Origin: Acetofilamentum sp.
GTDB taxonomy: Bacteria; Bacteroidota; Bacteroidia; Bacteroidales; DYOH01
DNA length: 64,000 nucleotides
Direction of reading: 5' to 3'
Assembly: GCA_020720625.1 (NCBI GenBank)
Contig: DYOH01000005.1
Coordinates: 12,943 to 76,942, forward strand
Of the stretch, positions 1 to 64,000 are shown in pieces. Both the position numbers and the translations under genes were made by a program. The notes below the pieces were generated by a model, which worked only from the letters and a program-made list of their open reading frames with translations, ran no database searches and was not told the DNA's origin. Position 1 is the stretch's first letter. Each line of letters opens with the position of its first letter.

Positions 1-177
1 CAAAATCATGAATCTGGCGTGCCTAATCATATAATACATAGTGTCGCCTCCTCTGTAGCGGAAAGCTATTAAGCCGGTAGAACTATATACCACCAGCAAG
101 GAAACCACGAAAAGAGCCACAACCACAAACCAAATATACTTGTCTCCTTTAAAATATGTATTGATAAAACTTTTCAT
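1..177 (-). CDS. ftsW: Cell division protein FtsW/RodA family, N-terminal fragment (runs off window edge)
   Basis: Not in the ORF track because it is under 60 aa. The reverse complement of 1-177 reads ATG at 175-177, then MKSFINTYFKGDKYIWFVVVALFVVSLLVVYSSTGLIAFRYRGGDTMYYMIRHARFMIL with no stop. It has a hydrophobic TM1 and sits immediately downstream of murD, the canonical dcw position. Confidence 0.7.
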   Translation of the reverse strand, partial: MKSFINTYFKGDKYIWFVVVALFVVSLLVVYSSTGLIAFRYRGGDTMYYMIRHARFMIL

Positions 178-209
178 TCATCCATTTTTTTAAAATATTC
201 TATTGAGGA

Positions 210-1550
210 TTACAATTTTCTAACAAAATCTTTAAATTGCCGTCCTCTGTCTTCGTAATTCATAAACAAATCGAAACTGGCACAAGCAGGCGAAAGCAAA
301 ACTGTTTCGCCTTTATTTGCCAGTAAAAAAGCTCCGTTCACGGCATCTTTCATGGTTCGTGCTTCGTAACATGGGACAATGTCACTGAATGCGTCGATTA
401 ATTTTTGGTTATCCAGGCCTAAACAAACAAGGGCCTTTACCTTTTTTCTTACCAATTCGCGGAGCGTATTATAGTCGTTACCTTTATCTATACCACCGGC
501 AATCCACACAGTAGCATTATTCATACTTTCAAGTGCATACCAGGTGGAATTTACATTAGTTGCTTTAGAATCGTTGATAAATAGTACATCTCTGATAAAC
601 AAGACAGGCTCTAATCGATGCTCTATTCCCTTAAAGTTCGTCAGCGATTGCCGAATTATCTCGTTTCTAATATCTAAAACCTGAGCAGATACTGCTGCGG
701 CCATTGAATTATAAATATTATGTTTTCCTTTGAGCGATAATTCATTAGCTCCAATTGACAATAATTCATCTTTTCCAAAAATTCTTAGTTCTTGTTCGTC
801 AACAAAAGCGTGCACTTGATTTTTTTCCTGAATGGAAAAACTGAGCATTTGACTTTTGATTGCATTTTCCTGAATATATTTTACAATCGCTTCATCATCA
901 ATATTGTAAATAAAATAATCAGTTTCATCCTGATTCATGGCAATTCGAAATTTGGAGCGCAGGTAATTATCAAACTGATAATTATATCTATCTAAATGAT
1001 CGGGAGTAACATTTAGCAAAATAGCCACATTCGGGCGAAAATCCCTAATTCCGTCGAGCTGGAAACTACTTAATTCCAAAACATAATAATCGAAATCGTC
1101 GTTGGCCACACTTAAAGCAAAACTATCTCCAACATTGCCAGCCATTCCAACATTAAATCCGGCATTTTTAAGAATATAAAAAACCAAATTGGTGGTAGTG
1201 GTTTTGCCATTGCTTCCAGTAATGGCAATAATGGTGGCCTGAGTAAAACGATAAGCAAATTCAATTTCAGAAATTACCGGAATATTTTTATCCAAAGCTG
1301 CCATTACAATTGGTGCTTTATCAGGAATACCCGGACTTTTTATTATTTCGTCGGCTAAAAGAATATGTTCAAAAGAATGTTTTCCCTCTTCAAAAGGAAT
1401 TCCGAGCGCAATAAGCTGTTGCTTAAATTCGGGCGCAATGGGAGAGAAATCGGATACAAAAACTTCGTAATCGTGCTTTTTGGCAAGAACAGCAGCACCA
1501 ATTCCGCTTCGACCTGCACCAAGAATAGCTATTTTGGTTTTAATATCCAT
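210..1550 (-). CDS. murD: UDP-N-acetylmuramoylalanine--D-glutamate ligase
   Basis: N-terminal Rossmann KIAILGAGRSGIGAA, Mur ligase P-loop ITGSNGKTTTT, and a dcw position between mraY and ftsW. Confidence 0.95.
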   Translation of the reverse strand: MDIKTKIAILGAGRSGIGAAVLAKKHDYEVFVSDFSPIAPEFKQQLIALGIPFEEGKHSFEHILLADEIIKSPGIPDKAPIVMAALDKNIPVISEIEFAYRFTQATIIAITGSNGKTTTTNLVFYILKNAGFNVGMAGNVGDSFALSVANDDFDYYVLELSSFQLDGIRDFRPNVAILLNVTPDHLDRYNYQFDNYLRSKFRIAMNQDETDYFIYNIDDEAIVKYIQENAIKSQMLSFSIQEKNQVHAFVDEQELRIFGKDELLSIGANELSLKGKHNIYNSMAAAVSAQVLDIRNEIIRQSLTNFKGIEHRLEPVLFIRDVLFINDSKATNVNSTWYALESMNNATVWIAGGIDKGNDYNTLRELVRKKVKALVCLGLDNQKLIDAFSDIVPCYEARTMKDAVNGAFLLANKGETVLLSPACASFDLFMNYEDRGRQFKDFVRKL

Positions 1551-2804
1551 TTATCTAAGTTTTAGAGTAACAATTGATAAAACAGCGAGCATAATGCCCA
1601 CAATTAAGAAACGAGTAACAATTTTTGGTTCAGGATATCCTAATTTTTGAAAATGATGGTGTAATGGCGACATCCGGAAAATTCTTCGTCCTTCTCCAAA
1701 TATCCGTTTGGTGTACTTAAAATAACTAACCTGCATCATTACCGAAAGACTTTCGACCAAAAATATTCCGCACAATACCGGAATTAAAAGTTCTTTACGA
1801 ACAATAATGGCCAAGACAGCAATTATTCCGCCCAACATAAGACTTCCGGTATCGCCCATAAAAACCTGAGCAGGATATGTATTGTACCACAAAAAACCAA
1901 TAGTAGCTCCAATGAGAGCACTTGCAAATATCACTAACTCGCCCGTGTAAGGTATATACATAATATTTAGGTAATCGGCAATAACAATATTGCCCGACAC
2001 ATAGGCGAAAAAGGCTAGCGTGAAGGCAATAATAGAAGAGGAACCAGCCGCTAATCCATCTAAACCATCGGTAAGATTGGCGCCGTTAGAAACTGCAGTA
2101 ATAATAAAAATAACCACCAGCACAAAAACCACCCAAGCCCATGATTGAGCTTTTTCGCCCATAAATCCTACTAAATATGCATAATCAAATTCATTATCTT
2201 TTACAAAAGGAATGGTGGTTTTGGTTGATTTCAATTCCACAAATTCGTAAGATTCTTTGTTTTCATCTATTTCGAAGGATTCTTTGTTTTCATCAATTTC
2301 GATATTCTGACTCTGTGTATATATTTTTTCTTTAATCACTGCATCATCGCTAAAATAAAGGGTAAGCGCAACAATAAGTCCAAGGGATACTTGTCCTAAT
2401 ATTTTTAACCTTCCTGATAGTCCCTCCTTATTTTTCTTAAACACCTTGATGTAATCATCTAAAAATCCGATGGAGCCTAACCAAATGGTTGTGGTTATCA
2501 TCAACAAAATGTATACGTTATCTAATTGTGCAAGCAATAATGTAGGTATTATGATGGATAAAATAATGATAATTCCGCCCATCGTGGGAGTTCCTTTTTT
2601 GGCATATTGTCCTTCTAAACCCAAATCGCGCACTGTTTCACCAATTTGTTTCTTCTGCAAAAAATCTATAATTCGCCTACCATATATAAGAGCAATAAGC
2701 AAAGACAGTAAAAACGAAACTGATGCCCTGAAAGAAATATACTTAAATACCCCTGCACCCGGAAAATCTATTGTATCTAAATATAAGAATAAATAGTATA
2801 ACAT
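1551..2804 (-). CDS. mraY: Phospho-N-acetylmuramoyl-pentapeptide transferase
   Basis: Polytopic membrane protein with [10 protein letters not shown] and VFMGDTGSL motifs, in the dcw position. Its start abuts the murD stop. It contains an in-frame 27-bp tandem duplication (listed as a repeat feature). Confidence 0.95.
2251..2304 (-). repeat. In-frame 27-bp tandem duplication inside mraY (2 units, 24/27 identical)
   Basis: Unit 2251-2277 is gattctttgttttcatctatttcgaag. Unit 2278-2304 is gattctttgttttcatcaatttcgata. Together they encode ..[19 protein letters not shown].. in a hydrophilic loop. Confidence 0.9.
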
Positions 2805-2808
2805 AAAT

Positions 2809-4272
2809 TTATATCTTCTTTATATTTTCTAATTCCATTACTAATTCCTTGTCGTTAAAGTGATGTTTCACCCCTTTAATCTCCTGATAATTCTCATGCC
2901 CTTTGCCCGCTATCAGAATAATATCGTTGGGCGCGGACATTGACAATGAAACCTTTATTGCTTCGGCGCGATTAGCGATTTTAAAAACATTTGTTCTTGC
3001 ATTCAGACCAATACCATTATATATATCATCCATAATTGCTTCAGGTTCTTCGGAACGAGGATTATCAGAAGTTATAATAATTTTGTCGGCATATTTTTGC
3101 ACAGCCTGCGCCATTTCGGGTCTCTTTGTTTTATCGCGGTCGCCCCCTGCACCAAATACTACAAAAATTTTGGTGTTTGATTTTCTGATAAGTGAAATAG
3201 TAGACAACACATTTTCAAGTGCATCGGGCGTATGAGCATAATCTATAATAACCATCTTTTTCGAAGGAGTAAAAATGGCATCAAAACGACCATTTACAGG
3301 CTTTAAAAGACTAATATGTGTAATTATAGTATCTTTTTTAAACCCTAAGAGAAGTGCTGTGGCGTAAACAGCCAGAATATTGGACGCATTAAACTGTCCC
3401 ACAAATTGTGTCCATAGTTCCACTCCATCGATAGTCATTTGTGTGCCATGAAAATCGAATTCCAGTACCTTTGCCATAAAGGATGCCATGTTCTTAAGTG
3501 CAAATGATTTCTTTTGTGCTTTTGTATTTTGTAGCATAAAAGATCCATTTTTATCATCGAGATTAATTAGTGCAAAAGCATCATTCCCAAGCCCATCAAA
3601 AAACTTTTTCTTTGCATCGCGGTAATTTGCAAAAGTTAAGTGGTAATCTAAATGGTCGTGGGTAAGATTGGTGAATACCGCCCCTCGAAATTTCAAACCG
3701 GCAATTCGTGATTGCTCAGCAGCATGAGAACTCACTTCCATAAAAGCATACTCGCAGCCTTGCTGAACCATTTTACTCAAATAATCGTTTATTTGAATAG
3801 CGTCGGGTGTGGTATGGGTGGCTTCTATTTCTGTTTCATTTATCATTACTTTTATTGTAGACAATAAGCCGGCTTTAATACCCATATTGCTTACCAAGGT
3901 GTACAATAAAGTGGCAATACTTGTTTTGCCATTGGTGCCGGTAATTCCAACCAAGCTGATTTTAGCTGATGGAAAATCGAAAAACGCCGAAGACAATTTT
4001 CCCAATGCTACTGCCGGGTTTATCACCTGAATGTAGACTATTGAATCAAGCATTTTGGGCGGTATGTTTTCGCAAACAACAACACTCGCCCCATTTTTTA
4101 TGGCAGCATCTATATAATCGTGGCCATCTGCCTGAGTACCTTTTTGAGCTACAAACAAAGTATTGGCCGCACACTTGCGCGAATCGATTGCTAATGCACT
4201 AATAGTGCGATTAGTATCTCCCTTTATATACAAGTAATTAATTTCCTTAATTAAATTATCTAAGTTTTTCAT
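2809..4272 (-). CDS. murE: UDP-N-acetylmuramoyl-tripeptide synthetase (meso-DAP/Lys-adding Mur ligase)
   Basis: Mur ligase P-loop [21 protein letters not shown], and C-terminal AGKGHE. The ORF track starts at 4350. I prefer the ATG at 4272 ([11 protein letters not shown]..), which cuts the overlap with ftsI to 17 nt. Confidence 0.92.
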
Positions 4273-6433
4273 TTGCTGCAATTTGTACATTATTTTCTGA
4301 ACTTGCGGTATTTGCAGTTGTCCCCCCCAAATACAAAACAATGGTGGCATCTTTATTCAGTCTGCTGCCGGGAGCTATGCTTTGTGCCGAAACAGCTCCT
4401 TTTCCTTTTAATTTTACATTTACGCCTAAATTCTCGAGTATATATACTGCATCTTTTACATTCATTTCCAATACATTAGGAATTAGGTTACGTGAAATCA
4501 TGCGGTCTTGGCATTCAATATGTTTTTCTTTTTTAGATGTAACTACCCAATCTGATTTTAGCTCGTTATAGTATTGTAGAGGAATATTCAGTTTTCTTAA
4601 AACAAGCTGCAAATCATTTAAACTTCCGTTTTTGGTATAAGGAACAGACGAAATTCTGTATTTATCTGCCAATTCAAGATTTGGTGTAAGGTTATAGTTA
4701 GTGGCATACACTTTATTGGCAATTTCGCCAAAAACAGGCCCCGCCACAATACCTCCATAATATCCCAGACTTTCTGGGTCACTAATCATCACCATACAAG
4801 AATACTGGGGATTATCTGCGGGGAAATATCCCACAAAGGATGCTTTATATCTATTTACATACTGCTTTGTTTTGGGGTCGAAAATTTTAGCCGTACCGGT
4901 TTTTCCAGCAATCTTAAAATTTGGATTTTTCAGACCACTCGCTGTACCCTCTTCAATTACACCTTCGAGCATAATTCGCACCTTCTTTAAAGTTTCTTCG
5001 GAGCAAATAGAAGGCGTAATAACCTCTGTTTTAACTTCCGATAAAACTCTGCCATGTTTAGTAAAACTAGTAACAAATCTAGGCTTCACCATTTTACCAT
5101 TATTTGCCACTGCATTGTACAAAGTAAGAATTTGCAATGGGGTAAGCTTCAATTCATAGCCTAATGCCATTTGGTGCAGCGAGATTTCTGACCAATGCTT
5201 GTCGCCAGGATATTTGATAAAAGGTTTACCTTCGCCATTCATGGTAATATTATGTGGTTTATTTAAACCCAGACTATACAAACGCTCCACAAATCTGTCG
5301 GGCTGATTTCTGTAATACTTATCAACAACAGTGGCAATTCCGACATTTGAAGAAACCTCGAAAATTTTTTGAAAACTGATTTTACCATACCCGCCTTCTT
5401 TCACATCGCGAATCATAAAATCAAAAAACTTACGGGTTCCGTCACCGGTATTAATTGTATCGTAAATATCAATAAAGCCATCTTCGAACAAAGCAATGGC
5501 AGTAGCCAATTTAAATGTGGAGCCAGGCTCGCTGCTTTCTCCCACGGCATAGTTATAACTTTCGTAATAATTTCCGTCGTTTTCTCGTTTTAGATTTGCA
5601 ATAGCCTTAATATCACCTGTTTTTACCTCCATTAAAATTGCAGTACCATGATGTGCACCATATTTTTTTAACTGACGATGCAATGCGTTATGCGCAACAT
5701 CTTGCAATGAAATATTGATGGTGCTTACAATATTATAGCCATCTATGCGCTCTACTTCATTTTCGGAATTCATATCCATCCAAAGGTCGCCGGCAACTTT
5801 TCGCATAAGTTTTAAGCCATCGCGCCCCTTTAACTCTGTGTTAAATGCACCTTCCAGACCCACAATATTTCCGCCCGGACTTTGAGTTACATAGCCAATA
5901 GTTCTGCTGGCCATTTGCGAAAAAGGTTTTAATCTCACGTTTGTTTGTTCTACAATTAAACCACCCTTAAATCGTCCACGATTAAAAATTGGCAATTTTT
6001 TGAGCTCTTGTAGTTCGTAGTAATTTATTCTTTTTCTAATCAACACATATCTGCTTTTCTTTTGACGCTCTTTTTTAAGATACTGAGAATACTCTTTGGC
6101 CGTTTTGTTTCCAAATAATTTATGCAATCCAATCGACAAAGAATCTAAATGTTGAGAAAAAATGTCATCGGTTACTCCTTGCGCAATTGGATCGAAATAT
6201 ATATCATAATATGGTACAGATGTAGCCAATACTTCCAGGTTATCGGCATATATATCACCCCTTAAGGCTGGGAAATACAAATCCTTTTGTGATAATCTGG
6301 TAGCATAAACTTCCCATTTATCGCCTTGCCAAAGTTGCAGGTATAAAACCCGAAACACAATTAGCATCGCCAAAAATAAGACGAGCAGGTACACACCTGT
6401 CAATCTAGCTACTATACTATTCTTTATGCTCAC
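4256..6433 (-). CDS. ftsI: Class B penicillin-binding protein (FtsI/PBP3-like transpeptidase) with C-terminal PASTA-like domain
   Basis: N-terminal TM anchor; SxxK (GSTFK), SxN (SSN) and KTG (GKTGTA) motifs; a C-terminal ~60-aa PASTA-like module (NVKDAVYILENLGVNVKLKGKG); dcw position. Confidence 0.9.
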   Translation of the reverse strand: MSIKNSIVARLTGVYLLVLFLAMLIVFRVLYLQLWQGDKWEVYATRLSQKDLYFPALRGDIYADNLEVLATSVPYYDIYFDPIAQGVTDDIFSQHLDSLSIGLHKLFGNKTAKEYSQYLKKERQKKSRYVLIRKRINYYELQELKKLPIFNRGRFKGGLIVEQTNVRLKPFSQMASRTIGYVTQSPGGNIVGLEGAFNTELKGRDGLKLMRKVAGDLWMDMNSENEVERIDGYNIVSTINISLQDVAHNALHRQLKKYGAHHGTAILMEVKTGDIKAIANLKRENDGNYYESYNYAVGESSEPGSTFKLATAIALFEDGFIDIYDTINTGDGTRKFFDFMIRDVKEGGYGKISFQKIFEVSSNVGIATVVDKYYRNQPDRFVERLYSLGLNKPHNITMNGEGKPFIKYPGDKHWSEISLHQMALGYELKLTPLQILTLYNAVANNGKMVKPRFVTSFTKHGRVLSEVKTEVITPSICSEETLKKVRIMLEGVIEEGTASGLKNPNFKIAGKTGTAKIFDPKTKQYVNRYKASFVGYFPADNPQYSCMVMISDPESLGYYGGIVAGPVFGEIANKVYATNYNLTPNLELADKYRISSVPYTKNGSLNDLQLVLRKLNIPLQYYNELKSDWVVTSKKEKHIECQDRMISRNLIPNVLEMNVKDAVYILENLGVNVKLKGKGAVSAQSIAPGSRLNKDATIVLYLGGTTANTASSENNVQIAANEKLR

Positions 6434-6785
6434 TTTTTTTATTCTCCAATATTATTTTTACCGGAGGTTTTGTGGCGTCCATTAGCCCAATACCTCTTTC
6501 TTCAACCATTTTACTAATTTCAGAAGGCTTGCTCATTAACATTAATTCGGATGCAAATGAAATAGACTTTTCTCGCAATTCTCTGATTTCTTTTTGTAGA
6601 TTATTAATTTGCAGTGCATTTTTCTCAGCTTCGTATTGGTTTGAGATATAAATAAATGCCATTGCTATGAGCAAAAGAATATAGGGAATCTCTTTTACGA
6701 AATTTATTCCTTCGAACAAAGTTCCATCAAAGATTTTCTTTAATCCCATGAGGCTAATAGGCCATTTTATTCTTTTCATTTTCAT
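6417..6785 (-). CDS. FtsL-like small bitopic cell-division protein
   Basis: 122 aa with one TM (IPYILLLIAMAFIYI) followed by a coiled coil. It lies between rsmH and ftsI, with an ATGA overlap onto the rsmH stop. The call rests on position and architecture. Confidence 0.6.
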   Translation of the reverse strand: MKMKRIKWPISLMGLKKIFDGTLFEGINFVKEIPYILLLIAMAFIYISNQYEAEKNALQINNLQKEIRELREKSISFASELMLMSKPSEISKMVEERGIGLMDATKPPVKIILENKKSEHKE

Positions 6786-7684
6786 AGTTTTTCTGCAATT
6801 CTAAGTTTAGCACTTCTGGCCCGAGAATTAAGTTTAATTTCTGGCTCAGAAGGGGTAATTACTTTCTTGTTTATCAGACTAAAAACACTTTTTTTTGTTC
6901 CATAAATAAAATCGGCAGTATCGTCGTCGGAAAAATCACCATTTTTAAAAAAGTTTTTCACTAATCTATCCTCCAGAGAATGATAGGTAATAATTACCAG
7001 CCTTCCTCCAGGTTTTAAAGCTTTTGAAGTGGAGATTAAAAATTGCTTAAGCGACTCTAGTTCTTCGTTAACCTCGATTCTTAAGGCTTGAAAAACCTGC
7101 GCATAAAACTTATTGGCAAATTTTGGCGGTGTAAAGCTTTGGAGCACCGACACTAACTCAGATGTAGTATTTATAGTGGAAATGTTTCTTTTTTGAACAA
7201 TTGCCTTTGCCACTTTGAAAGCGCTTGAAATTTCGCCATATTCTTTCAAAATAAAGGATAGTTTTTCTTCATTATACTCATTAATAATATGCTTAGCGGT
7301 AATATTTTGCTGCTGATTCATTCGCATATCCAATGGAGCATCAAATCGAAAAGCAAAGCCCCTTTGCTGCTCGTCGATATGGTGCGAAGAAATACCCAAA
7401 TCGGCTAAAATACCATCCACTTGTTCCAGGCCATAATATCTTAGAAAATTTAGTAAAAAACTATAATTATGGTTGGCAAAATAAAACCTTTCGTCCGACC
7501 ATTCGGGAATTGCATCGAAATCTCTGTCGAAAGCCAATAATTTGCCAGAGGTAAGTTGCCCAAAAATTTTGTGCGCATGGCCACCACCGCCAAAAGTCGC
7601 ATCTACATAAACGCCTTCGGGTCTAATATTTAGTCCATTAATGCTTTCTTCGAGCAAAACCGGTATGTGATAAGGAGTTGTCAT
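6782..7684 (-). CDS. rsmH: 16S rRNA (cytosine1402-N4)-methyltransferase
   Basis: HIPVLLEE, DATFGGGGHA and DLGISSHH motifs; directly downstream of mraZ. Confidence 0.95.
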   Translation of the reverse strand: MTTPYHIPVLLEESINGLNIRPEGVYVDATFGGGGHAHKIFGQLTSGKLLAFDRDFDAIPEWSDERFYFANHNYSFLLNFLRYYGLEQVDGILADLGISSHHIDEQQRGFAFRFDAPLDMRMNQQQNITAKHIINEYNEEKLSFILKEYGEISSAFKVAKAIVQKRNISTINTTSELVSVLQSFTPPKFANKFYAQVFQALRIEVNEELESLKQFLISTSKALKPGGRLVIITYHSLEDRLVKNFFKNGDFSDDDTADFIYGTKKSVFSLINKKVITPSEPEIKLNSRARSAKLRIAEKL

Positions 7685-7690
7685 ATTACT

Positions 7691-8161
7691 TTATTGCAAA
7701 AAATCGAGATTTTCACTACCTAATATATTCTGAGCTAATTCGGCAAAATCTTCGTCTTCTTTCGTAGCATTTTCGTCTAAAAATTCCTTGGTCCAGATTT
7801 CGAGTTTTGTATCTAACCCTATAATAACCAAATCTTTGTCGGCAGAAATTTCATCGAGCAATCTTTTTGGCAAAAGCATCCTGTTGCTAGCATCGAGTTC
7901 AACTTCGGCAGTTGATCGAAAAAATCCTCTTAGAAACCTATTATGGTCTTGATTGTAAGGATTTAGCTTTTTTCTTAGAAATTCCACCTGACGTTCCCAT
8001 TCGTGGTATGGATATAAGACAAGGCAAGATTCAAAAATGTCTTTTTTTAGCACAAATCTCTCGCTTGCTGTTGTCGGAAGCTGCTTTTTAAAGGCTGCCG
8101 GAAACAGAATTCGACCTTTAGGGTCTAATTTACAAGATATTTCTCCAATAAAACTTGCCAT
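7691..8161 (-). CDS. mraZ: Transcriptional regulator MraZ
   Basis: FIGEISCKLDPKGRILFPAAF, plus a second SpoVT/AbrB-like half (LDASNRMLLPKRL). It is the first gene of the dcw cluster. Confidence 0.93.
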   Translation of the reverse strand: MASFIGEISCKLDPKGRILFPAAFKKQLPTTASERFVLKKDIFESCLVLYPYHEWERQVEFLRKKLNPYNQDHNRFLRGFFRSTAEVELDASNRMLLPKRLLDEISADKDLVIIGLDTKLEIWTKEFLDENATKEDEDFAELAQNILGSENLDFLQ

Positions 8162-8203
8162 CTAAAATCTTATGATTCACAGATGTAAAATTATAAAAAA
8201 ATT

Positions 8204-8233
8204 TCCACTTTTATCCACTTTTACCCACTTTTT
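8204..8233 (-). promoter_or_regulatory. Candidate MraZ operator: three direct AAAGTGG-type repeats at exact 10-bp spacing upstream of mraZ
   Basis: The plus strand has CCACTTT at 8205, 8215 and 8225. The minus strand reads GTGGGTAAAAGTGGATAAAAGTGGAAA. The repeats lie 44-70 nt upstream of the mraZ ATG. A near -7 box, TAATTTTA (plus 8186-8193), sits between the repeats and the ATG. Confidence 0.55.
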
Positions 8234-8765
8234 TACACCATTATATATAAATGTTGATAATTTCTTCCATAACCAATATAAATCACTATATAACAAACAC
8301 TTACAAGTAATAAAAAAAACAGTAAAAAATACACCTTCTATCTGATTTTTCAGTTGAAACAAAAAGATTATGAGATTATTAACAAATGCAAAAAAGTTTA
8401 ACATCTTATATATTAATGTTCCCAACCGATGGCTGAGAAAAACAAAAATACAAGTCAGGAATAGTAAAATAGGCCAAAATACTGATTTTTAAGGATACCA
8501 AATTTGTGGATAAACCCATGATAGTAGAAAAATTTATCTGATTTATTATATCGAAACATAAAATTCTGCTCAAAGCATTAAATAATTTTGGAGCAAAAAA
8601 ATCATTTTTTTGATTTTTTTTTCATTCTCTAAAAAATTTCCAATGGAAATACTAAATTTGTAATCAATTTGAAAAACTCGTAACTTAGTTGCCAATAAAA
8701 AAGCACATACAAGGTAAAACTAAACGCAAAAGTTAAAAATTTGCAAATAAAAATAGGAAAAAAGT

Positions 8766-9320
8766 ATGTTTCCAATCAGCCTAAACATGAGTTTAAAGAT
8801 TTACTCAAGAGATTACAATTTCTTTAGGGAAAATCTAATGAAGAAAATACAAGAAGAATTTATAGACCAAACAAGCCTTAGCATTCAGAACACAGACCAA
8901 GGTCAGATAGTAGAAGGAGCATACGGACGCTTTACATGGAAGGGTTTTCATTTTTTTAACGGAATATCGAAGGCACATTTTAAGATAGAAGAAAAATCTT
9001 TTGGCATAAGCGTTGATTCGAAACTATATTTTTTCGAAGCCTTCTTTATAGCGGTAATTTTTAGTATCATCCCAATTTTTACATCACCCGAGTTAAAATT
9101 GCACCTACAAGACCAAAGTTATTCGGTTTTAATACTTCTCATTTTGTTAATATGGCCAGCATTTTATTTCGGAAATATGATGATAAGTGCCCTAAGAGTG
9201 CAGATTTTTTTAAAGAAACATATAAAAAAAATCGTTGATGAAGAAAGAAATAATATTCTGAATAAAAAAATAGAAGAATTAAAAACACTCAACAGCAAAT
9301 TACAACAAACAGCAATATAA
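8766..9320 (+). CDS. Hypothetical membrane protein (two central TM helices, C-terminal coiled coil)
   Basis: 184-aa ORF ending 21 nt upstream of cysS on the same strand. I recognise no motif. The start is uncertain; MKKIQEE at codon 25 is an alternative. Confidence 0.5.
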   Translation: MFPISLNMSLKIYSRDYNFFRENLMKKIQEEFIDQTSLSIQNTDQGQIVEGAYGRFTWKGFHFFNGISKAHFKIEEKSFGISVDSKLYFFEAFFIAVIFSIIPIFTSPELKLHLQDQSYSVLILLILLIWPAFYFGNMMISALRVQIFLKKHIKKIVDEERNNILNKKIEELKTLNSKLQQTAI

Positions 9321-9341
9321 ATATACAGACGAAACACAACA

Positions 9342-10811
9342 ATGGAAAAATTGTTTATTTACAACACAGCATCACGAAAAAAGGAAGAATTTATAGCACA
9401 GGTTGAAAACCATGCAGGAATGTATGTTTGTGGACCAACCGTTTATGGAGATGCCCATCTTGGACACTCACGGCCGGCTATTACCTTTGATCTGCTTTTC
9501 AGATACTTAACCTATATCGGATATAAAGTAAGATATGTGAGAAACATTACAGATGTAGGACATTTAGAAAACGATGCGGATGAGGGCGAAGATAAAATTG
9601 GAAAAAAAGCCAGGATAGCGCAATTAGAGCCAATGGAAGTTGTACAATATTATACAAACCGATATCGCGAAAATATGCGACAACTGAATGTTTTACCTCC
9701 GAGTATCGAACCACAGGCAAGCGGACATATAATTGAGCAACAAGCTATGGTAGATCAAATTCTGAAAACTGGCTTTGCCTACGAGGTAAATGGTTCTGTA
9801 TATTTTGATGTGGAGAAATACAATACAAAATATCATTACGGAAAATTAAGCGGGAGAGTATTAGAAGATTTATACAGCACAACCCGCGAATTAGATGGGC
9901 AATCGGAAAAGAAAAACAGTTTTGATTTTGCGCTATGGAAAAAAGCCAATCCGGAGCATATTATGCAATGGCCATCGAAATGGAGCGAAGGTTTTCCTGG
10001 ATGGCATCTTGAATGTAGTGTAATGAGCACCAAATATCTTGGCGAAGTGTTTGATATTCACGGAGGTGGATTAGACTTAATGTTTCCACACCACGAGTGC
10101 GAAATTGCGCAATCTGTGGCGGCAAATGGGCACGAATCGGTTAAATACTGGATGCACAACAATATGATAACCATCAATGGTCAAAAAATGGGGAAATCAT
10201 TGGGAAATTTTATAACCCTCGACGAACTTTTTTCCGGCTCTCACCAATTACTCGAAAAGACATATCACCCCATGACCATTCGTTTTTTTATTTTACAGGC
10301 TCATTATAGAAATCCGCTCGATTTTTCAAACGAAGCACTGCAAGCTGCCGAAAAAGGATTAGATAGATTATTTAATGCGCTAAAAACGCTACATAAAATT
10401 TCAGAAAACGGAACAAGTTCGGCGTTTGATATAAAAAAATGGCGGGATAAATGCTTCGATGCAATAAACGACGATTTAAACACACCCATTTTAATTGCCC
10501 ATTTATTTGATGCCGTTAAATTTATTAATTCGGTAGCGGCCGGAAGTGCACAAATAACGGGTGATGATTTGATATTACTCAGAAAACTAATGAACGATAT
10601 TATTTTTTCAATTCTTGGACTGAAAAATACTAGTGAAAATACAGCCCTCGACGAGAAATTCGACGATGTAGTTAGTCTGCTATTAGAGATAAGGCAAGAA
10701 GCAAAGAAAGATAAAAACTGGTCGTTGGCAGATAAAATAAGAGATGAGCTTTTGGAAAGAGGCATTGTAATAAAAGATACCAAGGATGGATACGAATGGT
10801 CTTTTAAATAA
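9342..10811 (+). CDS. cysS: Cysteine--tRNA ligase
   Basis: Class I aaRS HIGH variant ([10 protein letters not shown]), KMSKS variant (KMGKSLGN), and zinc-binding C/H context (WHLECS, HHECE). Confidence 0.96.
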
Positions 10812-10836
10812 TTCCAAATTATTATTTTGATATGAA

Positions 10837-10873
10837 ACTTGCTCCGAACATTATTCCGGGCAAGTTTTTTTTT
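10837..10873 (+). terminator. Rho-independent terminator after cysS
   Basis: ACTTGC(TC)...(GG)GCAAGT stem followed by a 9-T run (10865-10873), 26 nt after the cysS stop. Confidence 0.6.
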
Positions 10874-11263
10874 ATATACCAAATACAATGCTTTATATAA
10901 TTCCAGAAACCGAACAAAAAAGCAGTAATTCTTTCCCTTTTTATGCCATAAAATATACGTTTCCGAACACTTTTTATTTAAATAAATTGTTAAACGAAGG
11001 GAGTGCCATATAATGTAATAAATAGTTAATCAACAACTTAACATCAAACATATACACTATAAGCATTAAATAAGTATTAAATAATACTTTCTTGTACGAA
11101 AATGAACAGGCTCCAACCAATAGTGTACAAATTTCAAATAAACTAAAATAATGCTTTATAAAATTAAAATACTGATAAAAAGGTATTTACAAACTTTGGC
11201 ACGGCTTTGGTATTAGCTATTGAAACAAAACGATAGAATTTAATAAAATAAAAAAATATAGCT

Positions 11264-11611
11264 ATGAAAAACTTGATTTTAACAATTGCAATGGTAAGTA
11301 TATTCTCAATAAGCAACGCTGAAGGAATAAAAACTTACGAACCCGAAAAAATATCGACCACAGAAAATAGCATAATAATTGAAAGCTGGATGTTGAACAC
11401 ACATTATTTCGAAGAAACAGAAGCTGTGATAAGCATTGAAATGGTAAAAAGCATTAATCTGAATATCGATGCAGAAAAAGAAATAAGCTTAGAAAGCTGG
11501 ATGTTCGAAAGCGACGAAATAATTGAAAATGAAATGGCCTTAGAAAGCTGGATGTTCGAAACATATAATGTTGAAGAGAAAGCTCTGGAACTAGAAGAAT
11601 GGATGTTTTGA
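11264..11611 (+). CDS. Small secreted repeat protein with four (L/I)E(S/E)WM(F/L) motifs
   Basis: Signal peptide MKNLILTIAMVSIFSISNAEG. Motifs are IIESWMLN, SLESWMFE, ALESWMFE and LEEWMF(stop). A 23-nt exact DNA repeat cttagaaagctggatgttcgaaa occurs at 11488-11510 and 11539-11561, offset by 51 nt and in frame. Confidence 0.6.
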   Translation: MKNLILTIAMVSIFSISNAEGIKTYEPEKISTTENSIIIESWMLNTHYFEETEAVISIEMVKSINLNIDAEKEISLESWMFESDEIIENEMALESWMFETYNVEEKALELEEWMF

Positions 11612-11654
11612 TTAGTATATAAATTAGTTTACGTTTTTAGGTTAGGTTAAGTGA

Positions 11655-11686
11655 AAAGGCTGTTTGAGAAGACAGCCTTTTTTTTT
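11655..11686. terminator. Bidirectional intrinsic terminator between convergent genes
   Basis: AAAGGCTGT (11655-11663), an 8-nt loop, ACAGCCTTT (11672-11680), then T-run to 11686. An A-tract lies on the other side. It overlaps the stop codon of the minus-strand MORN gene. Confidence 0.7.
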
Positions 11687-12641
11687 ATTGTAAATTTATG
11701 CTATCGAGCAAAAATTTTTCATCCTGAATAATTTTGCCGTCTTTATACTCCACCGCTCGAATCAATTCGCCTTCTTCATTATAAATGTATTGCTTTCCGG
11801 TGTATAGTTGTCCGTTTCTGAAATAACCATCTTTCTCGATTTTATTAAACTGTATATTATATAACTTATTGTAGCCGTTTGGATTAAATACTCCAAAAGT
11901 AAGATTATTCTCCGGTGAGCCATTATTATTAACCGAATCGGTTTCGTTTTTATTTTTATTAGCGGCCGCCACCACATTAACCGGTGGATATTCCACAACC
12001 TTGGTCTCATCCATTTTGTCGCCCAAAAAAACTTTCTGCGATTTTATATTCCCGTCTTCGTAATATTCCTTAAGAAGTCCATTTTTTTTCCCTTCGGCCC
12101 AACTTCCTTCAATTTTTATTTTACCATTTTCGTGAAAATACTTTTGTTCTCCCACCCTAAGACCATCCTCGTTATAATTCCATTCGTAACATAGATTTCC
12201 GTTTTCAAAGTAAAACTTATATTTACCCACCCATGTTGTACCTTTCCATACACCTTCTTCCTGAATTTTGCCATTGGTGTAAAAAACACGTGCTACACCG
12301 TTAGGCTGACCATTCTTATACTGAAACTCAGAAATTTTAAACCCATTGGAATCAAATTTAACCCAAAAATCTTCTTTTTTATCATTCTTATAGTAACCCG
12401 CCGTAAGCACATTTCCGGATGCGTTGTCGTTAAAAACCCATAAGCCTTGTTTCATATTGTATTCATCGCGCCGATTAATTGTATCTCCGGCCTGAACACG
12501 TTTAAAATTGATAAGAAACTCGGGGCCGGCATATAATCTGTAATCCTGACCAAGAGAAGCTTTAAAAGTAAGAAACGATAAAAAAAACAATAAAAAATAA
12601 TGCTGAGGAATATGTAGAATATATATTTTTGTAATTTTCAT
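11685..12641 (-). CDS. MORN-repeat-variant (YwqK-like) protein, exported
   Basis: N-terminal hydrophobic signal, then repeated YxNGxxxGxxxxYYxNGxxxxE units (YKNGQPNGVARVFYTNGKIQEEG, YFHENGKIKIEGSW, EYYEDGNIKSQ). Confidence 0.8.
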   Translation of the reverse strand: MKITKIYILHIPQHYFLLFFLSFLTFKASLGQDYRLYAGPEFLINFKRVQAGDTINRRDEYNMKQGLWVFNDNASGNVLTAGYYKNDKKEDFWVKFDSNGFKISEFQYKNGQPNGVARVFYTNGKIQEEGVWKGTTWVGKYKFYFENGNLCYEWNYNEDGLRVGEQKYFHENGKIKIEGSWAEGKKNGLLKEYYEDGNIKSQKVFLGDKMDETKVVEYPPVNVVAAANKNKNETDSVNNNGSPENNLTFGVFNPNGYNKLYNIQFNKIEKDGYFRNGQLYTGKQYIYNEEGELIRAVEYKDGKIIQDEKFLLDSINLQ

Positions 12642-12689
12642 ATACTTATGTTTTCAGACAAAAGATAAATGATTAAACTGCAACGCAAA

Positions 12690-14201
12690 TTACGATAAAT
12701 AATTTATCTGCATAAATTTTTCGTACAGATAAGCATATTTCTCACTTCCTTTTTTGTCGGGCTCAACAATTTTTTCGGCCTTTACCAGAGATGCAATATC
12801 TTCAGGGGTAATTCTGTTTTTCTGCAAAGAAACCAAAAACGCAGCACCCCTTAATGATGCAGCGTCGGGATGGTCTGGTACATTTACATTTCTGGCAAAA
12901 ATATCGGCAATTAATTGCACAAAAAATGGGTTACAAGCCATATCTCCTATTGCGGTTATCTCTTCGGTGTCGCTTGTAAATTTCTGAATTTCAGAAAATT
13001 TAAGCTTTGCGAAAAAAATAATTCCTTCCAGAACCGAACGAACAAAATCTGCGGTTTTATGCTGGTATTGAGTACGATAAAAACCGGAAAATGTTTCATT
13101 ATTTGAATAATTTTGTGCATGCATTGGCACAAAAAAGAGCTTATGAGCGCCACTAACAGATTGCTGAGCCAATTCAAAGAAACGAGCAAATTTCTCTATT
13201 TCATCTTTAGAATTATTTTCAAGAGTAAAATTTTTGATAAAAAAATCCAACACGTTTAATCCACCAAATCTAACGCTATGGGCAAAAGTTCTATTCGAAA
13301 AAATAGTAGTCGAAATTTCTTTATTATTTAGCAACTTACTCCCAATACTTTGTGAAATCCATGCATCATGTCCGGCATAAAATAATCCGGAATTTTGATG
13401 CAGCAATCCGGCTCCCAGAATATTGGTATGTATAATAGAATCGGCACTAAAAATGGGAATATCTTTAACTAGCCCTAATTCTTCGGCAGCCAAAGCATTA
13501 AGTTCTCCTATTTGCATGGCAGAAGCTACGATAGGAGGAAGCTTTTTTCCATCAATCCCACAAATATTCAACAATTTAGGAATATACTGATTGTCCGAAA
13601 TATCAACAAAATGGTTAGAAATGGCACTATCTGGTGTAGAAAAAGGAGCCGCCCCTAACTTAATAGCCAGAAAATCTTTGGCTTCTAAAAATAAATCTGT
13701 TTGATTATAAATGGCATCCAGCTTATGCTTAAAATATAGTAGTGCGGATAATGCTTCCTGACTAGCCCGTAATGGCTGACTACCGGCTTCTTTTGACCAA
13801 TTTTTAGATTTAAAAACATCCAAATCTAAAAACGATTTGTCTTTCAGAATATCTTCAAGCGCATAATCAATTTTTCCGTTTGTATTTATAATGGCTTTAC
13901 GAATAGCATTTCCTTTATTATCGGTAGGTACAATAATTCCGAAATCTCCGGTAATTGTAATTGCACTAATATCTTCGGCGCAAAAATAGTATCTGGCAAA
14001 TAAAACCCGCATGGCTGCCTTAAGCGAAGCGAGCCAATCGTTTGGGTCTATTTCGCTAATGGCATAATTCGGTTCATCATTTTCCAGCATTATTTTGGCC
14101 AAGGCAAGATTTTTGCCAAAATAATCAAACAATCCTACTTGCAATTGTTTTGCTAAAATTTCTACTGAAAGAATGTACTCATGCTTTGATTTATTTATCA
14201 C
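12690..14201 (-). CDS. FGGY-family carbohydrate kinase-like protein (divergent N-terminus)
   Basis: The C-terminal region resembles the FGGY_C consensus (ITAIGDMACNPFFVQLIADIFARNVNVP...ASLRGAAFLV). The N-terminal GxDxGT phosphate-1 motif is not evident, so catalytic status is uncertain. Confidence 0.65.
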   Translation of the reverse strand: MINKSKHEYILSVEILAKQLQVGLFDYFGKNLALAKIMLENDEPNYAISEIDPNDWLASLKAAMRVLFARYYFCAEDISAITITGDFGIIVPTDNKGNAIRKAIINTNGKIDYALEDILKDKSFLDLDVFKSKNWSKEAGSQPLRASQEALSALLYFKHKLDAIYNQTDLFLEAKDFLAIKLGAAPFSTPDSAISNHFVDISDNQYIPKLLNICGIDGKKLPPIVASAMQIGELNALAAEELGLVKDIPIFSADSIIHTNILGAGLLHQNSGLFYAGHDAWISQSIGSKLLNNKEISTTIFSNRTFAHSVRFGGLNVLDFFIKNFTLENNSKDEIEKFARFFELAQQSVSGAHKLFFVPMHAQNYSNNETFSGFYRTQYQHKTADFVRSVLEGIIFFAKLKFSEIQKFTSDTEEITAIGDMACNPFFVQLIADIFARNVNVPDHPDAASLRGAAFLVSLQKNRITPEDIASLVKAEKIVEPDKKGSEKYAYLYEKFMQINYLS

Positions 14202-14226
14202 ATGAAAGTTTTTAATTTCTATTTAT

Positions 14227-17200
14227 CTAATCCGTAAAAGTATAAAATTCGATTAAAATACTATTTATTTGTGCAATAGATTTTACTGAGTTAAACAACA
14301 GGTAAAGTTTATGTTCATTTTGTTTGAGCAAACATTTTTTCGGATATTTTTGAACATAATCTAAAATAGCCACAAAAATTTCTGATTGATAGAAAAGTGA
14401 ATCTTTATCGGCCACAAAATACAAAATAAGTTTACCTTGTTTAAAACTAATTTTCTCTATCCCTAATTTTTGTGCCCGATTTCTGAGCCTCATTGTCATG
14501 ATTAAATCGGCTGCCTCTGGCGGCAACTGACCAAAGCGGTCTATTAACCGAGACAAAAATTCATCAATTTGAGCTTCTTCGGATAAGTTGTCGAGTTCTT
14601 TGTAGAGTTTAAATCTTTCTGTGATACTCTCAATATATCCTTCCGGAAATCGAATATCCACATCAGTGTCTACCGAACAATCGTCTACAAAACGTGAAGA
14701 AACAAAATCCGACTTGAGCTTTTCTTTTTCTTCTTTGGAATCGGCTTTGTCGAACAAGTTTTTAAACTCGGTGTTTCTTAATTCCATCACAGCCTCATCT
14801 AAAATGCGCTGATAAGTTTCGAAGCCAATATCGGCAATAAATCCGCTCTGCTCCCCCCCCAAGAGATTTCCGGCACCACGAATATCCAAATCTTGCATGG
14901 CAATATTAAATCCACTTCCAATTTCGGAAAACTGCTCAATTGCCTGAATTCTGCGGCGCGAATCGCGTGCAAGCCCTGTTACCGGTGGTGTAATGAGATA
15001 GCAGAATGCCTTTTTGTTCGAACGTCCAACCCTGCCTCGAAGCTGGTGTAAATCGCTGAGACCAAAATTCTGTGCATTATTAATAATCATGGTGTTGGCA
15101 TTTGGAATGTCAAGTCCGTTTTCTACAATAGAAGTGGCCACCAACACATCGCATTCTTCGTTAATAAAATCTACGAGAATATTTTCCATCTGGGTACCGT
15201 CCATTTGCCCATGTGCAACTACAACTCTAATTCCGGGCACAATTTGTCTGATAATATTAGCCACCTGCTCAATATCTTTTACCCTGTTGTGAATAAAAAA
15301 CACTTGCCCGTTTCGCTCAATTTCATATTTTATGGCATTGGCAATAATTTCTTCGTTAAATGCAATTAACTCTGTAATAATAGGAAAACGGTTTGGCGGT
15401 GGCGTATTGATTATTGACATATCGCGTGCCCCCATGAGCGAAAATTGTAATGTTCGGGGAATAGGAGTTGCCGATAATGTAAGTGTATCAACATTTACTC
15501 TCAGCGCCTTCAGTTTTTCTTTTACTGCAACTCCAAACTTTTGCTCTTCGTCGATAACGAGTAAACCCAAATCTTTAAAAACTACATCTTTACTAACCAA
15601 ACGATGCGTGCCAATAATAATATCTACTTTGCCCTTAGCCAAATCAAGAAGTAATTGTTTTTGCTCTTTTGCAGACCTATTACGACTAAGATAGGTAACA
15701 TTGGCCGGGAAATCTTTTAATCGCTCGCTAAAAGTGCGGAAGTGCTGAAAGGCAAGAATAGTGGTTGGAACTAATACGGCCACTTGTTTGTTATCGGCTA
15801 CTGCTTTAAAAGCCGCTCTGATAGCAATTTCGGTTTTACCAAACCCTACATCTCCGCAAATAAGCCTATCCATAGGCACAAGCGATTCCATATCTTGTTT
15901 TGTGGCTATTGTAGCTTTTAGCTGGTCGGGAGTATCTTCATAAATAAAAGAAGACTCTAGCTCGTCTTGCATATAGGTATCGGCACTAAAAGCATAGCCC
16001 TTTTCCTGCAAACGTTGAGCATATAGTGCAATTAACTCTTTGGCAATATCTTTAACCTTGCTTTTGGTTTTGTTTTTTAATACCGACCAAGATTTAGATC
16101 CTAATTTATAAACTTTAGGTGGCTCACCCTCCTTACCTTTATATTTCGAAATTTTATGCAAGGCATGTAAACTCACAAAGAGAACATCATTATCCTTATA
16201 AACTAAGCGAACCGCTTCTTGAAATTTTCCATTTACCTCCATTTTTTCCAGTCCACCAAAGATACCAATGCCATGATCGATGTGAACGACATAATCTCCT
16301 GGTTGCAATGCACTTAGCTCTCTTAAGGTAAGTGCTTCCGTACCCGATTGTGAGTTTGTTTTTTTTAGTTCGAACCGCAAATAGCGTTCAAAAATCTGAT
16401 GATCGGCATAAATGCTTATTTGCAAATCGTGGTCGATAAAGCCCAGATAAACAATAGAATTAATTTCTTCAAAATGAACAGACGCGTTTAAATCGGAGAA
16501 AATCCGGTTTATTCTTTCTAATTGTTTGCTATTGGCACTTAGAATAAAAACCCGATAATTTTGAAGATTCTTTTCTTTGATATCGCTAACCAGAAAATCG
16601 AAATTCTTTTTGAAAGAAATTTGCTCAGCGGTTTTAAATACAATGGTTTCGGAATTTTCAAAAACAGAATGAGGGGATATCTCTAGCAACTGAAACCCAA
16701 GTAGGTCTTTTTTTAAAATCTGCCCATTTACAAATCTGGTTTGAATAAAATCTGTTTCGAAATGAGATTTGTTTCGGTCTTCAAAAAAATCCAGTCTTTC
16801 GAGCGTAAATCTTAAATTGTTGGCTATAATAAGCGTATCGTGCTTTAGATACTCGATAATGGATGTATAAACCTCTTCTTCGAGCTCAAGAAAGTGCGGA
16901 GTAATAATAATTTGGTCGAATACTTGGAGCGATAGCTGTGTGACGGTATCAAAGGTTCTTAAACTATCCACTTCCACATCGAAAAAATCGATACGAAATG
17001 GATAATCGTTAGAAAATGAAAAAACATCGATAATGCTCCCACGAACAGCAAACTCGCCGGCTTCGAATACAAATTCTTTTCTCTTAAAGCCAAGATCCGT
17101 AAGATATTCCAATAGAAAATCCTGATCGAGCTTCTCCCCTTTTTTAAGCACGATACTACTATCTTTTAATACTTTACGCTGAACAACTTTTTCATGTAAA

Positions 17201-17586
17201 GCCTCTGGATAGGTAACCAGAAAAAAGTCGTTTTGGGTAGCAATTGCGCTTAAAATTTGGGTTCTTAAAACCAAATTATCGGGATCGTAACTATCCGATT
17301 CTTTAGTAACCAGTGCACGTTTATAGCTAGATGGAAGAAAATGAATTTTGCGTTCGGGCAATAGTCTCTCAAAATCGTTAAAAAGATAGGCCGCACTTTC
17401 TTTATCCTGGGCAATATAAAAAATACTTTTGTTGCAAATTTCTTTTATTGTAGCAACAACAAAGGCACTCGAAGAGCCATGCAATCCACTTAAATGAATT
17501 CTTTTCTTTTGCGTAAGAAATTCATTTAACAAAAGCACCTTTGGGTGATTCTTATATAGATAGAGCAGTTCCTTGATATTCAGCAT
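14227..17586 (-). CDS. mfd: Transcription-repair coupling factor
   Basis: 1119 aa with a UvrB-homology N-terminus, a CarD/TRCF RNAP-interaction region (LQPGDYVVHIDHGIG), a superfamily-2 helicase Walker A GDVGFGKTE, DEEQ box LLVIDEEQKFG, and a TRG region. Confidence 0.95.
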   Translation of the reverse strand: MLNIKELLYLYKNHPKVLLLNEFLTQKKRIHLSGLHGSSSAFVVATIKEICNKSIFYIAQDKESAAYLFNDFERLLPERKIHFLPSSYKRALVTKESDSYDPDNLVLRTQILSAIATQNDFFLVTYPEALHEKVVQRKVLKDSSIVLKKGEKLDQDFLLEYLTDLGFKRKEFVFEAGEFAVRGSIIDVFSFSNDYPFRIDFFDVEVDSLRTFDTVTQLSLQVFDQIIITPHFLELEEEVYTSIIEYLKHDTLIIANNLRFTLERLDFFEDRNKSHFETDFIQTRFVNGQILKKDLLGFQLLEISPHSVFENSETIVFKTAEQISFKKNFDFLVSDIKEKNLQNYRVFILSANSKQLERINRIFSDLNASVHFEEINSIVYLGFIDHDLQISIYADHQIFERYLRFELKKTNSQSGTEALTLRELSALQPGDYVVHIDHGIGIFGGLEKMEVNGKFQEAVRLVYKDNDVLFVSLHALHKISKYKGKEGEPPKVYKLGSKSWSVLKNKTKSKVKDIAKELIALYAQRLQEKGYAFSADTYMQDELESSFIYEDTPDQLKATIATKQDMESLVPMDRLICGDVGFGKTEIAIRAAFKAVADNKQVAVLVPTTILAFQHFRTFSERLKDFPANVTYLSRNRSAKEQKQLLLDLAKGKVDIIIGTHRLVSKDVVFKDLGLLVIDEEQKFGVAVKEKLKALRVNVDTLTLSATPIPRTLQFSLMGARDMSIINTPPPNRFPIITELIAFNEEIIANAIKYEIERNGQVFFIHNRVKDIEQVANIIRQIVPGIRVVVAHGQMDGTQMENILVDFINEECDVLVATSIVENGLDIPNANTMIINNAQNFGLSDLHQLRGRVGRSNKKAFCYLITPPVTGLARDSRRRIQAIEQFSEIGSGFNIAMQDLDIRGAGNLLGGEQSGFIADIGFETYQRILDEAVMELRNTEFKNLFDKADSKEEKEKLKSDFVSSRFVDDCSVDTDVDIRFPEGYIESITERFKLYKELDNLSEEAQIDEFLSRLIDRFGQLPPEAADLIMTMRLRNRAQKLGIEKISFKQGKLILYFVADKDSLFYQSEIFVAILDYVQKYPKKCLLKQNEHKLYLLFNSVKSIAQINSILIEFYTFTD

Positions 17587-17614
17587 GATATATTTTTAGC
17601 AGAAAAGCAATTTT

Positions 17615-19516
17615 TCAATAGGCTCTCCCGCCAACTCCTTCAATAAAATTCACAAAAGCCTGATTTACAACCTTATTACCGCCTGGTGTTGGATAATTAC
17701 CAGTAAAATACCAATCGCCCAAATCATTCGGACAAGCAATATGCAAATTTTCTACAGTTTGATAAACGATTTCAACTTCTGCATTAATAAATTTGGTCTT
17801 TAGCATTTGCGAAATTTTTTTGGAAATTTGCTCCGGAGTATAATCTTTATAAATATCCTTTACATGATTTATAGCTTTTTCTTTAGGCAAAATAAGCTCA
17901 GCTTTACATTTTTGATATGTCTCTTCAAGAATATGCTCTTTCCCCTCGTCTTTTAGCAACTGAATTACCGCTTTAAAAGCGATAAAGTCGCCCAAAACAG
18001 CCATATCAATTCCATAACAATCGGGATATCGAATTTGTGGCGATGACGAAACAATTACTATTTTTTTGGGATCGAGTCTGTCTAAAATGCGGAGAATACT
18101 TTTTTCTAAGGTGGTTCCGCGCACAATAGAATCATCGATAATAACCAAATTATCTACATTGCGGCGCAGTGAACCATAAGTAATATCGTATACGTGCGCC
18201 ACCAAATCATCGCGGGTATTATCCTGAGAAATAAAAGTTCGCATTTTAATATCCTTAATGGCTACCTTTTCCACCCGAGGTCTTCTTGCAATAATACTGA
18301 GCAAATCCTCTTTCGAAAGATTGTCTTTTTTCTCCCAAATTTTATCTACCTGTTTCAGTTTTACATAATCTTCTACACCCTTAATCATTCCATAAAAAGC
18401 AGACTCGGCAGTGTTTGGAATATACGAAAAAACGGTATTATCCAAGTCGTAGTTTATAGATTCAAGTATCTGTGGAGTAAGAAGTTCTCCAAGTTTTTTT
18501 CGTTCGGTATAAATATCCACGTCGCTCCCCCTGGAAAAGTATATTCTCTCGAAAGAACAACTTCTAATGGTTTCGGCTTCACGAATTTGCTCAATACTAA
18601 ATTGACCATCTTTTTTTATTACCACAGCTGCTCCCGGTGGAATTGGCCGCACTTGTTCCTCGCGCAAATTAAATGAGGTTTGTATAACCGGTCTCTCCGA
18701 AGCCACAACAATTACTTCATCATCGTAATAGTAAAATGCCGGCCGTATACCCCAAGGGTCGCGCATTACAAAAGAATCCCCGTGCCCGATTAAACCGCCA
18801 ATTACGTAGCCTCCATCCCATCGTTTGCTGGATGCTTTCAGTATATTGGTAATATCGAGATTTTTTTCTATCAAAGGCGAAATTTCTTTATTGGAGTAAT
18901 CGCGCTTCTTATACAAATCAAAAAGCCCTTGATTTTCATCGTCTAAAAAATGACCAACATTTTCGAGTATTGTTACAGTATCTGAATAGTCTTTAGGGTG
19001 TTGACCCAAAGTAAGAAGGCTATTGTAAAGCTCATCTACATTGGTTAAATTAAAATTTCCGGCTAGCACCAGATTTCGCGATTTCCAGTTGTTTTCTCTC
19101 ATCACCGGATGCACGTTCTCGATTCCGTTGCCACCGAAAGTGCCATAGCGCAAATGCCCAAGATATACTTCGCCTGCAAAAGGCACATTTTCTTTTGCCC
19201 AAATAGAATCTTCGAATAAGTGATGATTTTTTTCTTCAATTTTCTGAAAATCTTTTTTAATCTGGGAAAAAATATCTTGCAATGGAGCTGATGCTATTGA
19301 ACGCACACGATTAAAATATTTTCGGCCGTGCGATACATCAATTTTCAGATTTACCAAACCGGCTCCATCCTGACCTCTGTTGTGCTGCTTCTCCATTAAA
19401 AGGTATATTTTGTTTATACCGTAGCGCCAGGTTCCGTATTTCTGTTGATAATAAGACAAAGGCTTACGCAAACGAATTAACGCAATCCCACATTCATGTT
19501 TAATTAACTCACTCAT
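17615..19516 (-). CDS. purF: Amidophosphoribosyltransferase (long Bacteroidota-type)
   Basis: Ntn-amidotransferase start ..HECGIALIRL and PRTase motif LVIIDDSIVRGTT. I prefer the ATG at 19516 (MSELIKHECG) over the track start at 19558, because it removes the overlap with the upstream SPOR gene. Confidence 0.88.
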   Translation of the reverse strand: MSELIKHECGIALIRLRKPLSYYQQKYGTWRYGINKIYLLMEKQHNRGQDGAGLVNLKIDVSHGRKYFNRVRSIASAPLQDIFSQIKKDFQKIEEKNHHLFEDSIWAKENVPFAGEVYLGHLRYGTFGGNGIENVHPVMRENNWKSRNLVLAGNFNLTNVDELYNSLLTLGQHPKDYSDTVTILENVGHFLDDENQGLFDLYKKRDYSNKEISPLIEKNLDITNILKASSKRWDGGYVIGGLIGHGDSFVMRDPWGIRPAFYYYDDEVIVVASERPVIQTSFNLREEQVRPIPPGAAVVIKKDGQFSIEQIREAETIRSCSFERIYFSRGSDVDIYTERKKLGELLTPQILESINYDLDNTVFSYIPNTAESAFYGMIKGVEDYVKLKQVDKIWEKKDNLSKEDLLSIIARRPRVEKVAIKDIKMRTFISQDNTRDDLVAHVYDITYGSLRRNVDNLVIIDDSIVRGTTLEKSILRILDRLDPKKIVIVSSSPQIRYPDCYGIDMAVLGDFIAFKAVIQLLKDEGKEHILEETYQKCKAELILPKEKAINHVKDIYKDYTPEQISKKISQMLKTKFINAEVEIVYQTVENLHIACPNDLGDWYFTGNYPTPGGNKVVNQAFVNFIEGVGGRAY

Positions 19517-19538
19517 AATAAATAAAGTAATCCTAATT

Positions 19539-20003
19539 TTATAATTCCGGCCATTCAATCTGATCTTTTACAATCCAGGCATCGGGATATTTATGCAATA
19601 TCTTAAGTCTATAACTGGCCGCTTCTCTTTTGGTACGAAAATTTCCGACGTAGACTTTAAAGTAAGGTGCGAAATATGAAATATATGCTCCTATTTCGGG
19701 AAATTCCTCTGAAAAACTTTCCACCCTTGCTTCCGCTCCTTCTTTTGCACCTCTGCCTGTGGCAAAAAATATCTGAATCCTATATCCGGGAATACTTTTT
19801 TGCGCTTGATTCTGATTTCTTTCAATTTCTAAAGTATTTGTAAGCATTTTTGCTTGCTTAATAACAATTGCACGGGTTTGAGCATTTGCAGGCAATATAT
19901 CGTTTATATTATAATAGCTGTATGTTTGCGAATTTGCCGAAAAATAAGTGAACAAAACAATTAGAACATGGAAGTACTTTAATTTCATTTTCAATTTAAT
20001 CAA
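19539..20003 (-). CDS. SPOR domain-containing exported protein
   Basis: Signal peptide, then a C-terminal SPOR-like module GYRIQIFFATGRGAKEGAEA...YFKVYVGNFRTKREAASYRLKI. Confidence 0.8.
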   Translation of the reverse strand: MIKLKMKLKYFHVLIVLFTYFSANSQTYSYYNINDILPANAQTRAIVIKQAKMLTNTLEIERNQNQAQKSIPGYRIQIFFATGRGAKEGAEARVESFSEEFPEIGAYISYFAPYFKVYVGNFRTKREAASYRLKILHKYPDAWIVKDQIEWPEL

Positions 20004-20022
20004 TTATATAATAATTAATGAG

Positions 20023-20496
20023 CTATTTTTTCAATTTTACTACATTGTCAAGATCAATAGGAACATCTTTGGTGAAAATAAAAAACTTTACTTTAACAAT
20101 TCCTTTAATATTGATTTTGGCTTCGTTGGAAGTAAATGCCTTAAAAAGCGACAAAAAATTTGTAAGCATATTCTCAAATTTAAGCTCTACCGGAAAAGAT
20201 ACATTCTCGTGCTTTAGTGCTTTGAGCAATATTTCATCGTCAAAACTTGTAATTTTGCCTGCCTTGATGTCGTTCATGGTAAAATCCAAGTCAGCCTCCA
20301 GTATTTTCAAATCAAAAAACATTTTATTTTTTACCGGTACTACCATAGACAGTTTTATACTGTTGGTAGATAATTCATTCACATTCACAGAATCGATTTT
20401 ACCAATTTCAATCGGATTATAAAACTTCATCAATGCCCAAAGAAATACTACAGCAATAAACAGGAATACCAATATTTTGCGAAAAAATCTTTGCAT
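20023..20496 (-). CDS. Small membrane-anchored beta-sandwich protein (LEA_2/LEA14-like, tentative)
   Basis: 157 aa with an N-terminal TM (ILVFLFIAVVFLWAL) and a beta-rich body. The family assignment is by general resemblance only. Confidence 0.4.
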   Translation of the reverse strand: MQRFFRKILVFLFIAVVFLWALMKFYNPIEIGKIDSVNVNELSTNSIKLSMVVPVKNKMFFDLKILEADLDFTMNDIKAGKITSFDDEILLKALKHENVSFPVELKFENMLTNFLSLFKAFTSNEAKINIKGIVKVKFFIFTKDVPIDLDNVVKLKK

Positions 20497-20617
20497 GGTA
20501 AAATTTGTTTAAATTTTTGTTTCAAAATTAGCATTAATATCATAAATTAGGACGATGATTTCCTGAAAAATTTATTTCGACGCTATTTTTACATAGATTT
20601 TAACTTAATTCAAGCTT

Positions 20618-22837
20618 ATGAAAAAAATAATTATTTTATTTATTGCGGGTTTGCTTTTCCATTCGGCTAATGCTCAAACTTTTGTTGAACAATGGACAGA
20701 CCTCATGAACCAGGGCAAAAACTACTATTTACAGGAAAAGTACTCTAATGCCATGGATGAGTTTAAAAAAGCTTCGTTAATTATTCCAACTGATACTTTA
20801 GCCTATACCTATATTATTAATTGTGCGCAATTTACAAAACAAGCAGGCGAAGCCTTTAAGGCCTTAAACAACCTGGCAAAATTGGAATTTAATTCATCTT
20901 TGCCATACGAAAACTGTTTGCCAATTTTGTTGAATAACAATTTCGGGATGGAAAATATTCTCCCGCTTTTTAAGGCAGCAAACACTAAATTTCCGAAGAA
21001 TGAAAGAATTTTCTTGCTCGAAATTCAGCTCTATCAAAAATACGGATTTACTACATTGTTTTTTGAGAAACTAAACACTTTTCGAATACTATTTCCGCGC
21101 AATTACGAGAGCTATTTACTTGAGATTAAAACACTAAATGAACAAATAAAAGACTCGGTAATGGCGTTTGATGTAATTAAAAAGGCACAAATTATTTTCC
21201 CCGATAGTCTTTCGTTTTTTAAGCTTGAGTATTCATATCAACTTAAAAGAAAAGAATACGACATGGCACGCCAATTAATTCAAAGTTTGATTGAAAAAGA
21301 CAAGCAAGATGCCGAATTGTTTTATAATTTAGCACTCTTATATTTTGAAGAAGAAAACTACGACGAAGCAATTGCAACCTGCCAGAAAGCCATCAACCTA
21401 AAGCCCGATTATGTAGAAGCCATATATAACGTAGGTACATTCTATTATTACGAAGGAATGGTTTATAACTCGGCCATTAGCGACATGACAGTGGGACAAT
21501 ACAAAGAAGAAGGAAAAGATTATCAGAATTCTGCCCTTGAAAATTTTCGTTTGGCAAAACCTTATTTCGAAAGTGCCATCGTATATAATCCTAGCGATTT
21601 GGATGCTTATGAAAACCTGAATACGATAAATGTGCTGATTCAAAATATTGAAAATACCATGTCGCAAAATCAGGATTGGACCGAGGAAAATACCCTTGAC
21701 TTGCCACTCTTTATTTCTAATCTTGCTATAAGCTATCAATCTATAGCCGGAGAATTAAGCAAGGATAGCAATGCTTTGGTACAATTTATTTTGAAAAATA
21801 TTACCGATAGCCTCCTTTCAAATGTAAATGTATATATTAATCAGCCAATTACAACACCCGGATTGCATTTCTCCGAAAAAATCACCATCGACAGCATTCT
21901 TCCCAAGGCCGACTTTGCGGTTTCTGTTGACTTAAGCTATAACTACAAAGCAGCGGAAGTTTCGGGTATAGAACTTGCCGATGGTGCTCAGGATAAGTTA
22001 AGATTTTTTGCCCAAATCGGAGATAAAAAAGTGGCCGATTTGCAGGAAATAAATGTTGCTATTAAAAGAAATACTCCTATAGAAGTGCATGCCGAAGAAG
22101 AAATGGTAAGCGACTCAATATTTATATCAATTCCAGCCAATTATCTCATAGCCATAGGATTAAGCGAATATCTTAATTGGCCTGCTATTGAATATGCTGC
22201 AGAAAGTGCCAAGGAATTCAAAAGAATTCTTACAGAAAAATACACTTTCGAAACCGATAATATTTATGAGCTATATAATAATGAAGCCACACACCAAAAT
22301 ATTAGAAATGCGCTTATCAAAATAAAAAACGAAATAAAATCAGATGATAACCTCATCATATATTTCTCGGGGCATGGTTTTTACAATGCGGCCTTCGATT
22401 ATGCAACCTGGGTTCCTTACAATGCAAATGTAGATGCACTCGAAGATTATATTGCTACTTCTCAGATTATCCAGTACTTATCGAGTATTAATGCAAAGCA
22501 CATTGTTATTTTCACAGATGCATGTTTCTCTGAATCGTTGTTTATGCCGGCAGAAAATTTCAGCTTTAGTACCGAAAATATTGACGAATCTTCCAGATGG
22601 GCATTTAGCTCGGGAAATATCGAATACCTTGCCGACGAAAATTTTAAAAAACCAAAAGCTTTTGTTGAAAAACTTTTTCAGGTTTTTACCGAAAGTAGCG
22701 CAACAAAACTTGCAATTAACGAAATTATCTACAAAACTACCGAAGCATTGAAACAACAAAACATTAGCAGTGCGATTGGCCGCCCGCTAAATATTCAGGA
22801 AAACTTTAGTGGACGTTACTTTTTTACAAAAAAATAG
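20618..22837 (+). CDS. Exported TPR-repeat protein with C-terminal caspase-like (peptidase C14) domain
   Basis: Signal peptide MKKIIILFIAGLLFHSANAQ and N-terminal TPR-like helices. The C-terminal His/Cys dyad context is LIIYFSGHG and HIVIFTDACFS. The domain is paralogous to the C-terminus of 43188-45131. Confidence 0.8.
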   Translation: MKKIIILFIAGLLFHSANAQTFVEQWTDLMNQGKNYYLQEKYSNAMDEFKKASLIIPTDTLAYTYIINCAQFTKQAGEAFKALNNLAKLEFNSSLPYENCLPILLNNNFGMENILPLFKAANTKFPKNERIFLLEIQLYQKYGFTTLFFEKLNTFRILFPRNYESYLLEIKTLNEQIKDSVMAFDVIKKAQIIFPDSLSFFKLEYSYQLKRKEYDMARQLIQSLIEKDKQDAELFYNLALLYFEEENYDEAIATCQKAINLKPDYVEAIYNVGTFYYYEGMVYNSAISDMTVGQYKEEGKDYQNSALENFRLAKPYFESAIVYNPSDLDAYENLNTINVLIQNIENTMSQNQDWTEENTLDLPLFISNLAISYQSIAGELSKDSNALVQFILKNITDSLLSNVNVYINQPITTPGLHFSEKITIDSILPKADFAVSVDLSYNYKAAEVSGIELADGAQDKLRFFAQIGDKKVADLQEINVAIKRNTPIEVHAEEEMVSDSIFISIPANYLIAIGLSEYLNWPAIEYAAESAKEFKRILTEKYTFETDNIYELYNNEATHQNIRNALIKIKNEIKSDDNLIIYFSGHGFYNAAFDYATWVPYNANVDALEDYIATSQIIQYLSSINAKHIVIFTDACFSESLFMPAENFSFSTENIDESSRWAFSSGNIEYLADENFKKPKAFVEKLFQVFTESSATKLAINEIIYKTTEALKQQNISSAIGRPLNIQENFSGRYFFTKK

Positions 22838-22849
22838 TAGAATTAGCAA

Positions 22850-22882
22850 AAAACGCCTTCCAATCCGTGAAGGCGTTTTTTA
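22850..22882. terminator. Bidirectional intrinsic terminator
   Basis: AAAACGCCTTC, loop caatccgt, GAAGGCGTTTT, flanked by an A-run and a T-run, between convergent genes. Confidence 0.75.
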
Positions 22883-22892
22883 ATAAAGTGTA

Positions 22893-23390
22893 TTACAAGT
22901 TATTTCTAATCTCTTGCTCTAATTTTCCACTGCCAGGCCAATTCGCATTGTTTTTAAGCAATTCCATCCTTTTGCCTAAAATCTGATAAAATGGAATTCC
23001 GTGTATGGCGTAGGCACTTTGAATAGCCGGCTTAAATTCCGGAATTAATCTAAAATGAATTCCATCGCCATTCAGTTTTTTAAGTGCATTTTTCCATTGC
23101 TGATGTTCCAAATCGGTAGATAAATACAAAAAAACCACCTTCTCGGTTTTAAGCGCCAGCTTTAATTTTTCGGAATACGGCATCTCTCTCCAACACGGCC
23201 CACACCAGTTTGCCCAATAATCGACCAAAACGATATTATTCTCAAAAGCTTTAAGTGTATCGGCAAGTAATAAAGTATCTCCCAATTGAGTAACTACTTT
23301 TGATTTAAGTAGTGTTTCGCTATTCAATTGGGCATGCATTTTCAAAGAAAAAAATGCAAGGAATAAAGCAAACAATAGAATTCTCATCAA
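22893..23390 (-). CDS. TlpA-like thiol:disulfide oxidoreductase (thioredoxin fold), exported
   Basis: Signal peptide plus the WCGPC active site (YWANWCGPCWREMP). Confidence 0.85.
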   Translation of the reverse strand: MMRILLFALFLAFFSLKMHAQLNSETLLKSKVVTQLGDTLLLADTLKAFENNIVLVDYWANWCGPCWREMPYSEKLKLALKTEKVVFLYLSTDLEHQQWKNALKKLNGDGIHFRLIPEFKPAIQSAYAIHGIPFYQILGKRMELLKNNANWPGSGKLEQEIRNNL

Positions 23391-23391
23391 T

Positions 23392-23742
23392 TTAACGAAT
23401 TAGAGTAACACTTACTTTATCAATTTTGCCACCCATGGGCGGATTTAATTTCGAAATTTTTATTTCGGCCTTATGAATTCCCTTTAGCTTGGTAAAAAGT
23501 TCATCGAGTATGCGACCGGCAATATGCTCCAACAGATGCGATTTTAATAACATCTGGCTTTTAATGATGTTGTAGGCGGTTTGATAATTTACAGCATCCT
23601 TTAGATCGTCGGATTTTGATGCTTGCTCGGTTTCAACTTCCATTCGAAGGTATACGATAAATCTGTTTCCAACAATTTGTTCTTCTTTGAAATGACCATG
23701 ATAGGCATAAAATTCCATGCCTTCAATTTCAATAATTCCCAT
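23392..23742 (-). CDS. folB: Dihydroneopterin aldolase
   Basis: 116 aa. IEGMEFYAYHGHFKEEQIVGNRF is typical of the FolB N-terminus. Size and C-terminal K-containing strand fit. Confidence 0.88.
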   Translation of the reverse strand: MGIIEIEGMEFYAYHGHFKEEQIVGNRFIVYLRMEVETEQASKSDDLKDAVNYQTAYNIIKSQMLLKSHLLEHIAGRILDELFTKLKGIHKAEIKISKLNPPMGGKIDKVSVTLIR

Positions 23743-23743
23743 A

Positions 23744-25294
23744 TCAGTTTTTTAATTTAGCTTTAAAAATAATTCTCTCTGAAGCATTGCTCTCTTTGTA
23801 AAAACGATTTAGTCCGGTAACGACTAAGGTATATTTTTCGGGAAAAAGAGCAAAACGCTTTACCGCAAAGGTATATACATTTGAATTTACGATGTCGTGC
23901 AAATAAATTGGCTCAACAATACTTTGGCTTGAACTGCCTTTACTCAGATAAACAGCAAAATATGAAGCAGTATCGGCTAAATGATTATTCATTGATTCCC
24001 AAAAAACAAATAATTCTTTCCCTTTCTTCTCGGTTTTTAGTTCTGAGGGCTTTGTAGGAGCATAATTTTGAGTAGTTTGTGGTACTTTAGGAAAACTCTT
24101 ATACTTAAGTTGATTATTTACAATAGAATCTGTAAGCCCACTATTGTTTTTTAAAAACGAAGTGGTATTGTAAAATACAACTCCGCCAAAATTTGATGAA
24201 TTGCGCGAAATTTCAATTTGATTCGGAATTTCAGCCATGTTGCGCCATTGTTCGTTTTTTGCATCGGCTGCAGCCATATAATAGGCATGCCCGGTATAAA
24301 GCATAATTCCATGATTATTTTTGTTCCACCAATCAGCCAAAACCTGAAAAGAGGCCGCCGGATAATTTACCGGCCAATAAATTTGCGGACTAACATAATC
24401 TACCCATTTTTGCTCCATCCAATAGAGCACATCTGCATACAAATGATCGTAATTGGCCAAACCATTGGTTGCCGATCCACGAGGGTCTTGTGCTGCATTT
24501 CGCCAAATGCCAAAAGGAGCAATTCCAAACTGCACATGAGGCTTCGTTTTTTTTATACTTTCGGCAATTGCCTTCACAGTGGCATTTACATTGTAAATGC
24601 GCCACTCCATAAGCTGATTAGGAAAATATTTACCTCCATAGGTTTTAAAAGCAGCAGAATCATTAAAAGTTTCATTAGCAATTGGATAAGGATAAAAATA
24701 ATCATCCATGTGAATGGCATCTATATCATACTTCTTTACTAAATCTGCCACTATCATAGCAATATATTTTCTCACTTCGGGCAAGCCCGGATTAGCATAA
24801 ATGTCGTTACCGTAATTTACAGTCCATTCCGGATGTTTTCGAACCAAATGATTTTCGGAAATCTGACTATGCAATTTATTAGATACCAGGCGATAAGGAT
24901 TAATCCAGGCATGTACTTGCATACCGCGCTTATGGGCTTCTAAAACCATGGTATGTAGCGGGTCGAAAAAACCTTCGGGAGCTTTACCTTGCTCTCCGGT
25001 AAGCCATTCCGACCAAGGTTCGAAAGCAGAATTATAATATGCATCGGCCGATGGTCGCACTTGAAAAATGATGGTATTAATATTATTTTTATACAAATTA
25101 TCAATCAAACTAATTAATTCGGTTTCTTGCTTTGCGCTTCCGCTAGTAGGCGATTTTGGCCAATCAATATTTTTTACCGTGGCAATCCAAACGCCGCGGG
25201 TTTCGTATTTTATCTGTGCCTGGGCAGATAAATTAAAGGATATCATCAACAAAAAAAATATACCATCTTTTTTCAAATATTTTCTAAACTTCAT
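23744..25294 (-). CDS. Glycoside hydrolase-like GHL10 (YngK-like) family exported protein
   Basis: Signal peptide, then RGVWIATVKNIDWP, a TIM-barrel-like pattern (HAWINPYR, DAIHMDDYFYP), and a C-terminal beta-sandwich. Confidence 0.78.
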   Translation of the reverse strand: MKFRKYLKKDGIFFLLMISFNLSAQAQIKYETRGVWIATVKNIDWPKSPTSGSAKQETELISLIDNLYKNNINTIIFQVRPSADAYYNSAFEPWSEWLTGEQGKAPEGFFDPLHTMVLEAHKRGMQVHAWINPYRLVSNKLHSQISENHLVRKHPEWTVNYGNDIYANPGLPEVRKYIAMIVADLVKKYDIDAIHMDDYFYPYPIANETFNDSAAFKTYGGKYFPNQLMEWRIYNVNATVKAIAESIKKTKPHVQFGIAPFGIWRNAAQDPRGSATNGLANYDHLYADVLYWMEQKWVDYVSPQIYWPVNYPAASFQVLADWWNKNNHGIMLYTGHAYYMAAADAKNEQWRNMAEIPNQIEISRNSSNFGGVVFYNTTSFLKNNSGLTDSIVNNQLKYKSFPKVPQTTQNYAPTKPSELKTEKKGKELFVFWESMNNHLADTASYFAVYLSKGSSSQSIVEPIYLHDIVNSNVYTFAVKRFALFPEKYTLVVTGLNRFYKESNASERIIFKAKLKN

Positions 25295-25344
25295 CGCATT
25301 TTCTTTTCTTATTGAACATCTAAAGTAAATATAAAAATCATATA

Positions 25345-25390
25345 TTTAGACCAAAATTTTAGACCAAAATTTTAGCTTAAAATTTTAGGA
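25345..25390. repeat. 13-bp tandem repeat, 3.5 units (TTTAGACCAAAAT x2, TTTAGCTTAAAAT, TTTAGGA..) in a divergent intergenic region
   Basis: Read directly: units start at 25345, 25358, 25371 and 25384. The array sits 40 nt upstream of the ATG at 25431 and 51 nt upstream of the minus-strand start at 25294. Confidence 0.85.
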
Positions 25391-25430
25391 ATTGAATGCC
25401 AATTTTGATTTTTAATATATAACCCTAGTA

Positions 25431-25658
25431 ATGAAAGAGTATACCAAATTCCAATTAGCTTTGCGCAATGGACAAGATATGAACGAAATATGGATTGCTT
25501 TCGAAGGCAATATTTACGATGTAAGCGAAAGCCGAATGTGGCGAAATGGAAAACACTACGAACATTGGGCAGGCCAGGATCTTACAGAAGAATTAATAAA
25601 TGCCCCGCACAAAGATTGGGTATTTGGGAAATTTGAGATAGTTGGGAAATTGATTTGA
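25431..25658 (+). CDS. Cytochrome b5-like heme/steroid-binding domain protein
   Basis: 75 aa. The motif NGQDMNEIWIAFEGNIYDVSESRMWRNGKHYEHWAGQDLTEEL matches the small bacterial cyt-b5-like family pattern. Confidence 0.7.
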   Translation: MKEYTKFQLALRNGQDMNEIWIAFEGNIYDVSESRMWRNGKHYEHWAGQDLTEELINAPHKDWVFGKFEIVGKLI

Positions 25659-25738
25659 ATAAAATATGTGTAAGTATTTTTTTCTTTTTATCTTTAATGC
25701 AAACAAAACAGAATATTTCTTATAAATAAGTAAATTAG

Positions 25739-26599
25739 ATGAACGAAATTCAAAAAACTGAAATTCAATATATAGACATAGATAAAATTCTTGAAAAAAG
25801 AAATCCGAAGCTAAAAAAATGGCTTCCGGCTTTTATGATTCGATATATCAAAAAAATTGCACATCAGGAAGAGATTAATGCCTATTTAGATAAACATGGC
25901 TCAAAGATAGGCCGCCCATTTTTAGAAGGTGTATTTGAAGAATTCAATATTCAAACAGAAATTATTGGAATAGAAAATTTGCCTAAAAATAATAAATTGA
26001 TTTTTGCGGCAAATCACCCTCTTGGAGGAATAGACGGAGCGGCATTTATTTATGAAATCGGAAAATTTTATCCCAATATAAAAACCATTATTAATGATTT
26101 GCTGCTGAATGTAAAAAATATGGAAGGAATTTTTGTGGGTGTAAATTCGTTTGGCAAGAATACCAGAGAGCATCTTTTAGGGATAGAAAAAATGTTTAAC
26201 TCTGATGCGCAAATACTAATGTTTCCGTCGGGATTTGTTTCGAGACGACAAAAAGGAATAATTATGGATTTGGAATGGAAAAAAACATTTATTGATTGGT
26301 CTCGAAAATACCAAAGAGATATTATTCCAGTACATTTTAGTGGAAGAATTAGCAATTTTTTTTACAACTTTGCCAACTTACGTAAATTTTTCGGAGTAAA
26401 GGCAAATTTAGAAATGTTCTACTTAGTAAACGAAATGTTTAAGCATCGGGGCGGAAAACTTACCATAACTATTGGGAAGCCAATTCCGTACACCACATTC
26501 TTAAATCCAAACATTAAACCAACAGAATGGGCAGATTATATACGTGCACATGTATACAAATTGGCACAGAACCCAAAAGAATCATTTAGTATAAATTAA
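25739..26599 (+). CDS. Lysophospholipid/lyso-lipoamino-acid O-acyltransferase (PlsC family; GlsA/OlsA-like)
   Basis: Acyltransferase histidine box AANHPLGGIDG and MFPSGFVSRR. It lies 13 nt upstream of a hemolysin-like GNAT N-acyltransferase. Confidence 0.82.
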   Translation: MNEIQKTEIQYIDIDKILEKRNPKLKKWLPAFMIRYIKKIAHQEEINAYLDKHGSKIGRPFLEGVFEEFNIQTEIIGIENLPKNNKLIFAANHPLGGIDGAAFIYEIGKFYPNIKTIINDLLLNVKNMEGIFVGVNSFGKNTREHLLGIEKMFNSDAQILMFPSGFVSRRQKGIIMDLEWKKTFIDWSRKYQRDIIPVHFSGRISNFFYNFANLRKFFGVKANLEMFYLVNEMFKHRGGKLTITIGKPIPYTTFLNPNIKPTEWADYIRAHVYKLAQNPKESFSIN

Positions 26600-26612
26600 T
26601 TTTTGCATATAT

Positions 26613-27530
26613 ATGAAAGAACTTGCAGACGAGGCAAATAAGGAACAGCTAATACATGAACTCCAGAATGTTGAAATGCTGAGAAAAACCAATTATGGAC
26701 AAAATGAGCTTTATATTTTTACTGCACAACAGGCTCCGAAATTAATGCACGAAGTAGGTCGTTTGAGAGAAATGACTTTTAGAAGGGCCGGAGGAGGCAC
26801 AGGAAAAGATGTTGATATTGATGCCTACGACACTACAGAAAATCCTTATTATCAATTAATAGTCTGGGAACCCGAACAGCAAATTATTTTAGGCGGATAT
26901 AGATACATAGATTGCGCCAACATTCACATGGATAATCCAAAAGAAATAAAGCTAGCCACCCAAGGATTATTTTCTTTCTCTGAAAAATTTATTGAGCAAT
27001 TCCTGCCATACACCTTAGAGCTTGGTCGCTCTTTTGTACGGCCAGATTACCAGTCGACTCAAAGTGCCCGAAAAGCTATATACACTTTAGATAATCTTTG
27101 GGACGGATTGGGCGCTTTAATATTAAAGCACAAACAAGCAAAGTACTTTTTTGGAAAAGTAACCATGTATGATACCTTTAATACTGAAGCCCGCGATTTA
27201 TTGCTCTATTTCTTAAAAAAAATGTTCCCGGATCATGATAAACTTGTCTATCCAAATGAGCCACTTGAATTTGCAACTTCTTTGGATAAGCTCGAAAAAT
27301 TTTTCAATCATGGAAATTTTAAGGACGATTACAAAGAATTATCCTACTCGATTAGAAATCTGGGTGAAAAAATTCCACCACTCATAAATTCGTATATGAA
27401 TATATCGCCAAATATGAGAACTTTTGGAACAGCAATTAATCATCATTTTGGGGCGGTTGAAGAAACAGGTATTCTTATTACAATAGACGATATTTTTCAG
27501 GAAAAAAAAGAAAGACATATTAGTCTTTAA
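26613..27530 (+). CDS. GNAT-fold N-acyltransferase (hemolysin-like; GlsB/OlsB-like lipoamino-acid synthase)
   Basis: About 305 aa. VGRLREMTFRRAGGGTGKDVDIDAYD and LELGRSFVRPDYQ resemble the OlsB/hemolysin-like acyl-ACP N-acyltransferase family. It is paired with a PlsC-type gene. Confidence 0.78.
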   Translation: MKELADEANKEQLIHELQNVEMLRKTNYGQNELYIFTAQQAPKLMHEVGRLREMTFRRAGGGTGKDVDIDAYDTTENPYYQLIVWEPEQQIILGGYRYIDCANIHMDNPKEIKLATQGLFSFSEKFIEQFLPYTLELGRSFVRPDYQSTQSARKAIYTLDNLWDGLGALILKHKQAKYFFGKVTMYDTFNTEARDLLLYFLKKMFPDHDKLVYPNEPLEFATSLDKLEKFFNHGNFKDDYKELSYSIRNLGEKIPPLINSYMNISPNMRTFGTAINHHFGAVEETGILITIDDIFQEKKERHISL

Positions 27531-27535
27531 TTTGA

Positions 27536-27573
27536 ATAAAAAAACCGGAGAATTTTTATATTCTCCGGTTTGG
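27536..27573. terminator. Bidirectional intrinsic terminator
   Basis: AACCGGAGAAT (27543-27553), loop ttttat, ATTCTCCGGTT (27560-27570). An A-run lies 5' on the plus strand, which is a 7-T run for the minus-strand gene; TTTGGTTTG lies 3'. Confidence 0.75.
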
Positions 27574-27593
27574 TTTGTTATTATCAAACCTAA

Positions 27594-29813
27594 TTATTCT
27601 ATCTTCAAAGTACTTAATTCTTCATCGAGCATTATAAATACAGGCGTATTTCGGGCCTGAAAATTTTTGCCGTATTGACCAATAATGGTAAATGTGGCAC
27701 TATTAAGCTTGCGGGCATGAATGGCAAAAACATCCGAAGGAAGTTGAAATTCCTTAACTTTTAAGGCTTTACCATCAATATTCACAGAAATTACAGAAAT
27801 TTGCATTTTCTGTCCGGTTTGGTACTGTATTTTTCCGTCTATTGCACCAAAAAAACCGTTTGAATTGGCAATCAAAAACATTTTGTCGCCAAAAAATAAT
27901 AAGTCTACAATCTCACCATCAAAAGAAACAGAGAAAGAATCTGCCCAAATATCTTTTCCATCCAACGAAATTCTTCGCAAAGCAATATTATTCGCATTTG
28001 CTGACTTATTCTGCGTCAAAACTGTAAACACCTGAGCAATATCATCGTACAAGAAATGAGTAATTTTTCCATTGCACGGAACCCGAAACATCTCTTTCTG
28101 GTCTCCGCTACCAGAAAGTTGTGTAACTATTAATTCCTTGTCTGACTGAGCAGCAACAAATATGTTTTGTTCATTTAGCAATATTCCAGAAACATTCACG
28201 TGTGCGCCTTCGGATTTAATGCTTCGCACCCAAGCTGCTTTATTATTTTTGATATAGGCCACAAATCCGGCATCGTTTGGCTGGTTTTCCGGTTTTATTT
28301 TTCCACCTACAAACTGAAATTTGGGTGTTTCCAAAAAGGTTGACGAAACAAACTTTGCAGAAGAATCAGCAGCATTTTGAAACATAGCGATAGAATCTTT
28401 CTCAAATTGAGCATAAGAATTTTTTAAATAATACCTGCTCTTAATATTAAGCAAAATCTGAATATAATTATTCAAAAAACGATTTAAAAACAAAGCATCT
28501 TGCTTGTTGTTATTTTCGGTTTGAGCAACAAAATTTTCTTTATTTTTATACTGATTTTCAATTAAATCCATATACTTTTCGATTCCTACTGTTTTTACAG
28601 TGGCACTAAAAACATTCAATTTTTTATCGAGAATTGTTTTTAAATCCGAAACTTTTTTGGCCTGAACTCCTATATCTGTTAAATCATATTCTTTAAAACT
28701 AATCACAGGGTCGAGATAATAGCTTTTGCCTGCTTTCAGGAAATCTATTTTCGACGACTTATAATCGAACAAAGCCACCACAGGCGATTCAAAATCGTAT
28801 TTCGACATTTCGTTAAGTACACTCACCTGAGGGGCATAAAATTGGATGGAATCTACCCTTTGCTTAGCATTAATAATTTCATCTACAGCCTTATTCAAAT
28901 TGGCATCTGCTTCAATCATTTTTTTACGTAGCGGATATATTTCTCTGTTTATTACCTCTTTATATTCGTTTACCCATTTACCAAAATCCCAAAGATAAAA
29001 GCTGTTATAAAGAAACGAAACGCTAGTTAAACCTTCAAGCCTGTATGTTTCAATATTCTTGAGAACATATTCGGGTTTGTAATTTTTTATGGGATAGTTA
29101 ATTAATGCATTCTGGTAGTGGGTTAGAAAATATTTTGTTGAATCAAAATCCATTCTAAGCTGTTCTAGTTTATCTAATAATTTCTTGTCAGTGAATAAAT
29201 ATAAATCCTTTACTTTAGACTGATTATTAAGAATTTGCCGGAAATTTTGAATGCAATTATCGTAGAAATAGGCACTTTTCTTAAAATAATGGGTAATAAT
29301 CAATACATTGTTTTGATATTCGTCGTTTGCCAATATTCTTTTATCAATATCCATTATAATATCTTCATAACCAGGCTTTTTACTGCCATCCACCACCTGA
29401 ACATCCTGATAGTATACGGCATCTTTATTTGATACTTTTCCTTTTTGCTCCAGATAAAATTTAGCTAAACCATAATAATTCTTAGTTTCACGTGTGAAAT
29501 AATTCACCAGATTGGGATACAACATAGGGTCAAAACGTTTGGAAAACATTTCGGTAATGCGACCCAATTGATAATAAACATTCGGATGATCGGGATTGTA
29601 AAACTGAAACTCTTTCAAAATCATAAAAGTCTCTTCGGATGATTTTGTGCCAATGGCATCATAAACATCTTTATACTTGAGCGAACTCTGCGCTATCAGA
29701 TGCTTTCCAAGGGTCAACTGCAAAAATAGCATGGCAGCCATCAAACCAAAAATCCTACTGATTTTTTTGTAGCGAATTTTGTAAATAATTTGAAGCATAT
29801 TTTTCATTTTCAT
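27594..29813 (-). CDS. Hypothetical exported/anchored protein (helical N-half, beta-rich C-half)
   Basis: 739-aa uninterrupted ORF with an N-terminal hydrophobic segment (IFGLMAAMLFLQLTL), 36 nt downstream of the OmpA-family gene on the same strand. I recognise no family. Confidence 0.65.
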   Translation of the reverse strand: MKMKNMLQIIYKIRYKKISRIFGLMAAMLFLQLTLGKHLIAQSSLKYKDVYDAIGTKSSEETFMILKEFQFYNPDHPNVYYQLGRITEMFSKRFDPMLYPNLVNYFTRETKNYYGLAKFYLEQKGKVSNKDAVYYQDVQVVDGSKKPGYEDIIMDIDKRILANDEYQNNVLIITHYFKKSAYFYDNCIQNFRQILNNQSKVKDLYLFTDKKLLDKLEQLRMDFDSTKYFLTHYQNALINYPIKNYKPEYVLKNIETYRLEGLTSVSFLYNSFYLWDFGKWVNEYKEVINREIYPLRKKMIEADANLNKAVDEIINAKQRVDSIQFYAPQVSVLNEMSKYDFESPVVALFDYKSSKIDFLKAGKSYYLDPVISFKEYDLTDIGVQAKKVSDLKTILDKKLNVFSATVKTVGIEKYMDLIENQYKNKENFVAQTENNNKQDALFLNRFLNNYIQILLNIKSRYYLKNSYAQFEKDSIAMFQNAADSSAKFVSSTFLETPKFQFVGGKIKPENQPNDAGFVAYIKNNKAAWVRSIKSEGAHVNVSGILLNEQNIFVAAQSDKELIVTQLSGSGDQKEMFRVPCNGKITHFLYDDIAQVFTVLTQNKSANANNIALRRISLDGKDIWADSFSVSFDGEIVDLLFFGDKMFLIANSNGFFGAIDGKIQYQTGQKMQISVISVNIDGKALKVKEFQLPSDVFAIHARKLNSATFTIIGQYGKNFQARNTPVFIMLDEELSTLKIE

Positions 29814-29849
29814 TGTATATTTCTTTCTAAATATCTAATTCTGCAATTC

Positions 29850-31913
29850 TTAATTTTGAATATTCACATCAAGAATACGCAACTCCACCCTACGGTTTTT
29901 TGCTCTGTTCTCATCGTTATCATTGAGAACAATAGGTTTGCTTTCGCCATATCCGCGTGGAATAAGTCTGGATGAAGGCACCTTTTTTTCGATTAAATAA
30001 TTTACAACACTTTGGGCTCTCTTCTCAGAAAGCCGCTGATTGTAGATATCCGAGCCAACATCGTCGGTATGTGCGGAAATTTCTACTTTTACATTCTCAT
30101 TGTCGAGCAAAAGTTCAACCAATTGGTCGAGCTGAGTAAAAGAACTTATGTCGAGCTCCGCCGAATTTGTTTCAAACTGCACTGCGCTAATGGTTAATTT
30201 TGTTTGTGCATTTAAAGGTTCAAGTTTTACTTCCATTTTTTGTGGTGCTTCATTATTCAAGTCAACTTCGGTATTATAAAATGCATATCCTTTGGGAGCC
30301 TTAACCTTTACATTGTATTTTTTTCCTTTTTTTAGTTTAAGGTCGTATTTTCCTTCTTCGTTTTTGGCGGCATAGACTTTTAATTCTTCACCAGTCTCAA
30401 CATCAACCACATAAATCTGCACCGAATCGAGAACTTCCTGGGTTTCCATATTGGTTACTTCAACTTCCAGAGTTTCGTAGTTTGGCTGCAAATCAACATC
30501 TCTTTCGAAATTACTAAATTGCACAATTTCATCGAGTGAAAAAGGAATTTCAAAAGGATTGTGGTTATCTGCTTCTACCTTAATATTGTATTTTTTACCA
30601 ATCTCGAGGCCAATAATGTAACGCCCCTTTCGCTCGGCATTAATTTTTGCATCTATAGGATTTCCAGAAGATTGTTCGATTACAGAAATTCTGGCATCCA
30701 AAGGGCTAAAATCTTCTGCATCAAAAACATTTAAAAATAAGCTGATGGAGCTAAAAAGCGTAAAATCTTTTTTCCTTAAGCCAAATTTATTCTCAGAGCT
30801 TAAGTCCAAAGATTCAAAACGGTAAGAATAATTCTCTTTATATAGACTTAAATCATATTTTTGCCCGGTTGTTAAAGTAAAAAAAAACTCGCCATTTATT
30901 TCGCTACTAAGATAGGATGCCAGAATTCGCTTGCTTTCTGGATTAGCCACTTCTATTTTGGCTTCAATAGGTTTATTGCTATATAAATCGGTAATATTTC
31001 CTGAAATAGAGACAAGCTTGTCTTGAAAAAATTGCGCAGGAACCGGTGCGTTATTTAAAAAAGAAGGCTCTTTAGATTTTGATTTCTTTGCAACAGAACT
31101 AACAATAAAATACTCCTGGAAAGCAGGAAAACTAAGCGCCCAATCGTTATTAGCGGTACTTAAAGTATCAATTTTAATTGGCAATTTCCATATTTTTTTG
31201 GCAATTTGCTGGGTGTAGTAAACATCAAAACCCAAATCGGCGTTTTCGCGTACCGATGAATAATATAAAGTTTTGTTGTCGGGAGCAATACGAGGCCTGC
31301 TTTCGCAAAAAAGATTGATAGGTTTAGTTAAATCGTAAGGCTCTTCCCATTCACCATTGATATTTTTTTCAGCAACAAAAATTTTGTTGCACTCAAAGTC
31401 CGACGAAAAACTATTAACTTCGGTAATAGGTCTTGTAAAATAAAGTGAATTCTCGTCGGCAGAAATTGATGGTTCCATCTCATCGAGTGCTGTATTTATT
31501 GGACTTCCTATATTCTCAGGTTTAGACCAATCATTTCCGTTCCTAACCAACCTGTAGATATCGAAACCACCTTTCCCAGCAGCAAAATTTGCGGAGATAA
31601 ATAACAACCGACTATCTATACTTAAAGAAAAGCCCTTAATTTGCGCACCTTGCAGAATATGCTGGTTTAACCCTGCCACTGGCGTTGCTGCACCAAAAGT
31701 CTTTTCTTTTGTAAGATTAGCACTATAAAATGCAAAGTTCAGATTTGCGTCTATTGTTAATAAAAAAATAGCTGTTCCATTGGCCAAAACAAAAGATTCG
31801 GTTATTTTTAATCCTTCCGGAATATTTAAAGAAGAAACAGAAACTTGCGATTGGGCTGAAATGCCCATAAGAATGGTTAAGAATATAACCAATAGCTTTT
31901 TTAATTGATTCAT
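29850..31913 (-). CDS. OmpA-family protein with TolB-like beta-propeller and CarboxypepD_reg-like repeats
   Basis: The C-terminal OmpA_C motif is VEISAHTDDVGSDIYNQRLSEKRAQSVVNYL...NRRVELRIL. The middle has beta-sandwich repeats. The N-terminus has PD40-like segments (DEMEPSISADENSLYFT). I prefer the ATG at 31913 (MNQLKKLLVIFLTILMGISAQSQ signal peptide) over the track start at 31973. Confidence 0.85.
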   Translation of the reverse strand: MNQLKKLLVIFLTILMGISAQSQVSVSSLNIPEGLKITESFVLANGTAIFLLTIDANLNFAFYSANLTKEKTFGAATPVAGLNQHILQGAQIKGFSLSIDSRLLFISANFAAGKGGFDIYRLVRNGNDWSKPENIGSPINTALDEMEPSISADENSLYFTRPITEVNSFSSDFECNKIFVAEKNINGEWEEPYDLTKPINLFCESRPRIAPDNKTLYYSSVRENADLGFDVYYTQQIAKKIWKLPIKIDTLSTANNDWALSFPAFQEYFIVSSVAKKSKSKEPSFLNNAPVPAQFFQDKLVSISGNITDLYSNKPIEAKIEVANPESKRILASYLSSEINGEFFFTLTTGQKYDLSLYKENYSYRFESLDLSSENKFGLRKKDFTLFSSISLFLNVFDAEDFSPLDARISVIEQSSGNPIDAKINAERKGRYIIGLEIGKKYNIKVEADNHNPFEIPFSLDEIVQFSNFERDVDLQPNYETLEVEVTNMETQEVLDSVQIYVVDVETGEELKVYAAKNEEGKYDLKLKKGKKYNVKVKAPKGYAFYNTEVDLNNEAPQKMEVKLEPLNAQTKLTISAVQFETNSAELDISSFTQLDQLVELLLDNENVKVEISAHTDDVGSDIYNQRLSEKRAQSVVNYLIEKKVPSSRLIPRGYGESKPIVLNDNDENRAKNRRVELRILDVNIQN

Positions 31914-32028
31914 AGTAAAACAATTCATAAATATTTGCAAAAGTAATTGATATGTAATAAACAAAAAAAACATTAACCAATTATTTTTTTTATTTTTGTA
32001 TTATGATTGTTGAGCAAAATAAATAGAT

Positions 32029-34224
32029 ATGGCCAAAAAGCAAATTAAACCTATAAAAAAAAGTAGTTCTATCGAACATAGCAAAATTAATACTGCCTCT
32101 AGGATACCTCCAAAACAAAATCCGATTATAACAAAGAACGGCTTTCCAACCTACAACATAAAAAATAGCCTTCTGGCGATACTTATTATATTATCAATCT
32201 CATTTGCAGCATATTTCCCGTCTCTAAACAACGATTTTACTAATTGGGACGATACAAGTTATGCTTCGGAATACTATCAACACGAAAAAGAAGGATGGGA
32301 TGGTATTAAAGACGAATTTACGCATTTTTGGATGGGAAACTATCACCCTTTGGCCATGCTCTCACTAAAAATTGATTTTAATCTATCGGAAAAAAGGAAA
32401 CCAACTAACCCCGATAATAAAAGAGATTACGAACCAAAACCGTTCCTCTTTATTTTGCATAATCTCATTCTTCACCTATTCAATACCGTTTTCGTTTTTA
32501 TATTTACACTCTTATTAATCAGGTTATACGAGCAAAAATACCGAAACCAAAAACCGCCGTATTTTTTCATCATGGCCATTATTACCGGCTTACTTTTTGG
32601 TGTTCATGCCATTCATGTAGAGTCGGTTGCGTGGGTTTCGGAGCGGAAAGATGTTCTTTATACCTTTTTCTTCCTTCTTTCGGCCATTTTCTATGTAAAA
32701 TATCTCGGGAATAAAAATTTCACTTTTTTAATCTTATCTATTCTGAGTTTTATTTTTTCATTGTTGAGCAAAGGGCAAGCAGTTTCTTTGAGCATTACCA
32801 TCATTGCCATTGATATTTTTCTGGGAAGAAACTGGAAAAACTATAAGATATGGCTGGAAAAAGTGCCCTTTTTGTTGCTTTCGCTCTTATTTGGAATCAT
32901 TGCCATCTGGGCTCAAAAAGCGGGTTCAGCGATTCATGATATTGCAGATTATTTCTTCCACGAACGCATTATTTGGGCTTCTTATGGATTAACACAATAC
33001 ATTTTAAAACTAAGTATTCCATTTGATTTAACGCCCTTGTATCCGTATCCTTACAAATCCGGGCATTTGCCTCTGGTTTATTTTTTATATATCATTCCGG
33101 CAATAGTATTTTTATACACCTTTTATCTGGCAATCAAAAAAAATAGGCTAATAGCCTTCTCTATAGCGTTTTATCTGATAAACATATTCTTATTACTACA
33201 ATTATTACCGGTTGGGAGTGCGGTAATGGCCGATAGATATGCGTATATCCCTAGTATTGGTTACTTCATTTTTATTTCGGCGCTTGTTCCGCTGGCAATA
33301 GAAAAAAAATATATTAAAATTCCGCTGGCCATAATAATTGCATTGATGGTTGGATATAATAGCTTTTTTACATACAAACAAACCGATGTATGGCAAAATA
33401 GCCTTTCACTATGGAATCATACAATAGAATTAGAACCCAAGGCTGTAGTAGCCTGGAATAACAGGGGGTCTACCAAAGAAAAGTTTAAGCTTCACGCTGA
33501 TGCAATAAAAGATTTTGACGAAGCAATTTCGCTCAAACCAGATTATGCACATGCTTATTACAACAGAGGAACTGCACGAAAAAATCTGGGTGATATGACA
33601 TTAAACCCCGACCAGAAAATGAAGATTTTTCGCGATGCTTTAGATGATTACAACAAAGCCATTATTCTGATTCCGGATTTTGACAAAGCTTTTCATAACC
33701 GTGGTATAATTTACGATAATTTAGGACAATTTGATTTAGCAATGAAAGATTTTGAAAAAGCATTGGAAATAGCACCCAATAATTTTGAGATTTTTATAAA
33801 CAGAGGGGTTGTGTATGGCAAAATGAATTTACTTGATAAAGCCATTGATGATTTTAATCGTGCAATTAAACTAAACCCAAGAAATTCATCGGCATACTCA
33901 AACAGAGGTTTGGCCAATAACATTGCCGGAAATACTGAAGCTGCATTGGCCGATTATAATAAGGCCATTGAGCTGGAACCTGGCTTTGCCACTGCCTATT
34001 CTAACCGTGGACTGATATACAAAAACAACAAAAACTACGAAAAGGCCGTTGATGATTTTACCAAATCGATTGAGCGAAATCCCAACTTTGCCGATGCATA
34101 TTTTCATCGAGCAGCTGCTTATGTGGCTATGAATAATTTTTCTGCTGCATGCAAGGATTTTAAAACAGCGCAAAAACTGGGTTACCAAGACGCTGCACTA
34201 ATGATAGAAAAATATTGCAAATAA
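32029..34224 (+). CDS. Polytopic membrane GT-C-like (TMTC/DUF1736-like) protein with C-terminal TPR array
   Basis: About 10 predicted TM helices, with an early-loop acidic motif LNNDFTNWDDTSY. About 8 canonical TPRs follow (AWNNRGS..., AYYNRGTA..., AFHNRGII..., AYSNRGLA...). Confidence 0.8.
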   Translation: MAKKQIKPIKKSSSIEHSKINTASRIPPKQNPIITKNGFPTYNIKNSLLAILIILSISFAAYFPSLNNDFTNWDDTSYASEYYQHEKEGWDGIKDEFTHFWMGNYHPLAMLSLKIDFNLSEKRKPTNPDNKRDYEPKPFLFILHNLILHLFNTVFVFIFTLLLIRLYEQKYRNQKPPYFFIMAIITGLLFGVHAIHVESVAWVSERKDVLYTFFFLLSAIFYVKYLGNKNFTFLILSILSFIFSLLSKGQAVSLSITIIAIDIFLGRNWKNYKIWLEKVPFLLLSLLFGIIAIWAQKAGSAIHDIADYFFHERIIWASYGLTQYILKLSIPFDLTPLYPYPYKSGHLPLVYFLYIIPAIVFLYTFYLAIKKNRLIAFSIAFYLINIFLLLQLLPVGSAVMADRYAYIPSIGYFIFISALVPLAIEKKYIKIPLAIIIALMVGYNSFFTYKQTDVWQNSLSLWNHTIELEPKAVVAWNNRGSTKEKFKLHADAIKDFDEAISLKPDYAHAYYNRGTARKNLGDMTLNPDQKMKIFRDALDDYNKAIILIPDFDKAFHNRGIIYDNLGQFDLAMKDFEKALEIAPNNFEIFINRGVVYGKMNLLDKAIDDFNRAIKLNPRNSSAYSNRGLANNIAGNTEAALADYNKAIELEPGFATAYSNRGLIYKNNKNYEKAVDDFTKSIERNPNFADAYFHRAAAYVAMNNFSAACKDFKTAQKLGYQDAALMIEKYCK

Positions 34225-34355
34225 TAATTGCATGCTTTGTCAAAAGTATTTATCAATATGGCTTTTTAGGCAATTTGCTTACATACTTTATTCAATTTTT
34301 TTTGTTGATTTTCGCCATGTAAATATTTCATGATAATCAAAACAGGTGCAAAAAA

Positions 34356-35384
34356 TTATCTGCTTAGTTCTCCTGCGATAGAAATCTGCATAAACTGTTT
34401 AATCTCTTCAATTTTTAAGTTTTGTGCCAATAAAAACATCAATTTGGTAATGGCTGCCTCTGTGGTCATATCGTAACCGCTAATAATACCTGCACGATGA
34501 AGCCCCTGGCTGGTTTCATAGCGCCCCATTTCCACAGCACCAGCGCTGCACTGCGTAATATTTACAATAATTTTCCCGTTATCTACGGCAGATTTAAGCT
34601 CCTGAATAAACCAATCGTTTAGCAAAGCATTTCCAGAACCAAAGGTTTCCAACACATAAGCTTTAATCTCCTGAGCAGAAAGCACTGCTTTTAAAAAATC
34701 ATGTCTGATACCGGGAAACAGTTTTATAATGGCAACGCGATTATCTACCAGTTTATGAAATTTAGGAATTCGCGAGTATGTTGAATAATGAATATTATTT
34801 TTTTGATAATTAATATGTATTCCTGCTTCGGCAAGCGGAGGAAAATTGGCAGATTCAAAGGCTTCAAAATATTCAGCATTTCTTTTTCTGGTACGGTTTC
34901 CTCTAAATAGTTTATCATCGAAAAAAATAGTTACCTCAGGAACCAGCGATTTTCCATTTTCGTGCGCAGCAGCAATTTCTATTGATGAAACAAGATTTTC
35001 CATGCCATCTGTGCGCAATTGGCCAATGGGGAGTTGGGAGCCTGTAAGCACAACTGGTTTGTTTAAGTCTTCGAGCATATAACTTAATGCTGAAGCAGTA
35101 TAGGCCATTGTGTCTGTGCCATGAAGCACTACAAAACCGTGATATAGCTCGTGATTATTGGCAAAAATTTCAACCAGTTCGCTCCAAAATGTATGATCGA
35201 TAGACGCACTATCTACCGGATTTTTAAAGGAAAATACTTCCAACTCCACATTTAACTGCTTTACAGATGGAAGAACTTTTGTTATCTGACTAAAATCGAA
35301 AGGCTTAAGCATGCCGGTTTCTTCGTCTTGCAACATTCCGATGGTTCCACCGGTATAAATCAATAATATTTTTCTTTTACTCAT
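34356..35384 (-). CDS. ansA: L-asparaginase, type I (cytoplasmic)
   Basis: ILLIYTGGTIGM and HGTDTMAYTA signatures. I prefer the ATG at 35384 (MSKRKILLIY), giving an 8-nt overlap with the TatD stop. Confidence 0.88.
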   Translation of the reverse strand: MSKRKILLIYTGGTIGMLQDEETGMLKPFDFSQITKVLPSVKQLNVELEVFSFKNPVDSASIDHTFWSELVEIFANNHELYHGFVVLHGTDTMAYTASALSYMLEDLNKPVVLTGSQLPIGQLRTDGMENLVSSIEIAAAHENGKSLVPEVTIFFDDKLFRGNRTRKRNAEYFEAFESANFPPLAEAGIHINYQKNNIHYSTYSRIPKFHKLVDNRVAIIKLFPGIRHDFLKAVLSAQEIKAYVLETFGSGNALLNDWFIQELKSAVDNGKIIVNITQCSAGAVEMGRYETSQGLHRAGIISGYDMTTEAAITKLMFLLAQNLKIEEIKQFMQISIAGELSR

Positions 35385-36165
35385 TTTGTAAAAATTTATG
35401 CAAAGAAAACAATTCAAAAGCATTTAGGCTTGTTAATTGAGCCACTTCGGCCAAAGATAATTGTTTTACCTCGGCAAGTTTTTGGGCAACAAAAGGAAGA
35501 AAGGCACTTTCATTTCTTTGTCCACGTTTGGGAGTAGGTGCCAGATATGGCGAATCTGTTTCTAATATCAACCTGCTGATATCTATTTTTTTGATAATTT
35601 CTGAAAGTGCAGAGTTTTTAAAAGTAAAAATTCCACCAATACCAAGATAAAATCCCATTTCTACTATTTTTTGAGCATCATTTGCAGTGCCAGTAAAACT
35701 GTGAAACACTCCTTTTAAGTTTGTTTTCCACTCTTTTTCAAGAATTTCGAAAATTTCGCTATAAGAATCGCGGGCGTGTATTACAATTGGTAAATTTAAT
35801 TCCAAAGCCCAATTAATCTGCCTGATAAAAGCTTCCTGCTGGAAGGAAAAAAAAGTTTTATCCCAATATAAATCAATACCAATCTCTCCTACCGCTACAA
35901 ATTTATTAGAGAATAATTCTTTCTCAACAAAATTAAGCTCATCCAAGTAGTTTTCTTTCACAGAGCCAGGGTGAAGCCCCATCATGGGCAAACAGTTTTT
36001 TGGAAAAGAAAGGTTTAGTTCTTTGAGCGCAGAATAAGATTCGGCATCAATATTAGGCAAAAGCATATATTTTACACCGCTTTCGATGGCACGGTTTACA
36101 ACACTGCTTCTGTCAGCATTAAATTGTTCTAAATATAAGTGAGAATGTGTATCTACGAAAAGCAT
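35377..36165 (-). CDS. TatD-family metal-dependent hydrolase/DNase
   Basis: MLFVDTHSHL start, PIVIHARD, and ETDSPYL motifs. Confidence 0.9.
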   Translation of the reverse strand: MLFVDTHSHLYLEQFNADRSSVVNRAIESGVKYMLLPNIDAESYSALKELNLSFPKNCLPMMGLHPGSVKENYLDELNFVEKELFSNKFVAVGEIGIDLYWDKTFFSFQQEAFIRQINWALELNLPIVIHARDSYSEIFEILEKEWKTNLKGVFHSFTGTANDAQKIVEMGFYLGIGGIFTFKNSALSEIIKKIDISRLILETDSPYLAPTPKRGQRNESAFLPFVAQKLAEVKQLSLAEVAQLTSLNAFELFSLHKFLQNE

Positions 36166-36202
36166 ATATATTAAATTATAGGCAAATTTAAGTAAATAAG
36201 TT

Positions 36203-36234
36203 TAAAAAAAAGAGCTTTCCTTGCGGAAAGCTCT
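36203..36234 (-). terminator. Intrinsic terminator after the rhodanese gene
   Basis: AGAGCTTTCC (36211-36220), loop ttgc, GGAAAGCTCT (36225-36234). An 8-A run on the plus strand gives a T-run on the minus-strand transcript. Confidence 0.75.
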
Positions 36235-36259
36235 CTGAGCATCTATTTACAATTCTTAT

Positions 36260-37312
36260 TTAGCATCCACCAGATTGCTGAGCAGTTTCAGTAGTTTCAA
36301 CATACTCCGATTGAATAATTTTAAAGTTATTGATTTGTTTTTTGTTCCAATCGTGTCCAATTTCTTCATCCTGACCCATAACTGTATTCATAAAGCTAGC
36401 AGCACCGTAAGAGAGAGATTTGGCATCGTAACCTAAAATATTGAGGTAAGCAGCAACAAAAGCAGCAGTTTGTCCGCTAAAGCAATATACCAATACAGGT
36501 TTGTCAGTAGGTAAAGTATTTAAATCGGCAGTGCGTGCAAAAGCTTGTTTTGGGGTATATTGCACAGATCCGGGTAAATGGCCTTTGATATATAAATTTG
36601 CTGGCCAATAATTTACAATATAGAAAGCGGCAGGGTCTTCCATTAATTTGTCAACTTTAACGCTAACACCTTTAAAACCAGCAGCTAAAACTTCTCTGGC
36701 TCTGGCTTCTAAAATTTCTGCGCCATCGGTTTTACCTGTTTTAATAACAGGATATTTACCAGCAGCATTTTTAGGATTAGCATTAGTTTCTAGTACAGAA
36801 GCATATTTATTGCTGCTATTATCATTCCAGTTACTGGCCGTTTTTGGATTCCAGGCACTCATACCACGTTTCATGGCAACAACGTTATCGTAACCTAAAA
36901 GTCGCAAAACAGCAGTACCGTAGCTAGCCGTTTGACCACTATAGCAAACCATCACAACTTTTTCGAAATCGGTGAAAGCATTTTCGTAGGCAAAATCTAC
37001 TAATTCTTCGAGTTTGGCATTTACTGCACCTTCGATGTGTCCGGCAGCAAAATCTTTAGCTGTGCGAATATCCACAATAAGTATGTTTCCACCTAAAAGC
37101 TCTTTTACTTTTGTGGCATCAATTAAATTAGGCACATCAGCAGAATTAATATAATCGCCATTAGCTTCAACGTGTTTCAATAATAAATCGAATTCGTCTA
37201 CTGCAGCAGTTTGAGCGGTTTGTTCATCTGTTTTTGATTCTTTATTACAAGCCGCGAAGGTAAAAATGGCTACAATTGCCATCAGAGATAAATAATTTGC
37301 TAATTTTTTCAT
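36260..37312 (-). CDS. Tandem rhodanese-domain lipoprotein (sulfurtransferase-like)
   Basis: Lipobox ..FTFAAC. Two rhodanese active-site loops: CYSGQTASYG and CFSGQTAAF. The start is taken at MKKLANYL (37312); the track start is 37324. Confidence 0.82.
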   Translation of the reverse strand: MKKLANYLSLMAIVAIFTFAACNKESKTDEQTAQTAAVDEFDLLLKHVEANGDYINSADVPNLIDATKVKELLGGNILIVDIRTAKDFAAGHIEGAVNAKLEELVDFAYENAFTDFEKVVMVCYSGQTASYGTAVLRLLGYDNVVAMKRGMSAWNPKTASNWNDNSSNKYASVLETNANPKNAAGKYPVIKTGKTDGAEILEARAREVLAAGFKGVSVKVDKLMEDPAAFYIVNYWPANLYIKGHLPGSVQYTPKQAFARTADLNTLPTDKPVLVYCFSGQTAAFVAAYLNILGYDAKSLSYGAASFMNTVMGQDEEIGHDWNKKQINNFKIIQSEYVETTETAQQSGGC

Positions 37313-37452
37313 TTTTACAATCATTTTTATTTACAAAGTACAAATTTGAAAAAATACCATATATTGAGTTATGACAAAAATCATATTCATGAATATCTAT
37401 AAAAATACATAAATCTCAATACACATAAACACGTGATTTCATATTATTTAAA

Positions 37453-39282
37453 TCAAATATTATGCTCTATAATATTCATTTTTTGCATTAAAAAAGTTGC
37501 ATTGAGATTTTTACTCACTCCATTTCTAAGTTTGTAATCAAAATACAACTCATTTTCCCTTATTTCAGCTTCAAAACAAATATTTTTCAATTTTTCGGAG
37601 AAAATATGTTCTAAACTGCCTAAAGCCACATCGTGTGTTGCGAGCATGCAAAAATTATTTGTTGTTGTAAGCCTTTTTAGCAAACCTTCGGAGCCTTTAT
37701 GCTTGTCGCCCGAATTGGTTCCTCTTAACATTTCGTCGATAATTATTAATACCGGAGGCTCTTTTAAAGCTTCTTCAACAATGTATTTTAACCTTTTTAG
37801 TTCGGCATAAAAGTATGATTCGTTTTCGGTGAGCGAATCGGAAATGCGGATGCTTGTGATTAGTCGGATTGGTTTAAAAATAAATTCCGATGCAAAAACT
37901 ACTGCACCAATTTGTGCAAGTATTAAATTAGTGCCAAAAGTTCGCAAAAAAGTACTTTTACCAGCCATGTTTGCACCCGTTATAATAAATGTGCGCAAAT
38001 TTTCGGTGATAATAAAATCGTTTGTAATGCATTTTTCCTGAGGTATTGCCATGTGTCCAAGATTTTGAGCGTAAAAGGAGTAATTTGGACTAAATTGAGG
38101 TATACAATATTCAGGATGATTAAAACTGAACGCAGCGATTGAGTTCAGATATTCAAATTCGGCGATAACATCAATCCATTGCGTTAAATTTTCACCATAA
38201 ATTTGGTTCCAGTGCTCCACTTTTCGCACTAAATGAATATCCCACAAAAGTATGGCATTGCTCAGTATGGCAAATAAAAAATTTAGCCTGTTGTCGAGCA
38301 TTTTCAAATAGGATGCATATTGTTTTAAGGCTGTTGATGCTTTGGTTTGGTGTGTAATTAATCTATTTTGTAATTCTTTTATGTATTCAGATTCAAAATC
38401 TGTCTCTTCTATGTGTTGAATAATCAAGGCATATTTTTGCATCGTTTTGTGCAAACTTTCGGTTTGTTTGTGCACAAAATTGATATATTTTAATTGTGTT
38501 GATATGATGCCCAAAATCAATAATGTATAATAGAAATAGCCAATAGATGGAATACTTCCGAAAAGAGATAAAATCAAAAGCAAAATAGAGGCTATAGACA
38601 AAGTATATGCGCTAATTTTCCAATACAAAGTACCGAATTTTCCGTTTTTAGCTGTATTTTTTTCAGCGTGAAAAAAATTTCCGCTAAATGAGCTATAATC
38701 TGTAGTGATATCTTCCTTTCTTAAGGCCAAAACGCCAAATTTTTCTCTCCATTTGCCAAGCTTAGATAATTCACTTGCGGCATTTTGCCTAAGAACAATT
38801 TCGGCTTGATCTACAAAAATATTTTTTAAATAATGTGCAAGTTTTTGTTTTCCGGGCTTTGTAAAACATCTGATTAAAATTTGGTACAAACTTTTCTCAC
38901 CAAAAACATCCATATCATAAGCATAATCGTGTTCCGTTTGAATATATTCCTGTCCCTTGTCATAAGCATCAAAATTGTTGTTCAATGCGCTTAATTCATT
39001 ACTGTTCAATTTCTTAGCATTCTGTAAGTCGAACAAAATTCTCGACAAGTATTCATTTTTTTGAATCAGAAACAAAAAAGCGCCTAAAAAAAACAGGGAA
39101 AGACCAATGGCCCAATAACTACCCGATGATTTAAAAATGAGCCAAGCAGAAAAGGCAAAAATAAAAAATACAATTCCTCTTAACCACGCCAGATAAAACA
39201 ATTTTTGTTTTAGTGAACTAAGTTCATAATCAATTTCGAGTAAACGGGCCTGATAAAATTCACGGGGATTATTATGCAACAT
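37453..39282 (-). CDS. Membrane-anchored MutS-related ATPase (MutS domain V only)
   Basis: Walker A ITGANMAGKSTFLRT, Walker B LIIIDEMLRGTNSGD, and HD motif LATHD. N-terminal and central hydrophobic helices are present (IVFFIFAFSAWLIF, WAIGLSLFFLGAFLFLI, SIASILLLILSLFG...). There is no mismatch-binding domain. I prefer the ATG at 39282, which avoids overlap with the MscS gene. Confidence 0.82.
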   Translation of the reverse strand: MLHNNPREFYQARLLEIDYELSSLKQKLFYLAWLRGIVFFIFAFSAWLIFKSSGSYWAIGLSLFFLGAFLFLIQKNEYLSRILFDLQNAKKLNSNELSALNNNFDAYDKGQEYIQTEHDYAYDMDVFGEKSLYQILIRCFTKPGKQKLAHYLKNIFVDQAEIVLRQNAASELSKLGKWREKFGVLALRKEDITTDYSSFSGNFFHAEKNTAKNGKFGTLYWKISAYTLSIASILLLILSLFGSIPSIGYFYYTLLILGIISTQLKYINFVHKQTESLHKTMQKYALIIQHIEETDFESEYIKELQNRLITHQTKASTALKQYASYLKMLDNRLNFLFAILSNAILLWDIHLVRKVEHWNQIYGENLTQWIDVIAEFEYLNSIAAFSFNHPEYCIPQFSPNYSFYAQNLGHMAIPQEKCITNDFIITENLRTFIITGANMAGKSTFLRTFGTNLILAQIGAVVFASEFIFKPIRLITSIRISDSLTENESYFYAELKRLKYIVEEALKEPPVLIIIDEMLRGTNSGDKHKGSEGLLKRLTTTNNFCMLATHDVALGSLEHIFSEKLKNICFEAEIRENELYFDYKLRNGVSKNLNATFLMQKMNIIEHNI

Positions 39283-39301
39283 AAATGAGTAAAAATAAAG
39301 A

Positions 39302-40360
39302 TTAATTGGACCCCAAAGTATAAATAGTTTGGGTAGGAAAAGCAAATTCGAGTTTCTCGGCATTAAATCGTTTCAATATTTCCTGATTGATTTCAGATTG
39401 CACTTCGATAATATCGGCATCTGTTTTTATATAATAGTTAAGATTAATATTGAGCGAAAAATCGCCAAAATTAGTAAATCCGACAGCTATTTTATTTTCT
39501 AGCTGTATATTATTTGAAACAATCTCTTTTAAAATTTCAATGGCAAATTTCATTCTATCGGGAGATGTGTTATAATTTAGCCCTAAAGATAAGCTTATTT
39601 TTCGACAAGGTTCCGAAGAAATATTTTCGATTTTGTTACTGGTAAAAATAGAATTGGGAATAGTAACCACTCTTCCATTAAGATTTCTGATTCTGGTGCT
39701 TCTAATCCCAATTTCTTCGACAATACCATCAATATCTTCGATAACGATTCTATCTTTAACGGCAAAGGGTTTATCAATAAAAACGGTAAATCCACCAAAA
39801 AAGTTCGAAACAGTATCTTTGGCCGCCATTGCCAGTGCAATTCCGCCAATTCCCATACCCGCTAAAAGAGCACCAATATTATATCCGGCGTTATCCAATC
39901 CAACAATAAAAGCCAAAATCCAGATAGCCACTTTAATTGATTTTCTAAGAATTGGCAATAACTGGTCGTCGAGAGTACTTTTGGTATTTGCTGCCAATGG
40001 CACCAGATATTCTAGTATTATGGCATCTATAAGCCTAACCAAAAGCCACGCAACATTAAATGTGATTAGTATATAAAATACATGCCCTGTAAAATTCTGG
40101 CAATTTGCAGATAAATGAAGCATTCCAATGGCGTACCACGAAGCAGTTAATACAATTGTGAGCGAAACAGGCTCTTCTATCATGTCAATCAAAATATCAT
40201 CAAATTTGTACTTTGATTTTTGTGTCCATCTTTTTATATATTTTCCAATAAACCAATAGATAAAACGCCCTAAAAGCGCACCACCAATAATTATTAGCAA
40301 TGCAGCAATCCATTCTCCAACTGTATTATCATAAAAGCTTGTACTAAAAAAATCTTTCAT
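39302..40360 (-). CDS. Mechanosensitive ion channel, MscS family
   Basis: Three to four TM helices followed by an MscS beta-domain (FAVKDRIVIEDIDGIVEEIGIRSTRIRNLNGRVVTIPNS). Confidence 0.9.
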   Translation of the reverse strand: MKDFFSTSFYDNTVGEWIAALLIIIGGALLGRFIYWFIGKYIKRWTQKSKYKFDDILIDMIEEPVSLTIVLTASWYAIGMLHLSANCQNFTGHVFYILITFNVAWLLVRLIDAIILEYLVPLAANTKSTLDDQLLPILRKSIKVAIWILAFIVGLDNAGYNIGALLAGMGIGGIALAMAAKDTVSNFFGGFTVFIDKPFAVKDRIVIEDIDGIVEEIGIRSTRIRNLNGRVVTIPNSIFTSNKIENISSEPCRKISLSLGLNYNTSPDRMKFAIEILKEIVSNNIQLENKIAVGFTNFGDFSLNINLNYYIKTDADIIEVQSEINQEILKRFNAEKLEFAFPTQTIYTLGSN

Positions 40361-40413
40361 TACTTTTAAACCCTTCTAATTTGATAACACAAAAATAAGG
40401 TTTTTAAAATATT

Positions 40414-41424
40414 ATGCATACAAACAGCACATTTTTTTTACAGACAGGTCATACACAATCGCCACTTCTGTATTTGGCACCTATGGAAGATATTACTGAT
40501 CCGTCGTTTAGGTTTATTGCCAAAGAATACGGAGCAGATGTGTTAATTACAGAATTTATCTCTTCCGATGAGTTGGTGGCCAATATTGCACGTACTTCCA
40601 AAAAATTTACAATTTTTGAGCACGAAAGACCCGTTGGAATTCAAATTTATGGGCATAAAAAAGATGCTATGGTTTATGCTGCTCAGTTGGTGGCAGATGC
40701 CAATCCAGACTTTATTGATATAAACTGGGGCTGCCCAATGAAAAAAATTGTAAAAAGATTTGCAGGTGCCGGAATGCTACGAAATTTACCTCTAATGCTC
40801 GAAATTACCGAAGCTGTGGTTAAGTCGGTAAGTATTCCGGTAACTGTAAAAACACGCTTAGGTTGGGACGAAAATTCGATAGTAATTCACCAACTTACCC
40901 CGCAATTGCAGAATACAGGAATTAAGGCCCTTACGGTACATGCCCGCACCAGAGAACAACTCTATAGCGGAAATGCCGATTGGAATCATTTAAGAATGCT
41001 AAAAGAAAACAAATCTATTCAAATTCCGATTATTGGCAATGGAGATATTATTGACGAAATTTCGGCATATAATTTACTAAACTACAGCAAGGTAGATGCT
41101 CTAATGATAGGCCGGGCAAGTATTGGAAAACCATGGATTTTTAAACATATCAGGCATTTTCTTGATACAGGTACATTACTTCCTGCGCCAGATACTAAAG
41201 AAAGGGTTGACTTATGCATAAGGCATTTGCAAAAGGCAATTGAGTGGAAAGGAGAACAAAGGGCTGTGCATGAAATGCGCAAACAATACTTAAAATATTT
41301 CAAAGAATTACCTGATTTTCAGAGTATAAAAAAATTATTAGTAACCGAAGAAAATCCTCTCCATCTAATCAGAACCTTACAAATCTTAGCAGAAATGCAT
41401 GACAATTTTATTTATTCTGCTTAG
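40414..41424 (+). CDS. dusB: tRNA-dihydrouridine synthase
   Basis: LAPMEDITDPSFR, DINWGCP, VTVKTRLGW and HARTREQ motifs. Confidence 0.9.
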   Translation: MHTNSTFFLQTGHTQSPLLYLAPMEDITDPSFRFIAKEYGADVLITEFISSDELVANIARTSKKFTIFEHERPVGIQIYGHKKDAMVYAAQLVADANPDFIDINWGCPMKKIVKRFAGAGMLRNLPLMLEITEAVVKSVSIPVTVKTRLGWDENSIVIHQLTPQLQNTGIKALTVHARTREQLYSGNADWNHLRMLKENKSIQIPIIGNGDIIDEISAYNLLNYSKVDALMIGRASIGKPWIFKHIRHFLDTGTLLPAPDTKERVDLCIRHLQKAIEWKGEQRAVHEMRKQYLKYFKELPDFQSIKKLLVTEENPLHLIRTLQILAEMHDNFIYSA

Positions 41425-41608
41425 CCGCATATTTTCAGAATCAGCTATTAATGATAATCATATAGATATTTAAAAAATATTTTTTTCCTGACTTAAAAAA
41501 AGCCAAAACAAAATACTATTTTGATAAAACCTATTAACTAAACGACATTTTTCGCATTTTATAATCATGCATTAGAAAAGCAGAGGCATTTGATATTTCT
41601 AAACCCCA

Positions 41609-42184
41609 TTATTTTAACCTTCCCGGATTTTTATTAATAAAATCTTTCCAGCTGGAAAATCCTTTTCCAGAAACAGGAGAGTTTAACTGATAGAAATGGC
41701 ACATTGCAGCTGCGAGCGCATCGGTGGCATCGAAACTTTCGGGTGCTTTAGGTAAGTTTAAAATACTCTGCACAAAAGCAGCTACTTGCTCTTTAGACGC
41801 ATTTCCGTTTCCAGTAATAGCCTGCTTAATTTTACGCGGAGTGTACTCGGTAATGCTCATTTGATTAGCCATGGCTGCCGCCATAATTACCCCCTGCGCG
41901 CGACCAAGCTTAAGCATGGATTGAATATTTTTTCCGTAGAATGGAGCTTCTATGGCCAAATCGTCTGGTTTGTACTCGCGAATAATTTGTACAACTCTTT
42001 CATAAAGATATTGAAGTCGCTTGTAATGATCTTCAAATTTTTCTACTTGAGCTATACCATAATATAACAATTTAGCATTTTTCTTTTCAATTTGGATAAG
42101 GCCATAGCCCAACACCCTGGTGCCAGGGTCAATACCTAAAATGATGCGGTTTTTTTCTTCTGTTTTTTGCATTGCTGAATACAA
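41609..42184 (-). CDS. ruvC: Crossover junction endodeoxyribonuclease RuvC
   Basis: ILGIDPGTRVLGYGLI, EAPFYGKN and DATDALAAAMCH motifs. The start may be MQKTEE at 42172. It overlaps the EamA gene 3' end in either case. Confidence 0.92.
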   Translation of the reverse strand: MYSAMQKTEEKNRIILGIDPGTRVLGYGLIQIEKKNAKLLYYGIAQVEKFEDHYKRLQYLYERVVQIIREYKPDDLAIEAPFYGKNIQSMLKLGRAQGVIMAAAMANQMSITEYTPRKIKQAITGNGNASKEQVAAFVQSILNLPKAPESFDATDALAAAMCHFYQLNSPVSGKGFSSWKDFINKNPGRLK

Positions 42185-43035
42185 ATTCCGGCTAATATAA
42201 CGAAAATACCGATATAAGTGGTGTAGAAAATTTGCTCCCCCAAAATAAAGTGAATAAAAATAAGTGAGATAAAGGGTGAAAGAAATACAAAATTACTTAT
42301 TTTATCGGCAGAATGAGTTAATTTCATAGCCATCATCCACAATGCAAAAGTAATTCCCATTTCGAACAGACCAACGTATATTGCAGCCCAAAAGCCTTTC
42401 CAATGAAAAAAATCAAAATCGCCTGAAATAAGAATATAAATTGCAGTATAAATAAACCCAAAAACAAAATTGTAGAACAATTTTACCAAATCGCTTCGCT
42501 TGTCGCGTACATTAAACAACCAAAAAAGTGCCCAAATAATTGAACTACCACTGGCAAGAGCCACCCCAAATGGTTGGTTAATCTCCAAAAGCTTCAAATT
42601 TCCCTGTGTGGAAATTAAAACAACACCAGTAAAACTTACCAACAATGCCACAATACTCCTAAGCTCAATTTTTTGTCCGAGTATGGGAGCAGCCAACAAT
42701 ACTAAAACCAAAGGCCATAGGTAATTCACAGGTTGAGCTATTTGTGCAGGCAATATGGAATATGCCTTTAGCAAAACCATATAATATGCAAAAGGGTTTA
42801 AAAATCCAAGTACAGCAGAATACATCAAGTCTTTTGCCGAATTTTTCTTTAGTAAGTGAATTTCACCGCGAAAAGCAAGCAATATGAGCAAAATAATTAT
42901 TGTTGTGCCTGCTGCCACAAACAACAGCTGCACAAAACTATATTCTGCAAGAGCCAGCTTAAAAGCTGTAGCCACCGTAGACCATAGTAGTACGGCCGAA
43001 ATACCTAAAATATATGCTTTATTCTGATTTGTCAT
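42136..43035 (-). CDS. EamA/DMT-family transporter
   Basis: About 10 TM helices arranged as two EamA-like halves, 299 aa. Confidence 0.82.
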   Translation of the reverse strand: MTNQNKAYILGISAVLLWSTVATAFKLALAEYSFVQLLFVAAGTTIIILLILLAFRGEIHLLKKNSAKDLMYSAVLGFLNPFAYYMVLLKAYSILPAQIAQPVNYLWPLVLVLLAAPILGQKIELRSIVALLVSFTGVVLISTQGNLKLLEINQPFGVALASGSSIIWALFWLFNVRDKRSDLVKLFYNFVFGFIYTAIYILISGDFDFFHWKGFWAAIYVGLFEMGITFALWMMAMKLTHSADKISNFVFLSPFISLIFIHFILGEQIFYTTYIGIFVILAGICIQQCKKQKKKTASF

Positions 43036-43187
43036 ATCTATGAAAAAATTTGCCCTAAGTAAAGCTTATTTTGTTTCTAATAATATATCTATTTCATATT
43101 TTTTTTTCGATTGAAATTTTGCCTAAAAATTGACCTAATTTTATATTCTTCCTTATTAAATATTTTTTTCACTATATTACAACAAAA

Positions 43188-45131
43188 TTGAAAAACAAGA
43201 TAAACATGAAAAATTCACTCGCTTTAATGTTACTTGCCTCAGTTTTATTCTGGAGATTGACGCTTAATGCACAACAAAGCAATCCAATTTTTGATGATTT
43301 GAATATTCAGACCGGATACTACTGCGATGGAGAATATTCAAAAAGTACTGATTATGCTAAATATCTGTCCAATCTTAGTCTTAGCAATTTTACCATTTCG
43401 TGCCAGTTTAATGCAAATGAAAGCAGACGACATTGGGTTTTTGTGATGGGTTCGGGCTACCGTTGGCTTGGTTTCTTAATCAATGCCAATAATCAGATTT
43501 CATTTACGGCTAATAACCAGGATTACACACAGTTAACAGATGGCGTGATAGAACCTTCAAAGTGGTATACTGCCACAGTAGTGCATAATAATGGCACTAC
43601 AAAAGTTTTTTTAGATGATAAGGAAATTGGCTCTTATCAAATTGAATTTGTTGTTCCTGCCGGTGGCGATAACACGTTTACGACAACAAATTATTCTAAT
43701 GGAACAGCTTTTAAAGGATATATTAGAGCATTAAAAGTATGGAACGAATCACTTACCCCTGAGCAAGTGGCCAAATTGGCAGTAAATAAAACCAAAACTG
43801 CCGAAGCTCCACTAATCGTATTTCGCTCCCCAAGCCTTTCATATACTCAAACAAAAGAATCAGAATTTGAGCTTATTGCCTGTATTGAATCATCTGAAAT
43901 ATTAAAAACGTTTCAGATTTATATTAATGGTTATGCCAGTAGAGGCTTCAAATTAGCAGAAAATAATACCTGTGCGTATGCCGTTGAGAAAACAATTGAG
44001 CTAATCGAAGGAAAAAACACCATAAAAATTGTGGCCGAAAATTCGGGAGGAATAAGCACGTCCAATACCTTTGTTATTGAATATATTATTGACAAGAAAG
44101 ATATTACACCGCCAGAGATTAAAATAATTTCGCCAACAGTTACGCGAGGCTCAATTATTTTTGAGGCAACTGAAACAATTGAAGTAAAGGGAGTGGCAAC
44201 TGATGCCGGCGGATTAAAAAGCATCACCATAAATGAAATATCAGCAGCTTTTGATGCTAGCGGAAATTTTACCCAAAATATAGATTTAGAAGAAGGACAA
44301 AACACCTTTGTTGTGGTGGCCATAGATAATTCGGGAAACAAAAACAGCACAGCTTTTACAATACAGAACAAAGGCAATAGCACCCCAAGCAACGAGCCGG
44401 AAGAAAACCAAATTAACGCTTCGGGGAATTATTATGCCCTGATTATTGGTGTTGAAGAGTATCAAGACCCCAATATTACAAGTTTAGACCAACCCATTAA
44501 AGACGCAGAAAAATTGTATAATATCATTTCGACAAATTATACTTTTGCATCCCAAAACATTAAATTTCTAAAAAATCCAGGAGCCAACGAAATTACAGCA
44601 GCCTTAGAAGAATACTATACCAAGTTGTCAAAAGAAGACAATTTACTTATATTTTATGCCGGACATGGTTACTGGGACGAAAAATTTGATCAAGGATATT
44701 GGCTTGCAGCAGATGCCGAAAGAAGTAACAGAGGTACATGGCTATCAAATAGTACCATACGCGATTACATGAAAGCCATTCCGGCTAAACATACCTTATT
44801 GATAACAGACGCATGTTTTGGTGGTGGAATTTTCAAAAGCCGCAATGCCTTTTCCAATGCATCAGTAGCCATAAATCAGCTTTATAAATATCCGAGCAGA
44901 AAGGCCATGACCAGCGGGGCTTTGAGCGAAGTGCCGGATCAAAGCGTTTTTATTCAATTATTAGTTAGCCGTTTAGACGAAAATATGGAAAAATATCTTT
45001 CATCTGAAGAATTGTTCAACAGTTTTAAGGTTGCCGTGATTAATAATAGTGCCAACGGTCAAATTCCGCAATATGGCGAAGTTAAACAAACAGGCGACGA
45101 GGGTGGCGATTTTATTTTTATCAAAAAATAA
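43188..45131 (+). CDS. Exported LamG/ConA-like + Ig-like repeat protein with C-terminal caspase-like (peptidase C14) domain
   Basis: Signal peptide (..LLASVLFWRLTLNAQQ). A LamG-like block follows (WYTATVVHNNGTTKVFLDDKEIG, IRALKVWN), then two Ig-like modules. The caspase dyad contexts are LLIFYAGHGYW and HTLLITDACFGGGIF. Confidence 0.8.
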   Translation: MKNKINMKNSLALMLLASVLFWRLTLNAQQSNPIFDDLNIQTGYYCDGEYSKSTDYAKYLSNLSLSNFTISCQFNANESRRHWVFVMGSGYRWLGFLINANNQISFTANNQDYTQLTDGVIEPSKWYTATVVHNNGTTKVFLDDKEIGSYQIEFVVPAGGDNTFTTTNYSNGTAFKGYIRALKVWNESLTPEQVAKLAVNKTKTAEAPLIVFRSPSLSYTQTKESEFELIACIESSEILKTFQIYINGYASRGFKLAENNTCAYAVEKTIELIEGKNTIKIVAENSGGISTSNTFVIEYIIDKKDITPPEIKIISPTVTRGSIIFEATETIEVKGVATDAGGLKSITINEISAAFDASGNFTQNIDLEEGQNTFVVVAIDNSGNKNSTAFTIQNKGNSTPSNEPEENQINASGNYYALIIGVEEYQDPNITSLDQPIKDAEKLYNIISTNYTFASQNIKFLKNPGANEITAALEEYYTKLSKEDNLLIFYAGHGYWDEKFDQGYWLAADAERSNRGTWLSNSTIRDYMKAIPAKHTLLITDACFGGGIFKSRNAFSNASVAINQLYKYPSRKAMTSGALSEVPDQSVFIQLLVSRLDENMEKYLSSEELFNSFKVAVINNSANGQIPQYGEVKQTGDEGGDFIFIKK

Positions 45132-45153
45132 ACTATTTGATTCATAACCAAAT

Positions 45154-45185
45154 AAAAAAAACCGGATAAGTTCCGGTCTTTTTTA
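45154..45185. terminator. Bidirectional intrinsic terminator
   Basis: A-run, ACCGGA (45161-45166), loop taagt, TCCGGT (45172-45177), then a T-run, between convergent genes. Confidence 0.7.
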
Positions 45186-45205
45186 TTTTAGATTATATAG
45201 AAAAA

Positions 45206-47479
45206 CTAGTATCGTTTATTGTTGTTTCCATCGCGGTTATCTCTGCGTCTGTCGCCACCATCGTTTCGGCCTCCCGGGCGAGAATCTCTGCGATTATCTG
45301 GTCTACGGTCATCAGACCTACGATCATCTGGTCTGCGCTCGCGCCTATTTTCGGAATTCTCTTCGTTGGACATACCTTCGGGCTTTGGTAATAAAATTTT
45401 ACGAGATAATTTTAATTTTCCGTTTTTTTCATCAACACCAATTAATTTTACTTCTAATTCGTCGCCCTCTTTTAAAACATCTTCAACGTTTTGCGTGCGA
45501 CTCCAGTCAATTTCGGAAATATGCAACAAACCATCTTTACCTGGTAAAATTTCAATAAAAGCACCAAATGTAGTAATAGATTTTACAATTCCGTGGTAAA
45601 TCTTTCCAATTTCTGGCACCTCAATTATGCGCCGAATACGAGCCATTGCTGCATCAATTGCCTCTTTATTTGGTCCTGAAACATCTACTTTACCAACGCC
45701 ACCTATCTCTTCTATTACAATAACGGTTTTAGTGGTTTCCTGAATATCTTGAATAATCTTACCACCAGGGCCAATTATTGGTCCTATCATTTCTTTAGGA
45801 ACAATAATCTGTTCTATTCTCGGAGCATGTGGTTTATAATCTTCTCTTGGCTGCTCAATGGTTTCGAGCATTTTGCCCAAAATATGTAGTCTGCCTTCTT
45901 TAGCCTGACTTAATGCTTTTTCCAAGATTTCGTAAGACAATCCGTCTACTTTTATATCCATTTGGCAAGCAGTAATTCCATCTACAGTACCAGTAACTTT
46001 AAAATCCATATCGCCCAAATGGTCTTCATCGCCTAAAATGTCAGAAAGAACAGCGAATTTTTTAGATTCTGAATCACTAACCAATCCCATGGCAATTCCG
46101 GAAACAGGTTTTAGAATTTGGACACCGGCATCCATAAGAGCCAATGTTCCGGCGCAAACTGTTGCCATTGACGAAGAACCATTTGACTCTAGAATATCAG
46201 AAACTACACGAATAGTATAGGGAATATCGGGTAACATACTTTTTAAAGCTCTAAAGGCCAAATTTCCATGTCCTACTTCGCGACGTGAAAGACCGCGTGA
46301 AGCTCTTGCATCGCCCGTAGAAAATGGCGGGAAATTATAATGCAACATAAATTTGTCGCGGGTTTGATTAGTAGGCTCGTCGATAATTTTTTCGTCGAGT
46401 TTTGTTCCCAATGTAACTGTGGTTAAAGATTGCGTTTCACCACGGGTGAAAACAGCAGAACCATGTGCCATGGGTAAGTAATCAATTTCGCTCCAAATTG
46501 GACGTATCTCGTTAGTTTTTCTCCCGTCAACCCGTATTCCTTCATCAAGAAGCATTGTTCTAAGCGCCTTTTTCATCACATCGTGATAGTATTTATGAAC
46601 CAAAGATTCCTTTTCGGCCTTTTCTTCGTCCGAAAATTGAGTCATAAATTCTTCTTTTATAGCTTTAAACTGCTCACTTCTCTCGTGCTTAGGTAATCCA
46701 CTTTTACCAACTTCGTATGTTTTCTGATATGTTTGTTCAAAAACCAATTTTCGAAGCACTTCGTCGTTAGATTCGTGGCAATATTCTCTCTTGCTAATCT
46801 TCATTTCAGCAGCTAAATCCATCTGCGCCTGACACTGAACTTTAATGGCCTGGTGAGCAATTTTCATGGCTTCGAGCATATCAGCTTCAGAAACTTCAAG
46901 CATTTCGCCTTCAACCATCAAAATATTGTCGAAAGTAGCCGCTACCATGATATCTATATCTGCGTTTTCATTTTGTTCGAATCCGGGATTAACAATAAAC
47001 TCACCATTAATTCGTGATACGCGTACTTCGGAGATAGGTCCGTTAAAAGGAATATCGCTAACAGCCAATGCACTAGAAGCCGCTAAACCGGCTAAAGAAT
47101 CGGGCATCACATTTTTATCGGCCGAAAGTAAATGTATTGTAACGAATGTTTCAGCATGAAAATCTTCGGGAAACATAGGTCTTAAAGCTCTGTCGACTAA
47201 TCTTGATGTAAGAATTTCGCTATCATTGGGGCGTCCTTCTCTACGTTGAAATCCACCAGGAATTCGGCCGGTAGAGGCAAATTTTTCCTGATATTCAACC
47301 TGAAGTGGCATAAAATCAACATCATCTTTGGCAGCTTTGGCAGAAACAACTGTAGCCAAGAGCATGGTATTTCCCATTTTAACAACAACAGCACCATCAG
47401 CCTGTTTGGCTAATTTTCCGGTTTCGATAGTAACTATCCTGCCGTCGCCTAAATCAATTTCTTTTGTGTAAACTTGCAT
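45206..47479 (-). CDS. pnp: Polyribonucleotide nucleotidyltransferase (PNPase) with Arg/Asp-rich C-terminal tail
   Basis: Two RNase PH-like halves ([14 protein letters not shown]), KH ([12 protein letters not shown]) and S1 ([20 protein letters not shown]). An extra ~50-aa tail follows: [49 protein letters not shown]. Confidence 0.96.
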
Positions 47480-47548
47480 ATAAATTTGCTAACTAATAAA
47501 ATAAAGAAAAGTAAAATTAATAAATTTGTTGAAAAGAAAAAGAATAAT

Positions 47549-47581
47549 AAAAAAAAGGCAATAATTTGCCTTTTTTTTTTA
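47549..47581 (-). terminator. Intrinsic terminator/attenuator immediately after rpsO, upstream of pnp
   Basis: The minus-strand transcript reads TAA, then an A-run, AAGGCAA, loup atta, TTGCCTT, then an 8-T run. The plus-strand stem is at 47555-47572. The pnp start lies about 70 nt further on. Confidence 0.65.
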
Positions 47582-47848
47582 TTTTCGAAGACCTAGCTTA
47601 GCTACAATAGCTCTATATCTCTCAATGTCTGTTTTAATCAGATAATTAAGTAAGCTTCTGCGTTTTCCAACAATCTTCAACAGCGCCCTTTGAGTGCTGT
47701 AATCCTTCTTGAATTTCTTAAGGTGCTCTGTCAGGTGATTAATGCGATAGGTAAACAATGCAATTTGTGCTTCCGGCGAACCGGTGTCTGCCTGACCTTG
47801 ACCATAAGTTTCAAAAATTTCGTGTTTTTTTTCTTTTGACAAATACAT
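47579..47848 (-). CDS. rpsO: 30S ribosomal protein S15
   Basis: 89 aa. The motif [32 protein letters not shown] matches the S15 signature, and rpsO-pnp synteny is classic. Confidence 0.96.
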
Positions 47849-47882
47849 TTCGTTTCCTAGTTTAAATTTTACTTTGAGGCTG

Positions 47883-47890
47883 CAAAATTA
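47883..47890 (-). promoter_or_regulatory. Candidate Bacteroidota -7 promoter box (TAATTTTG) for rpsO
   Basis: Plus-strand CAAAATTA is minus-strand TAATTTTG, which matches TAnnTTTG. It lies 35 nt upstream of the rpsO ATG. The motif also occurs by chance in this AT-rich DNA. Confidence 0.35.
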
Positions 47891-48054
47891 ATTATTTTTT
47901 TATTATCAGCAATTTTTAAATGCTTATTTAGAATAAAATAATGCACCAAGGTGAAGTTTATTTTGCATAATTTAATCTTTAAGCCTGTAAGATTAATAAT
48001 TCTAAATTACTAAAACAAAATAGTGCATAAAGATTTTTTTTTAATAGATTTTTT

Positions 48055-48062
48055 TAATTTTG
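48055..48062 (+). promoter_or_regulatory. Candidate -7 promoter box (TAATTTTG) for the STAND cassette
   Basis: Exact TAnnTTTG match 27 nt upstream of the ATG at 48089. I found no convincing -33 TTG. It lies inside the GTG-extended ORF-track model, which argues for the 48089 start. Confidence 0.3.
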
Positions 48063-48088
48063 GTATCAAAATTGCCAAAACAAGAATT

Positions 48089-48955
48089 ATGAGTCAACAA
48101 AGCAAAGAAATAAAAATATTTCTGGCTCAAACATCCTCAGATACGAACATATTGAACCAGAAATTAAGCACTGTTCTTCAAAAAGCAGGGTTCAAAGTTG
48201 CTATTTCTGAGCACTTAAGCCAAGAAGAACATACCGAGGAGTTAATGCTTTCGCATTGCTCTGTGCATGTAATAGGCGATTTTGTGGATCAATCTTCACA
48301 AGCTTTTTTGAATCAAGATTTTTCTTTGGCGCAGGAAAAAAATAGTACAGACGAAAATTTCACCATATTTGTGTGGCACCCCGAAACTAAATCTAAGAAA
48401 CAAGTAAACTCTGCATTTATAAATCAAATCCGAAATAAGATTAATCAGAACATGATTTTTAGTAATCATGAATCGGCAGTAATGTTTGTAGAAGACTTAA
48501 GGGGCGTAATTTCTGTGAATAAAGCAGCTGAATATCAAGTAAAAAAAACAGAAATATTCCTAATATACAACTCGTTAGATAGCTACAATGCCAAAGAAAT
48601 TATAGAAATGCTGCAAGATGTAAGCCCACCAGAAACCTTGGTAATAGAACCATCGTCGCGCACCGATTATGAAAAATATATCGCCAAACAGGTAAATAAT
48701 TCAATGCTGACGGTTGTGTACTTTAAATACGCCAACGAATGGGCGATTCCGTTTATGCAACAAATTTGGAAAATTTCGGGAGGTGCATCTATTCCGGGTC
48801 AATTTTTGCTTATTGCATCGAAAAATACAGCCAATATTCAAAACTTAGAATTTGAAGCCCCAAAGACTAGCTTCAAAATTGTAGATGATGAACTTATTCC
48901 TCTGGAAATTAAGGTAGTATTCGACAAAATTTCTAAACATAAGCACAATGATTGA
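48089..48955 (+). CDS. Hypothetical cytoplasmic protein with two tandem TIR-like/DUF4062-like alpha/beta modules (candidate effector or adaptor of the downstream STAND NTPase)
   Basis: There is no signal peptide. Module 1 is KEIKIFLAQTSSDTNILNQKLSTVLQKAGFKV...CSVHVIGD...FTIFVWHPE. Module 2 is TEIFLIYNSLDSYNAKEIIEML...LTVVYFKYANEWAIPFMQQIW...FLLIASK. Both open with the hydrophobic-strand + S/D + helix pattern of TIR/DUF4062 folds. The stop overlaps the next ATG (ATGATTGA). The fold call is an inference. The track start at 48023 is a GTG. Confidence 0.75.
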   Translation: MSQQSKEIKIFLAQTSSDTNILNQKLSTVLQKAGFKVAISEHLSQEEHTEELMLSHCSVHVIGDFVDQSSQAFLNQDFSLAQEKNSTDENFTIFVWHPETKSKKQVNSAFINQIRNKINQNMIFSNHESAVMFVEDLRGVISVNKAAEYQVKKTEIFLIYNSLDSYNAKEIIEMLQDVSPPETLVIEPSSRTDYEKYIAKQVNNSMLTVVYFKYANEWAIPFMQQIWKISGGASIPGQFLLIASKNTANIQNLEFEAPKTSFKIVDDELIPLEIKVVFDKISKHKHND

Positions 48956-51900
48956 ACTATCGCCATATCCCGGGCTTAGACCATTTACCGAAGAAGAATC
49001 TATATTCTTCAAAGGAAGGGATACGCATATCCGAAAAATTGTGCAACAACTCGAAGAGCGTAAAATTATCATCATCACTGGCGCTTCGGGCGACGGAAAA
49101 TCATCGTTGGTTTATGCAGGTGTTATTCCGGCAGCCAGAGCCGGATTTTTTAGAACCCAATTCAACAATTGGCTTATTTGCGATTTTAGACCAGAACGTT
49201 CGCCACTCGACAATTTAGCGCTTACACTTTCCGAAAACTTAAAGATTGACTTTAAAAACGTTAGAGATGAGTTAGACTTTGGTTTTTCTTCGCTTATTGA
49301 TGTATACAAAAAATCGGATTTCTACAAGGATGCCAACAATAATGATGGTAAAGGCGCCAATTTGTTCATACTGGCAGATCAATTCGAAGAATTTTTCACA
49401 AACCCAGAAAACTATTCCGACGGAAAAGCATCGGCCGAGGCCTATACTGCGGTTAACTTGTTATTGGAAACAGGCCGGATTGCATTAGCCGAAAACTTAC
49501 CTGTTTATGTTGTTTTTACCATGAGATCTGATTTTATTAGTCAGAGTGTGGTTTTTAAAGGACTACCTGAGATGATAGGATTTTCGCAGTTCTTTGTGCC
49601 TCGCCTAAAAAGACACGAATTGCAGATGGTTATCGAAGATCCGGCAAAGCTGGCAGGAGGAAAAATATCGGCACGTTTAACCCAAGTACTCATAAACGAA
49701 CTTCCGGATGGATTCGACCAGTTGCCACTTCTGCAACATGCGCTTAATAGACTATGGATTGAAGCAAAACATGGAAAAGAAGAACTTGATTTTATTCATT
49801 TAGCCCAAATTGGCGGATTTGATCGCGATATGCTTGAAGCTCAAGATCAGAATACTTACGACACTTTCTTTAACTCGCTGGATAACAAAACTAAAACATA
49901 TTTTCAAAATCCCAAATTTACCAATATTCTTAATCTCCACGCCAATTTCTTGTACGATCAGGCCTACGAATATGTAAAAAAACTAAATTGGCTCAAAGAA
50001 AAACCAACAAGAGAAGAAACCGATTTAATTCTGCGCACTGCTTTTAAATCGCTTACCAAAATTGATAATGGCAGAGCCGTGCGAAACAGAGTAGAATTAT
50101 CAGAAATAAAATATATAATTAACAAAAAACACGTTTCAACCGAAACGGTTTGCGCGGTACTGAATATTTTCCGATTACCCGGAAGCACTTTTGTAAAACC
50201 CTTTATCAACGAAAAAGATATAGAATCGGAAATACTGCCAACTAAACAGGTTTTGGATATTACCCACGAGGCCTTAATAAGAAACTGGCAGCTTTTGCAC
50301 CAATGGGGAGTAGAGGAATTAGGCTATTTATCAGACTACGAAGATTTAAAAATTCAGCTATTGAGGTGGATTGAGAATAATCAGAAAAAAAGCTATTTGC
50401 TAAACCTTGGTACCTTAAGCTATTTCGAAAACTGGTTTGAGAAAGCAAAACCAAACGATTTCTGGATAGCCAAAAACGAAAATTGGGCACTTCCGACCAA
50501 TGAAAAAAGGAAAAAGGCGAAAGACGTATTCGAACATATTGTTGATTTTTTAAAGCAAAGCAAAAATCATCTAGAACATCAGGCTGCCTCGAAAAGAAAG
50601 CTGCGAATAATTCTATTTACTGCATCCATTCTTGCCATTTTAGCACTTTCAGGATTATCAATTTGGGCACTGAACGAAAAAAGTTTTGCACAAAAACAAC
50701 AGCAAATAGCTGCAAACCAAAGCAAGATAGCATTAGAAGAAAAAGAAAAAGCAATCATAGCCCAAAAAACGGCCGAAGAACAAAGAATTCTGGCCATGGA
50801 TAATGAAAAAAAAGCCACAATGGCCAAACTCGCATCGGATAGTGCCCGTCAGGAAGCAATTTTTGCCAGAGCATTAGCCGAAGAGCAAAAAATTATAGCG
50901 CAGTTAGAAACTGAAAATGCATTAAAACAAAAAACTATAGCGCAAAATGAGCGAGTGATAGCCGAAGAACAAAAAAAAATAGCCGAAACACAACGAAAAA
51001 GAGCAATCTCAGCATCCGATAGCGCACAAAAACTTTCATATCTGGCTCTTGCTCAAACACTTGCATACAAAGTTAAAACCAAATTCGACGATGTTCAGCT
51101 AAATCTTTTGGTAGCTTATCAGGCCTTTTTATTTAACAAAAATGCCGGAGGATTCGAGTTTGATCCTGTAATTTTTGAAGGCTTAAAATATGCTGCCGAA
51201 CTTACCGAAAACGAATCGGAACTGGCCAAAAGTTACAATTTCTCTAACGAAATTCTTGCAACCAGAATTATTAATAAAGATAAAATTCTCATTTTATACA
51301 CCAATGGCACTATGGCAGAGCTCGACGCCAAACATAAAGTAGTAAAAACTACAAATCTGCTGGAAAAAAATGATGAACTTATTAGCAGTGCCTTTATCAT
51401 TAACGATTCTCTATTGGTAATATCTTTTGATAACTACGTAAATAGGCTAAACGATTTCAAGAATGAAAAAAAATATACTATAGAAGGACATACCAATTAT
51501 ATAAGAACTGCAACCTACGTGCCGGCCTACAAAGCCATTATTACCGGCGGACGTGATAATAAACTAAGTTATTCGGAGTTTACGAAGAACAAACTAAAAA
51601 ATATTCACCAAAATAATCTCCCGGATAAAATAAAAACCATTGACTATGGAAAATCTGATAACGAAGTTTGGATTGGACTTCAAAACGGAGATATTTATAC
51701 TTACCATCTTGGCAAAAACGAATTAGTTAAAATCAAGTCTTTTAAAGATGTCAGAGTAAACACTCTAAAGATAATGAATAACTCAAATTATGTTGTAGCA
51801 GGTCTATCCAATGGGCACCTAGTGTTTTTCAACAAACAATTAAAAACCATTGAAAACGATTTGTTTGTGAGTTATGCAGAAATTAACTCCCTAAGCATTG

Positions 51901-52208
51901 CAGAGCAGGAAGATATAATTGCTATTGGACTTGCCGACAACACCGTTAGGATATATCAAACAAATGCTTTAGGCGAAAAACCCATAATCATCAGCGGAAA
52001 ATTTGAGCATATTGATGATATTCAACTAAGTACAGAAAACAGTATTATGCTATTGGATAATAGAAAAAAAATGATGTATTATTTCTTAACGCCAAACGAT
52101 TATGCCGAATTTGTAAAAGAAAAAATTTCGCGAAACTTTTCAACAAAAGAATGGAACTCTATTGTTGGAAAAAATGTACCTTTCGAAAAAACAATTAATC
52201 ATTTTTAA
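48948..52208 (+). CDS. STAND-class P-loop NTPase (nSTAND/NACHT-like) - single TM helix - coiled coil - WD40-like beta-propeller
   Basis: N-terminal SPYPGLRPFTEEESIFFKGRD. Walker A GASGDGKSS (nt 49080-49106). Walker B LFILADQFEEFF (D144 at nt 49377-49379). One TM, IILFTASILAILALSGLSIWAL (nt ~50607-50672), preceded by KRKLR. An AEEQ(R/K)-repeat coiled coil follows (~50685-51047). WD40-like repeats come last (EGHTNYIRTATYVP..ITGGRDNKL; VAGLSNGHLVFF; IGLADNTVRIYQ). Confidence 0.85.
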   Translation: MIELSPYPGLRPFTEEESIFFKGRDTHIRKIVQQLEERKIIIITGASGDGKSSLVYAGVIPAARAGFFRTQFNNWLICDFRPERSPLDNLALTLSENLKIDFKNVRDELDFGFSSLIDVYKKSDFYKDANNNDGKGANLFILADQFEEFFTNPENYSDGKASAEAYTAVNLLLETGRIALAENLPVYVVFTMRSDFISQSVVFKGLPEMIGFSQFFVPRLKRHELQMVIEDPAKLAGGKISARLTQVLINELPDGFDQLPLLQHALNRLWIEAKHGKEELDFIHLAQIGGFDRDMLEAQDQNTYDTFFNSLDNKTKTYFQNPKFTNILNLHANFLYDQAYEYVKKLNWLKEKPTREETDLILRTAFKSLTKIDNGRAVRNRVELSEIKYIINKKHVSTETVCAVLNIFRLPGSTFVKPFINEKDIESEILPTKQVLDITHEALIRNWQLLHQWGVEELGYLSDYEDLKIQLLRWIENNQKKSYLLNLGTLSYFENWFEKAKPNDFWIAKNENWALPTNEKRKKAKDVFEHIVDFLKQSKNHLEHQAASKRKLRIILFTASILAILALSGLSIWALNEKSFAQKQQQIAANQSKIALEEKEKAIIAQKTAEEQRILAMDNEKKATMAKLASDSARQEAIFARALAEEQKIIAQLETENALKQKTIAQNERVIAEEQKKIAETQRKRAISASDSAQKLSYLALAQTLAYKVKTKFDDVQLNLLVAYQAFLFNKNAGGFEFDPVIFEGLKYAAELTENESELAKSYNFSNEILATRIINKDKILILYTNGTMAELDAKHKVVKTTNLLEKNDELISSAFIINDSLLVISFDNYVNRLNDFKNEKKYTIEGHTNYIRTATYVPAYKAIITGGRDNKLSYSEFTKNKLKNIHQNNLPDKIKTIDYGKSDNEVWIGLQNGDIYTYHLGKNELVKIKSFKDVRVNTLKIMNNSNYVVAGLSNGHLVFFNKQLKTIENDLFVSYAEINSLSIAEQEDIIAIGLADNTVRIYQTNALGEKPIIISGKFEHIDDIQLSTENSIMLLDNRKKMMYYFLTPNDYAEFVKEKISRNFSTKEWNSIVGKNVPFEKTINHF

Positions 52209-52218
52209 GTATCTTAAA

Positions 52219-53238
52219 ATGAAAAATATATTTATAATATTTGTTGTGTTTACCTTTTTTTCTAAACCAATTCTGGCTCAAGAAATAAGCGATTTAGACT
52301 TAAAAAGCGCCATAGGTTATTACGAAGAAGGAAGATTCGACAACACAATTCAACAATTAAAAAACAAAGACTTTAGAGCTTCAGAAAAAGAAAACAAATC
52401 AATCGCATATAAATATCTTGCGGCGGCTTATTATGCTATAGATGAACTAGAAACAGCAGATTCGCTGATGGTTGAATTTTTAAAACTGAATCCACTATAT
52501 AAAGAAAATAAAAATACCGATCCGGCCGAATTCAGCAGAAGAATGAAGCGCTTTAAAATCTATCCCAAATTAGGAATAAGTCTAAAACTAGGAGTAAACA
52601 GAACAAATGTTACCATTAGTCAAAGTAATACGCTTTCTCAGTCTGCTGTTTACAACAAGCCCTATATAAGCAAACCGGGATTGAATATATATTTAGGTAT
52701 GGAGCAACGGCTATTTTCAAATTTGTATTTAGATTTTGGAACAGGCCTGCAAACCATGGGCTATACACGCACAATTGAATACGCAAATCGTCCGTCAGCA
52801 GTAAATTTCCAATTTCAGGAAGACTTAAACCGTTTTGAAATATCTGCCGGTTTAAGCTACAAACTATTTATCCGGAATTTTGTAATAAATACCGGCGTAG
52901 GCACAGGAGCACTTTATAATAGAAGTGTCGTAAAAACAAATTATGCTGCCGCCGACCCACAATTAAACGAGGAAAATGTTTATCTGTCGAAAAACCGACT
53001 CGAATTTAACGCCCGTCATTATGCAAATATACGATTGGGCTACCAACTAGGAAACATTGAGTACTTTACTGATTTTACCTACAAAACAGACCTTATATCT
53101 CCGGTAATCGACATTTATTACCCCGAATGGTACTACCCGATGTTTTATGTAGATGACATTTTTTTTCTGAAAAATATGCAATTTACTGCAGGTATTAATT
53201 TGAGAATTAGATATAAAGTAAAAAACCGCTATGAATAA
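52219..53238 (+). CDS. Outer-membrane beta-barrel protein with N-terminal TPR-like periplasmic module
   Basis: Signal peptide MKNIFIIFVVFTFFSKPILAQE. A helical module follows (AIGYYEEGRFDNTIQQL...YKYLAAAYYAIDELETADSLM). Then come alternating hydrophobic/polar beta-strands (LGISLKLGVNRT, LNIYLGMEQRL, FEISAGLSYKLF, MQFTAGINLRIRYKV). The start is taken at 52219, 10 nt after the STAND stop. Confidence 0.68.
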   Translation: MKNIFIIFVVFTFFSKPILAQEISDLDLKSAIGYYEEGRFDNTIQQLKNKDFRASEKENKSIAYKYLAAAYYAIDELETADSLMVEFLKLNPLYKENKNTDPAEFSRRMKRFKIYPKLGISLKLGVNRTNVTISQSNTLSQSAVYNKPYISKPGLNIYLGMEQRLFSNLYLDFGTGLQTMGYTRTIEYANRPSAVNFQFQEDLNRFEISAGLSYKLFIRNFVINTGVGTGALYNRSVVKTNYAAADPQLNEENVYLSKNRLEFNARHYANIRLGYQLGNIEYFTDFTYKTDLISPVIDIYYPEWYYPMFYVDDIFFLKNMQFTAGINLRIRYKVKNRYE

Positions 53239-54481
53239 ATTAATCGCATACAGTATTATTTTACCGGCCATGGCAATTATCATGCAATCTTGCTTCCCAG
53301 ATAATAATACAGAGATACCAACAACCGAGGAGAAGGGTGTTATAGCATTTGAATATTCCCCATTTTTACCTCCTTTAAAAACAGATTCGGGTTATATTTT
53401 TATAAACAACGATTTTAATCTTATAGAAATTAGTAACAAAGGTTATCATTACATCCTTAATGATTATTCTTCTTTTTTTACTGATGCCCAACAAATAATA
53501 AACGATGGCGGAAGCGTACAATTTCAAAAGTCCAAATTACCCGATGATTATCTCATTTACACTATAAGTAAAAATGCACTTTCTCCCGACTACAGCCAAG
53601 TTAATATACTTAAAATTAATCAATTAGGAACTATCAACGCATTTTTTACCGTAAATATTCAAGCGGTAGATTCCATAAATAGAATTGATACCATATATAA
53701 TCGCGATTTTGTTGAACTAAATGTAATGTCGGATAAAATATGGATTGCCTTTTCGCTTAGCATTGATAAAATGCCTCAAAAGAAAAGATACTTAGAATTT
53801 TTGGTTTATAATTTTAGCGATAGTTTATTATTGGATACCATATTAGCAACAAACTCAAATCAAAAGCCGCTAAAAATTATTCAAAACAATCAGTCACTAG
53901 TATTCTTAAACACCGAATTTAGTCCACAAGGACCAAAACTTGTGATGAGAACAATAGATGGCAACTATAATTTAACCGACAGCGCATTTATAAGTATTCC
54001 TGCTACAGAAATTTATTATACAAACTTTTTGCCCAACAATAATTATTTCTTTGCAGGAATTGAAAATCAAGAATTTAGCGATGCAACGAGCCAGAAAAAC
54101 TTTGTTGCCGAAATAAGTCCCACAGGAGAATTACTTTTATATAAAAATAATTTTAACTATAACTACTTATTTTTTTATGATGTAGTAAAAGTAGATGATG
54201 GGTATTTATCGTGCGGCTTATACTCTATAAATCAAAGTTTTCCTTCTTGGACCGCCATTAAGGAACTTACCGGAACAGCTTATTTTCTAGGATATTTCAA
54301 CAATACCACAGATTCGCTTATTATGGCCAACACCACTGCTTATGGAACATCGCTTAGCACCGGCTTGCATAAAACTGAAAACGGATACACCCTGCTTAAC
54401 TATATGTCATTTATCGACAATCCGTTGAGCGAAACGTATTTATGGTTATATAAATTAAACAAAGATTTTAAAATCGAATAA
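53231..54481 (+). CDS. Hypothetical lipoprotein (beta-rich)
   Basis: Lipoprotein-type signal MNKLIAYSIILPAMAIIMQSC. There is an 8-nt overlap (ATGAATAA) with the upstream gene. I recognise no family. Confidence 0.68.
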   Translation: MNKLIAYSIILPAMAIIMQSCFPDNNTEIPTTEEKGVIAFEYSPFLPPLKTDSGYIFINNDFNLIEISNKGYHYILNDYSSFFTDAQQIINDGGSVQFQKSKLPDDYLIYTISKNALSPDYSQVNILKINQLGTINAFFTVNIQAVDSINRIDTIYNRDFVELNVMSDKIWIAFSLSIDKMPQKKRYLEFLVYNFSDSLLLDTILATNSNQKPLKIIQNNQSLVFLNTEFSPQGPKLVMRTIDGNYNLTDSAFISIPATEIYYTNFLPNNNYFFAGIENQEFSDATSQKNFVAEISPTGELLLYKNNFNYNYLFFYDVVKVDDGYLSCGLYSINQSFPSWTAIKELTGTAYFLGYFNNTTDSLIMANTTAYGTSLSTGLHKTENGYTLLNYMSFIDNPLSETYLWLYKLNKDFKIE

Positions 54482-55678
54482 ATGATGCTGATTACCATTG
54501 GAGTATTAGGATTTTTGCTCATAATAGCTATTTTGTTTATTATCTTTGTGGGTGATTTTAAAAAAGCAGGGGAGATATACGTACAAAACAAACCTGCCTA
54601 CAAAATTTCGGATATTTCAAATACATCGCTCTCCTTTGACGACGAACAACTTAAAGATGAATTGAAACGCCAAGGAATACTTATCGAAGAATTAAATAGG
54701 CGAATACAAGAAAACACATCAAAAACAGTTTCCCATAAAAAAGAATCAGCATCTGATTTATCAAAAGAAATGATTGATTTGGCTCGTCAGACTCAAATTT
54801 TGGAGCAGGAAAAAGTATTATTTATAGAAAAAAACAAAAAACTTTGGGAACAAAGTGTGGCCATACATAAAGAAAAAGAACGGATTGACAGCATAAAATC
54901 GGAAATAGAAGCGCGACACAAAGAAATCGTTGACAGTATTAATTACGCACAAACTATTCAGAAAGCAATTGTTACAGGAAAAAAATACCTGGACACCTTA
55001 TTAACGGATTATTTTATTTTGTGGTTGCCAAAAAATGTGGTAAGCGGAGATTTTTATTGGGCCAAAGAAACTCCCAAAGGTTTAATGCTCATTGTTGCAG
55101 ATTGCACCGGTCATGGGGTTCCGGGTGCATTTATGAGCCTTTTGGGAATATCGTTTCTAAATCAGATTGTATCGCAAAACAGCAATATAGAGCCGGCGGA
55201 ACTCCTGGAAGAGATGAGAAAAAATGTAAAATCGGCCTTGCACCAAAACGACAATTCATTTACAAACAAAGATGGAATGGATATGTCGTGCGTTTTAATC
55301 GATTATCAAACAAAAAAAATAGTTTTTGCTGGTGCTAATAATCCAGGATGGATATTTCACGAACAAGAAATGATAGAGTTAGATGCGGTTAAAAATCCAA
55401 TAGGTGTTTTTCGCCGGGAAAAACCGTTCGAACAAGCTGAATATCAATACACTAAAAATGATATTTTGTATTTATTCTCCGATGGTTATGCCGACCAATT
55501 TGGCGGAAAACAAAATACAAAACTTAAGCGACAATCGTTTAAAACTTTTCTGCTCGAGGTTTCGTCGCAAAAACTAAAAATGAGCTCCATACAAGAATTA
55601 GCTCACGAATTTTTCCTTATGTGGAAAGGAAAAAACAAACAAACTGACGATGTTATTCTTATGGGCATAAGACTATAA
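54482..55678 (+). CDS. Membrane-anchored PP2C-type (SpoIIE/RsbU-like) serine phosphatase with coiled coil
   Basis: N-terminal TM LITIGVLGFLLIIAILFIIFV followed by KK, then a coiled coil. PP2C motifs are VSGDFYW, VADCTGHGVPGAFMS, DGMDMS, SDGYADQFGG and TDDVILMGIRL. The ATG directly abuts the upstream TAA. Confidence 0.85.
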   Translation: MMLITIGVLGFLLIIAILFIIFVGDFKKAGEIYVQNKPAYKISDISNTSLSFDDEQLKDELKRQGILIEELNRRIQENTSKTVSHKKESASDLSKEMIDLARQTQILEQEKVLFIEKNKKLWEQSVAIHKEKERIDSIKSEIEARHKEIVDSINYAQTIQKAIVTGKKYLDTLLTDYFILWLPKNVVSGDFYWAKETPKGLMLIVADCTGHGVPGAFMSLLGISFLNQIVSQNSNIEPAELLEEMRKNVKSALHQNDNSFTNKDGMDMSCVLIDYQTKKIVFAGANNPGWIFHEQEMIELDAVKNPIGVFRREKPFEQAEYQYTKNDILYLFSDGYADQFGGKQNTKLKRQSFKTFLLEVSSQKLKMSSIQELAHEFFLMWKGKNKQTDDVILMGIRL

Positions 55679-56170
55679 GCTGGTGAAATCGAAATCTAGC
55701 GCCCTATGGCCAGTAAATTCGAAAAAAAGATACAAATCTTTTCCCGATATTTTTACAGTAGCCGTATTATCATTAGGGTGAAATAAAAGTGCATCTGCAT
55801 ACTTAAGTTGCATATCTACAATTAGTTCTACTTTATTGTCTTTGTCGTTAATAAGCCCAAATGGAGAAACTGCCCCGGGAGTTAAAGCCAGATGCTTAAA
55901 CAAGCGCTCAGGCGAAGCAAAGGTAAAGTGCTGATTCTCAATTTTTTTCTTTAATAATTTCAACGAGAATTCGGTATCATGTTTCAGGATAACCAAAAAA
56001 TGTCTATCTCCTTTATTATTTCTTAGAAACAAATTCTTACATGCCCAAGCATCAATATTTTGCCAGTATTTCATGGCATCCTCTATTGTAGGAAGCGCTT
56101 GGTGTGCATAAAAATCAAATTTTATATTCAGCTTTTGGAGTAGTTCCAACACATTCTCTATATTTGTCAT
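55673..56170 (-). CDS. YbaK/ProX-type aminoacyl-tRNA(Pro) trans-editing deacylase-like protein
   Basis: 165 aa. KNLFLRNNKGDRHFLVIL and PGAVSPFGL are motifs of the ProRS-INS/YbaK superfamily. Its ATGA start overlaps the upstream SpoIIE gene stop. Confidence 0.82.
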   Translation of the reverse strand: MTNIENVLELLQKLNIKFDFYAHQALPTIEDAMKYWQNIDAWACKNLFLRNNKGDRHFLVILKHDTEFSLKLLKKKIENQHFTFASPERLFKHLALTPGAVSPFGLINDKDNKVELIVDMQLKYADALLFHPNDNTATVKISGKDLYLFFEFTGHRALDFDFTSL

Positions 56171-58023
56171 GTCAATTGAATTCCCATAATTGTAATATCA
56201 TCGCGCTGCGGAGTATCCTGGCAGTGTTCATCTAAATCGGCTTCGATAGTCTCCTTTTGCACAACCATTGGCTCTTGGGCAATTTTTGCAAGTAAATCGA
56301 GTAATCGTTTAGACCCATATTTTTTTCTTTGTGTATTGTTCTGATCCACTAAACCATCGGAAGAGAGATAAATCATATCCTTTGGTTTAAGTATCACATG
56401 AAAATCGGTAAACTCCTCGTTGAACCGCTTTCCTTCTATTCCGCCAATAGTAGCCATAGTGCCTCTTTGATATTTTAACTCTTTCTCCGACGAATCAAAA
56501 TAGATAAATGGCCGGTTGGCTCCGGCAAAAATCACATGGTACTTGTCTTCTTTATGTTCAATACGTATTAATGCTACATCCATACCATCGTCGTTAGAAG
56601 TTTCGCTCTGATTTAAGGCCTTCTGTAACTCCAGGTTAAGCTTGGTTAGAATAGCCGATGGCTCTGTAATGTTTTTCTCGAACAATATTTCGTTTAGAAT
56701 CCTAATCCCGATAAGGCTCATAAATGCCCCCGGAACGCCATGCCCGGTGCAATCAACTACGGCATAATAGTAGGCGTGAGTATTAGTTGGGCTAAGCGTT
56801 CGGTGTGCATACCAGTAAAAATCGCCCGACACAATATCTTTGGCCTTATAAACTTTGAAAAGCGGAAAATGACGATTCAGATCGCTTTCGAGCGGCAATG
56901 CTGCCAATTGTATGGTTTTAGCATAAGTAATGGCTCCTTTTATTTGTTCGTTGCGTGCATTTATCTCTTTGTTTTGTTGCTCTATTTCGCCATTCTTCAA
57001 TGCAAGAAGATTATTTTGTTTTGCAATTTCAGAATTTTTTTGTTCTAAAAGTGCATTTTGTTTTTCAATCTCCTCTTTTTGTTTCTTAATTTGGTTTTTA
57101 CTTCTATTAATCAGAAAAAACAAATATGATATTACGGCAAGCACTAGCAATAAAAATAGGAGGCCAAATGCAAGTGCACGGGTAACTAATCTCTCATTAT
57201 CCAATTCTGATTGCTTTAGTTTAAGATCCTGCTCCTTGATTGTAAGCTGGTAATCAGACTCCCGTTTTGCAAGCTCAGCTTTCTCCAAAGAATCCTGATA
57301 AGATGTTAGCGTTTGATTTTTTATCTCGATTTCTTTTTCTTTCTCCGAAATATCTTCTTTGTAAATATTAGTTTGCTCATTAAATACCTCTTTGGTTTGC
57401 TCCAGTTTTCTTTTTTCAATAATTTGTGAGTATTTAGCATAATTTGCATTATCGCCACTAGCCTGACAAACGAAAGCAATTTCGGCATAAAATTTATCGA
57501 CCAATTGATCGTCGTAAGCTTCGAAAATAATTTTTTTCTCTAAAGGCTTTAGAATATCATAAGCTTTCTGATAAGATTTAGCTCTTCTGTAAAATGAAGC
57601 TATGTTTATTTGCTCGTCGTAAAAAACTTTTTTACTGTTGCCAAGCTGCAAAGTATATTTATTGGCCTCTCCGAGGTAATTTGCAGCATTTGTGAAATTT
57701 CCGGTTTGCATATTACACATCGAAAGGGCAAGGGCAGTATTTCTAATAAGCTGATTCTGCGACAGATTTTTTGCATTACCCAAAGCAGCCTCGTAATATG
57801 TTATGGCCAGGACAGGCAGATTGTTTTTCTGGTAAATTTCTGCAATTTCTTTGTTTAATTTAAATTGCTCGCCTGCATTTCCGCCGGTTTGAGCAGCACT
57901 TAATGCACTCAGCTTTTGATCTACAGCACTTTGTGCCGATGCATTTAACTGTTGCGAAAATAAAGCTGTGGAAAACATCATTAAACAGCTCAAAATCAAT
58001 ATTTTTCTAGCCATAGCACCCAT
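56167..58023 (-). CDS. Exported TPR domain - TM - coiled coil - PP2C (SpoIIE/RsbU-like) phosphatase
   Basis: Signal/anchor, TPR-like N-half, then TM ALAFGLLFLLLVLAVISYLFFLI. The coiled coil is KKQKEEIEKQNALLEQKNSEIAKQNNLL... The PP2C motifs are VSGDFYW, VDCTGHGVPGAFMS, DGMDVA, SDGLVDQ and RDDITIMGIQL. Confidence 0.85.
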   Translation of the reverse strand: MGAMARKILILSCLMMFSTALFSQQLNASAQSAVDQKLSALSAAQTGGNAGEQFKLNKEIAEIYQKNNLPVLAITYYEAALGNAKNLSQNQLIRNTALALSMCNMQTGNFTNAANYLGEANKYTLQLGNSKKVFYDEQINIASFYRRAKSYQKAYDILKPLEKKIIFEAYDDQLVDKFYAEIAFVCQASGDNANYAKYSQIIEKRKLEQTKEVFNEQTNIYKEDISEKEKEIEIKNQTLTSYQDSLEKAELAKRESDYQLTIKEQDLKLKQSELDNERLVTRALAFGLLFLLLVLAVISYLFFLINRSKNQIKKQKEEIEKQNALLEQKNSEIAKQNNLLALKNGEIEQQNKEINARNEQIKGAITYAKTIQLAALPLESDLNRHFPLFKVYKAKDIVSGDFYWYAHRTLSPTNTHAYYYAVVDCTGHGVPGAFMSLIGIRILNEILFEKNITEPSAILTKLNLELQKALNQSETSNDDGMDVALIRIEHKEDKYHVIFAGANRPFIYFDSSEKELKYQRGTMATIGGIEGKRFNEEFTDFHVILKPKDMIYLSSDGLVDQNNTQRKKYGSKRLLDLLAKIAQEPMVVQKETIEADLDEHCQDTPQRDDITIMGIQLT

Positions 58024-58036
58024 TTTTTTGTTTTAC

Positions 58037-61024
58037 CTAAGGTTTTAGCACATTGCCATTATTGGCTTTACCATCAATTTTTATCACCATCGGATTTTGA
58101 AACCTAACCAATCTAAGGTATTCATTTTCAAAAACCGCATCAGTTTTATTCAAGAAATCAATATCATAATAGCCGTCGTTAATATACGGATTAATTGTAA
58201 AATACCCCACATGAAAAGATGTAAGATTTTGAAAAAAATGAGTTCCCTGACTTGGATCAATTCTATAGTGCTCTAATCCGGCTTCAATAATAAGCCGGGC
58301 AGCCGAAATTTGCGACCACTTTACTGGAATACCCAGCCAGGGGTCTGAGGAGCCCCATCTCCCCGGGCCTATCAAAATATAGTTTCTGCCCTCTGCCACC
58401 ATCATCTCGTTCAGTTCGCTTACCTGCTCTCCAATTTCCCTGCTATTTGCTGCGTTAAAACTTGAGGGTTTTACATATACAATATCGAAAATGTTATCTA
58501 TTAATCCGTTTCCCAGTGCCGATTTCGACATAATTATGCAGTCTTCAGGTTTATCGCCCGATAAATCGATTGCCTTTTCATCCTGACTTTCTACTATGGG
58601 CCTAATTTGCAGAAAACTAAATATTTTTGGGGAATCGGCAGGAGTATCTAAATCTACAGCAAACTCAATTTCTATAGGATTATTCATTTCCTTTTGCCCA
58701 ACTTTTAGCAAATCCTGCAATATATCGGCCAATGGAAATGTATCGTATTGCAAAATATTTGCAAAGGTAATTATCTTCAGCCCCTGATAATTTGCTCCCG
58801 CACGAATCATGTGGTGATGGTAATCGTAGGTTGATGCTACTTGATTTATCGAACGATGCATTTCTGCTTCTTTTATCTTTTTCTTGAGCAAATTTGCCGA
58901 GTCGTCGGTAGATGGTAAAAAATTTGTGGTATCTAAATTTAATGCATAAAAATACTTTTGGGTATCGCGCAGAGCCATGTCGGTGGAGCTTAACTGCAAA
59001 ACTTTTTTGGGATATTTGGGCGAAAAACGCAATGACACACCTCCGTCTACAATTATTTTGCCTAAACCCAAAGCAATATTGGCAATGCCATCGGCCGGTG
59101 TTTCGGGCTCGATGGGATAGAAATTAATACTTCGGGCTACTCCAGAAAAAGTAGGATAAAACATGTGTCCATATTTCTTCCCGGTTACTTCCTGTAGAAT
59201 AATGGCCATTTTTTCTTCGTCGATTACATTGGATGTAGCGGCCATGTATGCCTTGCTCGATTTAAAATAAACAGATGCATAAACACTTTTTATGGCTTTG
59301 GCCAAAAAATCTATGGCTTTGGTTTTGTTGCCACTTACATTGGGAACCATATATGTTGAGTAAATTCCAGCAAATGGCTGATAATGGCTATCTTCCAGTA
59401 CACTTGAAGATCTAACCGCAATTGGATTCTCCATTACTTCCAGAATTTTCCACAAATCGTCGTAAATGTACTGCGGTAGCGGGCATTCTAAAAATTTTTG
59501 CAGGATAAAATCATCGGTAGAATCATCTAAAGCAATCTGATACAAATGGTTAGAATCCATAAATTCGTCAAAAACATCTGTACTCAATACCACCGTACGT
59601 GGAATGGCAATTACTGTATTTTTATATTTGCAACAAATTTTATTTCGTTTAATAAAAGAATCAATAAAAGCAAGGCCACGTGCTTTTCCGCCAATCTGGC
59701 CTTCTCCAATGCGGGCAAAAAAGATATAGGGACTATAGGTTTTTCTGTCGAATTTGGAAATAACACCGCGTCCCATATTTAACCGATAGCTGGCTATGGT
59801 TCGGTAAATATAATTACTGGCCACTTCTACACTCTCAAAATCGTCGATTGTAAGGTACTTGAGTTGTTTGGCAATAGGAAAAAGAGCACGAGCATTAAGC
59901 CACCTGGAAAAATCATTTCTGTTAAAATGATATTCAAGAGTTTCAACCGGAATTTTACGAACTTTCTCCTGCAGCTCGTTTAAATCGGAGGCTCTATCGA
60001 CAATCTCACCTTTTTTGTTTTTAAATAAAAAATCACCAAAAGCCAAATTAGTAAAAACATAGTTTCTGAGCTCAATGATAAGACTTTTAGAGTATTTATA
60101 CAAAAATCCCACATTTAGGTCGTCGGCAAGAAATTTATTCTTATAATCGGACGATTGCAGCAAAATCGGAATATGAGGGTCTATGGTTTTGATATGCTGT
60201 GCAAGTTTTATTCCTGCCAGATTATCTTTTTTCCCATTGTGAGCATAGGCAATGTCCGAAATTACACCCAAACAGTTTTCTTTATAGCGTTCGAAAAGCT
60301 CTACAGCCTCTTCGTATGTTGTGCAAAACAAAAGTTTTGGCCGGCCCCTCATGCGAAGCATTTCCCTGTATTCGTTAAGTCCCTCTTTTTGAAACTCGTG
60401 CGATTGTTTGAGAATTATTTTGTAGATTATGGGCAAATAACTAGAGTAATACCGAATGCTATCCTCCACCATCAGGATGGTCTGTACCCCTATTTCCTGC
60501 ACGTCGTGGGCAACATTCATCTGGTCTTCGATGAGTTTAATAATGGCCAGCAGCAAATCGGTATGCCCCAACCAGGAAAATACATAATCTACCGAACCTA
60601 ACTCTTCTTTCTCTAACTTTAGGCTAATTTCGCGCGAGAAATGAGTTAGAGCAACAATAGGAATATGTGGAAATTCGTTTTTTATCGCTCTCGAAAGCTC
60701 AAATATATCGGTATGGTCGGCGCTAAGCATAGTGATTACCAAATCGATTTTTTCGTTTTTCAGAATTCGTAATGCTTTTGCTGTTTTGTTAGCATGAAGA
60801 AAAACAGGCGGATACCTTAAATTCAAAGAAACATATTCTCTAAAAATCATTTCATCAATACGACCATCCTCTTCGAGCATAAAAAAATCGTAATTACTAC
60901 AAATTATCAATACTTTGTAGATACGACGCTGCATCAAATATTTGAAAGAAGTTTCGTTAAAACGAAATTTCTGAGAATCAACTAACTGCTGTTCAAGAGA
61001 CATACTATTTTCGGCTGTTGTCAT
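58037..61024 (-). CDS. Two receiver-like domains + PEP/pyruvate-binding (PPDK_N ATP-grasp) domain protein
   Basis: REC-like 1 is degenerate (KVLIICSNYD...DLVITML...PIVALTHF). REC 2 is intact (ILMVEDS...GVISDIAY...ILLQSS...YKYS). The PPDK/PEP-synthase N-terminal motifs are GGKARGLAFI and VRSSSVLEDSHYQPFAGIYSTY. I saw no TSHAA-type phosphohistidine swivel motif. Confidence 0.82.
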   Translation of the reverse strand: MTTAENSMSLEQQLVDSQKFRFNETSFKYLMQRRIYKVLIICSNYDFFMLEEDGRIDEMIFREYVSLNLRYPPVFLHANKTAKALRILKNEKIDLVITMLSADHTDIFELSRAIKNEFPHIPIVALTHFSREISLKLEKEELGSVDYVFSWLGHTDLLLAIIKLIEDQMNVAHDVQEIGVQTILMVEDSIRYYSSYLPIIYKIILKQSHEFQKEGLNEYREMLRMRGRPKLLFCTTYEEAVELFERYKENCLGVISDIAYAHNGKKDNLAGIKLAQHIKTIDPHIPILLQSSDYKNKFLADDLNVGFLYKYSKSLIIELRNYVFTNLAFGDFLFKNKKGEIVDRASDLNELQEKVRKIPVETLEYHFNRNDFSRWLNARALFPIAKQLKYLTIDDFESVEVASNYIYRTIASYRLNMGRGVISKFDRKTYSPYIFFARIGEGQIGGKARGLAFIDSFIKRNKICCKYKNTVIAIPRTVVLSTDVFDEFMDSNHLYQIALDDSTDDFILQKFLECPLPQYIYDDLWKILEVMENPIAVRSSSVLEDSHYQPFAGIYSTYMVPNVSGNKTKAIDFLAKAIKSVYASVYFKSSKAYMAATSNVIDEEKMAIILQEVTGKKYGHMFYPTFSGVARSINFYPIEPETPADGIANIALGLGKIIVDGGVSLRFSPKYPKKVLQLSSTDMALRDTQKYFYALNLDTTNFLPSTDDSANLLKKKIKEAEMHRSINQVASTYDYHHHMIRAGANYQGLKIITFANILQYDTFPLADILQDLLKVGQKEMNNPIEIEFAVDLDTPADSPKIFSFLQIRPIVESQDEKAIDLSGDKPEDCIIMSKSALGNGLIDNIFDIVYVKPSSFNAANSREIGEQVSELNEMMVAEGRNYILIGPGRWGSSDPWLGIPVKWSQISAARLIIEAGLEHYRIDPSQGTHFFQNLTSFHVGYFTINPYINDGYYDIDFLNKTDAVFENEYLRLVRFQNPMVIKIDGKANNGNVLKP

Positions 61025-61044
61025 AAAATCATCCTTATCCTAAA

Positions 61045-61932
61045 TTATTGCATAATATCAAAATTTACGTACTGTATTGTTTTTCTTCTGTTAAACCAAA
61101 GAGCAACACCGGTGGTTCCAACCCAGAAAATATTCACAAGCAAATAAAACAAATAGAAACTCATTTTGTCTTGCAAAAAATGTTTCTCAAAATCTTGCTC
61201 CGGTTGAATAAAAATGGCATTTTCTGATATTCTGATATCTTTTGTTTTTTCTAATTTCCAAATAGCTTTGGAGTAAATCTTTTTTTGCTCAGATTCTTTA
61301 ATTATCAAGCCCCCATTTTTAGTAAGCTCAGAATTACTGCTTATGAGATAGGGAAGATTCCAGTTTTCGAGATTACTCCCTTTATTTACACTAGTTTCAC
61401 AAAAAAAGGCCATTATTGGCTCGTCGAATGTCCATTGCTCCGAAACCAATGGATAAGCATAAAAAGATTTTACAACTTTATAGGTGCTATCTCCATCTAC
61501 ATCGTTTACAGTTTCGTGATACTCTCCTTTTAAATCGTACAATATTACACCAGAACTAAACGAAATCCAAAGTGCATCTCTATTTTGTGGAATATCTCTT
61601 ATCTCGGCATTAAAAACAACCTTGCTATTAAGTAGCTCGCCATAATACTGTGGGCCTGTAAAAATGGCAATCATCATTGGCAACCAAAGCGAAATGGCCG
61701 ATATTCCTATTGTAAAAAATATTAAATCGCGATATGTCCGATACGAACGAAAATATTTCTTAATTACCGACATAAAAATTCCCAATAAAGCTGCGGGTAA
61801 TAAAAATAAAAAAATAATGGCCGAAACGATTGGTTTAAAACAATGAAAATGAAACAAAAAAATGCTAATTACAGTATTTACAAAAATCAACTGTAATATA
61901 AAGAGGAAAATATTGATACGTGTTTTAATCAT
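61045..61932 (-). CDS. Hypothetical membrane protein (3 N-terminal TM, ~150-aa extracytoplasmic domain, C-terminal TM)
   Basis: 295-aa ORF ending 20 nt upstream of the REC-PPDK_N gene on the same strand. Hydrophobic segments include IFLFILQLIFVNTVISIFLF, IVSAIIFLFLLPAALLGIFM, LIFFTIGISAISLWLPMMIAIF and FYLFYLLVNIFWVGTTGVALW. Confidence 0.6.
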   Translation of the reverse strand: MIKTRINIFLFILQLIFVNTVISIFLFHFHCFKPIVSAIIFLFLLPAALLGIFMSVIKKYFRSYRTYRDLIFFTIGISAISLWLPMMIAIFTGPQYYGELLNSKVVFNAEIRDIPQNRDALWISFSSGVILYDLKGEYHETVNDVDGDSTYKVVKSFYAYPLVSEQWTFDEPIMAFFCETSVNKGSNLENWNLPYLISSNSELTKNGGLIIKESEQKKIYSKAIWKLEKTKDIRISENAIFIQPEQDFEKHFLQDKMSFYLFYLLVNIFWVGTTGVALWFNRRKTIQYVNFDIMQ

Positions 61933-62046
61933 TTACTTGTTTCAAGCCTGCACTAATTTAATCGAAATTATGTATATTTATCCTGAAAATGTACTATAAT
62001 TTTTAAAATATCTTATATCAACTTACAAATCCTAAAGTAAATTAAT

Positions 62047-63342
62047 ATGATGGCTAAAAGTATAAAAAAACCTTGTTTTCTCCTAGCAGTTCTATTTCTA
62101 TTGAATCCAATATGGGTTTTTTCTCAAATCAAATTCGATGATTATTTCGAAAATTCTACCCTAAGATTCGATTATTCAAGAGCCGGAGACAAAAATAACG
62201 AATGGATTTTAGAAGAACAATTAAAAAAAGAATCTGCTTGGGCTGGCTCGTTTAACATCTTAATTGACTCACTTCTTTTAGGAGATTATTATTTTCAGGT
62301 GTTTGACTCGGCTTCGAATAAGCTTATTTTTTCAAGGGGATATTCATCTCTATTCCGCGAATGGCTTGATATTGAAGAATCATTGAAAATTAAAAAGAGT
62401 TTTTACGAATCTGTGGTAATGCCCTTTCCAAAAAGAACAATTCTGCTAAAATTATTGAATAGAAACAGGAATAATGAGTTTCTAGTTGTTTATGAGCGAT
62501 TTATTAACCCAAAAGATTACTTTATCAAAAAAGAAACTATTCTGCCATTCGAAGTTAAAACTATTTTAGACAATGGGAATCCAAACCAAAAACTAGATAT
62601 TACTATCATCGCCGAAGGGTACACAGCAGATGAGATGCCTAAATTTGAGAAGGATTGTGAGCGATTTATGGGCTACTTTTTTGATGTTAGCCCTTTTAAA
62701 GAATTCAAAAAGGACATTAACTTTCACATTATCAAGTCTATTTCTCAGGAAAGCGGAACAGACATTCCAGGCGCAGGCGAATGGAAAAACACCATTTTGA
62801 ATTCGAGTTTTTATACTTTCAATTCCGAAAGATATTTAACAACTCTGGATATAAAAAGTGTGCGCGATGTAGCTGCCTGCGCGCCTTACGACCAGATTTT
62901 TATTTTGGTAAACTCAGCAAAATACGGGGGCGGCGGCGTATTTAATTATTACAATCTTTGCAGCTCAGACCATGCCCAATCTAAAGAAGTGTTTACACAC
63001 GAATTTGGACATGGATTTGGTGCCTTGGCCGACGAATACGCCTACGAAGATATTCCAGCCGAAACACTTTATAATCTAAATTTTGAGCCTTGGCAGCGAA
63101 ATATTTCTTCCTTGGCTGACATTAATGCCAAATGGGGCAAAATGATTAAAAATACGCCAATACCAACTCCGGATATCCATCAATACTACAATAATATTGG
63201 AGCCTTTGAAGGTGCCGGATATGTTTTAAAAAAAATGTACCGTCCTATGCACGATTGCAAAATGCGTTCGAACAACACAAACGAATTTTGTCCGGTGTGC
63301 CAAAAAGCCCTTATCGAAGTACTTTATCTGTATATAAAATAA
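62047..63342 (+). CDS. Peptidase M64 (IgA-peptidase-like zinc metalloprotease), exported
   Basis: Signal peptide, HEFGHGFGALADEY (HExxH), and a C-terminal CxxC (NEFCPVCQ). Confidence 0.86.
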   Translation: MMAKSIKKPCFLLAVLFLLNPIWVFSQIKFDDYFENSTLRFDYSRAGDKNNEWILEEQLKKESAWAGSFNILIDSLLLGDYYFQVFDSASNKLIFSRGYSSLFREWLDIEESLKIKKSFYESVVMPFPKRTILLKLLNRNRNNEFLVVYERFINPKDYFIKKETILPFEVKTILDNGNPNQKLDITIIAEGYTADEMPKFEKDCERFMGYFFDVSPFKEFKKDINFHIIKSISQESGTDIPGAGEWKNTILNSSFYTFNSERYLTTLDIKSVRDVAACAPYDQIFILVNSAKYGGGGVFNYYNLCSSDHAQSKEVFTHEFGHGFGALADEYAYEDIPAETLYNLNFEPWQRNISSLADINAKWGKMIKNTPIPTPDIHQYYNNIGAFEGAGYVLKKMYRPMHDCKMRSNNTNEFCPVCQKALIEVLYLYIK

Positions 63343-63408
63343 GTTTTTTCCTTAATAGCATTACACCTCCATAAAGTTTCATTTATAAAGTAAGTGTAAT
63401 GCTCTATT

Positions 63409-64000
63409 CTATTGCAAAATAATATGTTGATTGGTAATACCTTTTTTTACGCTAGCGATTCTGTCTATTTTAAAATTTTCTGTATATACAAATTTATCCA
63501 ACACAAATATTTCGCGAGGCCATTCAATTTTGGAAAGGCCACATTTTGCAAAATCAGTTTTTAACTCGGACACTTTGTGCAAAAAGAATGATATTTCAAT
63601 AAACAAAACCAATTTTTTACCCCATTTTTCATCATCCAACCCAAAAACAAAAAATGGCATCTTAAATACAACACTCAGTTTGCGCTCCACAAATTCGGGG
63701 AATATTTTTACACCGCCCGAATTGATAACAAAATCGGCTCTCCCAAGCCAAATAAACTCATTTTCAGAAATTTGTTTTACCACATCGCTGGTCTTAATAT
63801 ATTCTTCTGCATAGGGTGTTTTTACGAGCAAACAATCGTCGTGGTTTATTTCCACCGAAAAACCGGGTAAAAGCGAAAAAGCATCCGATTTTTCGCTTCC
63901 GTTTAATCGCTGTAAGGCAATATGCGTAATGGTTTCGGTCATTCCGTAAGTAGAATATAATTTATTTGGTAATTCACTAATTTTCTGTGCCAAACCGGCC
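63409..64000 (-). CDS. AMP-binding (adenylate-forming) enzyme, C-terminal part; O-succinylbenzoate-CoA ligase-like (continues beyond window)
   Basis: YGMTET motif, LGRADFVINSGGVKIFPEFVE, and C-terminal KIDR. The reading frame stays open to the window edge. Confidence 0.72.
   Translation of the reverse strand, partial: AGLAQKISELPNKLYSTYGMTETITHIALQRLNGSEKSDAFSLLPGFSVEINHDDCLLVKTPYAEEYIKTSDVVKQISENEFIWLGRADFVINSGGVKIFPEFVERKLSVVFKMPFFVFGLDDEKWGKKLVLFIEISFFLHKVSELKTDFAKCGLSKIEWPREIFVLDKFVYTENFKIDRIASVKKGITNQHIILQ

Follow-up and report, generated by a model that had tools for sequence, protein, structure and literature searches.

A predicted single-pass membrane nSTAND1 NTPase and its conserved gene cluster in the Bacteroidota, with a possible role in envelope-spanning signalling

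The window (64,000 nucleotides of Acetofilamentum sp. contig DYOH01000005.1) contained a STAND gene with a product predicted to cross the inner membrane once, placing an NTPase in the cytoplasm and a beta-propeller in the periplasm. On balance, this single-pass nSTAND1 NTPase was interpreted as the core of a Bacteroidota-wide, multi-gene signalling module that would span the cell envelope, an explanation favoured by a modest degree. The STAND gene was the second of five that were co-linear and apparently co-transcribed (Table 1), with spacings of -8, 11, -8 and 0 nt; thus, the stop of the upstream partner overlapped the STAND start and downstream gene 1 began 11 nt past the STAND stop.

Table 1. 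Features of the STAND gene cluster, in window coordinates; topology and domain assignments are predictions
Feature	Residues	Position (nt)	Strand	Basis or remark
Putative promoter -7 element, TAATTTTG		48046..48053	+	Sequence match to TAnnTTTG; about 36 nt before likely first-gene start
Partner gene, two TIR-like/flavodoxin-like domains, cytoplasmic	288 aa	48089..48955	+	Family Pfam matches, AlphaFold, Foldseek
STAND ORF, complete, encoding an nSTAND1 NTPase with one membrane pass	1086 aa	48948..52208	+	ATG start
Cytoplasmic nSTAND1 P-loop NTPase core	6-306	48963..49865	+	Pfam PF20703 and alignment
Walker A, GASGDGKSS	45-53	49080-49106	+	In NTPase core
Walker B, LFILADQFEEFF	139-150	49362-49397	+	In NTPase core
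Winged-helix/helical arm, cytoplasmic	311-545	49878..50582	+	AlphaFold model
Basic cluster SKRKLR and TM helix	548-553 and 554-575	50589..50672	+	Hydropathy, conservation
Periplasmic helical stalk	576-708	50673..51071	+	Heptads, low-confidence model
Helical cap joining stalk to propeller	716-753	51093..51206	+	AlphaFold helices 716-732 and 740-753; pLDDT about 90
Periplasmic 7-bladed WD40-type beta-propeller	769-1046	51252..52085	+	AlphaFold, Foldseek
Downstream gene 1: signal peptide, N-terminal TPR, C-terminal outer-membrane beta-barrel		52219..53238	+	Family matches
Downstream gene 2: predicted lipoprotein, MNKLIAYSIILPAMAIIMQSC...	416 aa	53231..54481	+	Lipobox Cys; overlaps gene 1 by 8 nt
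Downstream gene 3: N-terminal TM helix, coiled coil, cytoplasmic PP2C (SpoIIE-type) phosphatase		54482..55678	+	Pfam SpoIIE, E=1.7e-21

The N-terminus of the STAND protein (MIELSPYPGLRPF...) possessed neither a hydrophobic stretch nor a signal peptide, in keeping with the cytoplasmic type assigned to it by an earlier, sequence-only reading, and the nSTAND1 domain was matched with high significance (E=4.2e-65; 221 bits, the cut-off being 27). That reading had also placed NTPase motifs at aa 5-25, 45-53 and 139-150. All three were present there, the first as the conserved nSTAND1 N-terminal motif (aa 6-24), and their residues were invariant in an alignment of 77 homologues, as was TxRSD, a sensor-1-like motif at aa 191-195. 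Mean identity to homologues was 63% for the NTPase core and 46% for the winged-helix/helical arm, which was modelled at a pLDDT of about 90-96 and contained the helical region previously traced to approximately aa 545. The top PDB fold match to the complete AlphaFold model was Apaf-1 (3sfz, E=2.9e-16), the switch ATPase being of the NLR/Apaf-1 type.

The membrane helix was the only segment of the protein to exceed 1.6 in a Kyte-Doolittle-19 scan, peaking at 2.43 (aa 554-572) against 1.25 for the runner-up; hence, the basic cluster was indeed followed by the sole strongly hydrophobic 22-residue segment, as had been proposed. This segment ended in an aromatic belt (SIWAL) and was modelled as a solvent-exposed stretch of one continuous helix (aa 517-592), unpacked against any domain. 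Full-length homologues, which were 37-67% identical, had a TM helix between NTPase and repeats in 117/117 cases, as did nearly every full-length 50%-identity database representative covering the module and 75 of 76 related loci, the exception (L064) ending at residue 479, N-terminal of the TM position. In each homologue it comprised 19-25 uncharged residues (KD 1.6-3.2), flanked by a K/R cluster and a W/Y belt. For clade 1, K+R was 6.6 upstream and 3.2 downstream of the helix and net charge was +5.2 versus 0.0, the upstream value being greater in 117/117; for clade 2 the net charges were +4.5 and +1.0, with the same direction in 24/24. The shift from basic to net acidic or neutral flanks, initially described for the window protein, was thereby extended to the family (about +5 versus about 0 in clade 1). 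Since helix and charge asymmetry recur in 117/117 homologues and 75/76 loci, far beyond chance, the membrane helix is, as judged from sequence comparison, a family trait.

Relatives in three lineages that share the NTPase-TM-coiled-coil-WD40 plan terminated in LysM, a peptidoglycan-binding domain (L050, Pfam 2.6e-15; P0325, 2.2e-13; P0306 and P0383, called LysM by NCBI). LysM was limited to a minority sub-lineage and did not occur in the window protein. Given hydropathy, charge bias and context, a single membrane pass with N-in/C-out topology is very probable. The positive-inside rule had led the sequence-only reading to the same orientation, and support came from the family-wide charge bias, a cytoplasmic N-terminal fusion partner (below) and, circumstantially, the LysM relatives and exported neighbours; the NTPase's requirement for cytoplasmic NTP was also counted toward N-in. 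Because one TM helix separates it from the cytoplasmic NTPase, the propeller sensor is most likely periplasmic.

Between membrane and propeller, alanine occupied one heptad position from A574 to A700 in 18 of 19 heptads of the window protein (Ser at 630), with no break in register between the final turn of the TM helix and aa 700. At most of these columns Ala had a frequency of 0.84-1.0 among 77 sequences; it dropped to 0.68 at 700 and was under 0.6 at both 630 and 672. The three AEEQ units noted previously within a heptad-like region were all located, in that single register (AEEQRILA at 609, AEEQKIIA at 644 and AEEQKKIA at 672), and two SDSA motifs were conserved (aa 630-633 and 688-691). 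The stalk helices (aa 517-592 and 598-708) were modelled at low confidence (pLDDT 40-67). On geometric grounds, the stalk might reach the outer membrane; a length of about 20 nm would require all 133 residues to form one fully extended helix, and the Ala-every-7 pattern would also fit an antiparallel hairpin half as long. The C-terminal repeats, which had been described as WD40-like, formed a propeller of 27 strands in seven blades (pLDDT about 90), for which Foldseek returned WDR5, PkwA (5yzv, TM 0.85) and COP1; the sequence was degenerate, scoring 24.3 for Pfam WD40, under the cut-off of 27. This was the fastest-diverging part of the protein, with a mean identity of 19% versus 63% for the NTPase.

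The upstream partner was called mechanically from a GTG at 48023, and its homologues begin at the ATG at 48089. The window protein had no significant Pfam match of its own; across its family, DUF4062 was matched above cut-off in 31/52 members (residues 4-88) and TIR_2 in 10/52, the first domain being of DUF4062 ('NIR') type. The AlphaFold model (pLDDT 84) contained two beta-alpha domains, which Foldseek matched to the TIR domains of RRS1 and SARM1 (probability 1.0, TM about 0.6). Homologues were identified by tblastn in 60/76 loci, mostly adjoining the STAND gene on its upstream side; L050, and probably also P0306, P0325 and P0320, carried the partner as a fusion to the N-terminus of the STAND protein, and in clade 2 the partner was joined to a Guanylate_cyc domain (E=1.8e-14). 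At the position taken to correspond to the catalytic Glu of DUF4062/TIR, as aligned through motif position and weak TIR alignments, 41/52 members had Q and 4/52 had D, the window partner among the latter. E-to-Q substitution kills every tested DUF4062 NADase. With the catalytic Glu probably missing, the partner is more likely to be an adaptor or scaffold than an NADase.

The first two downstream genes encoded predicted exported proteins. The product of gene 1 had a predicted cleavage site (...ILA|QE), and A/S|Q signal peptides were present in all of its homologues; its family matched OMP_b-brl_2 (7/27, 3e-7) and OMP_b-brl (3/27), while the TPR part of its profile matched a Bacteroidota BamD (9n2d_F) at 6e-5. 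Weak TssQ/BamD matches to this gene were the only NCBIfam matches for the cluster. Lipoproteins of about 380-450 aa, poorly conserved in sequence, filled the second slot in related loci; N-termini with a lipobox Cys were seen in the window, L004-L012 and clusters c4, c8 and c9, and the window gene itself had no tblastn match elsewhere. In gene 3 the hydrophobic N-terminal helix was followed by DFKK, and its PP2C phosphatase is a candidate output enzyme. The TPR-OMP gene lay within five genes downstream in 23/31 clade-1 loci, the PP2C gene likewise in 25/31, and the TIR-like partner was called directly upstream in 21/34, counts that cover loci with sufficient flank and, given a crude ORF caller, are lower bounds. 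Nearly all downstream genes of related loci encoded SPI (A|Q) or lipoprotein signals. Membership of the STAND gene in an envelope-associated, multi-protein system is accordingly considered likely.

Signalling from outside to inside, with a PP2C or cyclase output, can be put forward tentatively as the mechanism of such a system. With aa 1-545 cytoplasmic, aa 554-575 crossing the membrane, and stalk (576-708), cap and propeller (769-1046) periplasmic, the propeller would bind a periplasmic ligand or the TPR-OMP and lipoprotein partners, as well as peptidoglycan in LysM-bearing relatives. The change might then be relayed along the in-register stalk and the TM helix, altering which nucleotide state the NTPase adopts or how it oligomerises, and the TIR-like partner would link the NTPase to an output enzyme, leading to PP2C dephosphorylation here and cNMP synthesis in cyclase-fused relatives. 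The sensor of a canonical STAND folds back on its own NTPase, whereas sensor and NTPase are predicted to lie on opposite sides of the membrane here; fold-back being impossible through a membrane, autoinhibition would have to differ in this protein. The mechanistic novelty previously claimed was qualified: the gene cluster is conserved yet uncharacterised, but periplasmic sensing had already been proposed for NACHTs. Signals within the membrane or the periplasm have been suggested as the input sensed by bacterial NACHTs with C-terminal TM regions (Kibby et al., bioRxiv 10.1101/2022.07.19.500537, supplementary discussion), and a periplasmic C-type lectin sensor was predicted for one NACHT protein (Dore et al., PMC10907252). 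A STAND that senses the periplasm is not wholly unprecedented, therefore.

An alternative, judged unlikely, is that the protein is an extracytoplasmic immune or conflict receptor, part of an NLR-like defence system in which the fast-evolving periplasmic propeller would recognise invaders as they reach the envelope. Possible triggers are the machinery for phage adsorption or DNA injection, contact-dependent toxins, and bacteria that are predatory or epibiotic; STAND oligomerisation would then lead to growth arrest or defence through the TIR-like partner, PP2C or cyclase. nSTAND1 was defined within predicted conflict systems (PMC8195603), and Avs2, Swarozyc, Vulcan and Vesta use DUF4062 domains as NADase effectors. 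The propeller was the least conserved part, and rumen Bacteroidales carried several paralogous modules per genome, with tandem copies in L018 and as clade-2 pairs; both features are typical of conflict sensors and were counted against the signalling module. A secreted caspase-domain protein was encoded 4 kb upstream in the window, but this gene was absent from all 76 related loci. Further evidence against an immune role was that PADLOC models matched none of the five proteins, that the locus was surrounded by housekeeping genes (pnp, rpsO, ruvC and mutS) rather than a defence island, and that the putative catalytic Glu of DUF4062 was Q or D in 45/52. Moreover, the N-terminal module was 45-63% identical across Bacteroidales, Cytophagales, Chitinophagales, Saprospirales and Flavobacteriales, and conserved synteny with high NTPase identity over several orders looks like vertical inheritance.

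Transmission in the opposite direction, whereby NTP binding and hydrolysis would move stalk and propeller to control a periplasmic or outer-membrane process (for example the tethering of the envelope, the remodelling of the cell wall, or the function of an OMP or lipoprotein), was thought more doubtful still. FtsEX-EnvC, MacB and TolQRA-TolB-Pal would be its functional analogues, with ATP in place of proton-motive force. The anatomy is suggestive, as a TM and long Ala/Lys/Glu-rich helix resembling TolA are joined to a TolB-like propeller, beside a lipoprotein and an OM protein with BamD/CpoB-like TPR; LysM in relatives suggests contact with peptidoglycan, and a rigid heptad stalk that begins in register within the TM helix would suit the transfer of motion. 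However, STAND NTPases such as Apaf-1, MalT and NLRs act as slow switches and oligomerisation platforms, and we know of none that is a motor. The cytoplasmic outputs (PP2C, cyclase and TIR-like partner) would be superfluous to such a machine, and profile searches with Pfam and NCBIfam detected no homology to Tol, Ton or FtsEX components.

Finally, that the hydrophobic segment is a buried oligomerisation helix or peripheral anchor, leaving the whole protein with its propeller in the cytoplasm as in a conventional Apaf-1-type STAND, is very improbable: Apaf-1 was the top structural match and, to our knowledge, every WD40 sensor in a characterised STAND lies in the cytoplasm, but the segment was uncharged, hydrophobic and flanked by K/R and W/Y residues in each homologue, was solvent-exposed within one long helix, and belonged to a family with LysM-terminated relatives and exported operon partners.

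Upstream of the first gene, the putative promoter element conformed to TAnnTTTG, which we take to be the -7 consensus of Bacteroidetes sigma-A, as in Bacteroides promoters.

The STAND gene encoded 1086 amino acids in a genome of 35% G+C. Its N-terminus contained no hydrophobic stretch, in agreement with the cytoplasmic-type start without signal peptide described in the sequence-only reading. Residues 6–306 matched the Pfam nSTAND1 profile PF20703 (E = 4.2e-65; score 221.3 bits, cut-off 27.1), which places the protein in nSTAND1, an already named clade (PMC8195603). To count as a P-loop NTPase of the STAND type, the protein had to contain Walker A (GxxxxGK[ST]), a Walker B of the form hhhhD accompanied by acidic residues, and the sensor-1 Arg; these motifs were intact (GASGDGKSS at aa 45–53, LFILADQFEE at aa 139–148 and TMRSD at aa 191–195) and invariant in 77 homologues. 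Thus, the NTPase motifs reported earlier were recovered as the nSTAND1 N-terminal motif (aa 6–24), Walker A and Walker B (LFILADQFEEFF, aa 139–150). There was no curated name for the STAND cluster, since an NCBIfam search produced sub-threshold P-loop and TPR matches only. An AlphaFold2 model based on a 77-sequence alignment (mean pLDDT 86.3) resolved the NTPase, winged-helix domain and helical arm confidently to ~aa 545, so that the helical region claimed up to this point was borne out. When the whole model was compared with the PDB using Foldseek, the best match was full-length Apaf-1 (3sfz, E = 2.9e-16), and the model displayed the same plan of NTPase, winged-helix/helical domains and C-terminal repeat domain.

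Hydrophobicity was calculated by the Kyte-Doolittle method in 19-residue windows, for which the usual TM threshold is 1.6. The segment at aa 554–572 scored 2.43 and was the sole window above threshold (the runner-up scored 1.25); the basic cluster SKRKLR lay directly before it, as previously described, and in the AlphaFold2 model the segment fell within one continuous helix (aa 517–592). This was a family trait. All 120 homologues listed (37–67% identity, mostly ~1085 aa) had a hydrophobic peak at the corresponding position, with a K/R cluster ahead of it and 'SGFTYWA..EK' behind it. Among 117 full-length homologues, the uncharged TM span was 19–25 residues, K+R within the 15 upstream residues averaged 6.6 versus 3.2 downstream, and flanking net charge was +5.2 upstream versus 0.0 downstream, the upstream value being greater in 117/117. 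A survey of homologues for a TM helix between NTPase and repeats, proposed in the sequence-only reading, found one at ~residue 520–585 in 75 of 76 fetched related loci; the other, L064, lay at a contig end and broke off at residue 479. When one genome per species was scanned, at least 560 loci were found to encode the family, all in Bacteroidota-type assemblies. With E ≤ 1e-30 as the limit, an exhaustive HMMER search with aa 1–580 gave 3,588 representatives, and the best 150 were inspected; approximately the top 140 of these covered the module through the TM region, and nearly all full-length representatives had one TM peak after the module. The exceptions among these 150 were mostly fragments, together with two long representatives, P0284 and P0311, that lacked a peak above threshold. 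Distant nSTAND1 proteins that matched through the NTPase alone (e.g., the representative P0370, nSTAND1 E = 4.5e-95) had a TM helix at ~residue 480–520, followed by WD40 repeats.

A LysM domain formed the C-terminal end of relatives from three lineages, all otherwise built as nSTAND1-TM-coiled coil-WD40. These were the STAND protein of related locus L050 (Pfam, 2.6e-15), P0325 (2.2e-13) and P0306/P0383, which are named 'LysM peptidoglycan-binding domain-containing protein' by NCBI. Exported proteins were encoded after the STAND gene in almost every related locus. Given that the NTPase requires cytoplasmic NTP, and because of the missing signal peptide, the charge bias under the positive-inside rule, the LysM relatives and the exported neighbours, a C-out topology is the only economical reading. 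The earlier N-in/C-out prediction is therefore supported across the family, and the predicted sensor is very probably periplasmic. In canonical soluble receptors of the NLR/Apaf-1/Avs type, sensor and NTPase both lie in the cytoplasm, so that the sensor can autoinhibit by fold-back and the ligand can drive ring assembly directly; here, a TM helix (aa 554–575) is predicted between them, with an N-in/C-out bias. Such a membrane plan is biologically feasible because it is shared by the eukaryote-like Ser/Thr kinases PknD and PknB and by single-pass regulators of the ToxR/CadC type. In all of these, a single TM helix joins a large N-terminal catalytic or output domain in the cytoplasm to a C-terminal sensor outside it, which is a beta-propeller in PknD and consists of PASTA domains in PknB. 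There is no homology with these proteins, and in place of a kinase or DNA-binding domain the STAND protein has an oligomerising NTPase in the cytoplasm.

Beyond the membrane, the three AEEQ(R/K)(I/K)(L/I)A units noted earlier were found to start at aa 609, 644 and 672. Of the 19 heptads between A574, which lies in the final turn of the TM helix, and A700, 18 had Ala at the same position; the exception was Ser 630. Across the family, the frequency of Ala in the heptad columns was mostly 0.84–1.0, falling to 0.68 at position 700 and below 0.6 at 630 and 672, while the preceding position was usually I, L or F. The model presented aa 598–708 as a 111-residue helix of low confidence (pLDDT 45–67); values of this kind are to be expected when a coiled coil is modelled as a single chain. 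By geometry, aa 576–708 would reach ~20 nm only if fully extended (133 residues at ~1.5 Å each), a length of the order of the E. coli periplasmic width. An Ala every seventh residue also characterises tight antiparallel 'Alacoil' packing, and the pattern is therefore compatible with an antiparallel hairpin of half the length. The Ala-heptad stalk was interrupted or decorated by two SDSA motifs (family consensus 'AKxxSDSAR' and 'ASDSAxxLSYLALAQ'), which could be hinges, stutters or partner-binding sites. After a helical cap (aa 716–753), the model showed a WD40-fold propeller of 27 strands (aa 769–1046, pLDDT ~90); the AlphaFold blade count suggested in the sequence-only reading thus came to seven. 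The propeller superposed on WDR5, COP1 and the WD40 domain of bacterial PkwA (Foldseek TM 0.7–0.85, normalised to target). The claim of WD40-like C-terminal repeats held for the fold but less well for the sequence, which is degenerate; Pfam WD40 (PF00400) scored 24.3 bits against a cut-off of 27, and all propeller-family matches were sub-cut-off. Canonical WD40 repeats were present in relatives such as L050, P0306 and P0315.

Window coordinates of the STAND gene, its two SDSA motifs and the associated genes
Feature	Position (nt)	Strand	Description
Partner gene	48089–48955	+	288 aa; two TIR-like/flavodoxin-like domains, from family Pfam matches and model
STAND gene	48948–52208	+	nSTAND1 NTPase, predicted TM helix, stalk, propeller
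SDSA motif, first	50835–50846		aa 630–633; conserved
SDSA motif, second	51009–51020		aa 688–691; conserved; 58 residues from the first
Downstream gene 1	52219–53238	+	signal peptide A|Q; TPR domain; outer-membrane beta-barrel (OMP)
Downstream gene 2	53231–54481	+	predicted lipoprotein; position conserved, sequence not
Downstream gene 3	54482–55678	+	N-terminal TM helix, coiled coil, cytoplasmic PP2C/SpoIIE phosphatase

The five genes were tightly spaced, the four junctions measuring -8, +11, -8 and 0 nt (negative values are overlaps). The TPR domain of downstream gene 1 gave a profile match to Bacteroidota BamD (6e-5), while its barrel was recognised by OMP_b-brl_2 in 7 of 27 members (3e-7); its cleavage site agrees with the Q-rule reportedly described for Bacteroidetes. 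Synteny was counted with a crude ORF caller, and the counts are lower bounds. Among clade-1 loci (i.e., the family of the window protein) with enough flank, the OMP occurred in at least 23/31, the PP2C in at least 25/31 and both in at least 19/31, while a TIR-like gene was directly upstream in at least 21/34. The locus was 100% identical in a Bacteroidota-type metagenome assembly, GCA_974327555.1, in which it was flanked by pnp, rpsO, ruvC, dus and mutS. In rumen Bacteroidales the gene order was permuted to STAND-PP2C-OMP-lipoproteins. One rumen Bacteroidales contig (L018) contained two complete STAND-OMP-lipoprotein-PP2C modules in tandem, and second STAND genes were seen at the ends of several other loci (L013, L025, L034, L038 and L044); there are therefore several paralogous modules per genome. 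A sub-clade of loci (L034–L047, neighbour-protein clusters c5 and c7) had 1–4 tandem copies of a ~300-aa secreted protein starting 'QPNGGFE(D/N)W', as well as a convergent 178-aa lipoprotein. The MAG that contains locus L016 (CAMZKQ010000239.1) carries the label 'uncultured Chlorobi bacterium'; the family may reach into this sister phylum of Bacteroidota, or the bin may be contaminated.

The related clade 2 (L054–L078; e.g., L060:4854–6974, 7001–~11050 and the next gene) ranged across Cytophagales, Chitinophagales, Saprospirales and Flavobacteriales. Its order was [cyclase-]TIR-TIR-like, a tandem pair of paralogous STAND-TM proteins (~1345 aa), and a small multi-TM protein (cluster c3). Here the partner had a further TIR domain of canonical appearance, joined in many loci by an N-terminal adenylate/guanylate cyclase domain (Guanylate_cyc, E = 1.8e-14). 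In the STAND-TM proteins, the post-TM domain of ~760 aa looked alpha-helical from sequence and had no Pfam match. The presence of two paralogous STAND-TM genes in tandem suggests that their products form a heteromer.

The mechanical ORF of the partner began at GTG 48023, but this start was rejected because homologues spanned 83–93% of that ORF, aligned from ~residue 23 and began at ATG 48089, and because TAATTTTG at 48046–48053, which we take to be a Bacteroidetes -7-like motif (TAnnTTTG), lies inside the 48023–48088 extension, upstream of the ATG. ATG 48089 is probably the real start. The Pfam DUF4062 profile matched domain 1 in 31 of 52 partner family members, several above the 24.7-bit cut-off, and TIR_2 matched 10 of 52; the window protein itself had no Pfam match. 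Its model (pLDDT 84) matched the TIR domains of RRS1 and SARM1 in Foldseek with a probability of 1.0 but E ~0.01, and the partner profile had six weak matches among PDB sequences, all TIR domains (E 0.19–1); given these weak E-values, 'TIR-like' is treated as a family-level assignment. A partner homologue was found by tblastn in 60/76 loci, mostly immediately upstream of STAND. In L050 the partner was fused to the STAND N-terminus (1580 aa), and seven representatives (P0306, P0311, P0320, P0322, P0325, P0350 and P0359) had an N-terminal extension of ~260–330 aa that is probably the partner module. DUF4062 has been described as a TIR-like NADase with an essential Glu, the catalytic residue being required in KpSwz (E97), PsAvs2 (E108), Vulcan (E98), VstA (E103) and TEP1 (E1008) (2026 preprints). 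When the partner family was aligned by motif position, the inferred catalytic-Glu column contained Q in 41/52, D in 4/52 (the window protein included) and E in 2/52. Provisionally, the catalytic Glu appears to be missing from the partner; with a column of mostly Q or D, an adaptor, probably catalytically inactive, seems likelier than an enzyme.

The STAND cluster most likely serves physiological signalling and has been inherited vertically; a mobile defence system is the less likely reading. This is indicated by phylum-wide synteny, 45–63% identity in the cytoplasmic module, the housekeeping surroundings, the probably inactive TIR-like partner, and the PP2C or cyclase as candidate outputs. The idea that the module is an immune or conflict receptor is kept alive by the propeller, which was only 19% identical across homologues, and by the paralogous modules within genomes; against it stand the housekeeping context, the probable inactivity of the partner and a comparison of all five proteins with PADLOC-DB 2.0, which matched 0 families at E ≤ 0.01. 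An inside-out mechanical role, TolA/TolB-like or FtsEX-like, is a third possibility, for which Tol-Pal/CpoB (TolA stalk, TolB propeller, Pal and the TPR protein CpoB) provides an analogy only. In each case a long Ala/Lys/Glu-rich helix anchored in the inner membrane goes with a beta-propeller, predicted here to be periplasmic, and with a TPR envelope protein and lipoprotein encoded together. There is no detectable sequence similarity, however; stalk and propeller are one polypeptide here, and a P-loop NTPase in the cytoplasm takes the place of the TolQR proton channel as energy or switch module. Under all three readings, autoinhibition through sensor fold-back would be impossible in the STAND protein, because the conserved, predicted TM helix and ~130-residue stalk part NTPase from sensor and leave no shared compartment.

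If the cluster is a signalling module, the periplasmic propeller on its long stalk would dock to the outer-membrane TPR-barrel protein and the lipoprotein, and would gate the nucleotide state or oligomerisation of the cytoplasmic STAND NTPase across the inner membrane; the NTPase would then assemble catalytically dead TIR-like adaptors, which would turn on PP2C or cyclase outputs. Taken jointly, docking, gating, adaptor and output would describe an unrecognised class of trans-envelope receptor across Bacteroidota, a hybrid of NLR and TLR, although it is somewhat doubtful that all of these hold together. If true, STAND/NLR signalling would not be limited to same-compartment ligands, and STAND autoinhibition would operate by a mechanism without sensor fold-back. 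To our knowledge, every mechanistically understood STAND/NLR (Apaf-1, NLRC4, plant resistosomes, MalT and Avs) senses a ligand in its own compartment and is held off by fold-back of the sensor on the NTPase. Since the predicted membrane between its halves bars fold-back, this large, conserved family is a natural test of STAND control at a distance, and its predicted topology is at odds with the usual same-compartment logic.

Like Apaf-1 and the NLR-like Avs and bNACHT receptors, whose C-terminal sensors are of WD40 or TPR type, the STAND protein has a P-loop NTPase (here nSTAND1), winged-helix/helical domains and a C-terminal sensor domain, here a 7-bladed WD40 propeller. A putative TIR-like/DUF4062 module accompanies the NTPase on its N-terminal side, as in Avs2, NWD1 and TEP1. 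Unlike Apaf-1, Avs and bNACHT, it has a predicted TM helix and stalk between NTPase and sensor; the effector-like module is a separate protein, probably catalytically dead; and the family is phylum-wide and syntenic, in an operon of exported proteins without a defence-database match. Toll-like receptors share the layout predicted here, with an extracytoplasmic repeat sensor, a single TM and cytoplasmic TIR-fold modules, and the fused relatives carry sensor, TM and TIR-like module on one polypeptide. However, the predicted orientation is reversed here (N-in/C-out), a STAND NTPase lies between TIR-like domains and membrane, the sensor is a WD40 propeller rather than LRR, and homology is limited to the TIR-like fold.

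The sequence-only reading considered transmembrane signalling by a STAND ATPase to be novel. The literature searched contained general remarks only and no description of a TM-stalk-propeller STAND family or its operon, so the family is new in that respect, but the idea itself had been floated. In the text available from these sources, bacterial NACHTs with C-terminal TM regions were suggested to sense intramembrane or periplasmic signals (Kibby et al., bioRxiv 10.1101/2022.07.19.500537), and a periplasmic CLec sensor was predicted for one NACHT target of a DGR (Dore et al., PMC10907252). In these STAND NTPases, too, the membrane segments follow the NTPase; as far as that text goes, they differ in belonging to another STAND clade and in their multiple TM regions, which in some cases lie within the NACHT, and it reports neither a defined stalk-propeller ectodomain nor a conserved envelope operon or LysM-type support. 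TM segments with extracellular domains occur in several conflict systems (Kaur et al. 2020). A paper on epibiont sensing in oral Actinobacteria was rejected as a precedent, as it concerns a secreted WD40 protein and no STAND. TIR-like/DUF4062 domains have recently been shown to act as NADases, both in immunity and in the human vault (2026 preprints); the module ties them to an adaptor role that is probably non-catalytic. The STAND family also defines a previously uncharacterised five-gene envelope module (TIR-like, STAND-TM-propeller, TPR-OMP, lipoprotein and PP2C) in Bacteroidota. This phylum is central to gut, rumen and environmental microbiology.

Two nearby genes were considered separately. 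The gene at 43188–45131 (+), 4 kb upstream, encoded 647 aa with a signal peptide (…LNA|QQ), Laminin_G_3, Ig-like/Glucodextran_B-like and C-terminal caspase (Peptidase_C14) domains; the product looks like an exported caspase-fold protein, and was rejected as a member of the cluster, being absent from 76/76 related loci. Adjoining the cluster, a second SpoIIE/PP2C gene at 56167–58023 (-) encoded a signal peptide, TPR region, TM helix, long coiled coil and PP2C domain and, because of this layout, its product is predicted to be a periplasm-sensing phosphatase in its own right. In a tblastn search, the matches to this protein in 34 loci were again the downstream PP2C genes.

Follow-up and report, generated by a model that had tools for sequence, protein, structure and literature searches.

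The 995-aa protein encoded on the minus strand of the window (the whole stretch of 64,000 nucleotides that was analysed) is an orthologue in a large, catalogued 'REC + PPDK_N' response-regulator family. Its C-terminal domain (CTD) is described here as new: a conserved domain of 170 aa with no detectable relative outside the family. Throughout the family the PPDK_N-type ATP-grasp and the CTD form an obligatory core, to which receivers and sensor extensions may or may not be added. Also new here, and absent from the earlier reading of this DNA, is that glutamate dehydrogenase and a sensor-bearing paralogue are recurrent, family-wide neighbours. Our preferred reading, put forward tentatively, is that the protein is a receiver-gated dikinase-type phosphotransferase that acts by a predicted mechanism on an external acceptor and is probably tied to glutamate/nitrogen metabolism.

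The protein is encoded in a cluster of four genes:

61045-61932, minus strand: 295-aa membrane protein (ORF list)
58037-61024, minus strand: 995-aa receiver and PPDK_N ATP-grasp protein, on which the finding centres (ORF list, Pfam, more than 8000 homologues, AlphaFold)
56167-58023, minus strand: 618-aa membrane PP2C (SpoIIE) phosphatase (ORF, Pfam, hydropathy)
55673-56170, minus strand: 165-aa YbaK/ProX-type protein with a tRNA_edit domain (ORF, Pfam)

The first-pass annotation had described four minus-strand ORFs separated by gaps of 20 and 13 nt and an ATGA overlap, and the coordinates bear this out. The gaps lie at 61025-61044, between the 295-aa and 995-aa genes, and at 58024-58036, between the 995-aa and 618-aa genes, and the 618-aa and 165-aa genes overlap by 4 nt at 56167-56170 (minus strand ...ACATGACA..., ATGA). 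Judging from this spacing, the four genes are packed tightly enough that they may be co-transcribed. A scan for sigma-70 promoters and terminators, a method unsuited to Bacteroidota promoters, gave counts at or below shuffled expectation, and Rfam had no match anywhere in the 64-kb window. Among the ORFs of at least 150 aa in the window none encodes a HisKA or HATPase_c protein, and the 995-aa protein is thus an orphan regulator within it.

Of the four genes only that of the 995-aa protein matters. Its homologues, with a length of about 990 aa, number more than 8000, and for this reason the genes can be taken as real rather than chance ORFs. Across Bacteroidales hundreds of proteins share 55-78% identity with it over 98-99% of the length (about 60% over the order as a whole), and the same architecture of about 990 aa recurs in contigs of 26-65% GC. 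Family members are collinear over their full length and have the invariant CTD motifs GPGRWG and G-[ST]-H-F-F, all of which the 995-aa protein shares. NCBI names proteins of this REC-REC-PPDK_N-CTD layout 'PEP/pyruvate-binding domain-containing protein' or 'response regulator', and the source annotations of homologues read 'phosphoenolpyruvate synthase' or 'pyruvate, phosphate dikinase'. The family is therefore a widespread and strongly conserved one that is mislabelled in databases as PEP synthase, PPDK or 'CheY-like protein'. A literature search on the family, on DUF5752 and on the link to glutamate dehydrogenase returned only two censuses, in which the architecture is listed, and no functional study was found.

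The 995-aa protein consists of five regions, all encoded on the minus strand:

Residues 30-176 (60497-60937, minus strand): REC1, an Asp-less pseudo-receiver (Pfam Response_reg 76-149, AlphaFold, invariant residues)
Residues 180-326 (60047-60487, minus strand): REC2, an intact receiver (invariant residues, AlphaFold secondary structure, Foldseek)
Residues 327-440 (59705-60046, minus strand): linker domain, mostly helical and distantly DUF5752-like (profile matches)
Residues 441-820 (58565-59704, minus strand): PPDK_N-type ATP-grasp (Pfam, PDB alignments, Foldseek, invariant residues)
Residues 826-995 (58040-58549, minus strand): CTD, a conserved undescribed domain (conservation, model, no outside match)

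The AlphaFold model of the whole protein has a pLDDT of 85.8 and a pTM of 0.81. REC1 is recognized by Pfam (33 bits against a cut-off of 30.2), and its third strand (95-98) is followed by Met99 at the phospho-acceptor position; the acidic pair and the Lys are also missing. REC2 forms a (beta-alpha)5 arrangement in the model, and its residues Glu187, Asp188, Asp257 (codon 60254-60256), Ser291 and Lys310 are invariant in 80 orthologues and paralogues. REC2 thus has the fold, acidic pair, Asp, Ser and Lys of a receiver, whereas REC1 does not and is an aspartate-less receiver (ALR). The earlier description of one degenerate and one intact receiver is upheld by the modelled secondary structure and by invariance in the 80 homologues. 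ALR domains have been reported to be enriched in front of PPDK-type outputs (PMC4395418). The receivers also give a PleD-like REC-REC match in Foldseek, and the protein resembles PleD-type REC-REC and ALR proteins in having tandem receivers of which one is phosphorylatable. In PleD, however, it is the first receiver that is phosphorylated and the output is a GGDEF domain, while here the first is a pseudo-receiver and the output an ATP-grasp enzyme. PorX (REC and an alkaline-phosphatase fold), which is among the weak Foldseek matches, is likewise a response regulator of Bacteroidota whose output is an enzyme and not a DNA-binding domain, but its output fold and chemistry are unrelated and it has a known partner kinase and pathway.

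The linker domain matches DUF5752 with an E-value of 0.0017; the match recurs in 11 of a diverse set of 30 family members, at best with E 3e-6. The ATP-grasp that follows is matched by Pfam PPDK_N at 443-818 (E 4e-39) and contains the motifs quoted previously, with GGKARGLAFI at 445, VRSSSVLEDS at 537 and FAGIYSTY at 551. The motifs that provide nucleotide and Mg ligands are kept (GGK447, R538-S-S, E785-x-E787 and Q806-x-R808), and the catalytic motifs, invariant in the family, align to PEP synthase and rifampin phosphotransferase (RPH) sequences from the PDB. The top Foldseek matches for this domain are RPH (5hv1, E 2e-12) and HpeI, the ATP-grasp subunit of a dikinase (9goj, E 5e-11).

No part of the protein is more strongly conserved than the CTD. 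Across 30 diverse architectures it holds 22 of the 42 invariant columns, among them the only invariant His (His929). Further invariant residues of the domain are Arg889, Asp894, Glu914, Ser925 and Asn933. Its motifs are GPGRWG at 886-891, Asp894 and G-T-His929. The histidine (codon 58238-58240) is the first residue of helix 929-936, directly after Gly-Thr, and belongs to the loop modelled with the lowest confidence; the linker between ATP-grasp and CTD also has low pLDDT, and the CTD as a whole is modelled at a pLDDT of 89.7. The domain occurs in 1799 clusters at 50% identity, and in nearly all of the 150 clusters listed it is at the C-terminal end. Among these 150, three double-module proteins (P0249, P0256 and P0266) have an internal first copy. 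The CTD is always joined to an ATP-grasp, both in the double-module fusions and in stand-alone proteins of 549-581 aa.

The absence of a swivel motif from the 995-aa protein, remarked on in the first-pass annotation, holds over its entire length, which contains neither 'TSH' nor G-x-[ST]-[SC]-H. Domain and structure searches of the C-terminal ~250 aa, where a cryptic His or swivel domain had been suspected, instead delineated the conserved 170-aa domain with its invariant His, and no canonical swivel. For the CTD, Pfam gave no match even at an E-value of 10, and a profile search against PDB sequences produced chance matches only. Foldseek against the PDB gave a best E of 6e-3 with a TM score below 0.3, which is not significant, with no dikinase among the 50 best matches, and against BFVD there was no significant match. 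The hhalign probability was below 1% against PpsA alone, against 30 non-redundant mobile domains and against a widened set (the mobile domains with PDB PEP synthase, RPH, pyruvate kinase C-terminal and EI sequences). A cryptic canonical swivel, which reached significance in none of the Pfam, PDB profile, hhalign and Foldseek comparisons, was accordingly set aside and is kept as a bare possibility. HMMER and hhalign both placed the opening 'G-N-G ... D' hairpin of the CTD on the 'G-x-G ... D' hairpin of the PEP synthase His domain, at non-significant scores. When the CTD is threaded by eye on the PpsA His domain, 'ILI..DPW' falls against 'VLVT..DPDW', 'GTHFF' against 'GGRTCHAA' and the final 'IKIDGK..G' against 'V.VDG..G', with the G-x-G hairpin common to both.

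Glutamate dehydrogenase is adjacent to 20 of 40 well-flanked family genes from diverse metagenome loci, where adjacency means less than 600 nt and nearly always the same strand, and where the family proteins share a median identity of 42%. It is also found in 27 of 82 Bacteroidales loci (80 from a genome scan together with L001 and L002), and it adjoins one double-module fusion. In about half of the Bacteroidales loci the sensor-bearing paralogue lies immediately upstream. The present 64-kb window contains neither a glutamate dehydrogenase gene nor a paralogue, and the typical neighbourhood, which is seen in about half of the loci, is a frequent rather than a defining feature of the family. 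These recurrent neighbours make glutamate, 2-oxoglutarate or nitrogen metabolism the most likely place to find the acceptor or target, an assignment transferred from orthologues whose neighbourhood does not separate a regulatory from an enzymatic link. Nitrogen control in Bacteroidota is poorly understood, and the link to glutamate dehydrogenase offers a concrete lead both to the function of the enzyme and to this control. Other Bacteroidales neighbours were rejected as partners, as they have the appearance of lineage synteny rather than function; they include genes for 2-oxoacid:ferredoxin oxidoreductase, FabD, FolE, QueD and SodB, and Mqn genes.

In the receiver-gated phosphotransferase that we favour, the ATP-grasp would charge His929 of the CTD, a domain that would occupy the place of the swivelling phosphohistidine domain of PEP synthase and RPH. 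The phosphoryl group would then pass from the CTD to an acceptor outside the 995-aa protein, and the enzyme would be switched when an unlinked histidine kinase phosphorylates Asp257. The phosphohistidine role of His929 is predicted from its position, its conservation and analogy, and a phosphohistidine intermediate with AMP as product would fit the circumstantial evidence of an invariant His at a helix N-terminus in a flexible loop. To our knowledge, all dikinases of the PPDK_N class need a carrier His. The earlier term 'receiver-controlled dikinase-like enzyme' remains the best description of the protein, which differs from ordinary PEP synthase and PPDK; its mechanism is inferred.

The closest known systems are RPH (5hv1, 5fbs), HpeHI and phenylphosphate synthase, which have the same PPDK_N ATP-grasp motifs and the best-matching ATP-grasp structure. 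They also share the lack of a PEP/pyruvate barrel and the presence of a separate domain on a flexible tether after the ATP-grasp. These enzymes, however, have, besides a defined substrate-binding domain, a canonical swivel of the G-G-x-T-H/TSH type (PMC12167813). Compared with RPH and HpeHI, the 995-aa protein has a single 170-aa domain, of no detectable similarity, in place of both and adds two receivers and the DUF5752-like linker in front. It is a dikinase-type ATP-grasp with a single undescribed domain standing in for the canonical carrier and substrate domains. PEP synthase and PPDK share with it the PPDK_N ATP-grasp, the order of ATP-grasp, linker and small His-bearing domain, and the 'G-x-G ... 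D' hairpin with which that domain and the CTD both open. In contrast to them, the 995-aa protein lacks PF00391 and PF02896 (Pfam) and scores far under the equivalog cut-offs, and its family adjoins glutamate dehydrogenase rather than genes of a gluconeogenic context.

A doubtful alternative, though the strongest of those considered, is that the CTD is a substrate- or partner-binding domain or a second catalytic domain, with the ATP-grasp acting as a direct kinase or ligase and His929 as a catalytic base or ligand residue. This would agree with the lack of detectable swivel-domain homology, with the resemblance to a ligand or phosphate site of the GPGRWG segment, a G-x-G-x-x-G-like loop that comes after a strand, together with the invariant Arg889, Asp894, Glu914, Ser925 and Asn933, and with the occurrence of ligases among other members of the ATP-grasp superfamily. 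Against it, every characterised PPDK_N-type ATP-grasp that we know of uses a carrier His, and the low-confidence linker tethers the CTD exactly at the place of the PEP synthase carrier domain. For the HpeHI/RPH subfamily the use of a carrier His has support, as mutating the conserved swivel His of HpeH abolishes kinase activity (PMC12167813).

The flanking genes bear on a second alternative, somewhat less probable, in which the ATP-grasp protein and the membrane PP2C are an opposing kinase/phosphatase pair for a common Ser/Thr-phosphorylated target, with input from either the upstream membrane protein or the phosphatase's extracytoplasmic TPR region. The 618-aa phosphatase (Pfam SpoIIE at 417-616, E 1e-25, with a weak TPR match) has a sensor-like topology that would suit this role; by hydropathy and Pfam it has a signal/TM segment, an extracytoplasmic TPR-like region of ~250 aa, a TM segment at 277-309, a coiled coil and the SpoIIE domain. 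Besides the 13-nt gap, a point in favour is that enzyme followed by PP2C phosphatase is the only gene order of the locus that is kept in relatives, if in the nearest alone. Among ~170 loci the phosphatase gene lies 3' of the enzyme gene in three (L083, L084 and L171), where the enzymes are 76-78% identical and the intergenic gaps measure 62 and 80 nt; the phosphatase homologues of L083 and L084 share 44-45% identity over ~600 residues and that of L171 is an N-terminal fragment. The pairing proposed in the first-pass annotation is therefore kept in one narrow clade but is absent from the rest of the family, the other ~165 loci having no adjacent SpoIIE gene on the same strand (distant cases are L052, 4 kb off on the other strand, L085, 8 kb off, and L093, a weak match). 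In addition, neither a STAS gene nor any other gene for a typical PP2C substrate lies near the locus, and we know of no PPDK_N-type enzyme that phosphorylates proteins.

The membrane protein proposed as a possible input is not conserved either. It has 3-4 N-terminal hydrophobic segments and one at the C-terminus, belongs to no Pfam or NCBIfam family and has a homologue in none of the ~170 related loci, which leaves that proposal without support and makes it a lineage-specific upstream neighbour. The 165-aa protein (Pfam tRNA_edit, E 2e-25; 31.6 against the NCBIfam YbaK cut-off of 153) is likewise a lineage-specific downstream neighbour, its gene being present in none of these loci. The genes that come after the phosphatase in the nearest well-flanked relative map 21 kb away in this window, and because of this synteny break the 4-nt coupling to the YbaK-like gene, previously seen as a functional puzzle, is a local juxtaposition that needs no functional explanation. 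The four genes are thus a local arrangement rather than the co-conserved unit suggested earlier, and for this window the message is modest: the 'operon' is local, and the tRNA-editing coupling needs no function. An alanine dehydrogenase-like gene upstream in L083 was rejected as a partner, being found there alone.

Less likely again is an extension of the phosphotransferase reading, in which the ATP-grasp-CTD would be a new phosphotransfer class that is governed by a two-component system and has a phosphohistidine carrier domain of non-canonical type. Its target for covalent modification would be glutamate dehydrogenase, or else a metabolite or regulator at the glutamate/2-oxoglutarate node, and the membrane PP2C next to it would catalyse the reverse step in this lineage. 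If true, this would represent an unrecognised post-translational switch of nitrogen control in Bacteroidota and many other anaerobes.

It is very improbable that the protein is a self-contained phosphorelay, with ATP-grasp and CTD as an unorthodox histidine kinase that passes phosphate from His929 to Asp257 of its own or a paralogue's receiver. A single polypeptide does carry both His and Asp sites, there are paralogues in tandem as well as fused double modules, and no histidine kinase was found nearby. However, the receiver-less stand-alone ATP-grasp-CTD proteins keep the invariant His, whose function therefore needs no receiver, and such a relay would be left with no output domain for its signal. 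An ordinary, mis-split or diverged PEP synthase or PPDK, as many database records and the PPDK_N domain might suggest, is refuted by domain content and can practically be dismissed, since neither the protein nor its neighbouring genes contain a PEP-utilizers mobile domain or C-terminal barrel, the best NCBIfam PEP synthase model gives 52.9 bits where its cut-off is 883, and the intact ORF has a length conserved in thousands of homologues.

The four-gene cassette is convergent with a neighbouring cassette, and their ends overlap by 6 nt. Together they make up the ~14-kb island in which two paralogous SpoIIE proteins had been noted, and these do align, with 31% identity over 317 residues (E 1e-38).

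The 995-aa protein is encoded by the second of four minus-strand genes, which the first-pass annotation had read as a single operon:

61045-61932, minus strand: 295-aa membrane protein, an ORF with no domain-search match
58037-61024, minus strand: 995-aa protein, Response_reg and PPDK_N (residues 443-818)
56167-58023, minus strand: 618-aa protein, SpoIIE and a weak TPR match
55673-56170, minus strand: 165-aa protein, tRNA_edit by domain search

The coordinates and the spacing (20 nt, 13 nt, then an ATGA start/stop overlap between the last two ORFs) match that annotation, and the domain-search results are consistent with it. The distal end of the set shares 6 nt with the stop end of a plus-strand SpoIIE gene (54482-55678).

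The 995-aa protein begins with two receivers, assigned from an AlphaFold model (pLDDT 85.8, pTM 0.81) and 80 aligned homologues, which together back the earlier description of one degenerate and one intact domain. REC1 (residues 30-176) is an aspartate-less pseudo-receiver with Met99 after strand 3, the acidic pair and the Lys being missing. REC2 (residues 180-326) is intact, and Glu187, Asp188, Asp257, Ser291 and Lys310 are invariant in the 80 aligned homologues. The structural match of the receivers in a structure search is PleD. The linker that follows (residues 327-440) distantly resembles DUF5752. The ATP-grasp domain (residues 441-820) keeps every motif that can be aligned to PEP synthase and rifampin phosphotransferase (GGK447, R538-S-S, E-D, F-A-G, E785-x-E787 and Q806-x-R808); those quoted previously lie at residues 445, 537 and 551. 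In the structure search this domain came closest to rifampin phosphotransferase (E 2e-12) and HpeI (E 5e-11). The chain ends with a C-terminal domain (CTD, residues 826-995). A motif search agreed with the reported lack of a swivel motif, the TSH type being absent from the protein.

The 995-aa protein has more than 8000 homologues, nearly all of them ~990 aa long. Database names for the family are PEP synthase, PPDK, response regulator or CheY-like protein. The REC + PPDK architecture has already been catalogued in response-regulator censuses, and aspartate-less receivers are enriched ahead of PPDK outputs (PMC4395418); no functional study of the family was found in the literature. The window gene is an ordinary member of this catalogued family, and a scan of 185,579 species genomes gave no orthologue above 63% identity among the 80 loci kept. 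Segment profiles and Pfam scans of diverse members show an invariable core, the ATP-grasp domain followed by the last ~170 residues (the CTD). This core is found in stand-alone proteins of 549-581 aa (one verified in its own contig), with one receiver, with the pseudo-receiver, receiver and linker in front (the dominant form, ~990 aa), with N-terminal extensions of 150-570 aa that are presumably sensory, and in double modules of 1520-1650 aa. Two modules per chain are present in P0249, P0256 and P0266 (1654 aa); P0266 has a Pol-beta-type nucleotidyltransferase domain at its end (NTP_transf_2, E 1e-7). Paralogues of 1150-1570 aa (L001 4527-7988 and its homologues, P0121-P0240) carry a variable N-terminal extension, the presumed sensor region, with no Pfam match, then pseudo-receiver, receiver, linker, ATP-grasp and CTD; their genes are usually found just upstream of the one for the ~990-aa form.

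The Bacteroidales sample comprises L001, L002 and 80 loci taken from the genome scan, 82 in all, at 55-63% identity. About half of these loci have a ~1150-aa paralogue (36% identity) directly upstream in the same orientation; it shares the architecture and adds an extension at the N-terminus. The strongest recurrent neighbour of the family is glutamate dehydrogenase (GDH), found in 27 of the 82 loci, mostly directly downstream. Among the 86 family genes of a diverse metagenome set, 33 have a GdhA-type gene within 600 nt; for genes with at least 1.6 kb on both flanks the figure is 20 of 40. The linked gene almost invariably shares the strand, lying either upstream or downstream, and is the immediate neighbour in about half of the well-flanked loci (L092-L170, L001-L082, L090). 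The GDH-linked family proteins have a median identity of only 42% (minimum 33%) and are encoded on contigs whose GC content spans 31-64%. Enzyme and GDH genes alternate (enzyme-GDH-enzyme-GDH) in several loci (L156, L159, L170), and the gene for the double-module protein P0249 adjoins, at 55 nt, that of a GDH of a different subfamily (36% identical). There is no GDH gene or paralogue in the window, and the GDH link therefore rests on transfer by orthology.

At 50% identity, 1799 clusters contain the CTD. Of the 150 listed, nearly all have it at the C-terminal end, the internal exception being the first copy in the three double-module proteins. It was modelled confidently on its own (pLDDT 89.7). 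Across 30 diverse architectures 22 of the 42 invariant columns fall in the CTD, and the sole invariant His is His929. This residue opens a helix (929-936) after Gly-Thr/Ser on the least confident loop of the model, and the tether between the ATP-grasp domain and the CTD is also of low model confidence. No homology to the canonical mobile domain was detected with Pfam (no match even at E 10), with the CTD profile against PDB sequences, with hhalign against mobile-domain profiles of growing diversity (probability <1%) or with Foldseek against PDB and BFVD. Possibly, though this is rather unlikely, the CTD binds the substrate or is itself catalytic, with the ATP-grasp domain acting directly. A phosphoryl carrier would be expected to follow the ATP-grasp domain on a tether and to have a Gly-Thr-His where a helix starts, as the CTD does. 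To our knowledge, all characterised dikinases of the PPDK_N ATP-grasp class need a carrier His. Kinase activity is lost in the HpeHI and rifampin phosphotransferase subfamily when the conserved swivel His is mutated (PMC12167813). The family has the canonical ATP-grasp domain in common with known dikinases, but differs in its non-canonical partner domain, receiver control and GDH association.

The best-supported model, tentative and a little short of probable, is a receiver-gated dikinase-type phosphotransferase. Phosphorylation of Asp257 by an unlinked kinase would control the ATP-grasp domain, which would charge His929 of the CTD, and from the charged CTD the phosphoryl group would move to an acceptor outside the protein, probably one in glutamate/2-oxoglutarate metabolism or its regulation. 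No histidine kinase was found among the window's ORFs of at least 150 aa.

Profiling of related loci shows no co-conservation of the four genes. Homologues of the membrane protein and of the YbaK-like (tRNA_edit) protein are present in none of the 82 Bacteroidales loci and a SpoIIE gene in one, 4 kb off and on the opposite strand; a further 80, far more diverse metagenome loci gave the same outcome. The phosphatase neighbour is retained only in the nearest relatives. The gene for a 615-aa SpoIIE protein, 44-45% identical over ~600 residues, starts 62 nt after that of P0003 (76% identity), and the N-terminus of a similar protein is encoded 80 nt after the gene of P0002 (78% identity); at 67% identity the neighbouring gene is unrelated. 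The receiver-controlled dikinase-like enzyme proposed from the first reading survives as the leading model, but its partnership with the adjacent PP2C as a kinase/phosphatase pair is unlikely, support being confined to this one narrow clade.

In the P0003 locus (L083, the closest well-flanked relative) the phosphatase is directly followed by three genes (9244-15823) that match window 27603-34221 in order and orientation (61%, 55% and 44% identity), encoding a TPR protein, a PD40-CarboxypepD_reg-OmpA protein and a 716-739-aa protein without family. In the window this block lies ~21.4 kb away. The YbaK-like gene is in the intervening stretch, as are an nSTAND/SpoIIE cassette and housekeeping genes, rpsO-pnp and ruvC among them. 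The displacement points to a rearrangement or an insertion between 34225 and 55672. As the YbaK-like gene falls within this interval, its 4-nt coupling is a recent juxtaposition. The puzzle of a tRNA-editing fold in a signalling module dissolves with the proposed operon; the enzyme family stays a worthwhile, experimentally tractable unknown.

An internal His-to-Asp relay is highly improbable because receiver-less members retain the His, and an ordinary PEP synthase or PPDK, of negligible probability, is ruled out by domain content.

The standard cell-division/cell-wall (dcw) cluster at 1-8161 on the minus strand (mraZ, rsmH, an ftsI-like PBP with a PASTA domain, murE, mraY and murD) marks the window as ordinary chromosome of a Bacteroidota-like host with ~35% GC. 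Converging on the four-gene set through the 6-nt overlap are five tightly packed plus-strand genes at 48023-55678, which look like a STAND-type signalling or conflict cassette:

within 48023-55678, plus strand: 310-aa protein
within 48023-55678, plus strand: 1086-aa nSTAND1 NTPase fused to WD40 repeats (PF20703, E 4e-65)
within 48023-55678, plus strand: 358-aa lipoprotein, weakly TssQ-like
within 48023-55678, plus strand: 416-aa protein
54482-55678, plus strand: 398-aa TM-coiled-coil-SpoIIE phosphatase

Two Peptidase_C14 (caspase-domain) proteins are also encoded on the plus strand, at 20618-22837 and 43188-45131, one as a fusion with TPR repeats, the other with LamG, cadherin-like and glucodextranase-B-like domains. 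These two proteins and the nSTAND cassette together suggest a genome rich in STAND/caspase-type systems.
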